A DNA stretch of 64,000 bases from Oculatellaceae cyanobacterium bins.114. GTDB lineage: Bacteria; Cyanobacteriota; Cyanobacteriia; Elainellales; Elainellaceae. The notes beneath the pieces are model-generated. The model was given only the letters and a program-made list of their open reading frames with translations. It made no database searches and was not told the origin of the DNA. The stretch lies in the NCBI GenBank assembly GCA_033764315.1, contig JANRJA010000193.1, forward strand, positions 1-64,000, given 5' to 3'. This document shows, piece by piece, positions 1-64,000 of the stretch (position 1 is the stretch's first letter; every line of letters starts with the position of its first letter). The position numbers and the translations under genes are program-made.

Positions 1-125
1 CCCGTTGTCAGGTGTCCCTTTCGCAACGTTAATTCAAACTCATTGCTTTTCAAAATTAATTCCGCAACGTCTGTCTGATTTAACAGGGTCAGTAATTCAC
101 GGAGTTCATCAAAATTCAATTCCAC
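1..125 (-). CDS. accB: Acetyl-CoA carboxylase biotin carboxyl carrier protein, N-terminal part (runs off the window start)
   Basis: Manual translation from GTG at 125: MELNFDELRELLTLLNQTDVAELILKSNEFELTLRKG, a typical BCCP N-terminus. It lies downstream of efp, as in other cyanobacteria. Not in the ORF track. Confidence 0.9.
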   Translation of the reverse strand, partial: MELNFDELRELLTLLNQTDVAELILKSNEFELTLRKGHLTT

Positions 126-303
126 AGTTTTTATAACCCGGTTCAAATAAAATTTAGGTGTGAAGGGTTTTGCCCAGAGGGTGGATCATCGGGCAACGGC
201 ACTGCTGTCAGCCACCGTTGCACGTCCGATAAACCTTGTGCAGCACGACTCATAAACCATCCAAAAGCACTGGCGGCAACGACGCTGACACGAGTAATGA
301 ATA

Positions 304-861
304 TCACTCTCGCCCCAAGTAAGTATCCGTACGAGTGTCGATTTTAATCCGTTCTCCTACAGAAATGAAGAGTGGCACCATCACCTGCGCCCCTGTCTCT
401 AAAATCGCTGGTTTAGTACCTCCGGTCGCCGTGTCTCCCTTGACACCAGGATCGGTTTGAGTAATTTCTAAAACCACGGAGTTGGGCAATTCTACTTCAA
501 GGATTTGCTCTTCCCAGCGCACCACGCTGGCTTCCATGCCCTCTTTCAAATATTTGACGCGATCGCCAATTTGAGTTGCGGAGAGGCGGCTTTCCTCGTA
601 GGTTTCCATGTCCATAAAGACATAGTCATCCCCTTCTTTATAGGTATGTTGCATGACGCTTTTCTCAAGCGTTGCCTGGGGCACAGTCTCAGCCGCTCGG
701 AAGGTACGTTCAACTACGTTACCGTTCTGCACGTTCTTCAGTTTGGTCCGCACAAAGGCAGCCCCTTTACCCGGCTTGACATGCAGAAACTCTACTACCC
801 GCCACACGGAACCATCTAACACAATGCTGACACCGGGACGAAAGTCGTTACTGGAAATCAT
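304..861 (-). CDS. efp: Elongation factor P
   Basis: [10 protein letters not shown]...[17 protein letters not shown]...[11 protein letters not shown] motifs; start set at ATG 861. Confidence 0.98.
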
Positions 862-1003
862 GAATCTATGCTGTCTCAGGAGAACAATCGGCAATTCATT
901 TTACCGCTTGTTGGGGCTATGGGATGTGGGAAGATTAAACATGAGAATTTTGTCGATGACATCGTCACGGTATTTTTCTGACTGTTGCTCTCCAGGAAAT
1001 CCA

Positions 1004-2137
1004 ATGATTGACGCCCTCAAACGCTGGCTCCGAGCAGGAATGGTTTCCGTGCTGCTCCTACTAGCATTGACATTAAATGTTGCTTTAGAAAGTAGCCCTG
1101 CCGCTGCAAGTTCTATTAGTACTGATATTCTCATTAGCCGATTGCCAGCGGGTAATCCGATTAGTGATGGCAAAGCTTTGTTGAGATATGCTCTGCCCAT
1201 CGACAATGGTGCAGTGCGAAAGTTACAGGTCTCGTTAGAAGAGATTTCAACGACTTTACGCGTGAGTCGAAAACGATTAAGTAGCATTAATGGCAATTTA
1301 ACTCAGGCCGAACGAATTCTGTCTCGTAAAGCAGAGTTGTTAGCCAGTGTTCCAAGCGATCGCCAACCCCAGGCTGAAACCTTAATTACTGAACTTGGAG
1401 AGGGAATTGCCACCATTCGAGCCGATATCGAGGCTCAGAACAGAGACGCAATTTGGGCAAAACGATCAGAATTATTAGACAAAATTGGTGAACTAGAAGA
1501 ATTGATGGTGACTGGCTTTCCCTATGAAGTGCCAGCCGAGTATAGTAATCTGCCTCAATTGAAAGGACGTGCCACGATTGAATTTAAGACCAGCAAAGGA
1601 GCGATCGAGGCGATCGTTGATGGCTACAGTGCCCCGGTGACGGCTGGAAACTTTGTCGATTTGGTCAAGCGCGGTTTCTATGATGGGTTGCCGTTTACCC
1701 GCGCAGAAGAATCTTACGTGCTGCAAGTGGGCGATCCCCCTGGTCCTGACGTTGGATTTATCGACCCTGACACCGGCAAATATCGAGCTGTTCCCCTAGA
1801 GGTGTTAGTCAAGGGTGACAAAGAACCCACCTATGGCATCACCTTAGAAGATGCTGGACGCTTCTTAGAGCAGCCTGTGTTGCCCTTCTCAGCCTATGGC
1901 GCATTAGCGTTAGCTCGGCCATCGAGCGATCCTAATGGCGGTTCCTCACAGTTCTTCTTCTTCTTGTTTGAGCCAGAGTTGACTCCCGCAGGGGCTAACT
2001 TGCTCGATGGTCGCTACTCCATTTTTGGATATGTGACTCAAGGCAAAGACGTGTTAGAGAAGCTGAAAGCAGGGGATCTGATCGAGTCGGCTCAGGTTCT
2101 TGATGGCTTAGAGAATTTGGTAGAGCCAACGGCTTAA
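1004..2137 (+). CDS. Cyclophilin-type peptidyl-prolyl isomerase, thylakoid-lumen TLP40/CYP38-like
   Basis: Signal-like N-terminus, LPAGNPISDGKALLRYALP helical domain, cyclophilin domain (APVTAGNFVDLV, GGSSQFFF, LLDGRYSIFGYV); start set at ATG 1004. Confidence 0.9.
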   Translation: MIDALKRWLRAGMVSVLLLLALTLNVALESSPAAASSISTDILISRLPAGNPISDGKALLRYALPIDNGAVRKLQVSLEEISTTLRVSRKRLSSINGNLTQAERILSRKAELLASVPSDRQPQAETLITELGEGIATIRADIEAQNRDAIWAKRSELLDKIGELEELMVTGFPYEVPAEYSNLPQLKGRATIEFKTSKGAIEAIVDGYSAPVTAGNFVDLVKRGFYDGLPFTRAEESYVLQVGDPPGPDVGFIDPDTGKYRAVPLEVLVKGDKEPTYGITLEDAGRFLEQPVLPFSAYGALALARPSSDPNGGSSQFFFFLFEPELTPAGANLLDGRYSIFGYVTQGKDVLEKLKAGDLIESAQVLDGLENLVEPTA

Positions 2138-2140
2138 AAC

Positions 2141-3193
2141 GTGACTGATTCATCGGACTTGCGAATGTCTGACTTGGGGGAACAAGGGCTGCTAAAACGA
2201 TTGCAGAGCTTTTGTCCCCCTGAGTTTGTGGGCGATGATGCTGCCCTGCTAACCGTGTCACCGGGGCGATCGCTCGTCGTGACAACTGATGTGTTGGTGG
2301 ATGGCGTACATTTTAGCGATCGCACAACTTCCGCGCTGGATGTGGGTTGGCGAGCCGCCGCCGCCAATCTCTCCGATCTGGCAGCAATGGGAGCAACTCC
2401 ATTAGGCATTACGGTTGGCTTGAGCATTCCGGGTGATCTTTCAGTTATTTGGATTGAGCAGCTCTATCAAGGATTGGTTGCCTGTTTACAGCCCTATCAA
2501 ACCCCAATTGTGGGTGGCGATATTTGCCGTTCTCAGGTGGTTACAGTCGCTATTACAGCTTTGGGACAGGTTGATCCTAGTCAAGTCATTCGCCGCAACG
2601 GTGCCCACCCTGGAGATGCCATTTTGGTGACGGGGGTGCATGGAGCCTCTAGAGCCGGACTGGAGTTATTGCTGCATCCCCAACAAGGGCAAGAGTTAAC
2701 GGAGAGCGATTACCCCAAGAGGGGAACTGCTTCGCATCGCACCACATTAATTCAGGCTCATCAACGCCCCATTCCTCGACTAGACGTGATTCCCCTGTTG
2801 CATACTGCCTTTGCTGCTAAGGGAAATGAAGCCCCGTTTAGAGTCGGAGGCATGGACAGCAGCGATGGTTTAGCGGATGCTGTCTTGCAGATTTGCCGCG
2901 CTAGTGGAGTGGGTGCCTGTCTTGAACGCCACCAAATTCCCATGCCTGCTGCATTTCAGTCGTGGTTATCACCAGAGCAAGCGATCGAATGGGCATTGTA
3001 TGGGGGCGAAGACTTTGAACTGGTGCTCTGTCTACCAACAGCGATCGCCCACTCAGTTCAGGCAAAACTCGGTTCTCCAGCCGCGATCGTCGGCACGATT
3101 ACCGCCGATCCTCAGGTCGTCCTGCACGACTCCACGGGACTATACTCAAACGAGGTGCTCACTCTCAATCGAGGGTTTCAACACTTCTCGTAA
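2141..3193 (+). CDS. thiL: Thiamine-monophosphate kinase
   Basis: GDDAA, DVLVDGVHF, AAANLSDLAAMGA, MDSSDGL, GGEDFEL motifs; carries an in-frame 27-nt insertion at 2711-2737. Confidence 0.97.
   Translation: MTDSSDLRMSDLGEQGLLKRLQSFCPPEFVGDDAALLTVSPGRSLVVTTDVLVDGVHFSDRTTSALDVGWRAAAANLSDLAAMGATPLGITVGLSIPGDLSVIWIEQLYQGLVACLQPYQTPIVGGDICRSQVVTVAITALGQVDPSQVIRRNGAHPGDAILVTGVHGASRAGLELLLHPQQGQELTESDYPKRGTASHRTTLIQAHQRPIPRLDVIPLLHTAFAAKGNEAPFRVGGMDSSDGLADAVLQICRASGVGACLERHQIPMPAAFQSWLSPEQAIEWALYGGEDFELVLCLPTAIAHSVQAKLGSPAAIVGTITADPQVVLHDSTGLYSNEVLTLNRGFQHFS
2706..2740 (+). mobile_element. 27-nt small dispersed element inserted in a HIP1 site (copy 1, inside thiL)
   Basis: GCGAT|TACCCCAAGAGGGGAACTGCTTCGCAT|CGC; related 27-mers at 14547 and 51832. 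Confidence 0.8.
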
Positions 3194-3198
3194 AGGTT

Positions 3199-4248
3199 AT
3201 GGCTAATATCACATACGACACGTTGTTCAACACGATCGCCACACTCGTGATGCACCATTCTCCTAGTGGTGCAGAGACAGAAATTGACCGATTCCTCATG
3301 CACCGCTTCCAGGAGCTAGGGGTTGAGGCATGGCAGGATGACGCTGGCAACGCGATCGCCAAACTTCCAGGACGTGATCCCAGTCGAGCGATCGCCATCA
3401 CCGCTCACAAAGATGAAATTGGAGGCATTGTCAAGCGAGTTGCCACCGAGGGCAAGGTCGAAGTTCGCAGATTAGGGGGTGCGTTTCCCTGGGTCTATGG
3501 CGAAGGCGTAGTGGATTTATTGGGAGATCACCAGACGATCAGCGGCATTCTTAGTTTTGGCTCTCGTCACGTGTCTCACGAGTCTCCTCAAAAGATTCAA
3601 CAAGACGACAAAGCCGTCCGGTGGGAAGATGCCTGGGTTGAAACCAAACTTACCACCGACGAGTTAGAGACGGTGGGGATTCGCCCCGGCACCCGTGTGG
3701 TCGTGGGCAAACACCGCAAACAACCCTTTCGCCTCAAAGATCACATTGCCAGTTACACGCTGGACAACAAAGCCTCAATCGCCATCTTGTTGGCACTCGC
3801 CGAGCACGTCAAACAACCTGCTGTGGATGTCTATCTGGTGGCATCAGCCAAAGAAGAAGTCGGCGCGATCGGGGCATTGTATTTCACCAAAAATCAACAG
3901 TTGGATGCCTTGATCGCTTTAGAAATTTGCCCCCTTTCAGAGGAATATCCGATTCAGGATGGAGTTGCACCCGTCCTCTTGTCTCAAGATGGCTACGGGG
4001 TATATGACGAAGGTCTAAACTCCACCTTGCGTCAGATTGCCCATCGACTCCAAATTCCGCTACAACTAGCAACGATTAGCGGATTTGGCAGTGACGGCTC
4101 GATCGCCATGAAAAATGGTCATGTCGGGCGGGCAGCTTGTTTGAGCTTTCCCACCCAAAACACCCACGGCTATGAGATTGCTCATTTGGGGGCGATCGCC
4201 CATTGCATCGATATCCTTAAAGCCTATTGTGAAGCGGTCGATGAGTAA
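3199..4248 (+). CDS. M42-family metallopeptidase / aminopeptidase
   Basis: SPSGAE, AHKDEIG, LDNKAS, KEEVG, GSDG, THGYE metal-ligand motifs. Confidence 0.9.
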   Translation: MANITYDTLFNTIATLVMHHSPSGAETEIDRFLMHRFQELGVEAWQDDAGNAIAKLPGRDPSRAIAITAHKDEIGGIVKRVATEGKVEVRRLGGAFPWVYGEGVVDLLGDHQTISGILSFGSRHVSHESPQKIQQDDKAVRWEDAWVETKLTTDELETVGIRPGTRVVVGKHRKQPFRLKDHIASYTLDNKASIAILLALAEHVKQPAVDVYLVASAKEEVGAIGALYFTKNQQLDALIALEICPLSEEYPIQDGVAPVLLSQDGYGVYDEGLNSTLRQIAHRLQIPLQLATISGFGSDGSIAMKNGHVGRAACLSFPTQNTHGYEIAHLGAIAHCIDILKAYCEAVDE

Positions 4249-4276
4249 ATGGGTGGATAGGTGGATGGGTAGATGA
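4240..4276 (+). repeat. Short tandem repeat (STRR-like GGATGGGT/GGATAGGT 8-mers)
   Basis: gatgagta aatgggtg gataggtg gatgggta gatg. Confidence 0.55.
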
Positions 4277-4407
4277 AATATTTGTAACTCCAGTAATCCC
4301 CCAGCCATCCCCACGCTCTCCTGATGTAACGACCTGTGAATCCTGCCCGGTTGATCCCCATGATTCCTTAAAATGAGCCTAGAGCACTCAAATTCAACTG
4401 GCTAACT

Positions 4408-4872
4408 ATGACCACTACTGTTGCTGATGTAATGACCCACGATCCGATCGTGGTGCAGCCAGAGACCTCCCTCAAAGATGCGATTCAAATCCTGGCAGAA
4501 AAACGAATTAGCGGTCTTCCGGTGGTTGACTCTAACAGCAAATTAGTTGGGGTCATTTCAGAGACTGACCTGATGTGGCAAGAGACAGGTGTGACTCCCC
4601 CGGCATACATCATGCTGCTCGACAGCGTTATTTATCTGGAAAACCCCAATAAATATGACCGTGACTTACACAAAGCTCTGGGACAAACCGTAGGTGAAGT
4701 CATGACCAAAGAGGTTGTCACGGTGAAACCCAATCGACCGTTGCGAGAAGCGGCTCAATTGATGCACGAACGCAGCATTAACCGATTACCTGTCTTAGAC
4801 GAAACCGACAAAGTGATTGGTATTGTGACTCGTGGCGACATTGTTCGCTTTATGGCAGCCCATCAAGGCTAG
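4408..4872 (+). CDS. Tandem CBS-domain protein
   Basis: Two CBS repeats (ISGLPVVD...GVISETD; INRLPVLD...GIVTRGD). Confidence 0.93.
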   Translation: MTTTVADVMTHDPIVVQPETSLKDAIQILAEKRISGLPVVDSNSKLVGVISETDLMWQETGVTPPAYIMLLDSVIYLENPNKYDRDLHKALGQTVGEVMTKEVVTVKPNRPLREAAQLMHERSINRLPVLDETDKVIGIVTRGDIVRFMAAHQG

Positions 4873-4948
4873 GTCAATTAGAGCAAGACAGCTCTCTTGC
4901 ACAACGCGATGTGCCTTTTTAATTATAGATTTTGGAAAGAATAATAAT

Positions 4949-5614
4949 ATGACTGTTACGCCTGACTCTGTTCAACAATTATTGAATTCAGAAGATTATG
5001 GGCAACGGTTGAGTGCTATCAATCAGTTGCGTCAGCTTGAACCTGCGATCGCCTTTGAGCTAGTTCAAACCGTTGTGAGTGACTCCAATGCCCGAGTTCG
5101 TTATGCGGCCATTAGTCAATTAGCAACCTTAGGACAACAAGATCTCCACAAATCACTGACAGTCTTGCGCGATCGCCTCTTAAACGATCCAGAAGCTGAT
5201 GTCCAGGCAGCCGCCGCCGACTCAATTGGGGCACTGCAACTGACAGAAGCCTTTGAAGATTTGCAAACGCTATATCAAACCTCGTCAGAATGGTTGGTGC
5301 AATTCAGTATTATTGCGGCTCTAGGCGAGTTAGGAGATCCCCGTTCGTTTGAGCTATTGCAATCAGCTTTAGAGTCTAGCAATGAATTGATCCGCACAGT
5401 GGCCGTAGGCTCCTTAGGAGAATTGGGTGACAGTCGTGCTCTGCCACTCTTGATCCCCTATGCGTCGGATCAAGATTCCCAGATTCGCTATCGAGTCGCA
5501 CAAGCATTAGGTCGCTTAAAGCACCCTCAGGCTCTAGCAGTGCTGGAGGTGTTAGCCAAAGATGAAGTTGAAACGGTAGCCCGTGAAGCTAAAGTTCATC
5601 TTCAGTCTGCATGA
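4949..5614 (+). CDS. nblB: HEAT-repeat phycobilisome degradation protein NblB-like
   Basis: PBS-lyase HEAT repeats (RVRYAA, DVQAAAADSIG, WLVQFSIIAALGELGD); CBS-nblB adjacency typical of cyanobacteria; start ATG 4949. Confidence 0.8.
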   Translation: MTVTPDSVQQLLNSEDYGQRLSAINQLRQLEPAIAFELVQTVVSDSNARVRYAAISQLATLGQQDLHKSLTVLRDRLLNDPEADVQAAAADSIGALQLTEAFEDLQTLYQTSSEWLVQFSIIAALGELGDPRSFELLQSALESSNELIRTVAVGSLGELGDSRALPLLIPYASDQDSQIRYRVAQALGRLKHPQALAVLEVLAKDEVETVAREAKVHLQSA

Positions 5615-5673
5615 AGACCCTTACTACCACTCCAAAGGAATTTCAGCGTAAATCCAGTAATGGGCAATGCCAA

Positions 5674-5931
5674 TTACCGATGATGGAAGTAATTGATGAT
5701 GCCCTCTTCAGCTTTGATTATTGGCAAAAACATGTGGTACTCCCACCCTTCTCCAGCAGGGCGATCTCTCTTGGCAATGTAATCTTGTCGGAGTCCGCTT
5801 TTACCGTCTGCTCCGGAGTAGTGTTCTACGGTTTGAAAAACGGCCACTCTAGCGCACGCATAACTGAGGAAGTACAGGCACAACACGCTGAGTAGGGGAG
5901 GAAATAGTTTTTTGACCTCTTGCATAATCAT
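5674..5931 (-). CDS. Small hypothetical protein with N-terminal hydrophobic segment
   Basis: MIMQEVKKLFPPLLSVLCLYFLSYACARV...; no recognised family. Confidence 0.4.
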   Translation of the reverse strand: MIMQEVKKLFPPLLSVLCLYFLSYACARVAVFQTVEHYSGADGKSGLRQDYIAKRDRPAGEGWEYHMFLPIIKAEEGIINYFHHR

Positions 5932-6530
5932 TGAGTAAATCGTGAAAATACCGAGCCTGAGTGAGCAAATCTCAACTGGCGATCGCTCTCGTACCGTAAA
6001 GACAGTAGAGTGCTGCTGAAAAGTTCCCAATTTTTTGCTGTGATTCAATAATCCCTTGTGAACCTCACAGCACGCAGCTTCGACTCACGTTTCGTAGCCC
6101 AAAAACGCAGCTTTGATGAAAGACGCGATCGTCCTCACAAAGCTTTTGTATTCACAGACACAACTTTAAAGACTGCGTAAACGTTGACCAGAGAGGGTGA
6201 CAAACCCACTGGCTCTCTAAGTATGATTGTTGACATAGAGACGCTGAAAAAAGTTTCGCGTTTCAGTGAATCTACTACTCCATGCACGTCTCTCTAACCG
6301 TTCAAATGGTGTGTCTGGTAAATGCTCTAATTTGTTCCCCCACGTCTCGCCCCATCTACCTTTACTAAGCGAGCCAACCACACCTCAGTGCGATCGCGAG
6401 TTTCCACAGAGAGCGATTAAATTACAAATTTTTCATTGATTAGCTGAGTCAGGCTTCATTCTTGGGTGGCTTTTGTTCACCCGATTGGTACTGCTTGCAT
6501 CTCCATCCTCTCTACCCCTTTGCCTAATTG

Positions 6531-6695
6531 AACGTCAGTTCGGTTTAAGAGCCTAGCGAATAAATTCGCGGCTATCAGAGCGAAGTTCGCCTTCGCGAAC
6601 TACGGAAAATCAAGGGTTGAGTGAACCGACGCAGGTCGGTTTTGCTCCTGTAGTTGCGGTTTCAACCGCCAAAATCCTTATCCCGAATTCACGTT
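6531..6695. mobile_element. 165-bp MITE-like element
   Basis: Imperfect 19-bp terminal inverted repeats (AACGTCAGTTCGGTTTAAG / CTTATCCCGAATTCACGTT), flanking AATTG direct repeat at 6526-6530 and 6696-6700, internal REP-like hairpins. Confidence 0.75.
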
Positions 6696-6819
6696 AATTG
6701 ACTTCTTGCAACTTGCTAGAGAGCTTTGCAGGTCAGTTTTTGCTGGCAACTGATTGATTTTTGCAAGACCCATATTCCTTCCTTCCTCACTCAACACTCA
6801 AATTCTTAGGAGAATGGCG

Positions 6820-7563
6820 ATGACAACGACTCTTCAAAAATATTTGACCATTGCAACCGCAGCTACAGCAGCAACTGCTGCACTCGGAGGTCTCGCTGGC
6901 TCTGCTGAGGCGGCCACCTTTGGCACAAGTGGCATTCAGTTTGACCAAGACACTGACGTTAACTTTACATTTCAAGTTTCCCACGGGGCATATAAGTCAA
7001 CCTTAAGCATCTATGAAGTGGTTAGTGGAGCAGTTGCAGAAAATAGTGCTTTTGTTCTGTTTTCTGAGACTAGAGGAACAGACAACAATTGCGCCAATGA
7101 GTGCAAAGGAACCTTTGGTAATGCTGTCACTTCTCAGACTGGCTCTCAAACCGTCTCCTACAAGTTTCTAGGTGGAAAGACATACACTTTGGGACTGGAC
7201 AGCGGAAGGGCAGGAAGAGTGTACTCAACCAATACATTGAACTTGTTCAACAATACCAACACCCAACAGGCGGTGTTTGGGCCTAATGTAGCGGAAGAGC
7301 TAGATGGCTCGACAACAAACAACTTTGCCCTCGCCTCACAACGGACACAAGCAGATCCTTATGTAGCAGGAGGAGTTGACGTCGGGTTTGACGATCGCGG
7401 CAATCGCAACGACACTGACTTTCAAGACTTTGTTGTAACCGCACAGGCAATCCGTCCTGAGATCAAAGAAGAGCCAGAATCTGTACCAGAGCCTGCTACT
7501 TTGGCAGGGTTGGGCTTGGCTGCAAGCACTTTGGTGTTGTCTCGTCGGCGCAAGAAGGCTTAA
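6820..7563 (+). CDS. PEP-CTERM sorting-domain exported protein (DUF4114-like Asp-rich motif)
   Basis: Signal peptide ending AEA-A; GFDDRGNRNDTDFQDFVV; C-terminal VPEPATLAGLGLAASTLVLSRRRKKA; AGGAGA RBS before the start. Confidence 0.92.
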   Translation: MTTTLQKYLTIATAATAATAALGGLAGSAEAATFGTSGIQFDQDTDVNFTFQVSHGAYKSTLSIYEVVSGAVAENSAFVLFSETRGTDNNCANECKGTFGNAVTSQTGSQTVSYKFLGGKTYTLGLDSGRAGRVYSTNTLNLFNNTNTQQAVFGPNVAEELDGSTTNNFALASQRTQADPYVAGGVDVGFDDRGNRNDTDFQDFVVTAQAIRPEIKEEPESVPEPATLAGLGLAASTLVLSRRRKKA

Positions 7564-7589
7564 TTCTTTCAGTCATCAGAAACCAGCAG

Positions 7590-7624
7590 CTATCCCTCTT
7601 GCTCATCAAGGGGGATAGGTTTTT
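7590..7624 (+). terminator. Rho-independent terminator after the PEP-CTERM gene
   Basis: CTATCCCTCTTG-ctcat-CAAGGGGGATAG stem followed by GTTTTT. Confidence 0.75.
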
Positions 7625-7825
7625 CCTATAGATGGCAGCGATCGCTTCGTGCTACAATAGTCATAGTCCAGTGGGAATACTGGAGTTTGTAAGGTAAGCA
7701 TCTACATCGTTTGACTTACTACCGCTATCACCAGATAGCAATTACATTCCAGGCGACCTCTGATCTCCCCTTTTGGGTTATCAAGAGTAGCTCCTATCCA
7801 CTTGCAAGCAGTGAGGTTCTATTGA

Positions 7826-8272
7826 GTGATTGCTATCTCTCTGCGCCCAACGGGACGCAGGTGGGGCACCGTCAGCTTCGCCTCCACTCTTCATCTTTCT
7901 CCTGTTTTAGATTTGCTCTTGGCCGATGTTCCGCTGCGATGGCAGCCTGAGATCCGGCTCGGTTTGCAAGAAGCTTTGGTGAATGCTGCTAAGCACGGCA
8001 ACAATCTGGATCCTAGAAAAAAGGTCTTGGTTGAGTTCTTTATTGTCGAAGGGCAGCATTGGTGGATTATTGCTGATCAGGGGGCTGGTTTTTCCCCCTC
8101 ATGTTCCTGTACGCTCGATTGCACCCAAAAACATGTGCAAGAAGTAGACGAGTGTGGACGAGGGCTTTATATCTTACACCAGGTTTTTGATCAGGTTCAT
8201 TGGAACGAAGATGGCACTGAGTTAAGGCTCTGCAAAGAGGTCAAACAGTCGGCTCGGTTGCCACTTCTGTAA
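7826..8272 (+). CDS. pmgA: Anti-sigma factor / RsbW-like ATP-binding protein PmgA
   Basis: SFASTLHL, EIRLGLQEALVNAAKHGN, DQGAGF, ECGRGLYILHQVFDQVHWN: HATPase_c_2 of the cyanobacterial PmgA type. Confidence 0.85.
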   Translation: MIAISLRPTGRRWGTVSFASTLHLSPVLDLLLADVPLRWQPEIRLGLQEALVNAAKHGNNLDPRKKVLVEFFIVEGQHWWIIADQGAGFSPSCSCTLDCTQKHVQEVDECGRGLYILHQVFDQVHWNEDGTELRLCKEVKQSARLPLL

Positions 8273-8344
8273 TCAGCCTCGGAAACTGAACTCAGTAAAT
8301 GAATTCACGGCTATTGGAACGCAGTCTGTGGCTTGATGGCTTGG

Positions 8345-8380
8345 CTGAGCTTTGCTGAACGTCTAAGCCTTGCCGAAGTC
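8345..8380 (+). repeat. Pair of short dispersed repeats (CTGAGC...GCCGAAGT family)
   Basis: CTGAGCTTTGCTGAACGT then CTAAGCCTTGCCGAAGTC; related copy CTGAGTTCACGCCGAAGTC at 62461-62479. Confidence 0.5.
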
Positions 8381-8409
8381 TGCGATTTCAATCGCCCCTC
8401 CCCTGACCG

Positions 8410-9894
8410 TCAGATGCACCCGCGATCGTGTTGTTCATGCCACGCCTGTAGTGCTACCCGATGAATGTCTCGCCAGGGTAGATTGAGCTGTCGCGCTAAA
8501 GCTGCACAGTCTTCATATTCAGGTTGGACGTTAGCGATCGCGCCTTGATACCAGGCGACTTTGACTCGAATTTCTCCATAAGAGGTGTGCACGAGCTGAA
8601 TGGCACGTTGCAAAGTACTTCGCTGTTGCATCGTGCGACGAATGCCCAATGTGGTCGTTTCTCGGAAGATCAGCGTCTCACACGCTTCAACTTGCGCTGG
8701 GTGACAAACCACGCTCAACAAAATTCCAGGACGTGATTTTTTCATGGCGATCGCCTGGGTAAATACATCCACGGCTCCCGCCGCAAACAAAGCTTCTATA
8801 ACGTAACCGATCGCTTGCGGATTGAGATCATCAATCTGAGTTTCTAGCACTGCGATCGTTTCTTGTTGAGCCGCTGTCTCAGAGCTAGGAATTAACCGAT
8901 GCTCTGTCCCTCGTTGATGCACTTCTACCGGGATTCCTTCTTCTTTTTTCTCTCTTCCTTCTTCCTTCTTCTCTTTTTCCTCTTCTTTTTTCCCTCTTCC
9001 CTCTCCCTCGCCAACCCACAATCGCACCATGTTGGGAATGGGTAAATTGCGAGACCCTGCGCCTAATCCTACTTTTTGCAGGGTCATCGAAGGCGGAGCA
9101 CCAAAGCTAGTCGCCAGGGTAGTGGCGATCGCAGCCCCAGTAGGGGTGACTAATTCTCGCTGAATGCCGTTGCTATAAATAGGCACCTGGCGCATTTCCC
9201 AGAGTTTGAGCACGGCTGGGCTAGGAACGGGCAATTGCCCATGCGCCGCCCGAATCGTTCCTCCACCAGTGGGCATGGCAGAGCAATACAACTGTTCGAT
9301 CCCTAGCCACTCTAGCCCCAGGCAAGTACCGACAATATCAACAATGGCGTCAGTAGCCCCCACCTCATGAAAGTGAACTTGATCAGGGGATATGCCATGC
9401 ACGGCTCCTTCTGCTTCGGCTAACCGTCGAAACACGGCTAAGCTCCAGGTCTCCGCTTGAGGGGGTAAGTCGGCTGCGCGAATCAGTTGCTCAATCTCAG
9501 GTAAGTGACGACTGTGAGAATGCTCAAGGTTGACCTCAGGTTGAGCATCGATAGCCGCATGAGGGTGAAGGTGTTGCGAGTGATGTGGGTGAGAGTGCTG
9601 GATAGAGTCGGTCTTGGTAGGATAGTGAGGATGGGCGAATGTTGTATGTGGATCGACCCCATCTTCCGTGGAAATACGGTGCTTTGGCTCAGCTAGCAGA
9701 TCAACATGAACTTTGGTGGCTTGCTGCCCGTTGCGATGAACCTGTTCTGCCCATAGGTGATATTCGTGAGAGATGCCTAACGGCTTTAATTTCTCTATCA
9801 AATATTCCAGGGGCACCCCAGCATGAACTAACGCCCCAAGGCACATATCTCCAGCAAGACCCGTCGGACATTCTAGATAGGCGAGCTTTGTCAT
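8410..9894 (-). CDS. larC: Nickel pincer cofactor biosynthesis protein LarC (TIGR00299-type)
   Basis: GLAGDMCLGAL, His-rich linker, VHFHEVGATDAIVD, ELVTPTGAA, MKKSRPG, ETTTLGIR, PEYEDC. Confidence 0.95.
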   Translation of the reverse strand: MTKLAYLECPTGLAGDMCLGALVHAGVPLEYLIEKLKPLGISHEYHLWAEQVHRNGQQATKVHVDLLAEPKHRISTEDGVDPHTTFAHPHYPTKTDSIQHSHPHHSQHLHPHAAIDAQPEVNLEHSHSRHLPEIEQLIRAADLPPQAETWSLAVFRRLAEAEGAVHGISPDQVHFHEVGATDAIVDIVGTCLGLEWLGIEQLYCSAMPTGGGTIRAAHGQLPVPSPAVLKLWEMRQVPIYSNGIQRELVTPTGAAIATTLATSFGAPPSMTLQKVGLGAGSRNLPIPNMVRLWVGEGEGRGKKEEEKEKKEEGREKKEEGIPVEVHQRGTEHRLIPSSETAAQQETIAVLETQIDDLNPQAIGYVIEALFAAGAVDVFTQAIAMKKSRPGILLSVVCHPAQVEACETLIFRETTTLGIRRTMQQRSTLQRAIQLVHTSYGEIRVKVAWYQGAIANVQPEYEDCAALARQLNLPWRDIHRVALQAWHEQHDRGCI

Positions 9895-9956
9895 GACTGA
9901 TGAAAGAAAGGCGATCGCTGGCTATTGATTGAGGATTCTACTGAGGAAAAACTGTT

Positions 9957-10622
9957 ATGGCAACAATTTACACAATCCATCCGGATACGCCTCAGACTCG
10001 TGAGATAGAACATGTTAGAGGTGCGCTACGTGAGGGTGCTGTGATGCTTTATCCCACTGATACAGTCTATGCGATCGGCTGTGATCTTAACTCAAAGACC
10101 GCAGTAGAGCGGGTTAGACAGATTAAACAATTGTCTAATGATAAACCTTTAACATTTCTCTGCTCATCGTTATCTAACATTGCCCACTATGCGGCAGTCA
10201 CAGACAGTGCTTATCGGACGATGCGTCGGTTAATTCCGGGTCCTTTTACGTTTTTGTTGCCTGCTACCAAGTTGGTGCCCCGGTTGGTGATGAACCCCAA
10301 ACGTAAAACAACAGGCATTCGGGTGCCTGACCACGCTATTTGTCAAGCTCTATTAAATGCGTTAGAGAATCCAATTATCTCAACCTCGGCAAATCCGATC
10401 GATGATATGGAGTCGGAAATTCGTAAGAGTGACCGGGTCTCTAAGGCAGAACTGTTTGATTGTTTTGAAAAACGGGTGGATGTGATGATTGATGATGGGT
10501 TAGATCTGACGTATCACGTCTCCACAATCTTAGATTTAACGACAGACGAACCAACGATGATTCGTCGAGGGTTAGGGTGGGAAGCGATTCCACCGTGGGT
10601 TGTAGAGGTGGGGGCAGGCTAA
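9957..10622 (+). CDS. Sua5/YciO/YrdC-family protein (L-threonylcarbamoyladenylate synthase-like)
   Basis: YPTDTVYAIGC, PGPFTF, GIRVPD, STSAN motifs. Confidence 0.93.
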   Translation: MATIYTIHPDTPQTREIEHVRGALREGAVMLYPTDTVYAIGCDLNSKTAVERVRQIKQLSNDKPLTFLCSSLSNIAHYAAVTDSAYRTMRRLIPGPFTFLLPATKLVPRLVMNPKRKTTGIRVPDHAICQALLNALENPIISTSANPIDDMESEIRKSDRVSKAELFDCFEKRVDVMIDDGLDLTYHVSTILDLTTDEPTMIRRGLGWEAIPPWVVEVGAG

Positions 10623-11130
10623 GTCGCAGCGGTGATTCAAACAGCAGGTCAAAAAAGCACAAACGCACTGGTTTTTGACGGGTTTTCTGGAGTGAGGATA
10701 GAACTGATCGCCGATCCAGATGCTAGACTGTCCACCAAACCCAGTGGACAGCGTGAATCTTGCAGCAGTCAGCATATGCAGGTGCAGGGAATGGTGAAGG
10801 GTGATGAAATGGGAGTTAGAGGCGATCGCTGGCAGCACCTATGTCTATCTAGCCTGATGATAAATAAAGCGATTGGCAAACCACCTGAGAAACTGCCATA
10901 GCAACGGAGAGAGTTCACCGTAGTCCTTAAACATTGAGGTGTAGACAGTTATGACAGTCAGGGAAGGAAACACACGACAGCCTAAGAGGGCAACTCTCAA
11001 GCCCATGAGTTACCCCAGCAGATATGCTCTGTCACACCGCAGAGGTTCATATTTATGCCATTGACCTCATCTTTGGTTTCCTCTGTTTCCTCCCAGGCTG
11101 TGTCTACCTCTACCCTGTGCTCTACCCACC

Positions 11131-12387
11131 ATGAACGTCGAACCCTTAAATCCGCCCGGACCACCAAGCCATAGTGACCATAGTGCCTCCGCTGCCAATT
11201 CAGCAGAGTCGTGTGCTGCCACGACTGAGGCTCAGACAGTCATTCAAGTAGAGAAGTTGACCCAATTTTTGTTGGGTGAATTTCGCACAGAGTTGCCCGA
11301 TAGCACCGCTAGTATGACGGTGGTGGCACAACGCCTTGCCGCAGAAGTTATTCGGATTTGTATTAAGAGCGATCGCATTCAAACATCAGGGCAAGTTCAA
11401 ACCTGGCAAATTACGCTAGCCAAGCATCGACAGCAAAAATGTTTGTCTTACTACAAACTCGGTTCTCGCCGAGGTCGAGTTGACTTACATAGCAGCCTGA
11501 GTGCAATGGTTTATCGTCATGTTGCCTCTAGTCGGGCACAGCTTGGGTTTCAAGCCCGTTACAACCTGATCGAAGACTTCTTACAAAGCTTCTATATTGA
11601 GGTAATGAAAGCCTTTCGTCGGGAAAATGGATTGCCCGACAGCTACACTCCCAAAACTCGGTTAGAGCTAGCGGAATATATGGCGTTTACGGAGCACTAT
11701 GCCAAACGCCGCATCACATTGCCGGGTCGTCGCAGTCAACAGTTAATTGTGTTGCGGGCACAAGGATTTGCCCGTCGCCAACCGGTTGAAACTGCGATGG
11801 ATATCGAGATGGCAATGGAGTCTGCCAAGAGCGAAGAAGCCGAAATTCAAAATCGGTCGCCTTTGGCTCAACAAGTCCGCGAACAAATGGTAACGGATGC
11901 CGTTGACCCATCAGAGTCAGTGTTGCGCGATCGCGTCATTAATGAACTGATGCAGTATTTAGAATCACAGGGTCAGTCAGATTGCGTCGATTATTTAACC
12001 CTCAAACTGCAAGACTTGTCAGTCCCTGAGATTGACGAGATTTTGGGACTTACCGCTCGCCAGCGTGATTATTTGCAACAGCGATTTAAATATCACGTTG
12101 AAAAGTTTGCCCGTTCGCATCGCTGGCAGTTGGTGCACCAATGGCTTGGTGCAGATGTTGATCAAAATTTGGGGATGCCCCAACAACAGTGGGAAGCCTT
12201 TTTAGGGCAACTCTCACCCGATCAGCAACGATTGTTAGACCTGAAGGGATTGCAAGCCAGCGATCGCCCAACTGCTCAACGCACCGATGAAGAGATTGCC
12301 AAAGTCCTCAATTGCACCCCAAAACAGGTGCAAAAACGATGGGTCAAGTTATTGGAACTGGCATGGCAGTTTCGCAATAAAGCATAG
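11131..12387 (+). CDS. hetZ: HetZ-related transcriptional regulator
   Basis: EVIRICIKSDRIQ, YYKLGSRRGRVDLHSSLSAMVYR, LIEDFLQSFY, LELAEYMAFTEHYAKRRI, RQRDYLQQRFKYH, LVHQWLGAD and a C-terminal HTH, as recalled for the HetZ family. Confidence 0.8.
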   Translation: MNVEPLNPPGPPSHSDHSASAANSAESCAATTEAQTVIQVEKLTQFLLGEFRTELPDSTASMTVVAQRLAAEVIRICIKSDRIQTSGQVQTWQITLAKHRQQKCLSYYKLGSRRGRVDLHSSLSAMVYRHVASSRAQLGFQARYNLIEDFLQSFYIEVMKAFRRENGLPDSYTPKTRLELAEYMAFTEHYAKRRITLPGRRSQQLIVLRAQGFARRQPVETAMDIEMAMESAKSEEAEIQNRSPLAQQVREQMVTDAVDPSESVLRDRVINELMQYLESQGQSDCVDYLTLKLQDLSVPEIDEILGLTARQRDYLQQRFKYHVEKFARSHRWQLVHQWLGADVDQNLGMPQQQWEAFLGQLSPDQQRLLDLKGLQASDRPTAQRTDEEIAKVLNCTPKQVQKRWVKLLELAWQFRNKA

Positions 12388-12534
12388 GGGTCAGTCGTGA
12401 GTCATGAGTGATTCATGATGGGTGATGAGTGAAGTGATTCACGAAATTGGCTGAAACTGTTTTCCATCTCTTATGCTGAGATATTCGTCATTCCCTTAAC
12501 GGGTGAGGCGATCGCCCATTTCGCGAGAGGACCC

Positions 12535-13319
12535 ATGCTGGAACTCTTAAACGCACAATTTTGGGCTAATGGTTTTATTCCTCAAGGGTGCTTTTATTTG
12601 TCGGAGCCGACCCTAATCGGGTTTCATATCCTTTCAGATACGCTAACGGCACTGGCTTATTACTCTATTTCACTCCTATTGATTTTTCTGACGATGTGGC
12701 AGACACGGCTCTGGCTTGTGGACAACAGTTGCGATCGCATCGTTATGACATGGTCTTATCTGACTATCGGCTACCCGGTTTTATGGCTTACAAAACTCTC
12801 GATTTGTTGCGCCAATCTGGACAAGAAATCCCCCTAATTTTAGTAACAGGAACCTTAGGTGAAGAGGCGGCTGTCGAGTGTATTAAAGCGGGAATGACCG
12901 ATTATGGGTTGAAAGACCGTTTGTTTCGGTTGCCTACGATGTTAGAGCGATCGCCCAGAGAATTCGAGTTATGTCGTCAACAACAGGCTGCCAATGAGCG
13001 AATCCGTCAACAAGCCCAACCCGAACAACTGCTCAACCAGATTAATCGAGCACTCAACTCAAGCTTAGACGTTGATGACATCTTGCAAAAGATTGTGGGC
13101 TTGGCAGGAGAATGCTTTCATGTCGATCGGGTAGAGCTTACCTCGTTTGATGCTGAGTATTTCAAAGTGGTCTGTGAATGGCGATCGAATGAGCACCCAC
13201 CTACCCTACAGGAAACTAATACCGATTTAATTTTTGGTGGTCCTCTAAAAGTAATGATTTTTGAGTCAGGATATGCCGCGCAGAGCGCGGTATATCCTGA
13301 CTTGTTTAGGACTACCTAA
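12535..13319 (+). pseudogene. Degenerate chimeric two-component remnant (membrane-sensor N-terminus, then a partial REC domain and the start of a GAF domain)
   Basis: Frame 1: FIPQGCFYLSEPTLIGFHILSDTLTALAYYSI, a degenerate FIPHGHCYLW...SDxxIALAYYSI sensor motif. Frame 2: REC core DMVLSDYRLP...ILVTGTLGEEAAVECIKAG lacking its N-terminus, then a GAF start that runs into a palindromic element at about 13218. Confidence 0.75.
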
Positions 13320-13410
13320 TTTTTGATTATGGCAGATAGCTGGGGATAAGGGCGTTTCGCGAAATGCCCTGACGAACTCATGCGCAGCGAAGCCAATTCA
13401 AATGAGTAAT
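13218..13410. mobile_element. MITE/REP-like palindromic element truncating the remnant
   Basis: Long palindrome AGTCAGGATATGCCGCGC-AGA-GCGCGGTATATCCTGACT (13264-13302), hairpin AGGGCGTTTCGCGAAATGCCCT, imperfect inverted ends AATACCGATTTAATTT / AATTCAAATGAGTAAT. Confidence 0.6.
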
Positions 13411-13564
13411 AAGTATCTCGCTAAAGCTATAAATGCAAAAATTAGTTAATTCCTTTGAACTATTCAACGCAATCTTGGTGTATTAATTATCTTTGAGTAT
13501 GTTTATAGCTGAACATGATCAGCATCCTGAAATTGTGAGGGGTGGAGTCTTTCCCTAAGTCGTC

Positions 13565-14347
13565 ATGATGCACAACAAGAAGGTTCGTTTTGGCAGAATG
13601 CTATTAATAGCAGGTGTGGCTTTAACCTGTTTTGTCATTTTTGAAACTCACCAAAAGATGTTAGGAATAGCACCAGAGACGATAGAGCCGCGATCGCCTC
13701 TAGTCGAGACTCCAACTCAGGGGATCTCTCCACAGCGACCTCAAGCCCTAACCCCAACTCAGCAACCCTCATCTGCCCTGGCTATCGACCAGGGGGCTAC
13801 CAATATTGCTCCGACTCAGGTTGATCCCAGTCAGTTAGCCACAAATGACTGGGTGGGGGCTTCGTTTCCAGTCGAAAACTTTCAAACCTATACCTCGCCT
13901 TTTGGCTATCGCCGTTCCCCAACAGGAGGCTATACCCAAGAGTTTCACTATGGGTTGGACATGGCAGCCCCCGAAGGCAGTTACATTCGCAACTGGTGGG
14001 GAGGCACAGTTGTGGAAGTCTCAGACGATAGTAATTGCGGTACATCAGTTGTCATTGAATCGGGCAACTGGTTACATATTTATTGCCACATGCAAGGGCA
14101 TGTCTCCTCTGATCGCAATGGGCGGTTTATGATTGACCGCGAAGGGGGCATTCAGGTGTGGGAAGGGCAAGAGGTGATTGCTGGACAGCGCATTGGGCGA
14201 GTTGGCATGACCGGACGAACCACAGGCCCTCATTTGCACTGGGGCTTGAAATATGATGAGAACTGGGTTGACCCCGCATTGGTGCTGCGAGCGATGTATT
14301 CTGGTCAACAAAATGCGGCTCGACCAGGTATAAATCCGGTGCAGTAA
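13565..14347 (+). CDS. M23-family metallopeptidase
   Basis: TSPFGYR, HYGLD, YCHM, GMTGRTTGPHLHW motifs; N-terminal TM segment. Confidence 0.95.
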   Translation: MMHNKKVRFGRMLLIAGVALTCFVIFETHQKMLGIAPETIEPRSPLVETPTQGISPQRPQALTPTQQPSSALAIDQGATNIAPTQVDPSQLATNDWVGASFPVENFQTYTSPFGYRRSPTGGYTQEFHYGLDMAAPEGSYIRNWWGGTVVEVSDDSNCGTSVVIESGNWLHIYCHMQGHVSSDRNGRFMIDREGGIQVWEGQEVIAGQRIGRVGMTGRTTGPHLHWGLKYDENWVDPALVLRAMYSGQQNAARPGINPVQ

Positions 14348-14450
14348 TAGCGGTGCTCAAAGCGTCAGCTCGACAGGATGAGAATTCATCCCAAAAACTT
14401 TGGGGATTGCGATTGTATGAAAAGCGTGTACTTGTTGGGGAATCGACACT

Positions 14451-14789
14451 ATGGAGCCAACCAGCCGAGCCTATCCGATGCGGGTGTTTGTAAAACATAG
14501 GGCAAAAGAACACATTAAGTCACTCACCTATGACATGCGTGGCGACTACTCCACCGGGGAAACGGCTTCGCATCGTCCTCTATATTCTCCGTTTGATGAA
14601 CGGTTGTTTGAAGACATTGCAGCAACGCTCCTATCGCCCAACCGTCCTGAATTTCGCCATCAATGCAAGTCTCGCCAAGAAGCAGCCGCGATCGAATCAC
14701 AAATCGCAGCAGAACTTGTAGATATCTATACTCAAATCAAGTTAAAACAGCGTGATCCATTGATTCAAATGCTTAATGCATTGCTATAG
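14451..14789 (+). CDS. Small hypothetical protein (start uncertain), carrying an in-frame 27-nt element
   Basis: Helical, protein-like C-terminal half (LFEDIAATLL...ELVDIYTQIK...LIQMLNALL). Confidence 0.6.
   Translation: MEPTSRAYPMRVFVKHRAKEHIKSLTYDMRGDYSTGETASHRPLYSPFDERLFEDIAATLLSPNRPEFRHQCKSRQEAAAIESQIAAELVDIYTQIKLKQRDPLIQMLNALL
14542..14576 (+). mobile_element. 27-nt HIP1-inserted element (copy 2, degenerate HIP1 flanks)
   Basis: GCGAC|TACTCCACCGGGGAAACGGCTTCGCAT|CGT. Confidence 0.7.
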
Positions 14790-15871
14790 CTCGGGTTTGT
14801 AGTTGCAAGGGTGACAATAAATTGAGTTCCTTTGCCTAATTCACTAGAATAGGTAATCGACCCGCCATGCAAATCAACACACTGTTTGACGATCGCCAAT
14901 CCTAGACCAGTTCCACTAATTGAGCCAACATTGCTGCCCCGGTGAAATGCAGTAAATAGTTGGGCTTGATCTTGTGGTGCAATCCCAATTCCACAATCTT
15001 GAATACACAAAGTGACTCGTTCAGGTGTGCAAGTTACCTCTAGATGAACGGTGCTTCCTTCGGGTGAATACTTGATGGCATTAGACAAAAGATTGGTCAA
15101 AATGTGACGCAACAAGTATTTATCAACCTCTAAATCGGTGCAATGCCCTTGAATTGCTAGCCCCAACACATGCTGGCTGCCAATGCTAGCTTGCAACTCT
15201 GCTACTAAATCGCGGCAAAATTGCCCTACATCAAAAGGGGCTGGATTAAATGATAATTTTCCAGCTTCTGCTCGACCGATCGTCAACACATCACTGAGCA
15301 AGTGGCTCATGTGACGAATAGCACTTTTAATGCGGTTCAAGCGAATTTGTTGAATCTCTTGAGACCACTGAGATCCGTAATATTCTAATAGCTCAGTCGA
15401 ACATAAAATCGTGCTCAAGGGAGTGCGAAACTCATGAGACACCATTGAAATAAATTTAGACTTGAGCTTATTTAACTCTTTCTCTTGCTCTAAAGCTTGA
15501 ACAGTTTTGTTCTCAATTTCTTTGTATTGAGTGATATCACGGGCAATGCTACATACAACAGATTGGGATGGAATAGGAACCACAACCCAAGAAAACCAGC
15601 GACAAACTCCTTCTTTGCTAAGGCAACGAGCCTCAAATGCTTCCCTTAAAGGTTCTGTTGTGAGGGTTTGAAACACTCTGCTCAGAGTGGCTTGATCGTG
15701 CGGATGAACGTAGTCATAAATTGCCTTGCCATCTAATTTCGCATGACCAACCCCAAAAAACGATTCCCATTTTGGGTTCACTAACTTCAAGGAACCGTCG
15801 AAGTCAGCGATCGCCATCAAGTCAGAGCAACTCTCAAACAGCACTTTCAGGTCAACGTCGCTGATCTCCAT
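14765..15871 (-). CDS. PAS-domain sensor histidine kinase
   Basis: PAS (VHPHD, ARDIT), HisKA (SHEFRTPL), HATPase (NLLSNAIKYS, DCGIGI, GTGLGL). Confidence 0.95.
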   Translation of the reverse strand: MEISDVDLKVLFESCSDLMAIADFDGSLKLVNPKWESFFGVGHAKLDGKAIYDYVHPHDQATLSRVFQTLTTEPLREAFEARCLSKEGVCRWFSWVVVPIPSQSVVCSIARDITQYKEIENKTVQALEQEKELNKLKSKFISMVSHEFRTPLSTILCSTELLEYYGSQWSQEIQQIRLNRIKSAIRHMSHLLSDVLTIGRAEAGKLSFNPAPFDVGQFCRDLVAELQASIGSQHVLGLAIQGHCTDLEVDKYLLRHILTNLLSNAIKYSPEGSTVHLEVTCTPERVTLCIQDCGIGIAPQDQAQLFTAFHRGSNVGSISGTGLGLAIVKQCVDLHGGSITYSSELGKGTQFIVTLATTNPSYSNALSI

Positions 15872-16181
15872 TCAGGTATGTGCGCAAAGCAGAGTAATTA
15901 TAGACAGTAGTTTAAAGTAACCCGTAGTCTAGACAAAACCGATCAGCAACCCCTCAATTAGATACGATCCTTTGCATTTTGCAGAAAACCAGCCACGTTT
16001 TCAATCGTCTTAGATACTACTATTTCGTCATCGTATAAAACAAGCTACCAAACCTGATTTGCCTTAGTCTGATATAGCTGTACTAATCGATTCCCTGCCT
16101 CTCAGGACACTCATATCCTGACTCAAAGCCATAGTCCTCCCAGGAGAACTAACCCAGAGAACTAAACGGATGATGCTTAGG

Positions 16182-17339
16182 CTACCTAGTCGCTTTTAAC
16201 ATCTCCTCTGCTAAGCCAAACGACAAAGTCATACCTGCACCGCTTAAAGCATTCACCACTGTCACCCCTGCTTGAGGATGGGCAATCCACTCCGTTTGCC
16301 CTGGCAATTTAGCGTAAATGCCATGCCAAGTTTCAGCAATTTCCAGCGAGGGGGCTTTGGCAAAACCATGCAAATAATCCAAGATGTATTGGTTAATCTC
16401 AGCTCTATCAAAGGGATCATGAGTTGAGCCATATTCGTGAGAATCTCCAATCACCAGTTCACCACTCGCATTTTGAGACATCATGACGTGAATCCCCCAT
16501 TGTGGAAAATGGGGTGTTTCTGTTTCAATGCGGGTCTTCAGCGCAGGCAGAGATGGGCAATCAGCAAAGGATGAATAATGCGTCAGGGTCAAACCACCAC
16601 AAAGAGAAGGCCCCAATCGCCAACTATCGGGTTGGGGGGCAGTTCGCATCATTTGTAGTTTCACCTTCGTCATGCCGCTAGAGGCATAAAGGTCAGGATA
16701 GAGAGTCTCAAAGTCGGCACCGCTACACACGAAAATGCGATCGCTCGTCCAAATTTCACCCCCCGCAGTCACCTTAGGAGCATCGATCTCAGTAACGACG
16801 GTTCCAAAGTGAAATTGCACCCCATACGTGTCTGCTAAAAAGGGCGGCAATTTCCGAATGGCTTCTCTGGGGTCAACCGTCATCTCTGTGGCACTCCACA
16901 AGGCTCCTAACAAACCGTCAGTCACCACAGCAGGACTCTTGTCAGCAACCTCGCTTGCTGTCAGCAACCGGACTGAGCCATCTCCAGTGATGTTTGCTTC
17001 TACTGCGTTTGCTTTTACTGCATTTGCCTCTACAAACTCTTCTAAAACCGCCATCTCATCAGGACGATACGCGAGGTGTAATGACCCACAAGCTTCGATC
17101 GCAAATCTAGCTTGGGCGGCGACCTCACACCAACTCGCACGGGCAGTTAAGGCGCGATCGCGGAGTTTGCCTACAGGTTGTCCAATCGGCCAAATCATGC
17201 CAAAATTCCGAATCGACGCCCCAACAGCATAGGTATTGCGTTCAAACACAATCACGTTTAAGCCTTGTTTAGCAGCGGCATAGGCATGGGCTAAGCCTAC
17301 AATTCCGGCACCAACAACAATCACATCAGCCTGGTTCAT
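16182..17339 (-). CDS. FAD-dependent oxidoreductase, TIGR03364 (phosphonate-associated) type
   Basis: VVGAGIVGLAHA, GASIRNFG, GGLTLTHY, IGDSHEY, GAGMTLSFG. Confidence 0.88.
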   Translation of the reverse strand: MNQADVIVVGAGIVGLAHAYAAAKQGLNVIVFERNTYAVGASIRNFGMIWPIGQPVGKLRDRALTARASWCEVAAQARFAIEACGSLHLAYRPDEMAVLEEFVEANAVKANAVEANITGDGSVRLLTASEVADKSPAVVTDGLLGALWSATEMTVDPREAIRKLPPFLADTYGVQFHFGTVVTEIDAPKVTAGGEIWTSDRIFVCSGADFETLYPDLYASSGMTKVKLQMMRTAPQPDSWRLGPSLCGGLTLTHYSSFADCPSLPALKTRIETETPHFPQWGIHVMMSQNASGELVIGDSHEYGSTHDPFDRAEINQYILDYLHGFAKAPSLEIAETWHGIYAKLPGQTEWIAHPQAGVTVVNALSGAGMTLSFGLAEEMLKATR

Positions 17340-18637
17340 AGAAAAAACAAGCGGCAGAGAGTAGCAGATAAAGAAAGTGGAAACGGATAAAGACGAAACG
17401 GCATTGACCTTAATTCAAGCGTCGCTGGCGCAAGACTAGAATCAACTGATTGTACTGCACGGTTTTTACCGTCGCTGTGCACAGCACAACATCGGATGCA
17501 TCGCAGTTTAAGTACCACCGTAGTTGACCATCAAGTGACCATCAAACAGCGTGCATTTGTCTTGCTGCTGCTCACTGCCATGACCTGGGTCAGTCATCTG
17601 GGAACTTATCCAATCTCTCAAGGGTCAATCCTTGAACTGAGATCTAAATTTTCTCGATCATCTTCCTGATCATGCGATGACAGTTTTATATGAAGCCTTA
17701 TCGAGAGCTAGTTCTTATGCCTGTCTCAGAAATGGGGATTAAGGTTCAAAACCATCCACGAGGGGGCGATCGCAACTAAGCCAGATACCCAAGGACTCAA
17801 ATCTAACCATCATCCTTATAATTTTTTTAAGGATTAAATTCCTCTCTTTTCAAGCAATTCAGAGGTTTAGTGTATTCTTGGGCTTTGACTTCAGACCTCG
17901 TTTATGCCTATAATCTCTTTTTTCAAAGCATTAAGACTTTTATGAAGGAGTAAATTTTATACTAGTCACCTAAACGTCACCTAAGCCAACAGAAAAATTT
18001 ATACCTAAAGTTGCATTTCCTTACGGTCTAAATTCGATATTTCTTAAAGTAGAGAATCAGAGTGCTTCCATATTGAAACACCTTTATTACCCTATGGTAC
18101 GCTAGAGGTTTACTAATTCTCTAATTTCACCCAGTGCGATTATATACCTTCTTGACTCAGTGAATTTAATTCTCAAAGGTTAGAGATCATTATTTTACGG
18201 AGGGCAGAAGCTTTCATCATCAAAGCAAAATCAGCTTTTAGAATTTGGAGCTTTGTTAACTGACCTGTTTAGATAGGTTCACAAGTTCAGATTGGTCAAA
18301 TTTAGGCTACCTAAGTTAAGGCAATTCGTTACGCTCTCACTAATTTGCCGGAATTCATCAACCCACGATTGATGATTCACATATCAGAGCACAATGGCTC
18401 ATCTTCTTAAGCAAGATAGAAACCGTTAGCTCGATTGAACTACTATCCAACGCGGCTTACAGCTTAAGCCCTGTGATATTAGTTCCATTCCGCATTTTTT
18501 GAAGTGTTACTCATAGCGCAGACCTTAGTATCACGCTTTTGTAGCTCAAGTTGGCGATCGCACTTCAGTTTGCATCTCCATTTCAATCGTTGCTTCGTTG
18601 GTTATTCACCCATTCGTTTTAGAAAGCGTTCGTCACT

Positions 18638-20077
18638 GTGAGTAGCGTAATGACCGGAAACAAGTTAGTGGATGGCACCCAATCTCAGCCCTCAACCAGT
18701 AGTAGTTTAAGTCGCTCTCAACGCGATGTTCCACGGGCACAGGAAGCTATCTACAATTATCTTCTGGAAATCGTTAAAGAATGGTCTCCAGAAGACGTGT
18801 TAGCAGAATTCAAACACTTGTTTATTCATCACGTCAATACGATTAGTTCTCACACCGTACCGCTGCTGTATGAAATCGTATTTGCTAACCAAGAACAGGA
18901 ATTTAGAAATACACTCAAGCGATCGTGCTACATCCTCATCAACAACTGGGATATCACACGCAGTCACCGATCAATCCAACAACTGATTCAACTCTTTAAT
19001 GATCCCATTCTGAGTCGGAACACGATGTCTCCGACCTCACAACGTCTAAGAAGTTGGATCAGAGCCTTTATTAAAAGCAAAGATTTTCAAGAACTTCAAT
19101 TATTTGCAGCCCGCTACGAAGAGCGAGAACACATTCATTGGAGTCAACGTTATGCCTCCTACCTGCTCGTACCACAATACATTGATCTCAAAAATCCGAT
19201 TGAGCAACGGCAAGCCGCTAGAACTCTATCCAAACAATTAAAAGATAAATTTAAGTTTGATTTAGCCATGTATACGGCTCGATCTGAAACTACTTCTCCA
19301 GCCAAATCAACCTATAAAAACCCAACGGCATTAGGTGATGAAGCACTCCGTTTAGTTAAATTAATTGTGGCAAAACGGGGCATGTTTAGTTACAACAATT
19401 TTGCCAACATCTTTATCAACCAAACTCAACATTTGCCCTACTCTGACTTTAAGAAAAGCCTGCAAAAATATTTAATTTTTTCAGTAGAGCATCATGACTA
19501 CGCCAAGGCACTAAAAACGCAACTCGCAGAAAAATTAGCTGTTTTATACACCAATCGTGACCACCAAGTCATAGATGATGCTTTGCTATTAAGAACCTGC
19601 AATCGTGTCATTGATTATTTAACAACTGAAAATCAGGCTGAACCAGCTTCACTCTTTATCCTATTGCTTTCACACGGCAATCCTTTAACCTTAGTTATCG
19701 TTCTTCTTAAAATCGTTTTAATTTGTAAATATTCTCGTACTCACCTAGAGTCTCGCATTGCCAATTTGGTTTCTTACTATCAAGAATGTCCTGAAGAAGA
19801 GTGCAAATGGGTGATTAACTTTTTCGAGATTTTTAGGGTGATTATGGCAATTTATACTGAAAACATTGAATTTAATTTAGTAAATATGAATCCCTCTGAA
19901 AAAAATTTGTCATCAGAGGTGAAATTAAACCAGGCAATCGATGCTTATCGCATTTTTTCCCAACCTACACAGCGGCTCAAGTCAGAACAATCAAGCTCAG
20001 AGCCAGATGAAGTTGAGCCTGGTTTGTCTGAATTTGATGGAACTGACTCTAGTTCCTCAATGTCTACTTCAGGCTAA
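18638..20077 (+). CDS. Hypothetical helical protein (479 aa) of unknown function
   Basis: Long ORF with protein-like composition (TLKRSCYILINNW, RYASYLLV, KFDLAMY, KNPTALGD); no catalytic motif recognised. Confidence 0.8.
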   Translation: MSSVMTGNKLVDGTQSQPSTSSSLSRSQRDVPRAQEAIYNYLLEIVKEWSPEDVLAEFKHLFIHHVNTISSHTVPLLYEIVFANQEQEFRNTLKRSCYILINNWDITRSHRSIQQLIQLFNDPILSRNTMSPTSQRLRSWIRAFIKSKDFQELQLFAARYEEREHIHWSQRYASYLLVPQYIDLKNPIEQRQAARTLSKQLKDKFKFDLAMYTARSETTSPAKSTYKNPTALGDEALRLVKLIVAKRGMFSYNNFANIFINQTQHLPYSDFKKSLQKYLIFSVEHHDYAKALKTQLAEKLAVLYTNRDHQVIDDALLLRTCNRVIDYLTTENQAEPASLFILLLSHGNPLTLVIVLLKIVLICKYSRTHLESRIANLVSYYQECPEEECKWVINFFEIFRVIMAIYTENIEFNLVNMNPSEKNLSSEVKLNQAIDAYRIFSQPTQRLKSEQSSSEPDEVEPGLSEFDGTDSSSSMSTSG

Positions 20078-20174
20078 CTAGCAGCTCTTGGCTTAAATTC
20101 AGTAACCATTTTTGGAAATTCAAAGCATTGTGATTAAAATAGAACATACGCACTAGTCTACTGAGTCAACCGCT

Positions 20175-20687
20175 ATGAGTATTTTTCAACGCCTATGGGA
20201 TGGTTTTGGCTTTGGTGAATCAGATGAGTCTGACTATGAATATGAGTATGTCGAAGCAGAATCGCCTCAAACTGAGTGGCAATCTGGTCAGTCAAACGGC
20301 AGACCACCCTCTGCTCCCAATGTCATTGGGATGGCAAGCCGCAATGTAGGACAAACTGAAATGATTGTAGTTGAGCCTCGCTCGTTTGAAGATATTCCTC
20401 AGGTTGTCACTGCCCTTAAACAGCGCAAATCTGTCATTCTTAACTTAGGCTTGCTAGATGCAGACGCTGCACAACGCTGTGTTGACTTTGTGGCAGGCGG
20501 GGTATTTGCTATGGATGGGCATCAAGAGCGTATTGGAGAAACCATCTTTTTGTTTACTCCAGGTTTTATTCAAATCAGCAATTACTCAGGCACAGAACAA
20601 CTAACTGATCTGCCCCATAGAACGCCCCACCCGGTTGCTGTTCCTCCTTCAGCATGGTCAATCGAAAATACTCGCCTAGCCCAATAA
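20175..20687 (+). CDS. sepF: Cell division protein SepF (probably a secondary paralog)
   Basis: EPRSFED, SVILNL, AQRCVDFVAGG, DGHQERIGETIFLFTP; not in the yggS-sepF-proC context. Confidence 0.88.
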   Translation: MSIFQRLWDGFGFGESDESDYEYEYVEAESPQTEWQSGQSNGRPPSAPNVIGMASRNVGQTEMIVVEPRSFEDIPQVVTALKQRKSVILNLGLLDADAAQRCVDFVAGGVFAMDGHQERIGETIFLFTPGFIQISNYSGTEQLTDLPHRTPHPVAVPPSAWSIENTRLAQ

Positions 20688-20745
20688 CCACTAGCCTAAG
20701 CACGATTAGTCCAATCAGTAACAGTGCTTTGCGTGACCAACAGCC

Positions 20746-21624
20746 TCACTTACCGGATGGTAGATAGAGTACGGGGTACCAACTTCGACGCAAAATCTCG
20801 GCGGCAAAACTGGGAGATGACCAGCTGAGCAGCCTCCCTAAACTTTCAGAGGAAACCGCGATCGCACTAATGTCATCTTCTTGAGCAGCTAATAACATCT
20901 GCGCGACTGAATGACCTTTACGAAGCTGCGTTGTAACCGATAATTCGGCTCCCTCCAAAGCAGATCGGGCAACTGCTAATTTTTCTTCAGCCTTCTTTAA
21001 TTCGTACTCCTCTAGCTCTTTAGAGCGGCTCACATCATCCACAACCCAACATAGCAGGCAATGTTCTATCCCTTGTGATGGATGCTGCCCAGCATATTGC
21101 TTAATTTGGTCAACTAAATAGTCAGAGTTAGCACTTCCGTCATAGGGCAACAACAGATGACGAAAGAGATGACGACACCTTAATTGCAATTCTTCACGGG
21201 TGTAAGTAGACATGAGTTGAGGTCGGAAGATAAAGGTAGGAATTGCCCGCTGCTGACAGATCTCCATAGTCGTGCTGCCAAATAGCTTCTCACCCAACAA
21301 AGTGTTAGTTGTCATCCCTAACATCAGTAGCTCTGTTTGATAAGCTTTGCTAACCGCTAAGATTTGTTCGGTGATCCGCCCCCACCTCACTTCAACTTTG
21401 ACCTCTACACCTGATGGCACCTGATGCAAGGCAGCAGCAAGGCGATCGCGGGCTTGCTGTTCTTGGGCTGCATTCGGTCGAGGCACTTCTCGCTCATCCG
21501 ACATAGTCATCACATGCAGAAACACGATTTGTGTCAACCCGCTAGCAGCTAAATCAGGAACGAAATTAACCAGCCTTTGCAAACCATCTGAAAAATCGGT
21601 GCAGATCAGGCAACGTTGAAACAT
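20746..21624 (-). CDS. Universal stress protein (tandem USP domains)
   Basis: LICTDFSD...FGSTT; LLPYDGS...SFAAEILRRSWYPVL. Confidence 0.92.
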   Translation of the reverse strand: MFQRCLICTDFSDGLQRLVNFVPDLAASGLTQIVFLHVMTMSDEREVPRPNAAQEQQARDRLAAALHQVPSGVEVKVEVRWGRITEQILAVSKAYQTELLMLGMTTNTLLGEKLFGSTTMEICQQRAIPTFIFRPQLMSTYTREELQLRCRHLFRHLLLPYDGSANSDYLVDQIKQYAGQHPSQGIEHCLLCWVVDDVSRSKELEEYELKKAEEKLAVARSALEGAELSVTTQLRKGHSVAQMLLAAQEDDISAIAVSSESLGRLLSWSSPSFAAEILRRSWYPVLYLPSGK

Positions 21625-22149
21625 GTATAGATCGAAGAGGGTAAGACTATCAATACTGAAGCTAATGAGTTTACTCTATCTACTTATCATAACTGCTTAG
21701 CATAGAACGGCTTTCCCATACAGAGCTTGAACCTCCTGCGACAGCTAGATCAAGAACAGGAGTTTAAGCTTTGTTGATTCCGATCCAAGTCAAAATGATT
21801 TAAGGTTTGCCTACTCGCTTCCCTGTGCGAATCAAACATAAAAAGATGAAGCGAAGCTCAAAATTGTTTTGTCATTGCGGTCAACCTGCCAAGCTGCTTA
21901 TAGAAAATGATGTAGAGAGATTTACTAAAATCAGCGTTTCAATCACAAGATAAACCAATACAGAACAGATAAATAGATAGGTAAAGATATCAAGCTAAAA
22001 CTGTTTCAAAGACGGTCACAGACAAGCAATAGAGTCGATTTGAGCCTTGGGTGGACGTCCCTGCACCCCCAGCCCCTCTCCTTCTTGTCAATCCGGTGCA
22101 GACAAAGAAGAAATTTGGCAAGAGATGGAGATCGCCTACGCCAGCAAGG

Positions 22150-22326
22150 CTAAATGTGAGCCTTTTTCAACAAATCTCGGATGAGGTTGTCTTTAATCAT
22201 TAACTGCTGGGCAGCCTCCATCAATTGGTAAATAACTTGATTGTGGTCTAAATCCTGAAACTCAAATTGCAGACGCTGAAACTCAAACTGCTGCTCCATC
22301 GTTAACTCAAATGCTTTCGGATCCAT
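22150..22326 (-). CDS. nblA: Phycobilisome degradation protein NblA (second copy, 58 aa; missed by the ORF track)
   Basis: Manual translation MDPKAFELTMEQQFEFQRLQFEFQDLDHNQVIYQLMEAAQQLMIKDNLIRDLLKKAHI; AGAGGA RBS. Confidence 0.9.
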   Translation of the reverse strand: MDPKAFELTMEQQFEFQRLQFEFQDLDHNQVIYQLMEAAQQLMIKDNLIRDLLKKAHI

Positions 22327-22339
22327 AAGTTCCTCTCTA

Positions 22340-22528
22340 TTAGCTAAGGGATTGCATCGGTGTAGTGCTGACCAAGTTACGGATAATGTTGTCTTTGAGC
22401 ATAAGTAGGCGTGAAGCTTGCACGAGCAAATTTAAAGCTTGCTCATGACTCAGTCCCTTGACTTCATCTTGCATACGCCGCATCTCAAACTGCTGTTCTA
22501 ATGTCAGCTCAAATGCTTTAGGTTCCAT
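22340..22528 (-). CDS. nblA: Phycobilisome degradation protein NblA (first copy, 62 aa)
   Basis: MEPKAFELTLEQQFEMRRMQDEVKGLSHEQALNLLVQASRLLMLKDNIIRNLV; AAGGAG RBS. Confidence 0.92.
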   Translation of the reverse strand: MEPKAFELTLEQQFEMRRMQDEVKGLSHEQALNLLVQASRLLMLKDNIIRNLVSTTPMQSLS

Positions 22529-22988
22529 AAGGTACTCCTTACTGAGTGAAATGTCTAGGTTGACGAGCTTGAAGATCGGCAAGTGTCGAAACATTTGAGA
22601 TCTTGATTGGCTAGTGATCCCTTGTTTGTTTTTAGGATTTCCCCAAAACTGGTAGAAAAACACTAGTTAGCATATTAAAAAAGATAACAATTGTTTGACA
22701 AACTGCCCATCCCCTTTGTGTGTACTCCGTTGGTTAGAAGATTCAGCCGTCGATCAATTCGTCCGGTAGATTTCCAGTATTTTGGCAAGTTACAAATTGT
22801 AAATATGTTCAAAATGGACTAAATATGTGTTATCGGACACAAGCTTTATATAAAATTCTCTTTTTGATGAAATTGCAACCCTAAAATCATGCGCTAGACT
22901 TGAAATTGGTAACTGATGCAAAGCATTTCCTCTTTGGGGGTTAATTGCTTTGAGCGACTACCACCTGTCCGAGACATCATTTCTGTGG

Positions 22989-23014
22989 AAGTGGGTCATT
23001 GCCCCACTTTTTTT
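22989..23014 (+). promoter_or_regulatory. rimP leader hairpin / attenuator-like terminator
   Basis: AAGTGGG-tcattgc-CCCACTT followed by a T-run, about 55 nt upstream of the rimP start. Confidence 0.65.
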
Positions 23015-23068
23015 GTTTTTTTAGCCGCTTATAAAGCATCTGTCTCTACTTAATTGGCCTTGGAGAAG

Positions 23069-23536
23069 ATGACTCATCCACTGATTCCTCAAATAGTTGA
23101 TTTAGCCGCTCCTGTGGCAGAAAACCTTGGTCTAGAGGTCGTTGGTGCAATATTCCACACCCATCAAAATCCACCGATTTTGCGCGTAGACATCCGCAAC
23201 CCTCATCAAGACACCGGTTTAGATGACTGTGAACGTATGAGCCATGCCCTAGAAGCAGCCCTAGATACAGTCGATATCATTCCAGATACTTATGTGCTTG
23301 AGGTTTCAAGCCCTGGAATTGATCGATTGCTCACAACTGATCGAGAATTTATCTCCTTTAAGGGTTTCTCAGTTACGGTCACAGCCAATGAACCCTACCA
23401 AGGACAAAAAGTATGGACGGGTCAACTCATTCGTCGCGATGAAGAGACGGTTCACTTAAATCAAAAGGGGCGATCGCTCGCAATTCCACGGCAGATTATC
23501 AACTCTGTGCAATTAAGCGATCGCCCCAAAGGGTAA
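23069..23536 (+). CDS. rimP: Ribosome maturation factor RimP
   Basis: [23 protein letters not shown]; first gene of the rimP-nusA-infB operon. Confidence 0.97.
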
Positions 23537-23652
23537 ACTGCTTTGCATCGCCACCCCTAAGGAATCTGTAAGCATTGCTGCTTAACTAAATAACTCCACA
23601 CGGCCCATCTCATTTCCAATCCGACAACTTAAGATTTTCAGAGGTTACTTCT

Positions 23653-25014
23653 ATGTCAATGGTCACTCTACCCGGACTGCAAGACATGATTGACAGCATT
23701 AGCCGCGAACGCAATCTTCCTAAACATGCAGTTCAAGCGGCATTGCGTGAGGCATTACTCAAAGGGTACGAACGATATCGCCGCACCAATCGTCCTGACG
23801 TCACTAACTTTGACGAAGACTATTTCAGCAATTTCGAGGTAGAGCTTGATGTTGAGGACGAAGGCTTTCGAGTCCTTGCAACCAAAACCATCGTAGAAGG
23901 CGTGACTAACCCTGATCACCAAATTGCCTTAGAAGAGGTTCAAGAAGTAGCAGCTGAAGCCCAGTTGGGCGATACAGTTGTGCTAGATGTTACCCCCGAC
24001 CAAGGCGAATTTGGACGGATGGCAGCCATTCAAACCAAACAGGTTTTGGCACAAAAGCTGCGAGATCAGCAACGGAAGTTAGTTCAGGAAGAGTTTCAAG
24101 AGCTAGAAGGCACGGTGCTACAAGCCAGAGTGCTGCGCTTTGAGCGTCAGTCTGTGATTATGGCAGTCAACAGTGGCTTTGGTCAGCCTGAGGTAGAGGC
24201 TGAGCTATTAAAACGTGACCAGTTGCCCAACGATAACTATCGCGCCAATGCCACATTTAAAGTGTTTTTGAAAAAAGTGTCTGAAGGATCTCATCGTGGT
24301 CCTCAATTATTGGTTTCTAGAGCAGATGCGGGTTTAGTGGTCGATTTGTTTGCTAGCGAAGTTCCAGAGATTGAAGATGAGGTTGTTCGGATAGTTGCTG
24401 TAGCGCGCGAAGCCAACCCCCCCTCACGATCAGTCGGTCCTCGTACCAAAATTGCCGTTGATACGTTAGAGCGGGATGTAGACCCTGTAGGTGCTTGTAT
24501 TGGAGCACGGGGATCACGCATTCAAGTTGTTGTCAACGAATTGCGGGGTGAGAAAATTGATGTCATCCGCTGGTCGCCTGATCCGGCTACTTATATTTCC
24601 AACGCTCTCAGCCCTGCTCGAGTCGATGAAGTGCGTCTAGTTAACCCTGAAGAGCGACAAGCTCATGTGTTGGTAGCTGAAGATCAACTGAGTTTGGCAA
24701 TTGGCAAAGAGGGACAAAATGTTCGCTTAGCCGCTCGCTTGACCGGATGGAAAATCGATATCAAAGATTCTGCTAAATATGACTACGATGCTGAAAACCG
24801 CAAGATTGCGGCCTTAGCAGAAGAACAACGACTCGCCAGAGAAGCGGCTCAAGCTGAGGAGGAGTATGATGATGAGTACGATGATGAACTCGACGAAGAA
24901 TTTGAGGAAGACTTTGACGACGAAGAAACAACCGATGTCCCTGATCCTGAAGAACTCGCTGTAGCAGATGGATTTGGCGCGGAGATCAGTGATGCACTAA
25001 AACGCCCAGAGTAA
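23653..25014 (+). CDS. nusA: Transcription termination factor NusA
   Basis: FGRMAAIQTKQV, DPVGACIGARGSRIQ, LAIGKEGQNVRLAARLTGWKIDI; acidic tail. Confidence 0.98.
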   Translation: MSMVTLPGLQDMIDSISRERNLPKHAVQAALREALLKGYERYRRTNRPDVTNFDEDYFSNFEVELDVEDEGFRVLATKTIVEGVTNPDHQIALEEVQEVAAEAQLGDTVVLDVTPDQGEFGRMAAIQTKQVLAQKLRDQQRKLVQEEFQELEGTVLQARVLRFERQSVIMAVNSGFGQPEVEAELLKRDQLPNDNYRANATFKVFLKKVSEGSHRGPQLLVSRADAGLVVDLFASEVPEIEDEVVRIVAVAREANPPSRSVGPRTKIAVDTLERDVDPVGACIGARGSRIQVVVNELRGEKIDVIRWSPDPATYISNALSPARVDEVRLVNPEERQAHVLVAEDQLSLAIGKEGQNVRLAARLTGWKIDIKDSAKYDYDAENRKIAALAEEQRLAREAAQAEEEYDDEYDDELDEEFEEDFDDEETTDVPDPEELAVADGFGAEISDALKRPE

Positions 25015-25112
25015 CCCTAAAAGGTTTTCGATCCATCATGAATGCAGCCCCACAATTTTTATGATTGTTTTTTGGCTAGGTGGATTAGAAAAATTGAACT
25101 TATCATTTTCTC

Positions 25113-25391
25113 GTGGAAGTAAACTATCGCCGCTGTGTTAGTTGCCGTAAAGTCGCTCCTAAGGCGTCGTTTTGGCGAATTGTTAAAGTACATCCTGCTC
25201 AAAACATCTGTTTAGACGAAGGGATGGGTCGTTCTGTCTACCTCTGTCCACAGGCAAGTTGTCTGCAAACTGCTCAAAAAAAAGATCGATTGGGGCGATC
25301 GCTCAAAGCACCTATCCCCGAGTCAATTTATCAAATACTGTGGCAGCGATTATCAGGAGTCGCTACGATAGAGGAAGCTGGCTTAAAGTAG
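25113..25391 (+). CDS. ylxR: YlxR/DUF448-family RNA-binding protein
   Basis: RRCVSCR, GMGRSVYLC; lies between nusA and infB. Confidence 0.9.
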   Translation: MEVNYRRCVSCRKVAPKASFWRIVKVHPAQNICLDEGMGRSVYLCPQASCLQTAQKKDRLGRSLKAPIPESIYQILWQRLSGVATIEEAGLK

Positions 25392-25936
25392 CCACAATGT
25401 TGTCTCAGAGAAGTTAACATTCAATAAGCTGTTGCTTGCACTTACCTATTAGAATGATCGGAATTACCCCAAGAATCACCCTGTATAGGCTGATGGCGAT
25501 ATACTTCCCTCAGCAGAGGTGTGTCTCAGTTATATTCTGGTAATTAATAATAGATTCATCTAAAACAGGATTTAGGGCAGGTTCAGTGCAAAAATAAGGT
25601 ATCTATACCGAATGAAGATACAGCGATCGCTGTGATCGAAAACTGCCCTCAGTTTTCTAAACCCCTTCAGTTTTCTTAACCTTTGCGTAAGACAATATTT
25701 GTGTATGACAATAGAAGCAAGCTGTTTCGTAAGTAACAGTTTGTTAGACTCCTGAGCAAACAATAGCTGCACTTTTTACAACTTCAACGTTATAAATGAT
25801 TGTGGCAGTTAGATCTTGCATGACCAACAGCGGTTGGCAACTGTATCTCCTTCGTTCAATGTTTGTTAAATGTAGTCTCGTCAAAACAGTAGGTCATCTT
25901 ATGTGTTAAGTATTCAGCGTCAAGAGGAAAGAGTGG

Positions 25937-28900
25937 ATGAACAACGGCAAAGTAAGAATTTACGAATTATCAAAGGAATTAAATTTGGACAATAGAGATA
26001 TTTTGGCAGTCTGTGACCAGCTCAGCATCAACGTCAAGAGTCACAGCAGCACAATATCAGACGCTGAAGCTGCTCGCATTCGCTCTGCTGCTGAAAAGTA
26101 CACCCCTAGTCATTCCTCCGCTAGCAAAGCCAGTATGCCGACTCACTCCACAAACAACTCTTCACGGCAAACTGGTCCTCAACCTCCTATCAAAAAGCAG
26201 CAAATTTTAGAGGTTCGTCGGCACCGCCCTACAACAGAGCCGCCTAAACGCCCTGAAGTTCAATCAGCACCTCCCACTCCACCGCCTAATCAAGCTCAAG
26301 CACCAACGGGGCAACCTCCAAGATCCCCCGTTCGTCCTGTCACACCTAACCGCCCTACTAAGGCTCCTGTGGCTGATGATCTGCCTTCAAACAGCACCTC
26401 CTCATTTGAAGACCCTGTTGATACTCCTCCAACACCTCTCTCAGACCTGCCTCAACAACAAGAGCAAGTCGTAGCCGCTCAAACACCCGCCTTGGCTGAG
26501 CCACCTACTACCGATGAGCCAGAGTTTGTTGAAACGGAGTTGACGGAGGCGGCTGAGGCGGAAGCAGAACCACAAGTTGTGGAAGCAGAATCTGAAGCCG
26601 AAATTGAGGAATCGATTCCCTTAGAACTGACCGCACCACCTGCACGTCCTGTTCCTAAGTCTGCAGGTAACAGTCAATCGTCTATGGTAAACCGACCAGT
26701 TCTGAAGCGACGTTCAGAACAAGGAGATGTATCTGGTGGCGTCAATGTACCTGGTGGCAACAGTGCACCCAGTGGTGTATCGCGAGCACCAGTCAGAGCT
26801 GATCGTTCTGAAAGACCCGAAAGACCTGACACTAGCCGTCCTAGACCTTCAGTAGTCACAACGACAGCAGAGGGTGGTGAAGCAACTGGCGTCGTCATGC
26901 CCAAACGGGTAATCGAGCTGCGCCACAAACCAGTGCGTCCAGGCACTCCTAGAGAAGAAGGAGGCAGTGACTCATCAGGTTCAACTCCAGCATTTGCTCC
27001 AGCGGGCGGTGCAGCCGATGAGCTCAAGCGTCCGACCTTGCCTCGCCCTCCTAAGCGGGGTAAAGCCTGGGATGAAGAGGAAGAAGAGCAAGAAGCTACA
27101 CCCAAAGCGGGCAAGGTTGGAGCAAAAGCCAAGCGACGTACTCAGTTGCTGGATGACGAAGACATTGAGCTAGATGATGTGCTTAATGCTGATGGTGATG
27201 ATGACCAAGGGCCTGTTCAGGTGAGCCTGTCATTGGCACGTCCCCCACGACCCAAAAGCAGCAAACCGGCTCAAGTCAAGCAACCGTCAGCCGTCACTCA
27301 GAAGGGTCGCAAATCGAGTAGTTCTAATGAAAGGAATTTCCGGCGCGATCGCCGTGAGCCTGAAGTTAAAGAACGTCCTACCAAGGTGTCGCTCACAGGC
27401 AGCCTTTCACTGCACGATCTGGCAGAGATCTTAGTGGTTCCTGAGACTGAGATCATTAAAACTCTCTTCTTTAAAGGAATTGCGGCTAACATCAACCAGA
27501 TTCTGGATATTCCTACAGCAGCAATGGTGGCTCAGGAATTTGACATTGAGGTTGAAACGGTTGAAGCCGAGGCAGAAGCCAAGAAAGTAACAGAAATGTT
27601 AGATGCTGAGGATTTAGAAAGCCTCCAGCGTCGTCCACCTGTGGTGACCATCATGGGTCACGTTGACCACGGTAAAACAACTCTGTTGGACTCCATTCGC
27701 AAAACAAAAGTTGCTCAAGGGGAAGCAGGCGGCATTACCCAGCACATTGGAGCCTATCACGTTGATGTTGAACATGATGGTAGAACTGAACAAGTCGTAT
27801 TCCTAGACACTCCAGGGCACGAAGCTTTTACGGCTATGCGAGCGCGGGGAGCGAGGGTGACAGACATCGCCGTTTTAGTCGTAGCGGCTGACGACGGTGT
27901 ACGTCCTCAAACCATTGAGGCGGTCAGTCACGCTAAGGCAGCTGAAGTTCCCATTGTGGTTGCTATCAATAAGGTTGATAAGGAAGAAGCCCAACCCGAC
28001 CGTGTTAAGCAAGAATTGACAGAATTCGGCTTAGTCGCTGAAGAATGGGGGGGCGACACTATCATGGTTCCGGTGAGCGCACTCACTGGAGAAAACCTTG
28101 AGACGTTGCTGGAGATGTTACTCCTGGTTGCAGAGGTAGAAGACCTGCATGCTAACCCTGATCGCCTAGCGCGAGGCACGATTATCGAAGCCAATCTAGA
28201 CAAAGCTAGAGGCCCTGTTGCTACGTTCCTCATCCAAAATGGAACGTTGAGAGTTGGAGATGTTTTAGTAGCGGGTTCGGTGTTTGGTAAAGTTCGAGCC
28301 ATGATTGATGACCGAGGACAACGCGTTAAAGAAGCAACTCCTTCTTTTGCAGTTGAGGTTCTGGGTCTAAGTGATGTACCCGCTGCGGGTGATGAGTTTG
28401 AAGTCTATGCCGATGAAAAAGAAGCACGGGCGATCGCAAATACCCGCAGTGATCAACAACGTCTATCTCGCTTGCAACAAGCGATGGCATCTCGTCGGGT
28501 GAGCTTAAATACCCTCTCTGCACAAGCTCAAGAGGGAGATCTAAAAGAACTTAACCTGATTCTTAAGGGAGATGTTCAAGGTTCAGTCGAGGCTATCCTC
28601 GCAGCTTTACAACAACTGCCTCAGAAAGAAGTACAAGTTCGGGTCTTATTGGCAGCACCTGGAGAAATCACTGAAACTGACGTTGATTTAGCAGCAGCCA
28701 GTAACGCAGTTATCATTGGCTTCAATACCACTTTTGCCAGCGGTGCCCGACAAGCGGCTGATGAAGTGGGAGTTGATGTCCGCGACTACAACATCATCTA
28801 CAAGTTGTTAGAGGATGTTCAAGGGGCGATGGAGGGTCTACTAGAACCAGAACTCGTCGAAGAGCCTCTGGGTCAGGTCGAAGTTCGAGCGACTTTCTCA

Positions 28901-29158
28901 TTGGGTCGTGGAACGGTGGCTGGTTGTTATGTCCTTTCAGGCAAGGCCATTCGTAACTGTAGAATTCGGGTACGACGGGGCAATGAAGTTGTTTACGAAG
29001 GCAACCTCGACTCTCTAAAACGGATGAAAGAAGATACCAAAGAGGTCAATGCTGGCTTTGAATGTGGCATCCGGATTGACGGCTTCAACAGTTGGGCAGA
29101 AGGAGACATTATTGAAACCTTCCGTTTGGTCACGAAGCGTCGCACCTTAACCGCCTAA
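25937..29158 (+). CDS. infB: Translation initiation factor IF-2
   Basis: [12 protein letters not shown]-terminus, long Pro-rich linker, [21 protein letters not shown]. Confidence 0.99.
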
Positions 29159-29168
29159 TCACTCTCGA

Positions 29169-31181
29169 CTAAAGAAACCGAATAAACGTTGGAGCATAGG
29201 GGATAATCTTCGGGTTATCCCCTCCGATTTGGTTAGTCCGAATAATCCACAATGCAGCTCCATGTTTCAACATAATGCTGCTGATTTCATCGTGGGCTCG
29301 ACGAGGCAACATGGTTCGCCAAGTAATAAAGCTTGCCAAGAGAGTCTTAAATAATCCAGAGCTTAAACCAGTCCCCGCTAGGGTCTCAGCATTTTTTTGC
29401 CAATCTCGGCGAGTAATGCCAAAAGGGATGAGATAGCTTTTTAGCGATCGCCCCAAACTAAGTAATTGTCGAAATCGAGTCGTTTGAGGATGGTGAGGAT
29501 GATCTCGTAACCAGTCTTGAATTTTAGGATTCGCAGCAATTTGCTGCTCTAGCCGCTCAATCGTTACATAAAGAGCTTGGTTAGAATCTTGAACGCATGA
29601 TTTGGCGGGAGTGACGATCGCGGCACCCGTTCCATCTCCTACTCGATATCGCGCCATCATGATATCCAACTGATTCATAAATTCCGTCAGGGGCGAGAGT
29701 CGAATGCCATCAAAGTCATAATCTCTCGTAATGACGTCGGATTTAATGAGGACGTCTGAAACGGGTCGGTTGCCGAGCCACCCTCGTTGCAAATCTCCCA
29801 GATAGTTCTCCCAAGCGATCGCCCCTGAGATGATGCCATCAGGATTTTGAGCATAAACCTGGCGATACTCAATTTGAAATTGCAATTCATTTGCCAACGG
29901 CTCTCGAATCACACGAGCAATGCCATAGGAAAAATGACCCGTTACGATTCCCAGGGGAGGAGATTCTCCTTGTTCTCCACCAATGCCACCATAGAGGTGA
30001 ATCACGATCGCCCGATCCCCTTCCTGCCATTTGTGTTGAGCCTCATCGGGTTGCGTTGCCACTGGATCGAGCAAGGCTCGCTTGACAGTTCCCTTATCCG
30101 ATCGAGTCCTTTTCCAATTGTGCCGTCTGATATAAGCTAGCCCTTTGCTTCCCAAGACCACTTCATCAGGCTGTAGCTGCATGGCAATGCGAGGCACAAT
30201 CGCTTGTACAACAAAAATCCCCTCATCGTTTTTAGCTCCATAGATGTACCAACCCTCTGCATTCAAGGGAGACATCTCTAAACCATGATTTGTAGACCGT
30301 GCTAAACCACTGCGATCGGGCACAACTTGAGGAATACAAATAACTTCTCGAAACCCATCAAATTGGCGCGATCGCACATTAAAATGACGAACCTCAAAAT
30401 AATCAGGGAAGCGACCTCCAATCGGTCTAATAACGCTAACCAATCCATAAAACCGTCCTGTTATTTGAACAGGCTCTTTAGCAATTGATAGACGATAATT
30501 GTGATTTTTTCCTGTTATTGACAAGTCTGTTGTTTCAACAACAACAGGTTCTCTGAGTTTGACAATTACATCATCCTGGGGTCGTGCTCCCGCTAGTGAC
30601 TCTAATGGCCCAACAAGAAGGCGATAATTTAAGCGATGAGGATGAACATTCCCCATCTTTTCTCCTGTTCGAGTTGTTGGAGTAAAGGCTACGTTTCGTG
30701 TAGTAATGCGAACATAGTTTTCTGTTTTAGCGAGTGCCAACCACTGCAATGGCAGAGTTTTACCTACTAAATGTTGATATGGTTTAGGGGCACAGTAAAT
30801 CTCAATCCATACAAAATCTTCTGATTGAAATGGTTGCTTAGCTGGCAAAATTAAACGCCCAATCCAGTTAGAAATAGGGCGATAAACGGTTGGAACAACA
30901 GCTTGCCCAATGGGATAAAAGCCGGTTTGATTAAAGAGTTCTTGACTATAAAAAGAATAATTTGAGGGTTGGCTTGTTGAGATTTTAAATCGATATTTTT
31001 TGTAAATAAATAATGCCAGAATACCGAACAACACAAGTAGGATGAATAGGGTCAAAAGACCATTTTTGCTTTCAAAAGGAAATTGAATTCCAAATAGGAG
31101 ATGACTCCAATAAGAGAAGTTCTTTGTATTGCCTAGATTGGTCTTGATTAAGCTCTCAAATATTAACTGGGATAAGCTCAC
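29169..31181 (-). CDS. Cyanobacterial membrane-anchored protein resembling the C-terminal domain of 'CAAX protease/abortive infection' fusion proteins
   Basis: YRPISNWIGRLILP, VGPLESLAGARP, HLYGGIGG, GHFSYG, SCVQDS, RTNQIGG motifs. Start moved to GTG 31181 to avoid overlap with the upstream gene (uncertain). Confidence 0.75.
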   Translation of the reverse strand: MSLSQLIFESLIKTNLGNTKNFSYWSHLLFGIQFPFESKNGLLTLFILLVLFGILALFIYKKYRFKISTSQPSNYSFYSQELFNQTGFYPIGQAVVPTVYRPISNWIGRLILPAKQPFQSEDFVWIEIYCAPKPYQHLVGKTLPLQWLALAKTENYVRITTRNVAFTPTTRTGEKMGNVHPHRLNYRLLVGPLESLAGARPQDDVIVKLREPVVVETTDLSITGKNHNYRLSIAKEPVQITGRFYGLVSVIRPIGGRFPDYFEVRHFNVRSRQFDGFREVICIPQVVPDRSGLARSTNHGLEMSPLNAEGWYIYGAKNDEGIFVVQAIVPRIAMQLQPDEVVLGSKGLAYIRRHNWKRTRSDKGTVKRALLDPVATQPDEAQHKWQEGDRAIVIHLYGGIGGEQGESPPLGIVTGHFSYGIARVIREPLANELQFQIEYRQVYAQNPDGIISGAIAWENYLGDLQRGWLGNRPVSDVLIKSDVITRDYDFDGIRLSPLTEFMNQLDIMMARYRVGDGTGAAIVTPAKSCVQDSNQALYVTIERLEQQIAANPKIQDWLRDHPHHPQTTRFRQLLSLGRSLKSYLIPFGITRRDWQKNAETLAGTGLSSGLFKTLLASFITWRTMLPRRAHDEISSIMLKHGAALWIIRTNQIGGDNPKIIPYAPTFIRFL

Positions 31182-31191
31182 ATTTAGAGAA

Positions 31192-31515
31192 TTAGGAGGA
31201 TCGACGAGGAGATTTAAGGGAACGACGACGGTTGCGCCCAGCAGTAGTGGCCTGCTTTCGACTATCTTCACCATCTTTACGCCACTTTTGCAGTCGATTT
31301 TGGGCGCGTTTGAGAGGACTTTCATGATCGTCATCTGAAGGAGGGGGCGGTGGGGCTTGCGCTTTGGCTTTCACATAGGCTGAGATAAAACCACCTGCAA
31401 ACCCAGCGATCGCCCCCAAACCAATGCTAAACATGGCAGAATATCCCATTAAGAAAAAACAGGCTAAGAAAATTAGCCATAGTTGTAATCCTAAAGTGAC
31501 TCCATCGTTAAACAT
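31192..31515 (-). CDS. Small membrane protein with a basic C-terminus
   Basis: Two hydrophobic segments (…SIGLGAIAGFAGG…), Arg-rich tail; co-oriented with neighbours. Confidence 0.75.
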   Translation of the reverse strand: MFNDGVTLGLQLWLIFLACFFLMGYSAMFSIGLGAIAGFAGGFISAYVKAKAQAPPPPPSDDDHESPLKRAQNRLQKWRKDGEDSRKQATTAGRNRRRSLKSPRRSS

Positions 31516-31523
31516 CGATTTGA

Positions 31524-33059
31524 TTAATCTGTGATTACTCTCAGTTGTGGCTCAAGTGGCTGGGTTGTGTCCAGCGTCGCAACAAAAGGTTGCTCAGTTT
31601 CAGTAAACGGTTCTAGATATTGCGTTGGTAATAAATCAGCCGTAGCATCGGCGATATCCCCTGTCCGCTGTTTTAAGCGATCGCTTAACACCTCTAAAGG
31701 AGCCGAGCAATAAATCAGTTGAATCGGTAGATTGTTTGCCTGGGCTTGGGCGATCGCCTCTTGCCGCAAGGCTTGACGATCATATTTAGCATCTAGAATG
31801 ACGGTATAACCCTCTTTTGCCAGTGTGATCCCCAAATCTAACAAGCGATGATAGGTCTTTTCAGTCATTTCAGGCGTATATAACTGGTCATCCCCACGTT
31901 GCTGCAACGGAATGCCGCCCAAATGTTTTCGTACAGCATCCGAACGAACGTGAATGCCATTCACCTGTTTGGCTAACTGACGAGCTGTAGTCGTTTTGCC
32001 AGAACCAGACAATCCTGACATCAAAAACAGTCGCCCCTGACGAGGTTGAACATATTGCCAAGCTAATCGGTAATAGAGCGCAGCCGTTTCACTGGCAGCT
32101 TGTTTTTCAGCATCTGGAATACTGGGAATATCCAGCAAGAAAGACGTTACTTTTGCCCGCACATAACTTTGACGATTGACATAGAGGGGCAAAATTTGTA
32201 ACCCTTCCCAGTCACCCGTCTGTTCAACATAGGTATTGAGAAAGACGGTCGTGAGATCGGGTCGCTGACGTGCTTCTAAATCCATCACGATATAGGCAAC
32301 GTCATACATCACATCAACAAAGCGGAAGGGTTCATTGAACTCAATGCAATCAAACAAAAATAGCTTGCCATGCCACAGACAAATATTCCGCAGGTGAATA
32401 TCTCCGTGACACTCTCGAATCCAGTTATGACGAACGCGATCGCTAAATAGCGCCTGCCGCTCTGCAAAGAAACGATCGGTATAAGTCCGAGTTTTATCAA
32501 ATTGCTCTTGCGTTTGAGGCCCCCCGATATAAGCCTCGGTCTGATCATAATTCTGATCGAAGGCTTCCCGAATTTTGGGGATCGTGCCAAAAGTGCGAAT
32601 GTAATCATTGGCCTCAGCTGTGCTGTGAAACTGGGCGATCGCCACCGCTAACTCTTGCAACAACGACTCCGTTAACTCCCCCCGATCATACAAACTTGTC
32701 AGCAAGGTCTCTTGAGGAAATTGACGCATCTGCACGGCATATTCCACCACCTCACCTTCACCCTCTAGATGACACTGATCTCCATCTTGGGTAATCGGCA
32801 GAACCTGTAAATACAATTCTGCGGCTCCCCGCCGATTGAGGCGCAATTCCTCGTGACAAAAATGTTGCCGCTGCTCCAGCGATGAATAATTCAAAAACCC
32901 AAAGTCAACTGGTTTTTTGACTTTATATGCCAACTCCCCTGTTAAAAGAACGTAGGACACATGCGTCTGAATCAGTTGTATAGGCAACTGTACCGGATGT
33001 GGATAAAACTCCGGTTGCAACATCTGTTGAATCAGGGAAGGTAACGATGAATCGGTCAT
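31524..33059 (-). CDS. Bifunctional aminoglycoside-phosphotransferase-like / AAA_33 kinase protein
   Basis: QTHVSYV, ECHGDIHLRNI, FDCIEFN, Walker A GLSGSGKTT, RSDAVRK. Confidence 0.92.
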   Translation of the reverse strand: MTDSSLPSLIQQMLQPEFYPHPVQLPIQLIQTHVSYVLLTGELAYKVKKPVDFGFLNYSSLEQRQHFCHEELRLNRRGAAELYLQVLPITQDGDQCHLEGEGEVVEYAVQMRQFPQETLLTSLYDRGELTESLLQELAVAIAQFHSTAEANDYIRTFGTIPKIREAFDQNYDQTEAYIGGPQTQEQFDKTRTYTDRFFAERQALFSDRVRHNWIRECHGDIHLRNICLWHGKLFLFDCIEFNEPFRFVDVMYDVAYIVMDLEARQRPDLTTVFLNTYVEQTGDWEGLQILPLYVNRQSYVRAKVTSFLLDIPSIPDAEKQAASETAALYYRLAWQYVQPRQGRLFLMSGLSGSGKTTTARQLAKQVNGIHVRSDAVRKHLGGIPLQQRGDDQLYTPEMTEKTYHRLLDLGITLAKEGYTVILDAKYDRQALRQEAIAQAQANNLPIQLIYCSAPLEVLSDRLKQRTGDIADATADLLPTQYLEPFTETEQPFVATLDTTQPLEPQLRVITD

Positions 33060-33130
33060 AGGTGAGTTGAAAACTATTTTCTGTCAGTCCAGACCCATCA
33101 TCGCTTAATTAGGCCCGCTTAGAACCATCG

Positions 33131-34396
33131 TCATTCAGAGTCACTATTTAACAAAGTTTGCACAAACTGATAAAGCTCAAACTCCGGTCGCCCTTCGAGT
33201 TGCCAATCTTTGAGATCAATCAAACCTCTCGACAACTCCAAAGCCCGTTTCTTGTAAACGGTGTTGGCAGTTAATAAATCAATAAATACTTCTTGCTCAA
33301 TTTGTAAACGACTGGCCTCTTCCGCTAACGGTGATGCGTAAGTCACTGCATCCGCCTCATATTTCAGCAAGAAGATCAACGCCTGACTTAATTCCTGTAA
33401 CTGCCGTTGCAACTTACGAGTATCGAGATCAAGGCGATCGAACCCAACCTGACCCTCAATTCGTAGCTCAACAATTGGGGCATCACTGGGATTGAGCCGT
33501 TTCAATCGAATTGCTTCTTGCACCTGGTCGATCGCCGCCTGTTCCACCTCTTCTAAACTCTCATGACCTCGCAAGACACAAACCAAGCGCACCAGCGATC
33601 GCTGATAATAATCTCGCTTTAACTCTGCTTTTAGCCCCGTCTTACCTATCTCAATCAGATAAGCTCCCCGCTCATATCGGCTCTCCTCAATGCTATTCGC
33701 CTCAAGAGAACCAGGGTTAAAAATCCAACCTTCAACCACATAATTTTTGTGAATATGCCCTAGTGCCAGATAATCCACGCCAGCCATCTGCAATGGGCGC
33801 ACTTCGTCATAGCGTAAAGCCCCTGCATAGCGAGCAATTTGCCCCTCTAAACCATGATGAAACATCAAAACAGTACGGTCAGGGCCGGGGGGCAACAATT
33901 GAATGGCTGTCGCAATCTGCTCGATCGCTTTCGGTGCTGTTGCCCCATACCAATAGGATCCCAGAACCCTAACGCCGCAAGCCAGATCGATATAGCCTCC
34001 CCGTTTGGTTGCAGCGTCCCAGGATTCATACAATGGCTCTCCAGCAGCAACATCCCCTGGCTCAAGCAATATCAAAAAGCCCCAATCTGCCAAATACCGC
34101 AGCCAACTAGCTTTAGTACCATAGGGTCGGTTATCGTGATTCCCTTCAATCGCCAATACAGGAATGTTGGCTTCCCGCAACATCTCAAAACAGATTTGGG
34201 CCTGGTTTAGAATAGCGGGCTGAATATTACGATGCTCAAACAAGTCACCGGCAATTAAGACAAAATCGACTTGAGCCGCGATCGCATATCGTTGCAATAC
34301 GTCTTGAAACGCATAAAAAAAATCTTTCGTTCGCTCTTTGTTGTCATAGCGATCGAAGCCTAAATGAATATCAGCTATGTGCAAAAAACGAGCCAC
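33131..34396 (-). CDS. sbcD: SbcD/Mre11-like DNA repair exonuclease
   Basis: HIADIHLG, AGDLF, GNHD, LGHIH, NPGS metallophosphoesterase motifs; start set at GTG 34396. Confidence 0.85.
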   Translation of the reverse strand: MARFLHIADIHLGFDRYDNKERTKDFFYAFQDVLQRYAIAAQVDFVLIAGDLFEHRNIQPAILNQAQICFEMLREANIPVLAIEGNHDNRPYGTKASWLRYLADWGFLILLEPGDVAAGEPLYESWDAATKRGGYIDLACGVRVLGSYWYGATAPKAIEQIATAIQLLPPGPDRTVLMFHHGLEGQIARYAGALRYDEVRPLQMAGVDYLALGHIHKNYVVEGWIFNPGSLEANSIEESRYERGAYLIEIGKTGLKAELKRDYYQRSLVRLVCVLRGHESLEEVEQAAIDQVQEAIRLKRLNPSDAPIVELRIEGQVGFDRLDLDTRKLQRQLQELSQALIFLLKYEADAVTYASPLAEEASRLQIEQEVFIDLLTANTVYKKRALELSRGLIDLKDWQLEGRPEFELYQFVQTLLNSDSE

Positions 34397-34416
34397 AGAA
34401 TTTTTAGTGAATGAGC

Positions 34417-35550
<1,134 letters not shown>

Positions 35551-35612
35551 TCAGGAACACGAACAGATTAGCGGCTCGGCCAATTTAGCTTGGAGCCACT
35601 TACCGTGAGTCC

Positions 35613-35870
35613 TTACCGCTTCTTAGATTGCTTTGACTTTGTCTCAGTGCCTTGGTCACCACCCTCCATCATGCCGTACTTCCGCAAGAAACGTTCAACA
35701 CGACCTTCGGTGTCAATGATTTTCTGCGTTCCAGTAAAGAATGGGTGGTTACCAGACCACACATCAACATGAAGCTCAGGCTTAGTGGACCCAACAGTCA
35801 TCACCAACTCACCGTTGCAATAGACCTTAGACTCTGGATACCACTTTGGATGAATATCAGATTTTGCCAT
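35613..35870 (-). CDS. rpmE: 50S ribosomal protein L31
   Basis: KSDIHPKW...HPFFTG...GRVERF. Confidence 0.97.
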   Translation of the reverse strand: MAKSDIHPKWYPESKVYCNGELVMTVGSTKPELHVDVWSGNHPFFTGTQKIIDTEGRVERFLRKYGMMEGGDQGTETKSKQSKKR

Positions 35871-35911
35871 GATTCAAGAATTTAGAAAGGGATGGTCTTT
35901 TATTCTAACTT

Positions 35912-36325
35912 TTATCGCTTCGAGTATTGAGGAGCCTTGCGGGCTTTGTGTAAACCGTACTTCTTCCGTTCTTTAGCACGAGGATCGCGAGTCAGGTAGC
36001 CTTCAATTTTGAGCGGCTTACGGTTATCAGGATCAAGTTGACAGAGAGCACGAGCAACTCCCAAGCGAATGGAATCGGCTTGCCCAGTCAAACCACCGCC
36101 ATGAGCATTGACTAAAATATCGTACTCATTCTCAAGGCCAAGCGTTTCTAGAGGAGCCTTCGCCACAGCTAGATAGGTAGGGTTGAACTGAAGATACAAC
36201 TCTCCAGGCTTACCATTAATGATCAACTGGCCGCTTCCTGGAACCAAACGAACTCTCGCAATAGCCGACTTGCGACGACCTGTACCCCAATACATGACTC
36301 GACCCATTTTTTCAGTAGCCTGCAT
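35912..36325 (-). CDS. rpsI: 30S ribosomal protein S9
   Basis: GTGRRK...[19 protein letters not shown]. Confidence 0.99.
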
Positions 36326-36780
36326 TAATCATCTCCTCCGGGAATAGTATTGATTTTTAGCAATTCGGGTTGTTGAGCTTGATGAGGATGCTCAGAACCA
36401 GCATAAACTTTGAGCTTTGTAAACAGCTGCCGACCAAGGGTATTTTTAGGCAACATCCCTTTGACAGCTTGTTCGATGATGCGCTCTGGCAGACGAGCTT
36501 GCAACTTTGCGAAGCTCTCGGTCTTCATTCCACCAGGTCGCCCAGAGTGACGTCGATACACCTTTTGACCTCGTTTTTTGCCAGTTACATCCACTTTTTC
36601 AGCGTTAATAACAATGACAAAATCACCCGTATCTAGGTGAGGAGTGTAAGTTGGCTTGTTTTTACCGCGCAAGATCATGGCGATCGCGCTAGCTAGACGC
36701 CCCAAACGTTGATTTTCAGCATCTACAACATACCAGCTGTGCTGAATGGTCTGTTGAGAAGGGAGGTAGGTTTTGTTCAT
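36325..36780 (-). CDS. rplM: 50S ribosomal protein L13
   Basis: WYVVDA...LGRLAS...[10 protein letters not shown]. Confidence 0.99.
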
Positions 36781-36827
36781 AGTAGCTTTTAGGAATTACA
36801 AAACTAAAATCTTGAAGAGGTAAAAGT

Positions 36828-37721
36828 TCAGGTGAGACAATATTGAGCTTCAGTAACTGATTGAAAGAGAAATTGCGGTTGAGTATCAAACCAAACTTCA
36901 GTGGAGAACGGGAAGTCAGCATATCCTACGCGCAGCAAACATAGTCCTTGTGGAGGAGCAGCATATCTGACCTGGTCTCGTCGTTGCTGTGTCCAAAGCT
37001 CTGTGAAATCAGCGGGCGATCGCCATCCCCGTCCTACCTCAACCAAAAGCCCAATTAATAAGCGCATCATGCCGTAGAGAAATCCACTGGCCTGAACTTC
37101 AATACTAATAAACGACCCCTGGCTCTTACACTCTGCCACCTGCACTTCAACCCATGAATGAGAACGTCCCGAGTTAGCCCGATGAAACGCAGCTAAATGA
37201 TGACGTCCTAATAAAGGAGTTAAAGCTTCTTGCATTAAAGATGGATCAAGAGATGCATGATAATAATGCCAAGCAAAAGGACGTACAAACAGGTTAGGAC
37301 GAGCCTCGGTAAAAATGATGTAACGATATCGTCGCCACAACGCCGAAAAACGAGCATGCCAACTTTGATGAACGACAGCGGACGCTCGGATCACAATGTC
37401 ACTCGGCAAGCGATGGTTAAGGATATCAGTCCAGCGATAAGCCGGAATCCATCCAGGAGCATCAAAATGAGCAACCTGTGCTGCCGCGTGGACCCCTGCA
37501 TCTGTCCTACCCGCACCATGCAAAGTTACGGGGCGTTTAACAACAGCCTGCAAGGCTTTTTCTATCTCTTCTTGAACAGTACGATGTTGGGGTTGTCGCT
37601 GCCAACCATGAAAATGAGTGCCCAGGTACTGAATAACCAGGGCAACTCTTTGGAGTTTTTCTGAATCATGATCAACATTAATCTCAGAAGAACTCATTAA
37701 CTGTGGAAAAACAGCAGACAT
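36828..37721 (-). CDS. truA: tRNA pseudouridine(38-40) synthase
   Basis: GWQRQ, GRTDAGVHA, FLYGMMR. Confidence 0.97.
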   Translation of the reverse strand: MSAVFPQLMSSSEINVDHDSEKLQRVALVIQYLGTHFHGWQRQPQHRTVQEEIEKALQAVVKRPVTLHGAGRTDAGVHAAAQVAHFDAPGWIPAYRWTDILNHRLPSDIVIRASAVVHQSWHARFSALWRRYRYIIFTEARPNLFVRPFAWHYYHASLDPSLMQEALTPLLGRHHLAAFHRANSGRSHSWVEVQVAECKSQGSFISIEVQASGFLYGMMRLLIGLLVEVGRGWRSPADFTELWTQQRRDQVRYAAPPQGLCLLRVGYADFPFSTEVWFDTQPQFLFQSVTEAQYCLT

Positions 37722-37740
37722 GTAAACTAAAAATTCCCAA

Positions 37741-38091
37741 TCATGTCAATTCAATAATCGCCATCTCAGAGTTATCTCCTCGACGACTTACAGTACGCAA
37801 AACCCGAGTATAACCGCCTTGGCGATCGCCATACCGTTCCTTCGCCTGCTCAAAAAGAGCATGAACCAAATCTTTGTCATAGATGTATCCTAAAGCCTGA
37901 CGACGGGCTGCAAGAGAACCATCTTTTGCCAAAGAAATCATTTTTTCGACTTCAGAGCGAACAGCCTTAGCACGCACCTTAGTCGTTGTAATTCGACCAT
38001 GACGAATCAGCTCTGTAGTCAGTGCTCGCAGAAGAGCGCGGCGCTGATCGGCAGGCTTACCAAGTTGAGGAACACGACAACGATGACGCAT
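37741..38091 (-). CDS. rplQ: 50S ribosomal protein L17
   Basis: MRHR...GGYTR...RRGDNSEM. Confidence 0.99.
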
Positions 38092-38154
38092 AAGAAAACA
38101 GTACGACGAAGGACAGTAAAAGATAAAAAGTGATTAAACTCCCAGCATTATAGT

Positions 38155-39102
38155 TTAGCTGGTTTTAGCAGACTTCTCATGAGGAAGAGTGATCCCCAGA
38201 CGATTTTGCAAAGCTTCAATAACTTCTTCGGCAGACTTTGCCCCAAAATTCTTGATCTCCAACAAATCTTCTTGGGTGTAATCCAAAAGGTCTGCAACGG
38301 AGTTAATCTGCGCCCGCTTCAAACAGTTGTAAGCTCGGACGGAGAGCTGCAATTCTTCAATTGGAATTTGATTTGTTGGATCCTCATCATCATCAAGCAC
38401 ATCTTTCATCTGCTCAAATGTGATGTCTTTCAAAGGATTGAACAAATCAACCAGAATATTAGCAGCTTGGCTCAAAGCTTCTTGAGGAGTGACGCTTCCA
38501 TCAGTCCAAACTTCCATAATCAAGCGATCTCTCTCAAGAGAACCCCCAACTCTGGCATCCTCAACGGTATAGTTCACCTTGCGAACAGGCATAAAGACAG
38601 AGTCAATTTGCAGAAAATCAAGGGCTGAGGTTTCATCGCGCCCTCGCTCAATGGCTCGATACCCAACTCCCTTCTCAATCCGAAACTCCATCTCAAAAAT
38701 TGCTCCCGCCGCAACCGTAGCAACATATTGGTCAGGATCAATAACCTCAACTTCTGCTGGCAGCTCAAAATACTCCGAAGTCACTGTTGCTGGCCCTTCA
38801 ACCCGCAAACGACCAATTTGAGGCTGCGAGGAGTAACTCTTCAAAACCACCTCTTTCATATTCAGCAAAATGTCTAAGACATCTTCCCGCACACCTGGAA
38901 TCGTCATGAACTCATGAGTTACCCCAGCAATCCTTACAGCCGTAACGGCTGCACCCTCTAAATTAGACAACAAAACTCGCCGCAGTGCGTTGCCAACTGT
39001 TGTTCCTTGACCCCGCTCAAGAGGCTCTAACACAAAGCGGCTGTACAAGCCCTGTGTACTACTTGTATCAGACTCCACACATTCAACCTGAAACTGTGCC
39101 AT
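38155..39102 (-). CDS. rpoA: RNA polymerase subunit alpha
   Basis: EPLERGQGTTVGNALRRVLL, LSVRAYNCLKR. Confidence 0.99.
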   Translation of the reverse strand: MAQFQVECVESDTSSTQGLYSRFVLEPLERGQGTTVGNALRRVLLSNLEGAAVTAVRIAGVTHEFMTIPGVREDVLDILLNMKEVVLKSYSSQPQIGRLRVEGPATVTSEYFELPAEVEVIDPDQYVATVAAGAIFEMEFRIEKGVGYRAIERGRDETSALDFLQIDSVFMPVRKVNYTVEDARVGGSLERDRLIMEVWTDGSVTPQEALSQAANILVDLFNPLKDITFEQMKDVLDDDEDPTNQIPIEELQLSVRAYNCLKRAQINSVADLLDYTQEDLLEIKNFGAKSAEEVIEALQNRLGITLPHEKSAKTS

Positions 39103-39287
39103 CTACCAACCTCCCTACTCTTTAAGCACTAGTTAGAAAGCACAACTGGCTCTACCAACTTTTCGCGAGTTAGATACTCGAACATAAACAACCTATCTTC
39201 TCGATAACCACTTGGGGAACTCGGCTAATGTATCGATGTCACCTGAAAATCTCAGCTATCAATATCAATAATCAAATCCCAGACTCT

Positions 39288-39683
39288 TCAAACTCTACGA
39301 CGCTTAGGAGGACGACAACCGTTATGTGGGATAGGAGTCACATCCCGAATCAATGTAATTTCCAAACCAGCCCCTTGCAGAGCACGAATAGCCGTCTCAC
39401 GACCAGAGCCAGGCCCACTGACCATCACCTCAATCTGGCGCATTCCTTGATCAGTAGCTCGCCGAGCCGCATTTTCAGCTGCTGTCTGTGCCGCAAAGGG
39501 GGTACCCTTTTTTGCGCCCTTAAAGCCACTAGAACCAGATGATGCCCATGAAATGGCCTCACCATTAGTGTCTGTAATCGTAACGATCGTGTTGTTGAAG
39601 GTAGACTGAATATGAGCTACGCCGCTTGGTACATGCCGCTTTTGCTTCTTTGCTCCAGTTTTTTTAGTCGGTTGTCGTGCCAT
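39288..39683 (-). CDS. rpsK: 30S ribosomal protein S11
   Basis: STFNNTIVT...[13 protein letters not shown]. Confidence 0.99.
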
Positions 39684-39877
39684 GTTGATATCTCTAATAC
39701 TGAAATTGAACTAACTCAATGAGGGAAGTTGTAGAGCCACACCTAAATGGCTTTGCACCTTAAATAAATCGCACAAACCACAACCAATATCCAATTACAT
39801 CTCAAACTTTGACTATTTTCTTTCAAAATTTCAAAAGGCATAATGAAGGGATATTGATTGAAAAGCCACTACTGCTT

Positions 39878-40261
39878 TTATTTCTTACTTGGGGCTTTCT
39901 TCTTACCAGCAACAGTACGGCGTCCACCCCGACGGGTTCTAGCATTTGTTCTGGTTCGTTGACCTCTGACTGGCAATCCTGCACGATGGCGACGCCCACG
40001 ATAGGTACCAATATCCATTAACCGCTTGATACTGATAGCCTCTAGACGTCTCAGATCACCCTCGACCTGATAGTCATTTTCAATAACCTCACGCAAAGAA
40101 GCAACATCAGGATCAGTTAGATCCTTAACACGAGTGTCTGGATTAACCCCAGTTGCAGCTAAGATTTCTTTTGCTCTAGTCGGCCCAATTCCGTATATGT
40201 AGGTAAGACCTATCTCGACACGTTTGTCACGTGGGAGGTCTACTCCAGCAATCCGTGCCAC
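39878..40261 (-). CDS. rpsM: 30S ribosomal protein S13
   Basis: ARIAGVDLP...[14 protein letters not shown] start. Confidence 0.99.
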
Positions 40262-40358
40262 GTTAAAAATCTCCTTAACTCAAATTTTTGCAAGCTGTTG
40301 AGCTTAGTAAATGTCTAGGCAAACGCTCATGTTTCAATCTAGACTTGGGGCCAAATCA

Positions 40359-40472
40359 CTACCCTTGGCGTTGTTTATGCTTCGGATTAGAACAAATAAC
40401 CATGACACGGCCACGACGGCGAATGACACGGCACTTCTCGCAAATTTTACGAACAGACGCTCGAACCTTCAT
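40359..40472 (-). CDS. rpmJ: 50S ribosomal protein L36 (not in ORF track)
   Basis: Manual translation [37 protein letters not shown]. Confidence 0.98.
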
Positions 40473-40604
40473 GTTGCACAAATCAAAGTATTACAAACGT
40501 AACATTATACCCTTTTTATAGGTTTTTATCAAGGAAAGAGCCATCAGATAAAATAAATTGACCAAAAGTCAAAAAGTTGAATTTATATGACCAAACGAAC
40601 AAAT

Positions 40605-40829
40605 TTACTTTTTACGAAGCCGATAAGTAATTCTACCTTTGGTTAGATCGTAGGGAGTCAGTTCGACTTTAACCCGATCACCCGGCAGAATCTTGATATA
40701 GTTACGCCGAATTTTTCCAGAAATATGAGCTAGAACATTAAAACCGTTATCTAGATCGACTCGGAACATAGCGTTTGGCAGCGAGTCTGTCACTGTGCCT
40801 TCCATCTCAATCAAATCTTGCTTAGACAA
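40605..40829 (-). CDS. infA: Translation initiation factor IF-1
   Basis: [10 protein letters not shown]...[11 protein letters not shown]...[12 protein letters not shown] start at 40829. Confidence 0.97.
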
Positions 40830-41003
40830 TGAGTATGCCCTCAAAAACAACACAAAAAATAAGCTTTAGAACAGAAGAAAGATAGTCTAATTCCTTATCT
40901 AACGGTTTGACCATCTTTCATTCCAAGACTAACAAATCTTTACTAAATTGGCTTTAATATGAACCCTGCCTTAAGAGAATATTTGACTTTTAATAGTGAG
41001 AAC

Positions 41004-41558
41004 CTACTGTTGGATTAGGCGTTTCAACTCTGAGGTCACAGTATCAATCGGTTGATTACCGTTGACAGAGACTAGTTGCTGACGACTACGATAGGCATCA
41101 ATCAAAGGTGCCGTCTGGGTTCGATATACGTCAAGACGTCTGCGAATTACCTCTTCGTTATCATCTTTACGCCCCCTCTCTAGAAGTCGCGCGACTAAAA
41201 CCTCATCAGGAACATCTATATTTACGACAGCATCACAAGATTGATGAATTTCAACAAGCAATTCATCTAGGAAAGCAACCTGAGTCACATTTCGAGGAAA
41301 ACCATCCAAAATCCATCCCATTTGAGCATCTGGTTGGTTGAGGCGACCCTGGATCATTCCTAGCAGAAGTTGATCAGGCACCAATTCTCCACGATCCATA
41401 TAATCTTGAGCTTTAAGTCCTAAATCAGTTTTTTCAGCTACTGCACCCCTCAAGATATCGCCAGTAGAAATATGCGGGATAGAAAAGCTTTTTGCCAGAA
41501 GAGTTGCTTGAGTACCTTTCCCGGCACCAGGAGGCCCTAAAAAAATCAAACGTACCAC
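41004..41558 (-). CDS. adk: Adenylate kinase (short LID)
   Basis: GPPGAGKGTQ, HISTGD, LDGFPR. Confidence 0.98.
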   Translation of the reverse strand: MVRLIFLGPPGAGKGTQATLLAKSFSIPHISTGDILRGAVAEKTDLGLKAQDYMDRGELVPDQLLLGMIQGRLNQPDAQMGWILDGFPRNVTQVAFLDELLVEIHQSCDAVVNIDVPDEVLVARLLERGRKDDNEEVIRRRLDVYRTQTAPLIDAYRSRQQLVSVNGNQPIDTVTSELKRLIQQ

Positions 41559-42865
41559 TATTGCTTCACCATCCCCTCATATCGTTGGGAAATCACATAA
41601 GTTTGAATTTGCTTAGCAGTATCGATTGCAACACCTACCAAAATGAGCAGAGATGTCGCGCCCAATCCTTGAAATGTTCTGACCTGAGTTGCGCTCTCAA
41701 CAGCAGTTGGAACAATCGCTACTAATCCCAAGAAAATAGCTCCCAAAAAGATCAATCGATTTAAGACGCGCTCAATATACTCACTAGTCGCTTTACCAGG
41801 ACGAATACCGGGAATACTAGCACCCATCTTTTTCAAGTTTTGGGACATATCAACAGGATTTACCGTTATTGAGGCGTAGAAGTAACTAAAGAACAAGATC
41901 AAAACCAAATATAAAATCACATGAACCCAGTGCCCAGGACTAAGATACTGAACAATTGCACCTAAAGACTGATTAGGAACAAATTGAGCAAGGGAAGCTG
42001 GCAAAAATAAGACCGCAGAAGCAAAGATGATGGGCATCACACCACCTTGATTGAGACGAAGCGGTAAGTAACTACTCTTTTCTAGATACATCCGACGACC
42101 CACTTGACGGCGAGCAGAAATAATTGGAATGCGACGAGTTCCTTCCTGAACAAAGACAATTCCAACGATCATGACCAGGAAAACCAAAAGCAGGATAATA
42201 ACCCCACCGACAAGATTGCGATCGCCTCCCTGAGCAAGTTCAATAGTTTGACCTAAAGAATTTGGCAACGTTGAAACAATACTTACAAAAATCAGCAAAG
42301 AAGCCCCATTTCCGATACCACGCTCTGTGATTAGTTCTCCAACCCACATCACAAACATGGAACCGGCCGTCAGAGCGATTACAGTCTCTACAATAAACAA
42401 AGGACCAGGGACTTCAGCGTAACGGCTTACTAAAATGGCAATACCAACGCTCTGTAAGATAGCCCAACCTAACGCCACAAACCGCGTAATCTGGGAAATC
42501 TTTCGTCGTCCTGCCTCACCCTCATTTTTCTGAAGATCTTCTAAGCTAGGGAGTGCTGCCGTCAGTAACTGCAAAATAATAGAAGCATTAATATAGGGAA
42601 GAATGCCAAGAGCAAAAATTCCTAGAGCCGAGATACCACCACCCGTAAGAATATCAACAAGCCCGATTAAGTTACCTAACCCGCTTCCTTGGATTCCTTG
42701 CTGGAACGCCTCTCGATCAATGCCAGGAATGGGAATGAAAACTCCTAAGCGAACCAGAATCAGCATTCCAATAGTGACAAATAATCGACCTCTCAAACCA
42801 GCGGCCTGAGCCATTTGAATAAACGTTTCTTGCGCCGTTGGAGCTTTGTCTCGATTGACAACCAT
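41558..42865 (-). CDS. secY: Preprotein translocase SecY
   Basis: LGILPYINASII, GIGNGASL, GVMPIIFA, IPGIRPG. Confidence 0.99.
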   Translation of the reverse strand: MVVNRDKAPTAQETFIQMAQAAGLRGRLFVTIGMLILVRLGVFIPIPGIDREAFQQGIQGSGLGNLIGLVDILTGGGISALGIFALGILPYINASIILQLLTAALPSLEDLQKNEGEAGRRKISQITRFVALGWAILQSVGIAILVSRYAEVPGPLFIVETVIALTAGSMFVMWVGELITERGIGNGASLLIFVSIVSTLPNSLGQTIELAQGGDRNLVGGVIILLLVFLVMIVGIVFVQEGTRRIPIISARRQVGRRMYLEKSSYLPLRLNQGGVMPIIFASAVLFLPASLAQFVPNQSLGAIVQYLSPGHWVHVILYLVLILFFSYFYASITVNPVDMSQNLKKMGASIPGIRPGKATSEYIERVLNRLIFLGAIFLGLVAIVPTAVESATQVRTFQGLGATSLLILVGVAIDTAKQIQTYVISQRYEGMVKQ

Positions 42866-42926
42866 GAAGGGATACCTCTCCTACAAAACCTATCGAAGGC
42901 GTTGACACGTAAGCCGCGTCAAGGAA

Positions 42927-43373
42927 TCAATCAACTACAGTGCAAGTGCCGCCAGCCTCTTCAATCTTAGTGCGAGCTGACGCTGTGAATGCAGCAGCCT
43001 CAACTTGAAGAGGAACTGCTAGCTCACCATCACCCAATATTTTTAAAGGACCGTCATCAGATGTGATAAGACCAACCTCAATCAATGCTGTCAAGCTGAC
43101 TTGAGTATTAGCCGGAAGACTAGCGAGATCAGCCACATTGATCGTAGTGTACTGCTGGCGGTTAATTACCGTAAAGTGCTTCAATTTTGGAATACGGCGG
43201 TACAGCGGTAATTGACCTCCTTCAAAACCAGGACGGGTACTATGACCTGAGCGCGATTTTTGACCTCGCATGCCGAAGCCACAACTCGCCCCTTGCCCAG
43301 CAGAAATGCCACGCCCAACACGGCGGCGACGTTTTTGAGAACCTTCTTTTGGTAAAGCGTCTGTAAGTCTCAT
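42927..43373 (-). CDS. rplO: 50S ribosomal protein L15
   Basis: RVGRG...[12 protein letters not shown]; start ATG 43373. Confidence 0.98.
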
Positions 43374-43400
43374 GTTTGTTACCAACTATTAATGCATTCT

Positions 43401-43922
43401 CTAGGCATACAAATTTTCAACAGGAATGCCTCGTTCTTCAGCCACTTCAGAGAAAGTTCGAAGCGATGCTAAAGCGTTAGCAGCCGCTCTGGCATTATTT
43501 AAGGGGTTACCCGATCCTAGCTGCTTTGCCAGTACATTACGAACACCTGCCAATTCAAGAACAGTCCGAACTGCTCCTCCTGCAATTACACCAGTACCAG
43601 GCGCAGCAGGTCTCATGATTACTTTTGCACCTCCACCCATACCATCTACAGGATGAGGAATTGAGTTGGATTTGGTTAGGGGAACATCTACAAGATGCTT
43701 CTTACCATCTGCGACTCCTTTGCGAACAGCACCAATCACATCACTGGCTTTACCGACACCCACACCGACCTGACCTCTTTCATTGCCAACAATGACAATA
43801 GCCCTGAAGCTGAGCTTTTTCCCACCTTTCACAACTTTAGTGACGCGGCGAATCTGCACAACCCTTTCTTGCCAATCCGTTTCTTTCTCACGAGCACGGC
43901 TGCTTTTACGATTTTTAGCCAT
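43401..43922 (-). CDS. rpsE: 30S ribosomal protein S5
   Basis: RVTKVVKGG...GTGVIAGG. Confidence 0.99.
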
Positions 43923-43998
43923 CTCTCCAATCCTGCTTGCTAGTCATCATCGCTCAACATAACTTTGCTCAACCCGATCCTTACTGTAGCAATGGGTT

Positions 43999-44361
43999 TT
44001 AAAAATCGAGCCCAACCTCACGGGCAGCATCTGCTAAAGCCTTGACCCGACCATGATATAGATTTCCACCCCGATCAAAAACAACCTGTTTAATCCCTTG
44101 CTTAAGCGATCGCTCTGCAATAAGTTTGCCAATCTGAGCTGAAGCTTCGCAATTTGAGCTAGTTTCAAGTTGCTCTCTTAACTCTGGCTCCAAGGTTGAA
44201 GCAGAAACCAAAGTGTGATGACGTGAATCATCAATAACCTGAGCATAAATATGTTGATTAGACCGAAAAACAGCTAACCGGGGACGCTCTGTAGTTCCTG
44301 AAACACTGCGTCGAATACGACCGTGACGACGACGAGTTGATTCCTTGCGACTCAGTTTCAT
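43999..44361 (-). CDS. rplR: 50S ribosomal protein L18
   Basis: RPRLAVFRS...FDRGG...YHGRV. Confidence 0.99.
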
Positions 44362-44363
44362 TG

Positions 44364-44903
44364 CTATTTCTTCCCTGCCTTACCAGCTTTACGTCTAACG
44401 ACTTCACCTGAATACCGGATTCCCTTTCCTTTATAAGGCTCAGGTGGACGAACCGCGCGAATTTTAGCTGCTGTATTACCAACAATCTCTTTATCGATGC
44501 CACTGACAATAACATTTGTATTATTTTCAACAGCAAATTGAATTCCATCGGGCGGTTCGATTTGAATAGGATGGCTGTAACCTACGCTTAAGGTTAAGTT
44601 ACGACCTTGCACCTGGGCGCGGTAGCCTACCCCTTGGATTTCCAAGCGACGCTGAAACCCTTGAGAGACTCCCTCAACCATATTGGCAACTAAAGTACGG
44701 CAAAGACCGTGACGTTGGCGTGCCGGACGAGACTCATTCCGCCGATTGACTTGCAGGTTCTCCCCATCTTGAACCACTTCCACCTCAGGAGGTAGGGTGC
44801 GAGATAGCTCACCTTTTGGTCCTTTAACGGCAACATATTGACCGTCAATAGTAACGGTTACTTTTGTAGGAACACTGATAGGACGCTTACCGATACGAGA
44901 CAT
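44364..44903 (-). CDS. rplF: 50S ribosomal protein L6
   Basis: MSRIGK...PEPYKGKG. Confidence 0.99.
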
Positions 44904-44926
44904 GATTCACTCCTAAAAAGCAGGTG

Positions 44927-45328
44927 CTACCAGACGTAACAGAGTACTTCGCCCCCAAGCCCTTGGCGACGAGCATCTCGGTCAGTCATAATGCCACTGG
45001 AAGTCGAAATAATAGCAATACCAATACCACCGAGCACTCTGGGCAGTTCTTTGCGATTGGAATAAACCCGCAGACCAGGCTTACTGACGCGCCTGAGTGC
45101 ATTGATAATGGGACGACGATTCTTCCCTTTATATTTGAGGGCAATCACCAAAATACGCTTTGGTCCTTCACCGGCTTCAGAAAAATCGGTAATAAAACCT
45201 TCGTCCTGTAATACTTTCGCAATGCTACGAGTCATTTTAGTTGACGGAACCTCCGTCGTTTGGTGTCGCGCTAAGTTGGCATTGCGAATGCGCGTCAACA
45301 TGTCTGCAATCGTGTCGTTAACCGCCAT
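44927..45328 (-). CDS. rpsH: 30S ribosomal protein S8
   Basis: [12 protein letters not shown]...SKPGLRVY...GGEVLC. Confidence 0.99.
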
Positions 45329-45351
45329 AGTTTCCTCTTTGTCACACTGCC

Positions 45352-45897
45352 TCAGTTATCCCGGAAAGGCATTCCCAGCTCTTTGAGCAGGGCACGACCT
45401 TCTTCATCGGTATTCGCAGTTGTAATAATTGAAATGTCCATACCTCGAATCTGGTCAACCTTGTCATACTCAACCTCTGGAAAAATCAGTTGTTCGCGAA
45501 CTCCCAATGTATAGTTACCACGCCCATCAAAGCTTTTAGGGCTGACACCGCGAAAGTCACGAATACGAGGGAGGGCAAGATTAATCAATCGGTCAAGAAA
45601 CGCATACATTCGGTCAGCTCGAAGAGTGACCATAATGCCAACGGGCATACCCTTGCGGATTTTGAAACCAGCGATCGCCTTTTTAGCACGAGTTACAACT
45701 GGCTTTTGTCCCGTAACAAGCGCAATCTCACTCAGGGAAGCCTCTAACGCTTTAGCGTTTTGAGCAGCCTCTCCTAACCCTCGATTGACAGTCACTTTGA
45801 TCACTTTTGGAACTTGATGGACATTCGTATATTTGAACTGATCCATCAATTTTGGAACTACTTTATCTTGGTAAAGTGCCTTGAACTTTTGTGTCAT
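45352..45897 (-). CDS. rplE: 50S ribosomal protein L5
   Basis: LPRIRDFRG...FDGRGNY; start ATG 45897. Confidence 0.98.
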
Positions 45898-45957
45898 AAG
45901 ATCTTTCCTATTAAATTCCCTGGACTTGGTCAGGGACACAAGCTTGAATAATCACAG

Positions 45958-46299
45958 TCAATCAATAATCTCCCCAGTTTTTTTGAGCATGCGCACTTTA
46001 CGCCCATCGGCATTCAGGGTGTAGCAAATTCGGCTAGCCGTCTTCTGCTTAGTCGAATAAAGCATGACATTAGAGCTATGAATCGGAGATTCGCTTGTCG
46101 TAATTTGACCAGACTCGCCCTCCTGTTGAGGCTTGACGTGCTTGGTTTTGATGTTGACTCCTTTGACAATCACTTTGCTCATTTTTGGGAAGGTCTGTAG
46201 TACCTCACCGACTTTCCCTTTATCTGAGCCTGCGATGACCTGAACTGTGTCACCCTTTTTAACGTGCATTCTGTAACGAGTAGGAGCAGAATTTGCCAT
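45958..46299 (-). CDS. rplX: 50S ribosomal protein L24
   Basis: [19 protein letters not shown] overlaps the rplN stop. Confidence 0.98.
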
Positions 46300-46664
46300 C
46301 ACAGCACCTCCGGAGCTAAGGAGACAATTTTGGTAAAGTTTTTGTCTCGCAATTCACGAGCCACGGGACCAAAAACGCGGGTTCCCCTAGGATTACCCTC
46401 AGCATTGATAATTACAGCTGCATTGTCGTCAAAGCGAATGCTCATACCGCTATCACGTCTCAGCCCTTTCCTGGTCCGAACAACAACTGCTCGCACAACA
46501 TCAGATTTCTTAACTGCCATATTAGGCAGGGCATCTTTGACAACGGCGATAATCACATCGCCGACCCCGGCATAACGGCGGTTTCCACCTAGTACACGAA
46601 TACACATGAGCTTACGAGCACCGCTGTTGTCTGCCACGTTGAGATAAGTTTCTTGCTGAATCAT
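46299..46664 (-). CDS. rplN: 50S ribosomal protein L14
   Basis: MIQ...ADNSGA...GTRVFGPV. Confidence 0.99.
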
Positions 46665-46681
46665 GGTTTTCTCCTAGCTGC

Positions 46682-46933
46682 TCAAGCCTCTGGTGTATTG
46701 TTGAGAATATCAATCACTGTCCAGCGTTTTGTGCGGCTGAGTGGACGGGTTTCTTGAATACGAACGCGATCGCCCACCTTGCACTTATTTTCTTCGTCAT
46801 GAACTTTATATCGCTTTGTGCGAACCATAATCTTGCGGTACTTAGGATGAGGAGCACGGTTCTCAACTGCGACAACAACTGTTTTTTGCATTTTGTCGCT
46901 TACTACAACACCCACTCTTTCTTTGACTGCCAT
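46682..46933 (-). CDS. rpsQ: 30S ribosomal protein S17
   Basis: [11 protein letters not shown]...RPLSRTKRW. Confidence 0.99.
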
Positions 46934-46936
46934 TGT

Positions 46937-47167
46937 CTACTCCTCTGCCGCTGGGGAATTTGAAGTTGCCGTCAACTGCCTTTCCCGCTCTAGTGTCAGC
47001 AGTTGGGCGAGTCGATGACGAGTATGTTTGAACTGATGATTCTTTTCGAGGCGACGAGTGGCTTGCTGAAATCGCAAATCGAACAATTGCTTTCGGGCTG
47101 TTGCGATCTGCTCTTGAAGCTCTTGATCACTTAAATCTCGAATTTCTGAAATTTTAGGTAGAGCCAT
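46937..47167 (-). CDS. rpmC: 50S ribosomal protein L29
   Basis: LFDLRFQ...HRLAQLLT; position in the operon. Confidence 0.97.
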   Translation of the reverse strand: MALPKISEIRDLSDQELQEQIATARKQLFDLRFQQATRRLEKNHQFKHTRHRLAQLLTLERERQLTATSNSPAAEE

Positions 47168-47170
47168 GAC

Positions 47171-47590
47171 TTACGACTCCTCCATTTGGCGAGCAACAAA
47201 TTTAGTTTTAATAGGCAATTTATAAGACGCTAAACGCATTGCCTCACGAGCGATCGTTTCGGAAACACCAGCAATCTCAAACAAAACGCGACCTGGTTTC
47301 ACGACTGCAACCCAAAATTCAGGGTTTCCTTTACCAGAACCCATACGGGTCTCAGCAGGACGCATAGTCACAGGTTTGTCTGGGAAAATGCGAATCCAAA
47401 TTTTGCCACCCCGACGAATATAACGGGTCATTGCACGACGACTCGCTTCAATTTGACGTGATGTAATCCAGCAAGGCTCTAAAGCCTGTAGTGCAAAGTC
47501 TCCAAATTCCAGGTTATTGCCTCGAGTCGCTTGACCTGTCATTCGCCCGCGTTGCTGCTTTCGAAATTTAGTTCTTCTAGGACTTAACAT
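47171..47590 (-). CDS. rplP: 50S ribosomal protein L16
   Basis: [11 protein letters not shown]...RMGSGKG. Confidence 0.99.
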
Positions 47591-47601
47591 GACTTACTCC
47601 C

Positions 47602-48357
47602 TTACCCTTCGTTTGACCGATCTTCAAACTGCTGCCGACGACGCTGTTGTTGCCGACGACGGGGCTGGACATTGCCTGCCGTTGGTGCGGGTTCTTCCTG
47701 TCCTGGAATAATTTCACCCTTAAAAATCCAAACCTTGATACCCAAAACCCCATAAATGGTCTGAGCGGTGCGATAGGTGTAATCGATATCTGCACGTAAA
47801 GTGTGGAGTGGGACTTTGCCCTCACGCGTCGCCTCAGTACGAGCAATCTCAGCACCATTCAAACGTCCACTAATTTGAATCTTGATGCCTTGAACACCCG
47901 CTCGCTGAGCCCGTTGAATCGCCTGCCGGACAACCCGACGGAACGAAACTCGGCGTTCTAGCTGTTGCACAATGTACTCCGCTATAAGAGCAGCATCTGC
48001 ATCAACACGGGCAACCTCAACCACATTCATACGAATTTGGCGATCAGTTCCACCCAAAACCTTTTGCAAACCAGCTTTTAGCTCTTCAATACCCTGTCCA
48101 CCACGACCCACAACTACACCAGGGCGAGCTGTATGTACCTCAAGGTCAATTTGATCTGCTTTGCGTTCAATCCTAATTTCTGAAATGCTGGGGCTTTCCA
48201 AGCTTTTCAGTTTCAAAGGATTTCTATCAAAAAAACTACGAATGATGTAGTCTTCCTGTAATAGTTTTGGATAACGCCCAGAATCAGCAAACCACCGAGA
48301 ACGGTGTTCCTGTGTAATACCAAGGCGGAAGCCAACTGGATGAATCTTCTGTCCCAC
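47602..48357 (-). CDS. rpsC: 30S ribosomal protein S3
   Basis: [12 protein letters not shown]...[10 protein letters not shown]. Confidence 0.99.
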
Positions 48358-48420
48358 AACAATAAACCCTCAAAAAAGCAATACTTGTCTCAGCTCAATC
48401 TAAAGTTAAGGAAAAATATA

Positions 48421-48786
48421 TTACTCATCACTGTCCGCACCAGGAGCAACCGCGATTGTAATGTGGCAAGTCGGCTTGCGGATTTGATAAGCTCGCCCCT
48501 GAGCACGTGGGCGATACCGCTTCAGCACCGGGCCTTGGTCTGCATATGCCTGACTCACTACCAACTCAGCAGGTGTATAACCCTCATTATGTTCAGCATT
48601 AGCAACTGCCGAACGTAAGACCTTTAAAATCGGTTCACAAGCGCGATAAGGCATAAATTCTAGAATAATTAAAGCTTCTCGATAGGAGCGCCCACGGATT
48701 TGATCTAAAACCCGACGCACCTTAAAGGGTGACATTCGGATGTAACGAGCAATAGCTTTAACTTCTTGACCAGTAGTAGTTGGCAT
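48421..48786 (-). CDS. rplV: 50S ribosomal protein L22
   Basis: SPFKVRRV...RPRAQGRA. Confidence 0.99.
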
Positions 48787-48870
48787 AACTTTCTCCTCTA
48801 GCTCTTAGCGATTAGTAAACTGGCATTTGCTGACCAACCACCAGTAGCCAATATCTCAACCTTTAACCTT

Positions 48871-49149
48871 TTAGCGACGAGCCTTTTTATCACTTTTAGC
48901 GTGACCCCGGAATGTCCGAGTTGGGGCAAATTCTCCCAGCTTATGACCCACCATCTGTTCCGTTACATACACAGGAACATGCTGGCGACCATTATGAACG
49001 GCAATCGTGTGTCCAATCATTTGAGGTAGTACGGTAGATGCCCGTGACCACGTTTTAATGACTTGCTTTTCACCTTTTACATTGAGGGCTTCAACCTTCT
49101 TCATTAGATGATCAGCTACAAAAGGACCTTTTTTTAATGAACGAGACAT
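48871..49149 (-). CDS. rpsS: 30S ribosomal protein S19
   Basis: RSLKKGPF...GHKLGEF. Confidence 0.99.
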
Positions 49150-49216
49150 ACGTCAGGTAACCTCTAATCAGCTTCAGATTTTTCACAGTGGGCTTTAGTT
49201 TAAGCCAACCAAGATG

Positions 49217-50080
49217 TTAAGCATCCCGTCCGCCACGACCTCGCTTAGAACTACGACGACGACGACGAACAATCATCGCGTTACTCAGCTTTTTCTTCTT
49301 ACGAGTTTTATAACCTAGAGCAGGTTTACCCCAGGGCGTCACTGGACCTGAACGTCCAATAGGGGCACGCCCCTCACCACCACCATGAGGGTGATCGACG
49401 GGGTTCATCACACTACCTCGCACTTCAGGTCTACGCCCTAACCAACGCTTGCGGCCTGCTTTGCCAAGGCTAACGTTCCTGGCATCAGTATTACCAACTT
49501 GCCCAATCGTTGCGTAGCATTCTCGTCGAATAAGACGGACTTCAGTTGAAGGCAAGCGAAGAGTGACAAAATTTCCATCTTTAGCCACTACTTGAGCAGA
49601 CGCACCTGCGGCCCGGACGATTTGCCCACCTTTGCCTGGGTAAAGCTCCACATTATGAACAAGCGTACCTAAAGGCATATTGCCCAAAGGCAAAGCATTA
49701 CCGATTTCAAAAGGAGCATTTGAACCAGCAATTATGGTTGCGCCTACTGCCAGAGTTGCAGGGTGGAGAATATACCGTTTTTCACCATCTTCATATTGCA
49801 CCAATGCAATACGAGCATTGCGATTGGGATCATACTCAACCGTCATGACTTGAGCCGGGATATTGCGTTTATCTCGACGAAAATCGATGATTCGATACAA
49901 TCGCTTGCTACCACCACCACGATGACGGCAGGTAATCACACCTCGGTTGTTGCGACCCTTGGCACGATGAATTGAATGGGTCAGTGATTTTTCTGGTTTA
50001 CTACGAGTAATTTCAGAAAAATCAGGATCAGTTCGTTGGCGGGTGCCAGGGGTGTAGGGACGATAATCTCGAATACCCAT
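49217..50080 (-). CDS. rplB: 50S ribosomal protein L2
   Basis: [19 protein letters not shown]. Confidence 0.99.
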
Positions 50081-50135
50081 AATTTAAGCTCTCGGCAGTT
50101 TCAAATAGCAAAGAATATCTTTAGCAAAGCAAGGA

Positions 50136-50438
50136 TTAGACGTCTGGGAAGAGAGTAATGGAATCTCCAGGTGCAAGAGTCACGATCGCCCGCTTGTACA
50201 GTGCTTTGTACCCCAAAAAACGACCCACTCTCCGCTGCTTCCGAGGAGGATTATAAGTATTGACATCAATTACTTTGACATCAAATAATTCCTCAATCGC
50301 AGCTCTAATCTCCAACTTGGATGCCTTTGGAGAAACCTCAAAGGTGTATTTATTCTCCTCTAGTAGGCGTGTCGCTTTTTCATTGACCAAAGGACGACGC
50401 ACGAGATCCGCCAAATCACGAGTCTTAATTTCAGCCAT
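50136..50438 (-). CDS. rplW: 50S ribosomal protein L23
   Basis: PLVNEKA...YKRAIVTL. Confidence 0.98.
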
Positions 50439-51066
50439 CGCTATAAACCTCCTGAATGGTTGTAATTGCAGAAGCGGTTGCTACAATCTTGTCCGCCGCC
50501 AACAAGTCATAAACATTAAGGTTACTGGCTGAGATTAGCTTGAGATTACTGACATTACGAGCTGAGAGATAAACATTCTCGTCGCGATCGGAGACAATCA
50601 ACAGCACCTTTTCGCCAACAGCAACTCCCCACCGAGTCATCGCTTGAAGCAACTCCTTGGTCTTGGGACGAGGCAATTGACTGGCAAACTCTTCAACAAT
50701 AACAAGATCATCAACCCGACTTTGAAATGCAGTTCGCAATGCCAGACGACGTTCCTTACGGTTCATCTTGACTGAGAAATCTCTAGGTTTGGGCCCAAAG
50801 ATAACACCACCCCCTCTCCACAAAGGAGAACGGTTTGAACCTGCACGAGCACGACCTGTTCCTTTTTGTCGCCAAGGCTTACGCCCACCCCCTCTAACTT
50901 CAGAACGAGTCTTAGTGGAGACCGTCCCTTGCCGAGCATTATTCATTTGACGCACTAACGCCCGATGAACAACATGAGCTGCATTTTCTTCTTTTGCAAC
51001 TCGCAATTCTAAAGAAGCCGTTCCTGCTTCTTCACCTTGCCAATTTCTAATAACGCAATCAACCAT
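50431..51066 (-). CDS. rplD: 50S ribosomal protein L4
   Basis: [15 protein letters not shown]. Confidence 0.99.
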
Positions 51067-51140
51067 ATGTATCTCTACTCAATCCACGAAGTTTGGGGTA
51101 TTTGGGCTTTTAAAGAACCTATTTTCCCTATTCCTATGTC

Positions 51141-51782
51141 TTACTTTGCTCGTCCAACAGTTTTAGCAGGCACGATATTGAGCAGAGCACCTGGTTTACC
51201 GGGGACTGCACCTTGAATGAGTAGAAGGTTGCGTTCAGCATCTACCCTCACCACTTTCAACTTGCGAATCGTCACTCGACTTCCGCCAAGCCGACCTGCC
51301 ATTCTTTTACCGGGATATACCCGACCCGGAGTCGTTCCCGCTCCTGTAGAACCAGGCAAGCGGTGGTTCTTAGAACCGTGTGCCATAGGTCCTCGTTTGA
51401 AATTGTGGCGTTTCTGATAACCAGCAAAGCCACGACCGATGCTGGTTCCAATTACATCTACAATTTGACCTGATGCAAAGGCATCAGCCTTGATTTGCTG
51501 ACCTAGCTCAAATCCATCCACACTCTCAAGACGGTATTCTTGCAAATGGCGCAGAGGCGAAGCTTGCGATTTTGCCAAATGACCCAACTCAGGCTTACTT
51601 AAAGCTTTTGTTGACGCTTCACCGTAACCCACTTGAACCGCAGAATAACCATCTGTCTGAGGAGTTTTGATTTGAGTGACAGTGCATGGACCCGCATGAA
51701 TGACGGTTACAGGAATTGCCCTACCTGATTCGTCAAACACTTGAGTCATTCCGAGTTTTGTGCCGAGAATGCCAACGGACAC
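51141..51782 (-). CDS. rplC: 50S ribosomal protein L3
   Basis: GTKLGMTQ...GPMAHGS...GKRMAG; GTG start at 51782 with a GGAG RBS. Confidence 0.98.
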
Positions 51783-51826
51783 GATCACAGTCTCCCTTAC
51801 TTTACACATCAAAAATGAGCAAGGTT

Positions 51827-51861
51827 GCGATTACCCTAGAAGGGAAAGTGCTTCGCATCGC
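51827..51861 (+). mobile_element. 27-nt HIP1-inserted element (copy 3, rplC leader)
   Basis: GCGAT|TACCCTAGAAGGGAAAGTGCTTCGCAT|CGC. Confidence 0.8.
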
Positions 51862-52356
51862 CTCAACAACCTGCATCTCACAAACTTCAGCAAACACAAT
51901 CAAGCTAAAAATGCACAAATAAATTGTGCAAATCAACTTTCAACCGTTCTGCAATCCCTTTAGGTAACAGTTTGCGTAAAGTTTCTCTTTACGTCATTAC
52001 CTGTAGCTGTGCCAGGACTTGGACAGATTTTCTACCCAGTATCCTAATAGCTTCTAAACTTAATCTCGAATTGAGCTTGGTTTAGAAACTCAGAATTAAT
52101 TTGGCAGCGATTAAACAGTATAAACAATTAACACTAAATCGTCCAGTATTTTCTAAATCTACTTAGAGCGTCAAGAAAAATAGTGGATGGTGTTAACTGC
52201 CGCTTTGTTATGGTAGCGCACTTTGCTGGCAGTTGCGGAAGATTTTTGGACAGAGATCCTTTGAGGGTATTCTAGTAAAACAACATATTTATATTTGCTT
52301 GCAGGACAACTAAGATAGATTTTGCCGTGAGATTTTGGGAGAGGGCAGAGTTTGAG

Positions 52357-52560
52357 TCAGTTTGGTGTTGACTCAACCTGTTGCCAAACAAGTCGAGAAG
52401 TCTGTTTTGTAAGTACTCCCTTCTCTAGGTAACGTTTTATAGATAGGGTTTGGAAACAAAACCTGGGGATTGTAGGGGCAAAGCCCCCAATCAGGGGTTC
52501 CCCCTTGTACCCCCAATCCCGCACCCCATTTATAGTGTCTATAGTGGCTGTGCTTAGCAT
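52357..52560 (-). CDS. Candidate small leader ORF upstream of rplC, interrupted in-frame by a 102-nt insertion
   Basis: MLSTATI[34 aa from insertion]KRYLEKGVLTKQTSRLVWQQVESTPN. Confidence 0.4.
   Translation of the reverse strand: MLSTATIDTINGVRDWGYKGEPLIGGFAPTIPRFCFQTLSIKRYLEKGVLTKQTSRLVWQQVESTPN
52438..52544. mobile_element. About 102-bp MITE/REP-like insertion
   Basis: TATAG direct repeat at 52438 and 52540; internal G/C hairpins GGGGATTGTAGGGGCAAAGCCCCCAATC...CCCCAATCCC. Confidence 0.6.
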
Positions 52561-52754
52561 GAGGCGATCGCCCATAACAGAACGGATTGCTTACCTTTAA
52601 TTCATTGAAAAAAATCTATGGATCAAACCAGTTTCTCGTTTAGCCGATCGATCCAGGTTAGCCCTACATTTAATATGGTTAGTAACTTTCATATTTTTGT
52701 TGAACAACGTCTGTCACGCTCCAGGTTCATCTCAGGTAGTAGGACAATCTTTTT

Positions 52755-53231
52755 ATGGCACTGATTATCACTGGCAAACAATTTATTCGTGACTTAGAGA
52801 GCACAGGAGCGTTAGGGGTGTACGTTCCTCTAGAGGGTGGTCACGAGGGGCGTTATCAACGACGTTTGCGAGCAGCAGGTTATGGAATGTTGCACATCAG
52901 TGCTCGTGGTTTAGGTGATCTTTCTTCCTACCTATTAGAGGTTCATGGGGTTCGTCCACCTCATTTAGGCAAGAAGGATATCGGTCAAGGTGCAGCGGTA
53001 GGGGCAAGATATTATTTGCCACCAATGGCACTTTATCAACTAGAGCAGTTGCCCTCTACTTCTAAAGGGTTAGTGATTTGGTTACTTGAGGGCATTATCT
53101 TATCTCGACAAGAGTTAGAATTCTTAGCCAATTTGCCCAAGCTGCAATCCCGCATTAAGGTTGTTGTTGAGTTAGGTGGGGAACGGAGCTTTAAATGGCA
53201 ACCCTTACAAAGCGTTTTAGCAGTGGCTTAA
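52755..53231 (+). CDS. ndhN: NAD(P)H-quinone oxidoreductase subunit N
   Basis: MALIITG...PLEGGHEGRYQRRLRAAGY...SARGLGD...HGVRPPHLGKK. Confidence 0.97.
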   Translation: MALIITGKQFIRDLESTGALGVYVPLEGGHEGRYQRRLRAAGYGMLHISARGLGDLSSYLLEVHGVRPPHLGKKDIGQGAAVGARYYLPPMALYQLEQLPSTSKGLVIWLLEGIILSRQELEFLANLPKLQSRIKVVVELGGERSFKWQPLQSVLAVA

Positions 53232-53422
53232 ACCATCTTAATCTCAGTCAGGGACATGGGCAGGGTTAAGACGACTTGTGAAGTGTGGGCTTTTAAAGTA
53301 GTACATGCCTCCTTAATCTCTTGTCTCATCTCTAGATATAGAGTTTATCAAGAGCAATCCGTCCTGAACCCTCCTATCTCTGGGATCACCCCAAAATCAA
53401 CCTGATCCCCAATTCTTAACTC

Positions 53423-53467
53423 AGGATCTGAGATTTAGTTTTTTTAATCAACTAAATCTCAGATCCT
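53423..53467. repeat. Perfect 18-bp inverted repeat upstream of ldpA
   Basis: AGGATCTGAGATTTAGTT-tttttaatc-AACTAAATCTCAGATCCT. Confidence 0.85.
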
Positions 53468-53505
53468 TCATTCTATTTCTCCAGTTAACCTACTAACATG
53501 TAAGG

Positions 53506-54777
53506 GTGACTAACTTGTACTACCCCTTACGATCCCTAAGGGAGGGTAACTGGTTCAAACTGATTTGCGGAGCTAGTTTTCAGCACCTCCCTGCCGTTCG
53601 GAATCTCACTTTAGCGTATGCATTGGCTGGCGTTGACTGTATTGACGTAGCTGCGGATGCTGCTGTCATTTCATCTGCTCGCGAGGCGTTGAGTGTTGCA
53701 GATGGGCTGCGGGATGCTGCTCAAGCACGAGGGTATGACGCTCAAGGAGCACCTTGGTTAATGGTCAGTCTTAATGATGGAGAAGATCCTCATTTTCGCA
53801 AGGCTGAGTTTGATGCGGGGCAATGTCCTGTTGACTGCCCTCGTCCCTGTGAAACGATTTGTCCGGCACAAGCGATCGCCTTTGAGCACGATAGTCGCAA
53901 TGACATTGATGAGCATCGCTCAGGGGTGATTGATAGTCGTTGTTATGGGTGTGGTCGTTGTTTATTAGTCTGCCCATTTGAGCGCATTACGACCCGTTCT
54001 TATGTTTCAAGCCCAACCGCGATCGCCTCGACCGTGCTGCAAGGCATTGATGCCGTTGAGATTCATACGCAAGTTGGTCGCTTAACTGATTTTGAGCGAT
54101 TGTGGGGTGCGATCGCCCCTCATGTCTCACAACTCCAGCTAGTTGCGGTGAGTTGTCCAGATGGGGATGGATTAATTGATTATCTCAAGTCAATCTATCA
54201 GCTGATTTCACCAATTGCATGTCCTGTAATCTGGCAGACCGACGGTAGACCCATGAGCGGTGATATTGGGGATGGTGCCACCCATGCGGCTGTGAGATTA
54301 GGGCAAAAAGTATTGGCAGCAAACTTGCCAGGATATGTGCAATTAGCAGGTGGAACCAATCGTTATACGGTTAAAAAATTGAGGGCACTTGGATTGCTAA
54401 ATTCAAAAGCACTGCACCACAAACCAACAATTGCTCAGAATTCATCACATCACCCTCCTATAGCGCGATCGCCCCATAGAGAGAACGACTTCACATCGCC
54501 CCACTACATTTCTGGCGTTGCCTATGGTAGCTATGCCCGTGCACTGTTGTCACCCGTTTTAGAGCAGCTCGAACCATCTCATTTCGACCCTAGTTTCAAC
54601 CGCTTTAACGATATTAACGACCTCATTGGCGACTTTTCTTCCTCCCATCCTCTGGGTCAATTTAACCCCCACTTGGAATGTCACCCCCCTCTGCTGTGGC
54701 AAGCAGTTGAGCTAGCTCACTCTCTTGTATCCCAACTTAAATCTCCTAAACATCAGGAGCAGGTCATGTCAACCTAA
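53506..54777 (+). CDS. ldpA: Circadian input Fe-S protein LdpA
   Basis: WFKLICGASF, DGEDPHFRKA, two 4Fe-4S motifs (CPVDCPRPCETICP; CYGCGRCLLVCP), WQTDGRPMSGDIG, QLAGGTN. Confidence 0.95.
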   Translation: MTNLYYPLRSLREGNWFKLICGASFQHLPAVRNLTLAYALAGVDCIDVAADAAVISSAREALSVADGLRDAAQARGYDAQGAPWLMVSLNDGEDPHFRKAEFDAGQCPVDCPRPCETICPAQAIAFEHDSRNDIDEHRSGVIDSRCYGCGRCLLVCPFERITTRSYVSSPTAIASTVLQGIDAVEIHTQVGRLTDFERLWGAIAPHVSQLQLVAVSCPDGDGLIDYLKSIYQLISPIACPVIWQTDGRPMSGDIGDGATHAAVRLGQKVLAANLPGYVQLAGGTNRYTVKKLRALGLLNSKALHHKPTIAQNSSHHPPIARSPHRENDFTSPHYISGVAYGSYARALLSPVLEQLEPSHFDPSFNRFNDINDLIGDFSSSHPLGQFNPHLECHPPLLWQAVELAHSLVSQLKSPKHQEQVMST

Positions 54778-54871
54778 CTTTTCATCGTCAGCGTTCTATT
54801 CAGTTCACATTCCCTAAACGCTGCCACACCACCAGTTGTTCATCATTTAGATTTAGACGTTTTTATTCCTC

Positions 54872-56773
54872 ATGACATTTAACGGCAATACCTTCTTTGA
54901 AAAACCAGAGAATAGTGATGCTTCGGCAGATGAGTCAAACACTGCCCCAATTTATATCACCGATGATCTCAATCAGTTATTAGACATTTTGCCTGAAGAG
55001 ATTCGTCTGCGTTTAAACGAGCATCCCCAAAAAAACCAGCTGATTGAAGTTGTTTTAGATTTGGGACGACGACCCGAAGCTCGATTTCCTCAGCAAGCTG
55101 AGTATCTCTCTGAGATGCCTGTTTCGTCGGGTGACCTGCGCTATTGTGTCGATCGCATTGGTCACTTCAGTGGTGACAATCGAGCAGGCATTGAGAAAAC
55201 CCTACATCGCATCAGTGCCATTCGCAATCGCATGGGTGAAGTCATTGGACTAACGTGTCGGGTGGGACGTGCCGTATATGGCACGATTGGCATGATCCGC
55301 GATCTGGTGGAAACGGGCAAATCAATTTTGATGTTGGGTCGCCCAGGCGTGGGTAAAACCACTGCACTCCGTGAAATTGCGCGAGTGCTGGCTGATGAGC
55401 TAGACAAACGAGTGGTGATTATTGACACCTCTAATGAAATTGCTGGGGATGGAGACATTCCTCATCCAGCGATTGGACGAGCAAGGCGCATGCAAGTTGC
55501 GCGACCTGAATTGCAACATCAAGTCATGATCGAGGCGGTGGAAAACCACATGCCTGAAGTCATTGTGATTGATGAAATTGGCACCGAGCTCGAAGCCCTG
55601 GCAGCTCGCACGATTGCTGAACGAGGTGTGCAACTGGTAGGCACAGCACATGGTAATCGCATTGAAAACTTGATGAAAAACCCCACTCTGTCTGATTTGG
55701 TGGGGGGAATTCAATCAGTTACGCTGGGCGATGAAGAAGCCCGACGCCGGGGGAGCCAAAAGAGCGTTTTAGAACGTAAAGCCCCACCCACCTTTGATAT
55801 CGCCGTTGAAATGTTAGAGCGGCACAAGTGGGTGGTCCATGAAAACGTGTCAGACACAGTTGATCTGCTGTTGCGAGGACGACAACCCAATCCACAACTG
55901 AGAACAGTTGACAGTGCTGGGCATGTCTCCATCAGCCATGAAGCACCGACTCCCCCCAATCGAAGTTTTGCCAATAGTGAAACGCGTGCGGCTTCGCCAT
56001 TATCGCAAGGGTCACGCAATGCACATGAACCGAATCGGGGGGGTGGGTGGCGCATGTCTGGGAAAATATCCTCTCTGCCTTCTTCTGCCTATACCCGCAA
56101 TGATTTAGGAGGCAGGCTTCCCGATGAGCCACTATCGTTGGCTCCTTATCAACCGCCAGAGAGACAAAACTTTGATCGGCTCTTAAACGAATCCTTTGAG
56201 AACCCTTTTTCTCAAGACGATTTGGAACCATTTGCTGACATTCCCTCGACTGGACCTAACGGAGAAGACCTGCCTTTGCATGTCTACCCCTATGCGGTTA
56301 GTCGGCACATGGTCGATCAAATTATTCGTACGATGAATTTGCCAATTGTATTGACCAAAGATGTAGACAGTGCTGACACCGTTTTGGCGTTGCGATCGCA
56401 CATCAAGAATCACTCTAAACTGCGACATATGGCAAAAAGCCGACAGCTCTCCATCTACACCATTAAAGCGAACAACATGCCCCAGATTATCCGGGCACTG
56501 CAACGGATGTTGCACATCGACACGCGCGCGCAGGAAGAACCCGTTAATCTCAGTTTGTTTTCACAGAGCGGTGAGGAAGATGAGTTAGAAGCCTTAGAGG
56601 AAGCCCGCCTAGCCGTTGAACAAATCGTCATTCCTAAAGGGCAACCTGTGGAGTTGCTGCCTCGCTCTGCCAAGGTACGGAAGATGCAACATGAGTTGGT
56701 AGAACATTATCGCCTCAAGTCAACAAGCTTTGGCGAAGAACCCAATCGCCGTCTGCGGATCTATCCTGCATAG
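54872..56773 (+). CDS. Ycf45/SpoIIIAA-like AAA ATPase with C-terminal R3H domain
   Basis: [39 protein letters not shown]...SFGEEPNRR. Confidence 0.92.
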
Positions 56774-56796
56774 GCCAGGATCAGGAACGTACTAGC

Positions 56797-57858
56797 TTAC
56801 GGATCAACTAATTCTCGGACAAGTTTGGCAAGCCGTTCGGCACTATCGGCGATCGCCAATTTTCCAGCGGCATCGGTCATGGTTTGTAACCGATCGGGCG
56901 ATCGCAGCAACTTCAGCACTTTGTCCTGTAGCTTGGTTGCCGTCAAGTCTGCCTGCCGATAGACACAGGCAGCTCCGGCTGCGGCAAAAATGGCAGCGTT
57001 GTACGTCTGATGATCATCTGCCGCAAAGGGATAGGGAATCAAAATCGAGGGTGTCTGAGTCACTGCAATTTCGGTGAGGCTGCCTGCTCCAGCCCGACTA
57101 ATCACCAAATCGGCTCGCTGAAATAGACCTGCCATATTGTTATAGAACGGCAATGCTAGATAACGAGGATGGCTCAAGCTTTTCACATCCGGGTCATTTT
57201 CTCCGGTTAAATGCACCACCCAAATGCCCTCTTCTAGCCAGACAGGTGCTGCTTGCCGCACTAATTGATTGACAGCAACTGCCCCCTGACTGCCCCCTAC
57301 TATGACCAACAATGGACCCTGCTCAGGAATCGGCAGATCTGCCAATGCCGCACCTTGACCCTGGTCACGAAATTGTGAGCGAACTGGAGTGCCAACACAA
57401 ACATTTCGGGCACTTCTCAAGTAAGGAGCCGCTGCCTCAAAGCCCAACGCCACCACACTACACCAGGGACTGAGCCAGCGAGTCACTTTGCCTGGAAATG
57501 CATTAGACTCATGCAAAATAGTGGGCAACCCCAGCGATCGCGCCGCTAAAATGGCTGGTGCTGCAATATAGCCTCCGGTCGTCAACACCCCCTGAAATTG
57601 CCCTTGCTTTAACAACTGTCGGACTTCAAAAATTGCCCCAATCAATCGGCTAACAATGCGCAACGTGCCCAAACCAAACCGTTGTTGAAACCCCTCAACC
57701 GCAATCGTGTGGAAGGGATATTGTTTAGGCACTAATCGGGTTTCGAGTCGATCGGGCACCCCTAACCATTCAATCTGATAATCCGGTAGTTGCTCAGCAG
57801 TGGCGATCGCCGGAAACAAGTGTCCTCCCGTTCCACTCGCTGCAATCAATAATTTCAT
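56797..57858 (-). CDS. murG: Undecaprenyl-PP-MurNAc-pentapeptide GlcNAc transferase
   Basis: GTGGHLFP, TGGY, HESN, GGSQGA, SRAGA, DHQTYNA. Confidence 0.97.
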   Translation of the reverse strand: MKLLIAASGTGGHLFPAIATAEQLPDYQIEWLGVPDRLETRLVPKQYPFHTIAVEGFQQRFGLGTLRIVSRLIGAIFEVRQLLKQGQFQGVLTTGGYIAAPAILAARSLGLPTILHESNAFPGKVTRWLSPWCSVVALGFEAAAPYLRSARNVCVGTPVRSQFRDQGQGAALADLPIPEQGPLLVIVGGSQGAVAVNQLVRQAAPVWLEEGIWVVHLTGENDPDVKSLSHPRYLALPFYNNMAGLFQRADLVISRAGAGSLTEIAVTQTPSILIPYPFAADDHQTYNAAIFAAAGAACVYRQADLTATKLQDKVLKLLRSPDRLQTMTDAAGKLAIADSAERLAKLVRELVDP

Positions 57859-58019
57859 CTGCTCTTCCCCGTTCCCTGTTGTCCTGCTGTTGCCATCAGA
57901 GGATCTGACCTCAAGCCGTATGGCTTCACCATGTGGATGTTGGCACTCAAAAGATAATTCAGGTTAACCTATTATTCACGGTTGGTCATGTCTGCCTTGA
58001 TGCAAGATTACCCCATGCC

Positions 58020-58066
58020 TGATTTAACTATGTTTTGATTTCACTGTTTTGATTTCACTATGTTTA
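58020..58066. repeat. Imperfect triple tandem repeat in the divergent intergenic region upstream of murG
   Basis: TGATTTAACTATGTTT TGATTTCACTGTTT TGATTTCACTATGTTT. Confidence 0.7.
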
Positions 58067-58347
58067 ATGTACAGGGTAGCGATCGCGATCAGCGCACCTG
58101 AGCCACCTTACTTAAAGATCTGCTAAAGGTATTGTGGATTAAATGAAACCCTTGATTTAGCAATCAAGGACATGACTTTTGGCTCGTCAATCTCGACCCG
58201 GTCTGGAAAGTTCTCGCTCAAATGCAGTGCTCTTACAAAAGCTCGACGTTATTTAATTCCATTCCTAATTTCTTGCGCTAATCTCGGTTCATTGCTAGGG
58301 TTATCGCCTGCTTCAATTCTCTATCCTCTCAACCCCAACTCATAGAC

Positions 58348-59127
58348 ATGCTTCGATCGATCACCTCCGTCCTGTCGTCACTCCTGTTTGGCATTGCCCT
58401 AACGAGTGGAACAATGGCTTATGCCCAAACAGAAAGCCCTGAAACTCCTCCTGAGGTTACAACTGCTGTCACCCAAATTGATGCAGCCGCTAATCAGCGT
58501 GACCTACATGGAGTCATGCGGTTCTTTAGCCCAAACTTTAGGCACGCCGATGGGTTAAACCGTAGTCGTTTAGAAGACGCTCTGCAAAACCTTTGGGAGC
58601 GATATCCCCAAATCGCTTATCAGACTGAGGTCAACAGCTGGCAGCGAGAAGGAGAGGCGATCGTCTTTGAAACCACAACCACCATTACAGGAACTCAACT
58701 CATCAACGGGCAAAACTTTTCCCTCAACTCAACCGTGCGATCGCGCCAACGCCTAGAAAACGGGCAAATTGTTCAACAAGAAGTGTTATCAGAGCAAAAT
58801 CAGTTGAGCAGTGGTGAAAACCCGCCCACCGTCGAGATTCAACTCCCAGAGCAGGTGGTGATTGGGCGTACCTACAACTTTGATGCGATCGTGCAAGAAC
58901 CTCTAGGGACTCGCCTCCTGTTAGGCACCGCGATTGAAGAACCAATTAATACCAGTCAGTATTTCACCACAGCCCCAATCGACTTAGAATTGTTGTCTGC
59001 GGGCGGGTTGTTTAAGGTTGGTCGTGCCCCTGCTTTACCGGATAGTCGCTGGATTTCAGCCGTGATTATTCGAGAAGATGGCATCACTCTTGAAACTCGT
59101 CGCGTGCGGGTTGTGGGTCATGAATAG
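58348..59127 (+). CDS. Exported NTF2/SnoaL-like domain protein
   Basis: Signal peptide (AYA-Q), DAAAN..D, F.HADG, GGLFKVGRAP. Confidence 0.8.
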   Translation: MLRSITSVLSSLLFGIALTSGTMAYAQTESPETPPEVTTAVTQIDAAANQRDLHGVMRFFSPNFRHADGLNRSRLEDALQNLWERYPQIAYQTEVNSWQREGEAIVFETTTTITGTQLINGQNFSLNSTVRSRQRLENGQIVQQEVLSEQNQLSSGENPPTVEIQLPEQVVIGRTYNFDAIVQEPLGTRLLLGTAIEEPINTSQYFTTAPIDLELLSAGGLFKVGRAPALPDSRWISAVIIREDGITLETRRVRVVGHE

Positions 59128-59270
59128 GGCGATCGCTTGCAACACCTCTATGCTTGACCTAAAAAAATACACTTATATCATCAGACTCGTAAGACGATAA
59201 GATCTAAAAAGTTTTTGTAGCATTCCATCATTGGCGGCTACCTCTACAGTCGTGTTTAGCGATTAGACCT

Positions 59271-59495
59271 ATGCCTACTATTCCCTTGACCCTTTTGCTA
59301 TATGTCATTCTCGGTGGAACCTATCTCGTTGTTTTGCCAGCCCTGACTTTCTTTTATCTAAAAGGGCGGTGGTATACTGCCAGTTCTGTAGAGCGTCTGT
59401 TGATGTACTTTCTAGTATTTTTCCTATTCCCTGGTCTGGCACTCCTGTCTCCTTTTCTCAACTTCCGCCCCCAGCGACGGCAATTGCCTTCCTAG
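59271..59495 (+). CDS. ndhL: NAD(P)H-quinone oxidoreductase subunit L
   Basis: RWYTASSVERLLMYFLVFFLFPGLALLSPFLNFRP. Confidence 0.95.
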   Translation: MPTIPLTLLLYVILGGTYLVVLPALTFFYLKGRWYTASSVERLLMYFLVFFLFPGLALLSPFLNFRPQRRQLPS

Positions 59496-59576
59496 TGCCG
59501 ATTGTAAAACTAAAGCTCAGGGAACTCCTTAAAGGAGTTCTGAAAGATAGGTTTCAGTACATTTAAATGGTCTTGA

Positions 59577-59906
59577 ATGCGGCGCATTGACGTAATTGGC
59601 ATTGGCATTGGCATTTTTGTAGCCGGTGGAGCTGTCTACTGGATCTTTCAAGCCGCTGGGCTAGATAGCATTAATGCCGGAATTTGGAGTCAAGTGATTT
59701 TGGTTGGGGGATTGGTGGTTTGGTTGCTTACCTACGTGTTTCGGGCAGTGACCCAAACCATGACCTATAATCAGCAACTCAAAGACTATGAAGACGCTGT
59801 GCTACAAAAACGGCTCGAAGAAATGACTCCTGAAGAAATAGCCCTACTTCAAACTGAGGTAGAACAAGCAAAGCAGGCCATTGAACAAGCAAAGGATGAA
59901 GGATGA
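59577..59906 (+). CDS. DUF3007-family membrane protein
   Basis: MRRID...TYVFR...[11 protein letters not shown]...LQKRLEEM; conserved ndhL-DUF3007-trpA order. Confidence 0.9.
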
Positions 59907-60700
59907 TTTCTGTTTCTGACTGCCTGGATAAACTGCGCGATCGCGGTCAGTGTGCGCTAATTCCCTTCATCACAGCGGGTGATCCTGACTTAGACACAAC
60001 GGCTCAGGCTCTACAGATTCTCGATCGCAGTGGAGCGGACGTGATCGAGTTAGGGGTTCCCTACTCTGATCCCCTAGCTGATGGCCCTGTCATTCAAGCA
60101 GCTGCCACTCGTGCTCTACAACGCGGCACCAAACTAGAGCAGGTGCTAGAGATGTTGCATTCCATTCGACCTCAGTTAGCCGCACCGATTATTCTCTTTA
60201 CGTATTACAATCCCATTCTCAATCGTGGCATTGAGGCGTTCCTCGAAGACATCGTTGCCGCTGGGGTCAGTGGGTTAGTGGTGCCCGATCTGCCCCTCGA
60301 AGAAATTGATGGGTTGCTGCGTCATGCGGCAAAAGCGGGCGTCGAGGTGATCTTGCTGGTGGCTCCTACCAGTTCAAAACAACGCATTGAGGCGATCGCC
60401 ACCCAATCTCAGGGGTTTATTTATCTCGTCAGTGTCACCGGAGTAACAGGTATACGCACTCAAATTGGGGATCGAGTGCAGCAGCTCTTGATGGAGCTAC
60501 GCAGTGTCACTGACAAACCGATTGGGGTCGGGTTTGGCATTTCACAGCCTGAACAGGCACGACAAGTCATGGACTGGGGAGCCGATGCGGTGATTGTCGG
60601 TAGTGCTTTTGTCAAGCGGCTAGCCGAAGGCAGCCCAGCAGAAGGGCTGAAAGCACTTGAAACCTTTTGCCGCAATCTCAAGGCAGCCCTCTCAGATTAA
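59903..60700 (+). CDS. trpA: Tryptophan synthase alpha chain
   Basis: [38 protein letters not shown]. Confidence 0.98.
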
Positions 60701-60810
60701 TGTAAACCTTGTTTATGAGCGCATCAAGCTCAGAGGACTCACGCATAGAGGCGAAGCATCCGTAGACTGCCTCGCCTCTAACCAAACTCTTGGATTGCTC
60801 TGGAATCGCT

Positions 60811-61518
60811 TTAGTTTAAGAAGGGTTGTTCAGCAAGGGTATCTAACCCAACTGATCTCAGTAGCGTGGTCCACTGAGTGGCAATTTCAGGATTACGGGG
60901 TTGAGTTTGGCGCAGATTTGCCATACTGTTTAACGCGTCATACCAGATTCCGGCTTGAGCATAAACCCTGGGGCGATCGCCTTCTGCGGTTGCTGCCAAC
61001 TGACTCGTTAAGGTGGTAGGAGGCGCAATCCGCTGAATCCACCCTTCCGAAAAAATATCCCCAGAGCGATCGTCAGGATCACATATCAGCGAGAAATACC
61101 AATGGTAATCTTTGCCAATTTCAAGATCAGGCGCGTTTGCTTGATCCTTCAGTGAAAACGCCATAATTCCAGGGTCGCCACTGAGTTGAAACGTGCTGCG
61201 ATAGACCTCATTGTCCTCCGCATCTAACAGCACAAACTCTGCTAGTGGACTGGCTGTTGGAGGGACATTCCAATAAAAGGTAGGACGGGCTTCTAACGTA
61301 GTCCCAAAATTTGTACTCGGAATCAAAGCAATCAGTGGTGGCTCACCTCGGAGGCAATTGCCACGAGTGCCGCCCCCTTCTCGTCGTCCTGGGGCTCCCC
61401 GATCCGGTGGGACATACTCTTGAGCGAGTGCCGCCAAGGGGAAGCCACCGCTCAACAATACAATCGATAACAGCAGATGCAAGGCAATCTGGAGATTGCG
61501 AGAAAAACGATGAGACAT
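60811..61518 (-). CDS. DUF928-domain exported protein
   Basis: Signal peptide, PGRREGGGTRG.C, PTFYW, YHWYFSLIC, GWIQR, GIWYDAL, W..LL.SVGL. Confidence 0.9.
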   Translation of the reverse strand: MSHRFSRNLQIALHLLLSIVLLSGGFPLAALAQEYVPPDRGAPGRREGGGTRGNCLRGEPPLIALIPSTNFGTTLEARPTFYWNVPPTASPLAEFVLLDAEDNEVYRSTFQLSGDPGIMAFSLKDQANAPDLEIGKDYHWYFSLICDPDDRSGDIFSEGWIQRIAPPTTLTSQLAATAEGDRPRVYAQAGIWYDALNSMANLRQTQPRNPEIATQWTTLLRSVGLDTLAEQPFLN

Positions 61519-61567
61519 GACGATTTCAAGAGGGCGAATGGTTCAACGAGCTTAAACCGATCTAAAA

Positions 61568-62353
61568 CTACTGTCCCAAATTGATGGTCTGATTGCTCTG
61601 GCTCAGATTGACGCGCTCAATGGGGGTTTCGCGAGTAATGTGAACCAAACCTACTGAATTCAATAAATTAACCCATTGAGAAGCAGGAACCGGACCACCT
61701 GTTTGAGAACGGAGTGTTGCAAGACTACTGATGGCATCGTACCAGATTCCTTGTTGTGCATAGATACTTGGGCGTTGCTCTAAGCTTGCCTGCTGTAACT
61801 CCGACTGCAAAGTTGCACTGGGTTCAATGCGTTGGATCCAACTATCTACTACAACATCAGCTGAGCGATCGCTCATTTCGCAAACTAACGCAAAACTCCA
61901 GTGATAATTTTTACCGACCTCTAACGCCGGTAGATTGGCATTGGCAGGCAAACTGAGACTGATAACCCCTGACGTTCTGGTTGTCTGGAAGGTTGCTTTA
62001 TATAACTCGTTGTCTGATTCATCACTCAAAATAAATTCAGCCGCAACCGCATTCTCAGCGTAGAACTGTGGTACGTAAACAAAAAAGGAGGGGTAATCGG
62101 TCGAGGTATAACCAAAATTTTGGTCAGGCACCAGAGCGGTCAAGCGATCGTTAGATGAGATGGTAGTATCGCTGCGCCAGCATCCACGAGTACCCCCTCC
62201 TTCTCGGCGACCAGGTAAGCCGATATCTGCTGGAGGGTTGTAAGTCTGGGCGATCGCAGCCAGTGGCAAACCACCCAACAGCGTTCCTGCGATGAGTGCG
62301 ACGTGTAAGGCTACACGATAGGGAGGCATTAAAGGAGGGATAAGTCGAGACAT
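61568..62353 (-). CDS. DUF928-domain exported protein (paralog)
   Basis: PGRREGGGTRGC, PSFFVYVP, YHWSFALVC, WIQR, GIWYDAI, W..LLNSVGL. Confidence 0.9.
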   Translation of the reverse strand: MSRLIPPLMPPYRVALHVALIAGTLLGGLPLAAIAQTYNPPADIGLPGRREGGGTRGCWRSDTTISSNDRLTALVPDQNFGYTSTDYPSFFVYVPQFYAENAVAAEFILSDESDNELYKATFQTTRTSGVISLSLPANANLPALEVGKNYHWSFALVCEMSDRSADVVVDSWIQRIEPSATLQSELQQASLEQRPSIYAQQGIWYDAISSLATLRSQTGGPVPASQWVNLLNSVGLVHITRETPIERVNLSQSNQTINLGQ

Positions 62354-62403
62354 ACTAAGTTGATCCTTGGTGATTGATGTAGATCTGCGAAAGGGAAAGC
62401 GTT

Positions 62404-62530
62404 TATAGCACCTGAAGAATTGGTTAAAACGGGGTGCAGGGGCTTGCGTTCAAGATTCGCCTGAGTTCACGCCGAAGTCCAAACGGTGGAACCCTTAACC
62501 CTTGCATCAACGGTCTTGAAAGTTGCTATA
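62404..62530. mobile_element. About 127-bp MITE-like element
   Basis: Inverted ends TATAGCACCT / AGTTGCTATA; internal GGGGTGCAGGGG...CCCTTGCATC stem and a CTGAG...GCCGAAGTC repeat. Confidence 0.55.
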
Positions 62531-62693
62531 TGAGTCTGATCACTCATCATGGTGGTGATTTAGGATGACGCAGGTGGTGCTCACTCAGCCCCAATGGATT
62601 TAATGCTGATGGGCGATCGCTCTAAAACAACGCTTAGGCAATGGCATAAAAAGTAACCAGGATGAACACAAATTAGTAGATGTCCCTACGGAT

Positions 62694-64000
62694 CTATAGA
62701 TTCACTGAGTTTGCTTTTGTTTCCGCTTCAAATGAGGAACTTTCTAGCTCATTTTCAAGCATGTAATGAGAAATCTGAATTGAGGTAGCTGGCATGTGGG
62801 ATATCACCCGATAAACATTCACCAATTGTTGTTTGCCTTTCAGGGCCATCGGTCCCCAGGACTCAACTTGAAAGGCGTTTTGTAAGTAATCTAGCGTCTC
62901 TTGCGCAATCAACACTCGGCACACATCGGTTTGCCTATCTTTGGCACAGCTCTCTAAACGAGAGGCCGTATTGACACTATCGCCAATCACCCCATATTCC
63001 ATTCGATCTTTGCCACCGAGACTGCCCACAACAATCTCACCGGTAAAGATACCCACTCGCATTTGCACAGGTTTTAAGCCCCGTTGTTGCCAAGCTTGAT
63101 TGAGTTGATGGAGGCGATCGCCCATCGCTAACGCACACGCCACCGCTTGATAAGCATCTTGAGCAATTTCTGCATCATTGACCCGTGGAATCGGCACCCC
63201 AAACACAGCAAGTAAGCCGTCTCCTGTAAATTTATTGACAATGCCGTGCTGTCGTTGAATCTCTTGCGTCATAGCCTCCAGATATTCATTGAGCCAATCC
63301 AGCAGGGCTTCAGGTGACATCTGTTCTGAAACCGTGCTGAAGTCTTTAATATCGGTAAACAACATGGTGGCAACCAATTTTTGCCCCGGCAATTTGCCCG
63401 ATTGTAAGAGGCGATCGCGAGCTGCCCAGAGCGCATTCGCAATTTCTGGAGAGGTATTTTGCCCCAACAGGGTCATGACCATTTGTTGTTGACGCTGAGA
63501 CTGTTGGGCTCGATAGGTCAACATCGTTCCTGCTGAAGCCAGCATTCCCACCATCGGAGCGACCAAAGGCACCCACCCCTGACACATCAAGATGGCAAAA
63601 CATGTCCCTGATAACAACAACGATAACCGCAGAATGCCAAAACCCAGATTAATGGGATGACGCACATGCCATACAAGAGCACTCCCGGCGATCGCCCATG
63701 AAACGATCCACAAACTCTCTGCCCACTCTGCCCAAAACCACATCAAAGGACGTTGATCCATCGACGCACTGAGAATCTGACTGACATTTTGAGCATGGAT
63801 CGCCACCCCAGCCATTTGGTGGTTTCGTTCTGCACTGGCACTAAAAGGGGTATAAAATAGATCCTTGCCGCTGACAGCGGTGGTACCAATCAAAATAATT
63901 TTGTCTCTCACCCAGCTTGGGTCAAAGTCGTTGTGCAACACCTGAGTCAAGGTAATCTGTCGGGCAATGTTTTGGCTAGAGCGGTAGTTGAGTAAGACCT
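62694..64000 (-). CDS. CHASE2-domain class III adenylate/guanylate cyclase (5' end outside the window)
   Basis: CHASE2 C-terminus (KIILIG...D.F.TP...GVAIHAQ), three TM helices, cyclase motifs LFTDIKDF, NKFTGDG, IGDSVNTASRLES. Confidence 0.93.
   Translation of the reverse strand, partial: VLLNYRSSQNIARQITLTQVLHNDFDPSWVRDKIILIGTTAVSGKDLFYTPFSASAERNHQMAGVAIHAQNVSQILSASMDQRPLMWFWAEWAESLWIVSWAIAGSALVWHVRHPINLGFGILRLSLLLSGTCFAILMCQGWVPLVAPMVGMLASAGTMLTYRAQQSQRQQQMVMTLLGQNTSPEIANALWAARDRLLQSGKLPGQKLVATMLFTDIKDFSTVSEQMSPEALLDWLNEYLEAMTQEIQRQHGIVNKFTGDGLLAVFGVPIPRVNDAEIAQDAYQAVACALAMGDRLHQLNQAWQQRGLKPVQMRVGIFTGEIVVGSLGGKDRMEYGVIGDSVNTASRLESCAKDRQTDVCRVLIAQETLDYLQNAFQVESWGPMALKGKQQLVNVYRVISHMPATSIQISHYMLENELESSSFEAETKANSVNL

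Follow-up and report, generated by a model that had tools for sequence, protein, structure and literature searches.

The small dispersed repeats (SDRs) of Nostoc punctiforme and its relatives, reportedly described by Elhai et al. in 2008, are said to be 21 to 27 nt long, and the same authors are said to have backed a hairpin common to SDR4, SDR5, and SDR6 with compensatory mutations. One of these repeats, SDR5, is 21 nt long (PMC13756078) and sits inside the octamer HIP1, between its third and fourth base (PMC4390886). Xu et al. (2018) report that SDR-like repeats were not found outside the Nostocaceae (PMC5861425), and the literature treats the way SDRs move as an unsolved question dating from 2008, and what HIP1 does as one three decades old (PMC5861425, PMC13756078). 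The authors who described REPINs have suggested that SDRs might be explained by RAYT-type movement (PMC3116915). Our own literature search, which covered mostly sources other than subscription journals, returned no HIP1-splitting repeat described outside the Nostocaceae.

HIP1, GCGATCGC, is a common cyanobacterial palindrome, and it occurs at 79 sites versus 0.77 expected in the 64,000-nt stretch of an Oculatellaceae cyanobacterium contig that we analyzed (hereafter the window). In this window, we found a 27-nt repeat placed exactly between the two halves of HIP1. As far as the available descriptions of SDR5 go, the two are alike in that the 27-nt element is tiny, non-coding, and located inside HIP1; between bases 3 and 4 is one of several ways in which its insertion point can be written. 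Its size is within the 21 to 27 nt given for SDRs. The element differs from the published descriptions of SDR5 in its length (27 nt, with 24- and 26-nt variants, versus 21 nt) and in its hosts, which are non-heterocystous and of Leptolyngbyaceae type, whereas those described for SDR5 are Nostocaceae. The host lineage lies outside the published Nostocaceae range of SDRs.

An earlier reading of the window, made from sequence only, had reported three 27-nt sequences (2711-2737, 14547-14573, and 51832-51858), each splitting a HIP1 site as GCGAT|CGC. All three are real and lie on the plus strand; the split is literal in the first and third, while the second is flanked by GCGAC|CGT, that is, HIP1 with two transitions. 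The exact pattern TAC-N15-GCTTCGCAT was observed three times in the window versus 0.01 expected, and three or more occurrences were obtained in none of 100 shuffles. GCTTCGCAT itself occurs three times in the window, each time within one of these copies and always in a split HIP1 site. The family of three holds for the exact copies; the total in the window is five solid copies and one probable relic. Copy 1 (2706..2740, plus strand) consists of GCGAT, the 27 nt at 2711-2737, and CGC; it lies in-frame in thiL, to which it adds YPKRGTASH, and scores 56.9 bits as a training sequence of the model. Copy 2 (14542..14576, plus strand), flanked by GCGAC and CGT, lies in-frame (YSTGETASH) in an orphan ORF at 14451-14789. 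Copy 3 (51827..51861, plus strand; 52.4 bits), flanked by GCGAT and CGC, is intergenic and lies just past the 5′ end of the minus-strand ORF 51141-51812, which we take from its translation alone to be rplC. Copy 4 (23517..23551, plus strand; 48.6 bits) is diverged, with 80% identity to copy 1, and rimP takes its final four codons and its stop codon from it. The element begins here with CGC in place of TAC, a change that makes the left junction a perfect HIP1 once more. Copy 5 (54465..54499, plus strand; 42.2 bits) is more diverged (71%), also has CGC at its left end, and lies in-frame in ldpA in a different reading frame (RSPHRENDFTS). The probable decayed relic (22915..22939, minus strand), whose HIP1 halves are not intact, is intergenic, between an nblA pair and rimP, and is the only match of model R1 outside its training sequences (20 bits, E = 0.011, covering model positions 8-33). 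A further candidate at 31098-31132 was rejected (7.8 bits, E = 7 with the same model).

All five solid copies are flanked by GCGAT or GCGAC on the left and CGC or CGT on the right, and excision of the 27 nt restores a perfect HIP1 in four of them. The boundaries are sharp: information content is about 2 bits up to GCGAT and CGC and only about 0.1 bit immediately beyond them. Read on the finding strand between these flanks, the element consists of TA, a C4 arm, a 4-nt center, a G4 arm, AACT, GCTTCGC, and AT. AT is present at both junctions, and insertion after HIP1 base 3, 4, or 5 is equally compatible with the sequence. Across the 17 copies available from all sources, the length is 27 nt in 14, 24 nt in two, and 26 nt in one. 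In the window, no Rfam family gave a match, and the 27-nt family was the only one to recur as an insert between HIP1 halves. The distribution of copies between strands (five on plus, one relic on minus) is not significantly biased, and GC skew tracks gene orientation and does not reveal the direction of replication.

The hairpin arms quoted in the sequence-only reading (CCCC/GGGG, CTCC/GGGG, and CCCT/AGGG) are correct, and that reading took them as co-varying and hence as a structure conserved while its sequence drifts. This argument fails across the 17 copies, where 79.4% of the cells pair versus 80.8% after shuffling and not one double change is found. Moreover, the C4/G4 stem pairs equally well when its register is slid by -1 in the 17 copies, and CCCT/AGGG pairs only in a shifted register with a 3-nt loop. 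The arms are plainly conserved, with no compensatory change. Predicted single-stranded DNA folds are weak, with z scores of -0.6 to -2.0 for eight of 10 strands and +0.7 for both strands of copy 2. In contrast to the remaining interior columns left free by the search pattern, the 4-nt center is hypervariable (off-consensus in 27 of 67 cells versus 23 of 181; Fisher p = 5e-6), with 14 distinct tetranucleotides among the 17 copies. Copies of one genome differ in the center, so that nothing points to a recent burst from a single master copy. The GCTTCGC core has a mean majority fraction of 0.97 over the 17 copies, a value partly imposed by the scan pattern in 10 of them, and is the complement of the d(GCGAAGC) mini-hairpin. 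This mini-hairpin melts at 76.5 °C, and its stability is not accounted for by standard thermodynamic models (PMC13037366). The GCGAAGC heptamer is not enriched in the window (12 occurrences versus 9.06 expected). The element is open in five of six frames, which is not unusual (P = 0.31 against shuffles, 0.22 against random 27-mers) and therefore provides no evidence of special adaptation to coding regions.

The host gene of copy 1, thiL, was identified as the gene of thiamine-phosphate kinase by domain search and homologs (2141..3193, plus strand; 350-aa ORF). The in-frame reading ...SD-YPKRGTASH-R... proposed from the sequence is right. YPKRGTASH occupies residues 191-199 and belongs to a loop that precedes the helix at 198-208; in the AlphaFold model (mean pLDDT 83.4), residues 191-196 have a pLDDT below 50. 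When ThiL orthologs were searched for the empty site that the sequence-only reading had expected, 16 of 16 aligned without exactly these nine residues. Among 120 listed homologs, 109 have an empty 18-aa spacer, four have other inserts, and six were not matched by the regular expression; YPKRGTASH is present in the window ThiL and absent from the other 119, including the nearest. These comparisons mark the thiL copy as a lineage-specific in-frame insertion of exactly nine codons, to be called recent only in a relative sense, the nearest ThiL relative being just 80% identical. At the same D|R site, four other lineages of ThiL have inserts unrelated to this one. One of the inserts at this site, in Nostocales, encodes SEAV, the peptide that the complement of the element core would encode with a 1-nt offset. 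A tblastn search of plasmids with the Scytonema ThiL insert gave no match.

A second empty-site case was found in the SRAP gene of FACHB-471, for which we aligned the first 60 of 150 listed representatives. Fifty-nine of these are gapped across all nine columns, and the remaining one has an unrelated stretch of five residues; at the protein level, this copy too is a lineage-specific insertion of exactly nine codons. The orphan ORF at 14451-14789 (plus strand, 112 aa, no Pfam family) has a sole homolog, in Oscillatoria sp. FACHB-1407, the nearest relative of the window, which is 84% identical and of equal length and carries a diverged SSQGGTASH at the position of copy 2. Copy 2 is therefore older and shared, and this ORF was ruled out as an empty-site case, its only homolog also being occupied. 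Copy 2 is common to FACHB-1407 and the thiL copy is not, from which it follows that the insertions occurred at different times. LdpA (53506..54777, plus strand; LdpA domains) was likewise set aside: copy 5 lies within a hypervariable linker of 17 to 75 residues across homologs, so that no empty state can be defined. The rimP gene (23054..23536, plus strand; RimP domains) has its 3′ end inside copy 4.

The expectation that such elements add residues to real proteins is borne out by ThiL, LdpA, the RimP C terminus, SRAP, CHASE2, GH38, the D1 tail, and an ECF sigma factor. Besides the ThiL loop, the positions include the C-terminal tail of D1, the stretch ahead of sigma region 2, the region between GH38 domains, and the LdpA linker. 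Copies in recognizable genes are 24 or 27 nt long and are inserted in either orientation and in several frames. No transposase domain, and no Y1/HUH transposase, was detected in the 35 of 58 window ORFs that were scanned, the other 23 (35915-51812) being read as a ribosomal-protein cluster. Neither an enzyme that would mobilize the element nor a donor copy or an intermediate of transposition was observed.

Further copies exist beyond the window, in at least eight other genomes or plasmids of Leptolyngbyaceae type. Among the matches listed, a genome scan contributed at least 10 of them from six Leptolyngbyaceae-type genomes, with a spacer of 15 nt in seven, 12 nt in two, and 14 nt in one; the free flank base is C in eight of 10 of these loci, again among the matches listed. 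The scan used a variable-gap pattern that proved too loose, and of at least 118 loci, 108 are chance matches in other, mostly GC-rich phyla. Among the matches listed, these 108 loci hold 110 matches with spacers spread over 6 to 24 nt, and none of the 33 inspected with spacers of 11 to 16 nt carries the full C4/G4-AACT interior. Two copies lie on plasmids, of Kovacikia minuta and Leptolyngbya NIES-3755; the flanks of the Kovacikia copy are decayed, as in the relic at 22915-22939. The hosts comprise Leptolyngbyaceae MAGs, Stenomitos, Kovacikia, Leptolyngbya NIES-3755, FACHB-471, and FACHB-502. The numbers of copies and the range of hosts given here are minimum values. The genome of the window itself is absent among the scan matches listed. 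Bases 1-50000 of the N. punctiforme plasmid pNPUN01, which contain only 16 HIP1 sites, showed no copy, no model match, and no repeated split-HIP1 insert, and no Nostoc plasmid appeared among 49 BLAST records at E ≤ 10. The sequence-only reading had named two outcomes that would speak against it, a lack of more genomic copies and thiL orthologs that are all filled; we found additional copies and empty orthologs.

Taken as a whole, the family is probably a micro-element of the SDR kind that targets HIP1, is non-autonomous, and is mobilized in trans; its mobility is inferred from presence and absence at the protein level. The alternative that survives best, although we consider it improbable, dispenses with dedicated transposition: a broken HIP1 would be repaired by copying an occupied HIP1 site, with the half-sites serving as microhomology and the element as a passenger. 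Such repair would suit a conserved unit that takes in the HIP1 halves and stops exactly there, the extreme frequency of HIP1 (79 sites in 64 kb), and the unrelated inserts at the ThiL D|R site in four lineages, which suggest frequent breaks or slips at HIP1; Elhai (2015) also ties HIP1 to site-specific recombination and directed cutting (PMC4390886). However, at 5 and 3 nt the half-sites offer very little sequence for templated repair, many families would be predicted where a single one recurs in the window, and the conserved interior with its hypervariable center points to constraint on the element itself.

The element might instead be a motif such as a protein-binding or structural DNA site, kept for the benefit of the cell rather than selfish, and the arms and GCTTCGC are indeed strongly conserved across genomes. 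Mini-hairpin sequences have, in addition, been reported at replication and transcription origins (PMC13037366). We nevertheless regard a host-selected motif as very unlikely: the copies share no common setting, as they occur within coding regions of unrelated genes on either strand, in tails, and between genes; those that are old decay, as at 23517 and 54465 and in the relic at 22915; and no Rfam family matches. Slightly less probable again is that the 27 nt are the excision footprint of a larger HIP1-targeting transposon, its two ends joined at a variable junction, which would fit a variable center between conserved left and right parts. Transposon footprints usually vary in length, whereas 14 of the 17 copies are 27 nt long and the center varies by substitution and not by length; furthermore, no longer element with ends GCGAT-TACCCC / GGGGAACTGCTTCGCAT-CGC was found in the window, in 12 cyanobacterial copy-bearing loci, or in 50 kb of a Nostoc plasmid. 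A resemblance by chance, or by convergence of sequence flanked by HIP1, has the shortness of the motif and nothing else in its favor and is hardly credible against three observed occurrences versus 0.01 expected, an interior that the search did not fix yet is conserved in independent genomes, and the absence of the full interior from all 33 inspected matches in other phyla (spacers of 11-16 nt).

If the family is a micro-element moved in trans, a HIP1-directed enzyme would open the center of the palindrome. The break could follow base 3, 4, or 5, or the cuts could be staggered by 2 nt and duplicate AT around a 25-nt element; the position is ambiguous because AT is present at both junctions. 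Into this opening the enzyme would join a further copy, with the element probably in single-stranded form during the process. On the complementary strand, the stable d(GCGAAGC) mini-hairpin could form beside the C4/G4 hairpin, an arrangement that would recall IS200/IS605 and REP/RAYT systems and the subterminal hairpins on which they rely. Selection would retain only the copies that proteins tolerate, with lengths in multiples of three and positions in loops, linkers, and tails.

The 27-nt family offers a clean case for the movement of SDRs and the role of HIP1: its target is known to the base, ThiL and SRAP each provide an empty and a filled state, the copies differ in age, and the host lineage lies outside the published range. 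As its core is complementary to an exceptionally stable DNA mini-hairpin, a single-strand mechanism is directly testable. The essential proteins ThiL, LdpA, and RimP and the tail of the D1 precursor absorb nine-residue inserts from such elements, which is of relevance to annotation and to the interpretation of indels in cyanobacterial alignments. A broader proposal, tentative and in our judgment rather doubtful, is that HIP1 serves as the landing pad of phylum-wide, ultra-small single-stranded DNA elements with d(GCGAAGC) as a recognition module and a host HIP1-centered nuclease or HUH-type mover, the Nostoc SDRs, the 27-mer, and the other ThiL D|R inserts forming one system. Were this true, core proteins would constantly be receiving short peptides from that system, and HIP1 would gain a concrete molecular role.

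Among known mobile elements, MITEs resemble the 27-nt element as non-autonomous dispersed insertions, with a possible 2-nt target duplication (AT); MITEs are typically several-fold longer, and the 27-nt element has no terminal inverted repeats beyond TA/AT. Parallels are also found with the IS200/IS605 and REP/REPIN-RAYT systems, which share with it short, non-coding units, DNA hairpins, insertion beside a short target of fixed sequence that is not duplicated at any length, and, probably, movement in trans. IS200/IS605-derived mini-elements have subterminal hairpins at both ends and insert 3′ of a fixed 4 to 5 nt with a lagging-strand bias; the 27-nt element has two hairpin-capable modules and a fixed left flank, GCGAT. 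Unlike REPs and REPINs, it is far smaller, is a single unit and not an inverted doublet, and often lies inside genes, whereas REPs are extragenic. With SDRs in the broad sense, it shares its dispersal and the presence or absence of its inserts between homologs, as in thiL and SRAP; it departs from SDR4, SDR5, and SDR6 in that a C4/G4 hairpin can be drawn in it but with zero compensatory pairs. The 27-nt family, together with its 24- and 26-nt variants, resembles in its behavior the SDRs of Nostoc, in another cyanobacterial lineage.

The sequence-only reading had placed three 27-nt sequences at 2711–2737, 14547–14573 and 51832–51858, and all three were found there, on the plus strand (copies 1, 2 and 3). 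The pattern TAC-N15-GCTTCGCAT has three exact matches in the window against 0.01 expected, with three or more in 0 of 100 shuffles, and the nonamer GCTTCGCAT occurs three times in the whole window, once in each of these copies and nowhere else. With two mismatches permitted, the five matches observed were at chance level (4.39 expected). The family in the window is larger than the three copies originally claimed. Two diverged plus-strand copies also emerged from an unbiased repeat search, copy 4 at 23517–23551 (80% identity to copy 1; at the end of rimP) and copy 5 at 54465–54499 (71% identity to copy 1; in ldpA). A covariance model trained on 17 copies was then used to search the window without filters. 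It recovered all five window copies, themselves training sequences, at 42–57 bits; its sole new match in the window, on the minus strand at 22915–22939 (20 bits, E = 0.011), lacks HIP1 flanks and is read as a probable relic of the element. A weak candidate from the repeat search at 31098–31132 was dropped, its covariance-model score being at chance (E = 7). Elsewhere in the window, two tandem nblA genes on the minus strand (22150–22326 and 22340–22663; Pfam NblA, E = 4e-14 and 2e-19) account for a 74-nt direct repeat, D2, and two tandem DUF928 genes adjoin a CHASE2 adenylate/guanylate cyclase (60814–63950, minus strand).

HIP1 is hyper-abundant in the window (79 sites against 0.77 expected). 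The proposed split at GCGAT|CGC holds for copies 1 and 3, and copy 2 is flanked by GCGAC and CGT; deleting the 27 nt regains GCGATCGC in four of the five window copies. When the 17 copies were aligned with 25 nt of flank on either side, column information was 1.2–2.0 bits across GCGAT...CGC and about 0.1 bit directly outside. By direct reading, AT is present at both junctions, so an insertion after HIP1 base 3, 4 or 5 reads the same, and the unit can alternatively be noted as a 25-nt element plus a 2-nt AT duplication. In copies 4 and 5, the initial TAC is replaced by CGC, so that the left junction is again a perfect HIP1 (23517–23524 and 54465–54472); either a directional process making or keeping HIP1 sites or a subfamily with CGC would fit this. 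Copy 2 (14542–14576 with flanks) and a copy at positions 401–432 of locus L045 lie in unrelated genes of different genomes and have in common the GCGAC...CGT flanks and a TACTCC start, possibly marking a subfamily; independent synonymous drift suffices to explain the flanks, since these are third-position changes in Asp and Arg codons.

The in-frame nine-residue insertion proposed for thiL was confirmed. Copy 1 lies in frame in a 350-aa ThiL ORF (2141–3193) and reads SD-YPKRGTASH-R; exactly these nine residues are missing in 16 of 16 aligned orthologs, which retain the flanking D/E-R. Among 120 listed homologs, 109 have an 18-residue empty spacer, in four the D|R position holds a different insert, six were unmatched by the regular expression, and YPKRGTASH is found in the window's ThiL only. 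The site is empty in the closest homolog, that of Oscillatoria sp. FACHB-1407 (80% identity). An AlphaFold model (mean pLDDT 83.4) places the insert (residues 191–199) in a loop just before helix 198–208, with pLDDT below 50 for residues 191–196. The other inserts at the D|R site (window 2708–2740), in cyanobacterial homologs P0018, P0023, P0048 and P0073, comprise +9 aa (SEAVLLSAD), +17 aa, +25 aa (Scytonema tolypothrichoides) and five tandem LSPSD units; given this variety at one position, the site looks like an insertion hot spot. The SEAV string would be a translation of the complement of the element's conserved core with a 1-nt offset, which we treat as a lead only. In two further homologs, P0016 and P0078, the variable loop that follows (columns 230–260 of the ThiL alignment) is expanded by tandemly repeated peptides, for example repeated PEPRRTKGD and NSKFKIQ units.

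A SRAP-family protein of FACHB-471, to which the element contributes YPKEGTASH, is a second, independent case of insertion. Of 150 representative homologs the first 60 were compared: 59 have gaps in all nine insert columns, and the remaining one has an unrelated 5-residue stretch there. The orphan ORF holding copy 2 (14451–14789) has a single homolog, in FACHB-1407 (84% identity, same length), with SSQGGTASH at the same place, so copy 2 predates the split from that strain; insertions of the element thus occurred at different times. The last four codons of rimP (RPKG) and its stop codon lie inside copy 4 (23522–23536), and with the 27 nt removed, translation would run ...SDRHP and then stop. 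Copy 3 is intergenic and adjoins the 5′ end of a minus-strand ORF read as rplC.

In the set of 17 copies, the element is read through by long ORFs on either strand and in various frames. The sense DYPxxGTASHR frame is used in ThiL, the copy 2 ORF, SRAP and a CHASE2 protein; a second sense frame in a D1-like Photo_RC protein (C-terminal tail) and a 199-aa ORF without an assigned family; the third in LdpA, where copy 5 reads RSPHRENDFTS; and the antisense orientation in a GH38 protein (between two domains) and an annotated ECF sigma factor (before region 2). Pfam families were found in 5 of 10 host ORFs scanned from other genomes. Both 24-nt variants lie inside 237-residue ORFs with Pfam families, and the longest ORF at the site of the 26-nt variant has 66 residues. 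The element is closed in one of six frames, by a TAA at the junction; five open frames are not unusual (P = 0.31 in shuffles, 0.22 in random 27-mers). The D1-like protein is encoded on Kovacikia minuta plasmid pA (L119:18950–20059), and its copy, with decayed HIP1 flanks, lies past the end of the Photo_RC domain. The C-terminal region of D1 is normally cleaved off, so this insert may be absent from the mature form.

Copies also exist beyond the window: at least 10 cyanobacterial loci from a genome scan, and two plasmids. The scan, with a variable-gap pattern, matched at least 118 loci, 108 of them in other phyla (median GC 0.64), and the other-phyla matches served as a negative control. Their spacers were scattered over 6–24 nt (110 matches among those listed), and none of the 33 examined with 11–16 nt spacers had the full C4/G4-AACT interior; a Chloroflexota locus, L050, resembles it partially. 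The cyanobacterial loci come from Leptolyngbyaceae MAGs RU_5_1, RM1_406_9 and SM1_4_3, from FACHB-471 and FACHB-502, and from a Stenomitos MAG. Their spacers are of 15 nt (seven), 12 nt (two) and 14 nt (one), and the interior is conserved although the pattern left it free. BLAST against plasmids returned 49 records, with no Nostoc plasmid among them: two were cyanobacterial (Kovacikia minuta and Leptolyngbya sp. NIES-3755), and the other 47 were weak (E = 3–9; Enterobacterales, a Haloarcula, a Microvirga). Every named host is non-heterocystous; NCBI taxonomy leaves the FACHB strains unclassified.

The claimed co-variation of the hairpin arms was not borne out. Of the cells in the 17 copies, 79.4% are paired; column shuffles give 80.8%. 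No pair of the C4/G4 stem is altered on both sides, and a register slid by −1 is equally good (80.6% paired). Nearest-neighbour DNA folds are weak, with z of −0.6 to −2.0 in 8 of 10 strands and +0.7 on both strands of copy 2. Constraint is significantly heterogeneous along the element, with 27 of 67 cells off consensus in the four centre columns against 23 of 181 in the other interior columns (Fisher p = 5e-6), and the 17 copies have 14 different centre tetranucleotides. The best-conserved block, GCTTCGC, has a mean majority fraction of 0.97, a value that the search pattern partly imposes for 10 copies. Its complement, GCGAAGC, is a mini-hairpin DNA, and the heptamer shows no enrichment in the window (12 found, 9.06 expected). 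This mini-hairpin is described as nuclease-resistant, with a Tm of 76.5 °C and a stability for which conventional thermodynamic models fail to account (PMC13037366), so our folding tool would give it no score.

The unit has sharp boundaries and sits only within HIP1; it has been gained at different times, and proteins tolerate it. For its movement, we infer mobilisation in trans: an enzyme would open the centre of HIP1 and then join a copy of the element into it. Hairpins act as handles in IS200/IS605 and REP/RAYT systems, and by analogy the intermediate would probably be single-stranded, with two hairpin modules as handles. The authors of the REPIN work suggest such a possibility for SDRs (PMC3116915). 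No transposase domain was found in the 35 window ORFs scanned, a set that leaves out 23 ORFs between 35915 and 51812, and no Rfam family in the window; both absences support mobilisation in trans. One rival is copying between HIP1 sites during break repair. That the 27 nt are the footprint of a larger element is disfavoured by their fixed length, and a host-selected motif by the unrelated contexts and the decay of some copies.

The element is a genuine micro-insertion family, specific to HIP1 and of the SDR kind. SDR5 is described as a 21-nt HIP1-associated repeat of a few heterocystous cyanobacteria (PMC13756078) that inserts between HIP1 bases 3 and 4 (PMC4390886), and SDR-like repeats are stated not to have been found beyond Nostocaceae (PMC5861425); the literature we searched describes no such element outside that family. 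As far as SDR5 is known from the descriptions in these citing papers, the 27-nt element resembles it in its HIP1 target and compatible insertion point and differs from it in length and host lineage, and it extends the SDR kind outside the known host range.
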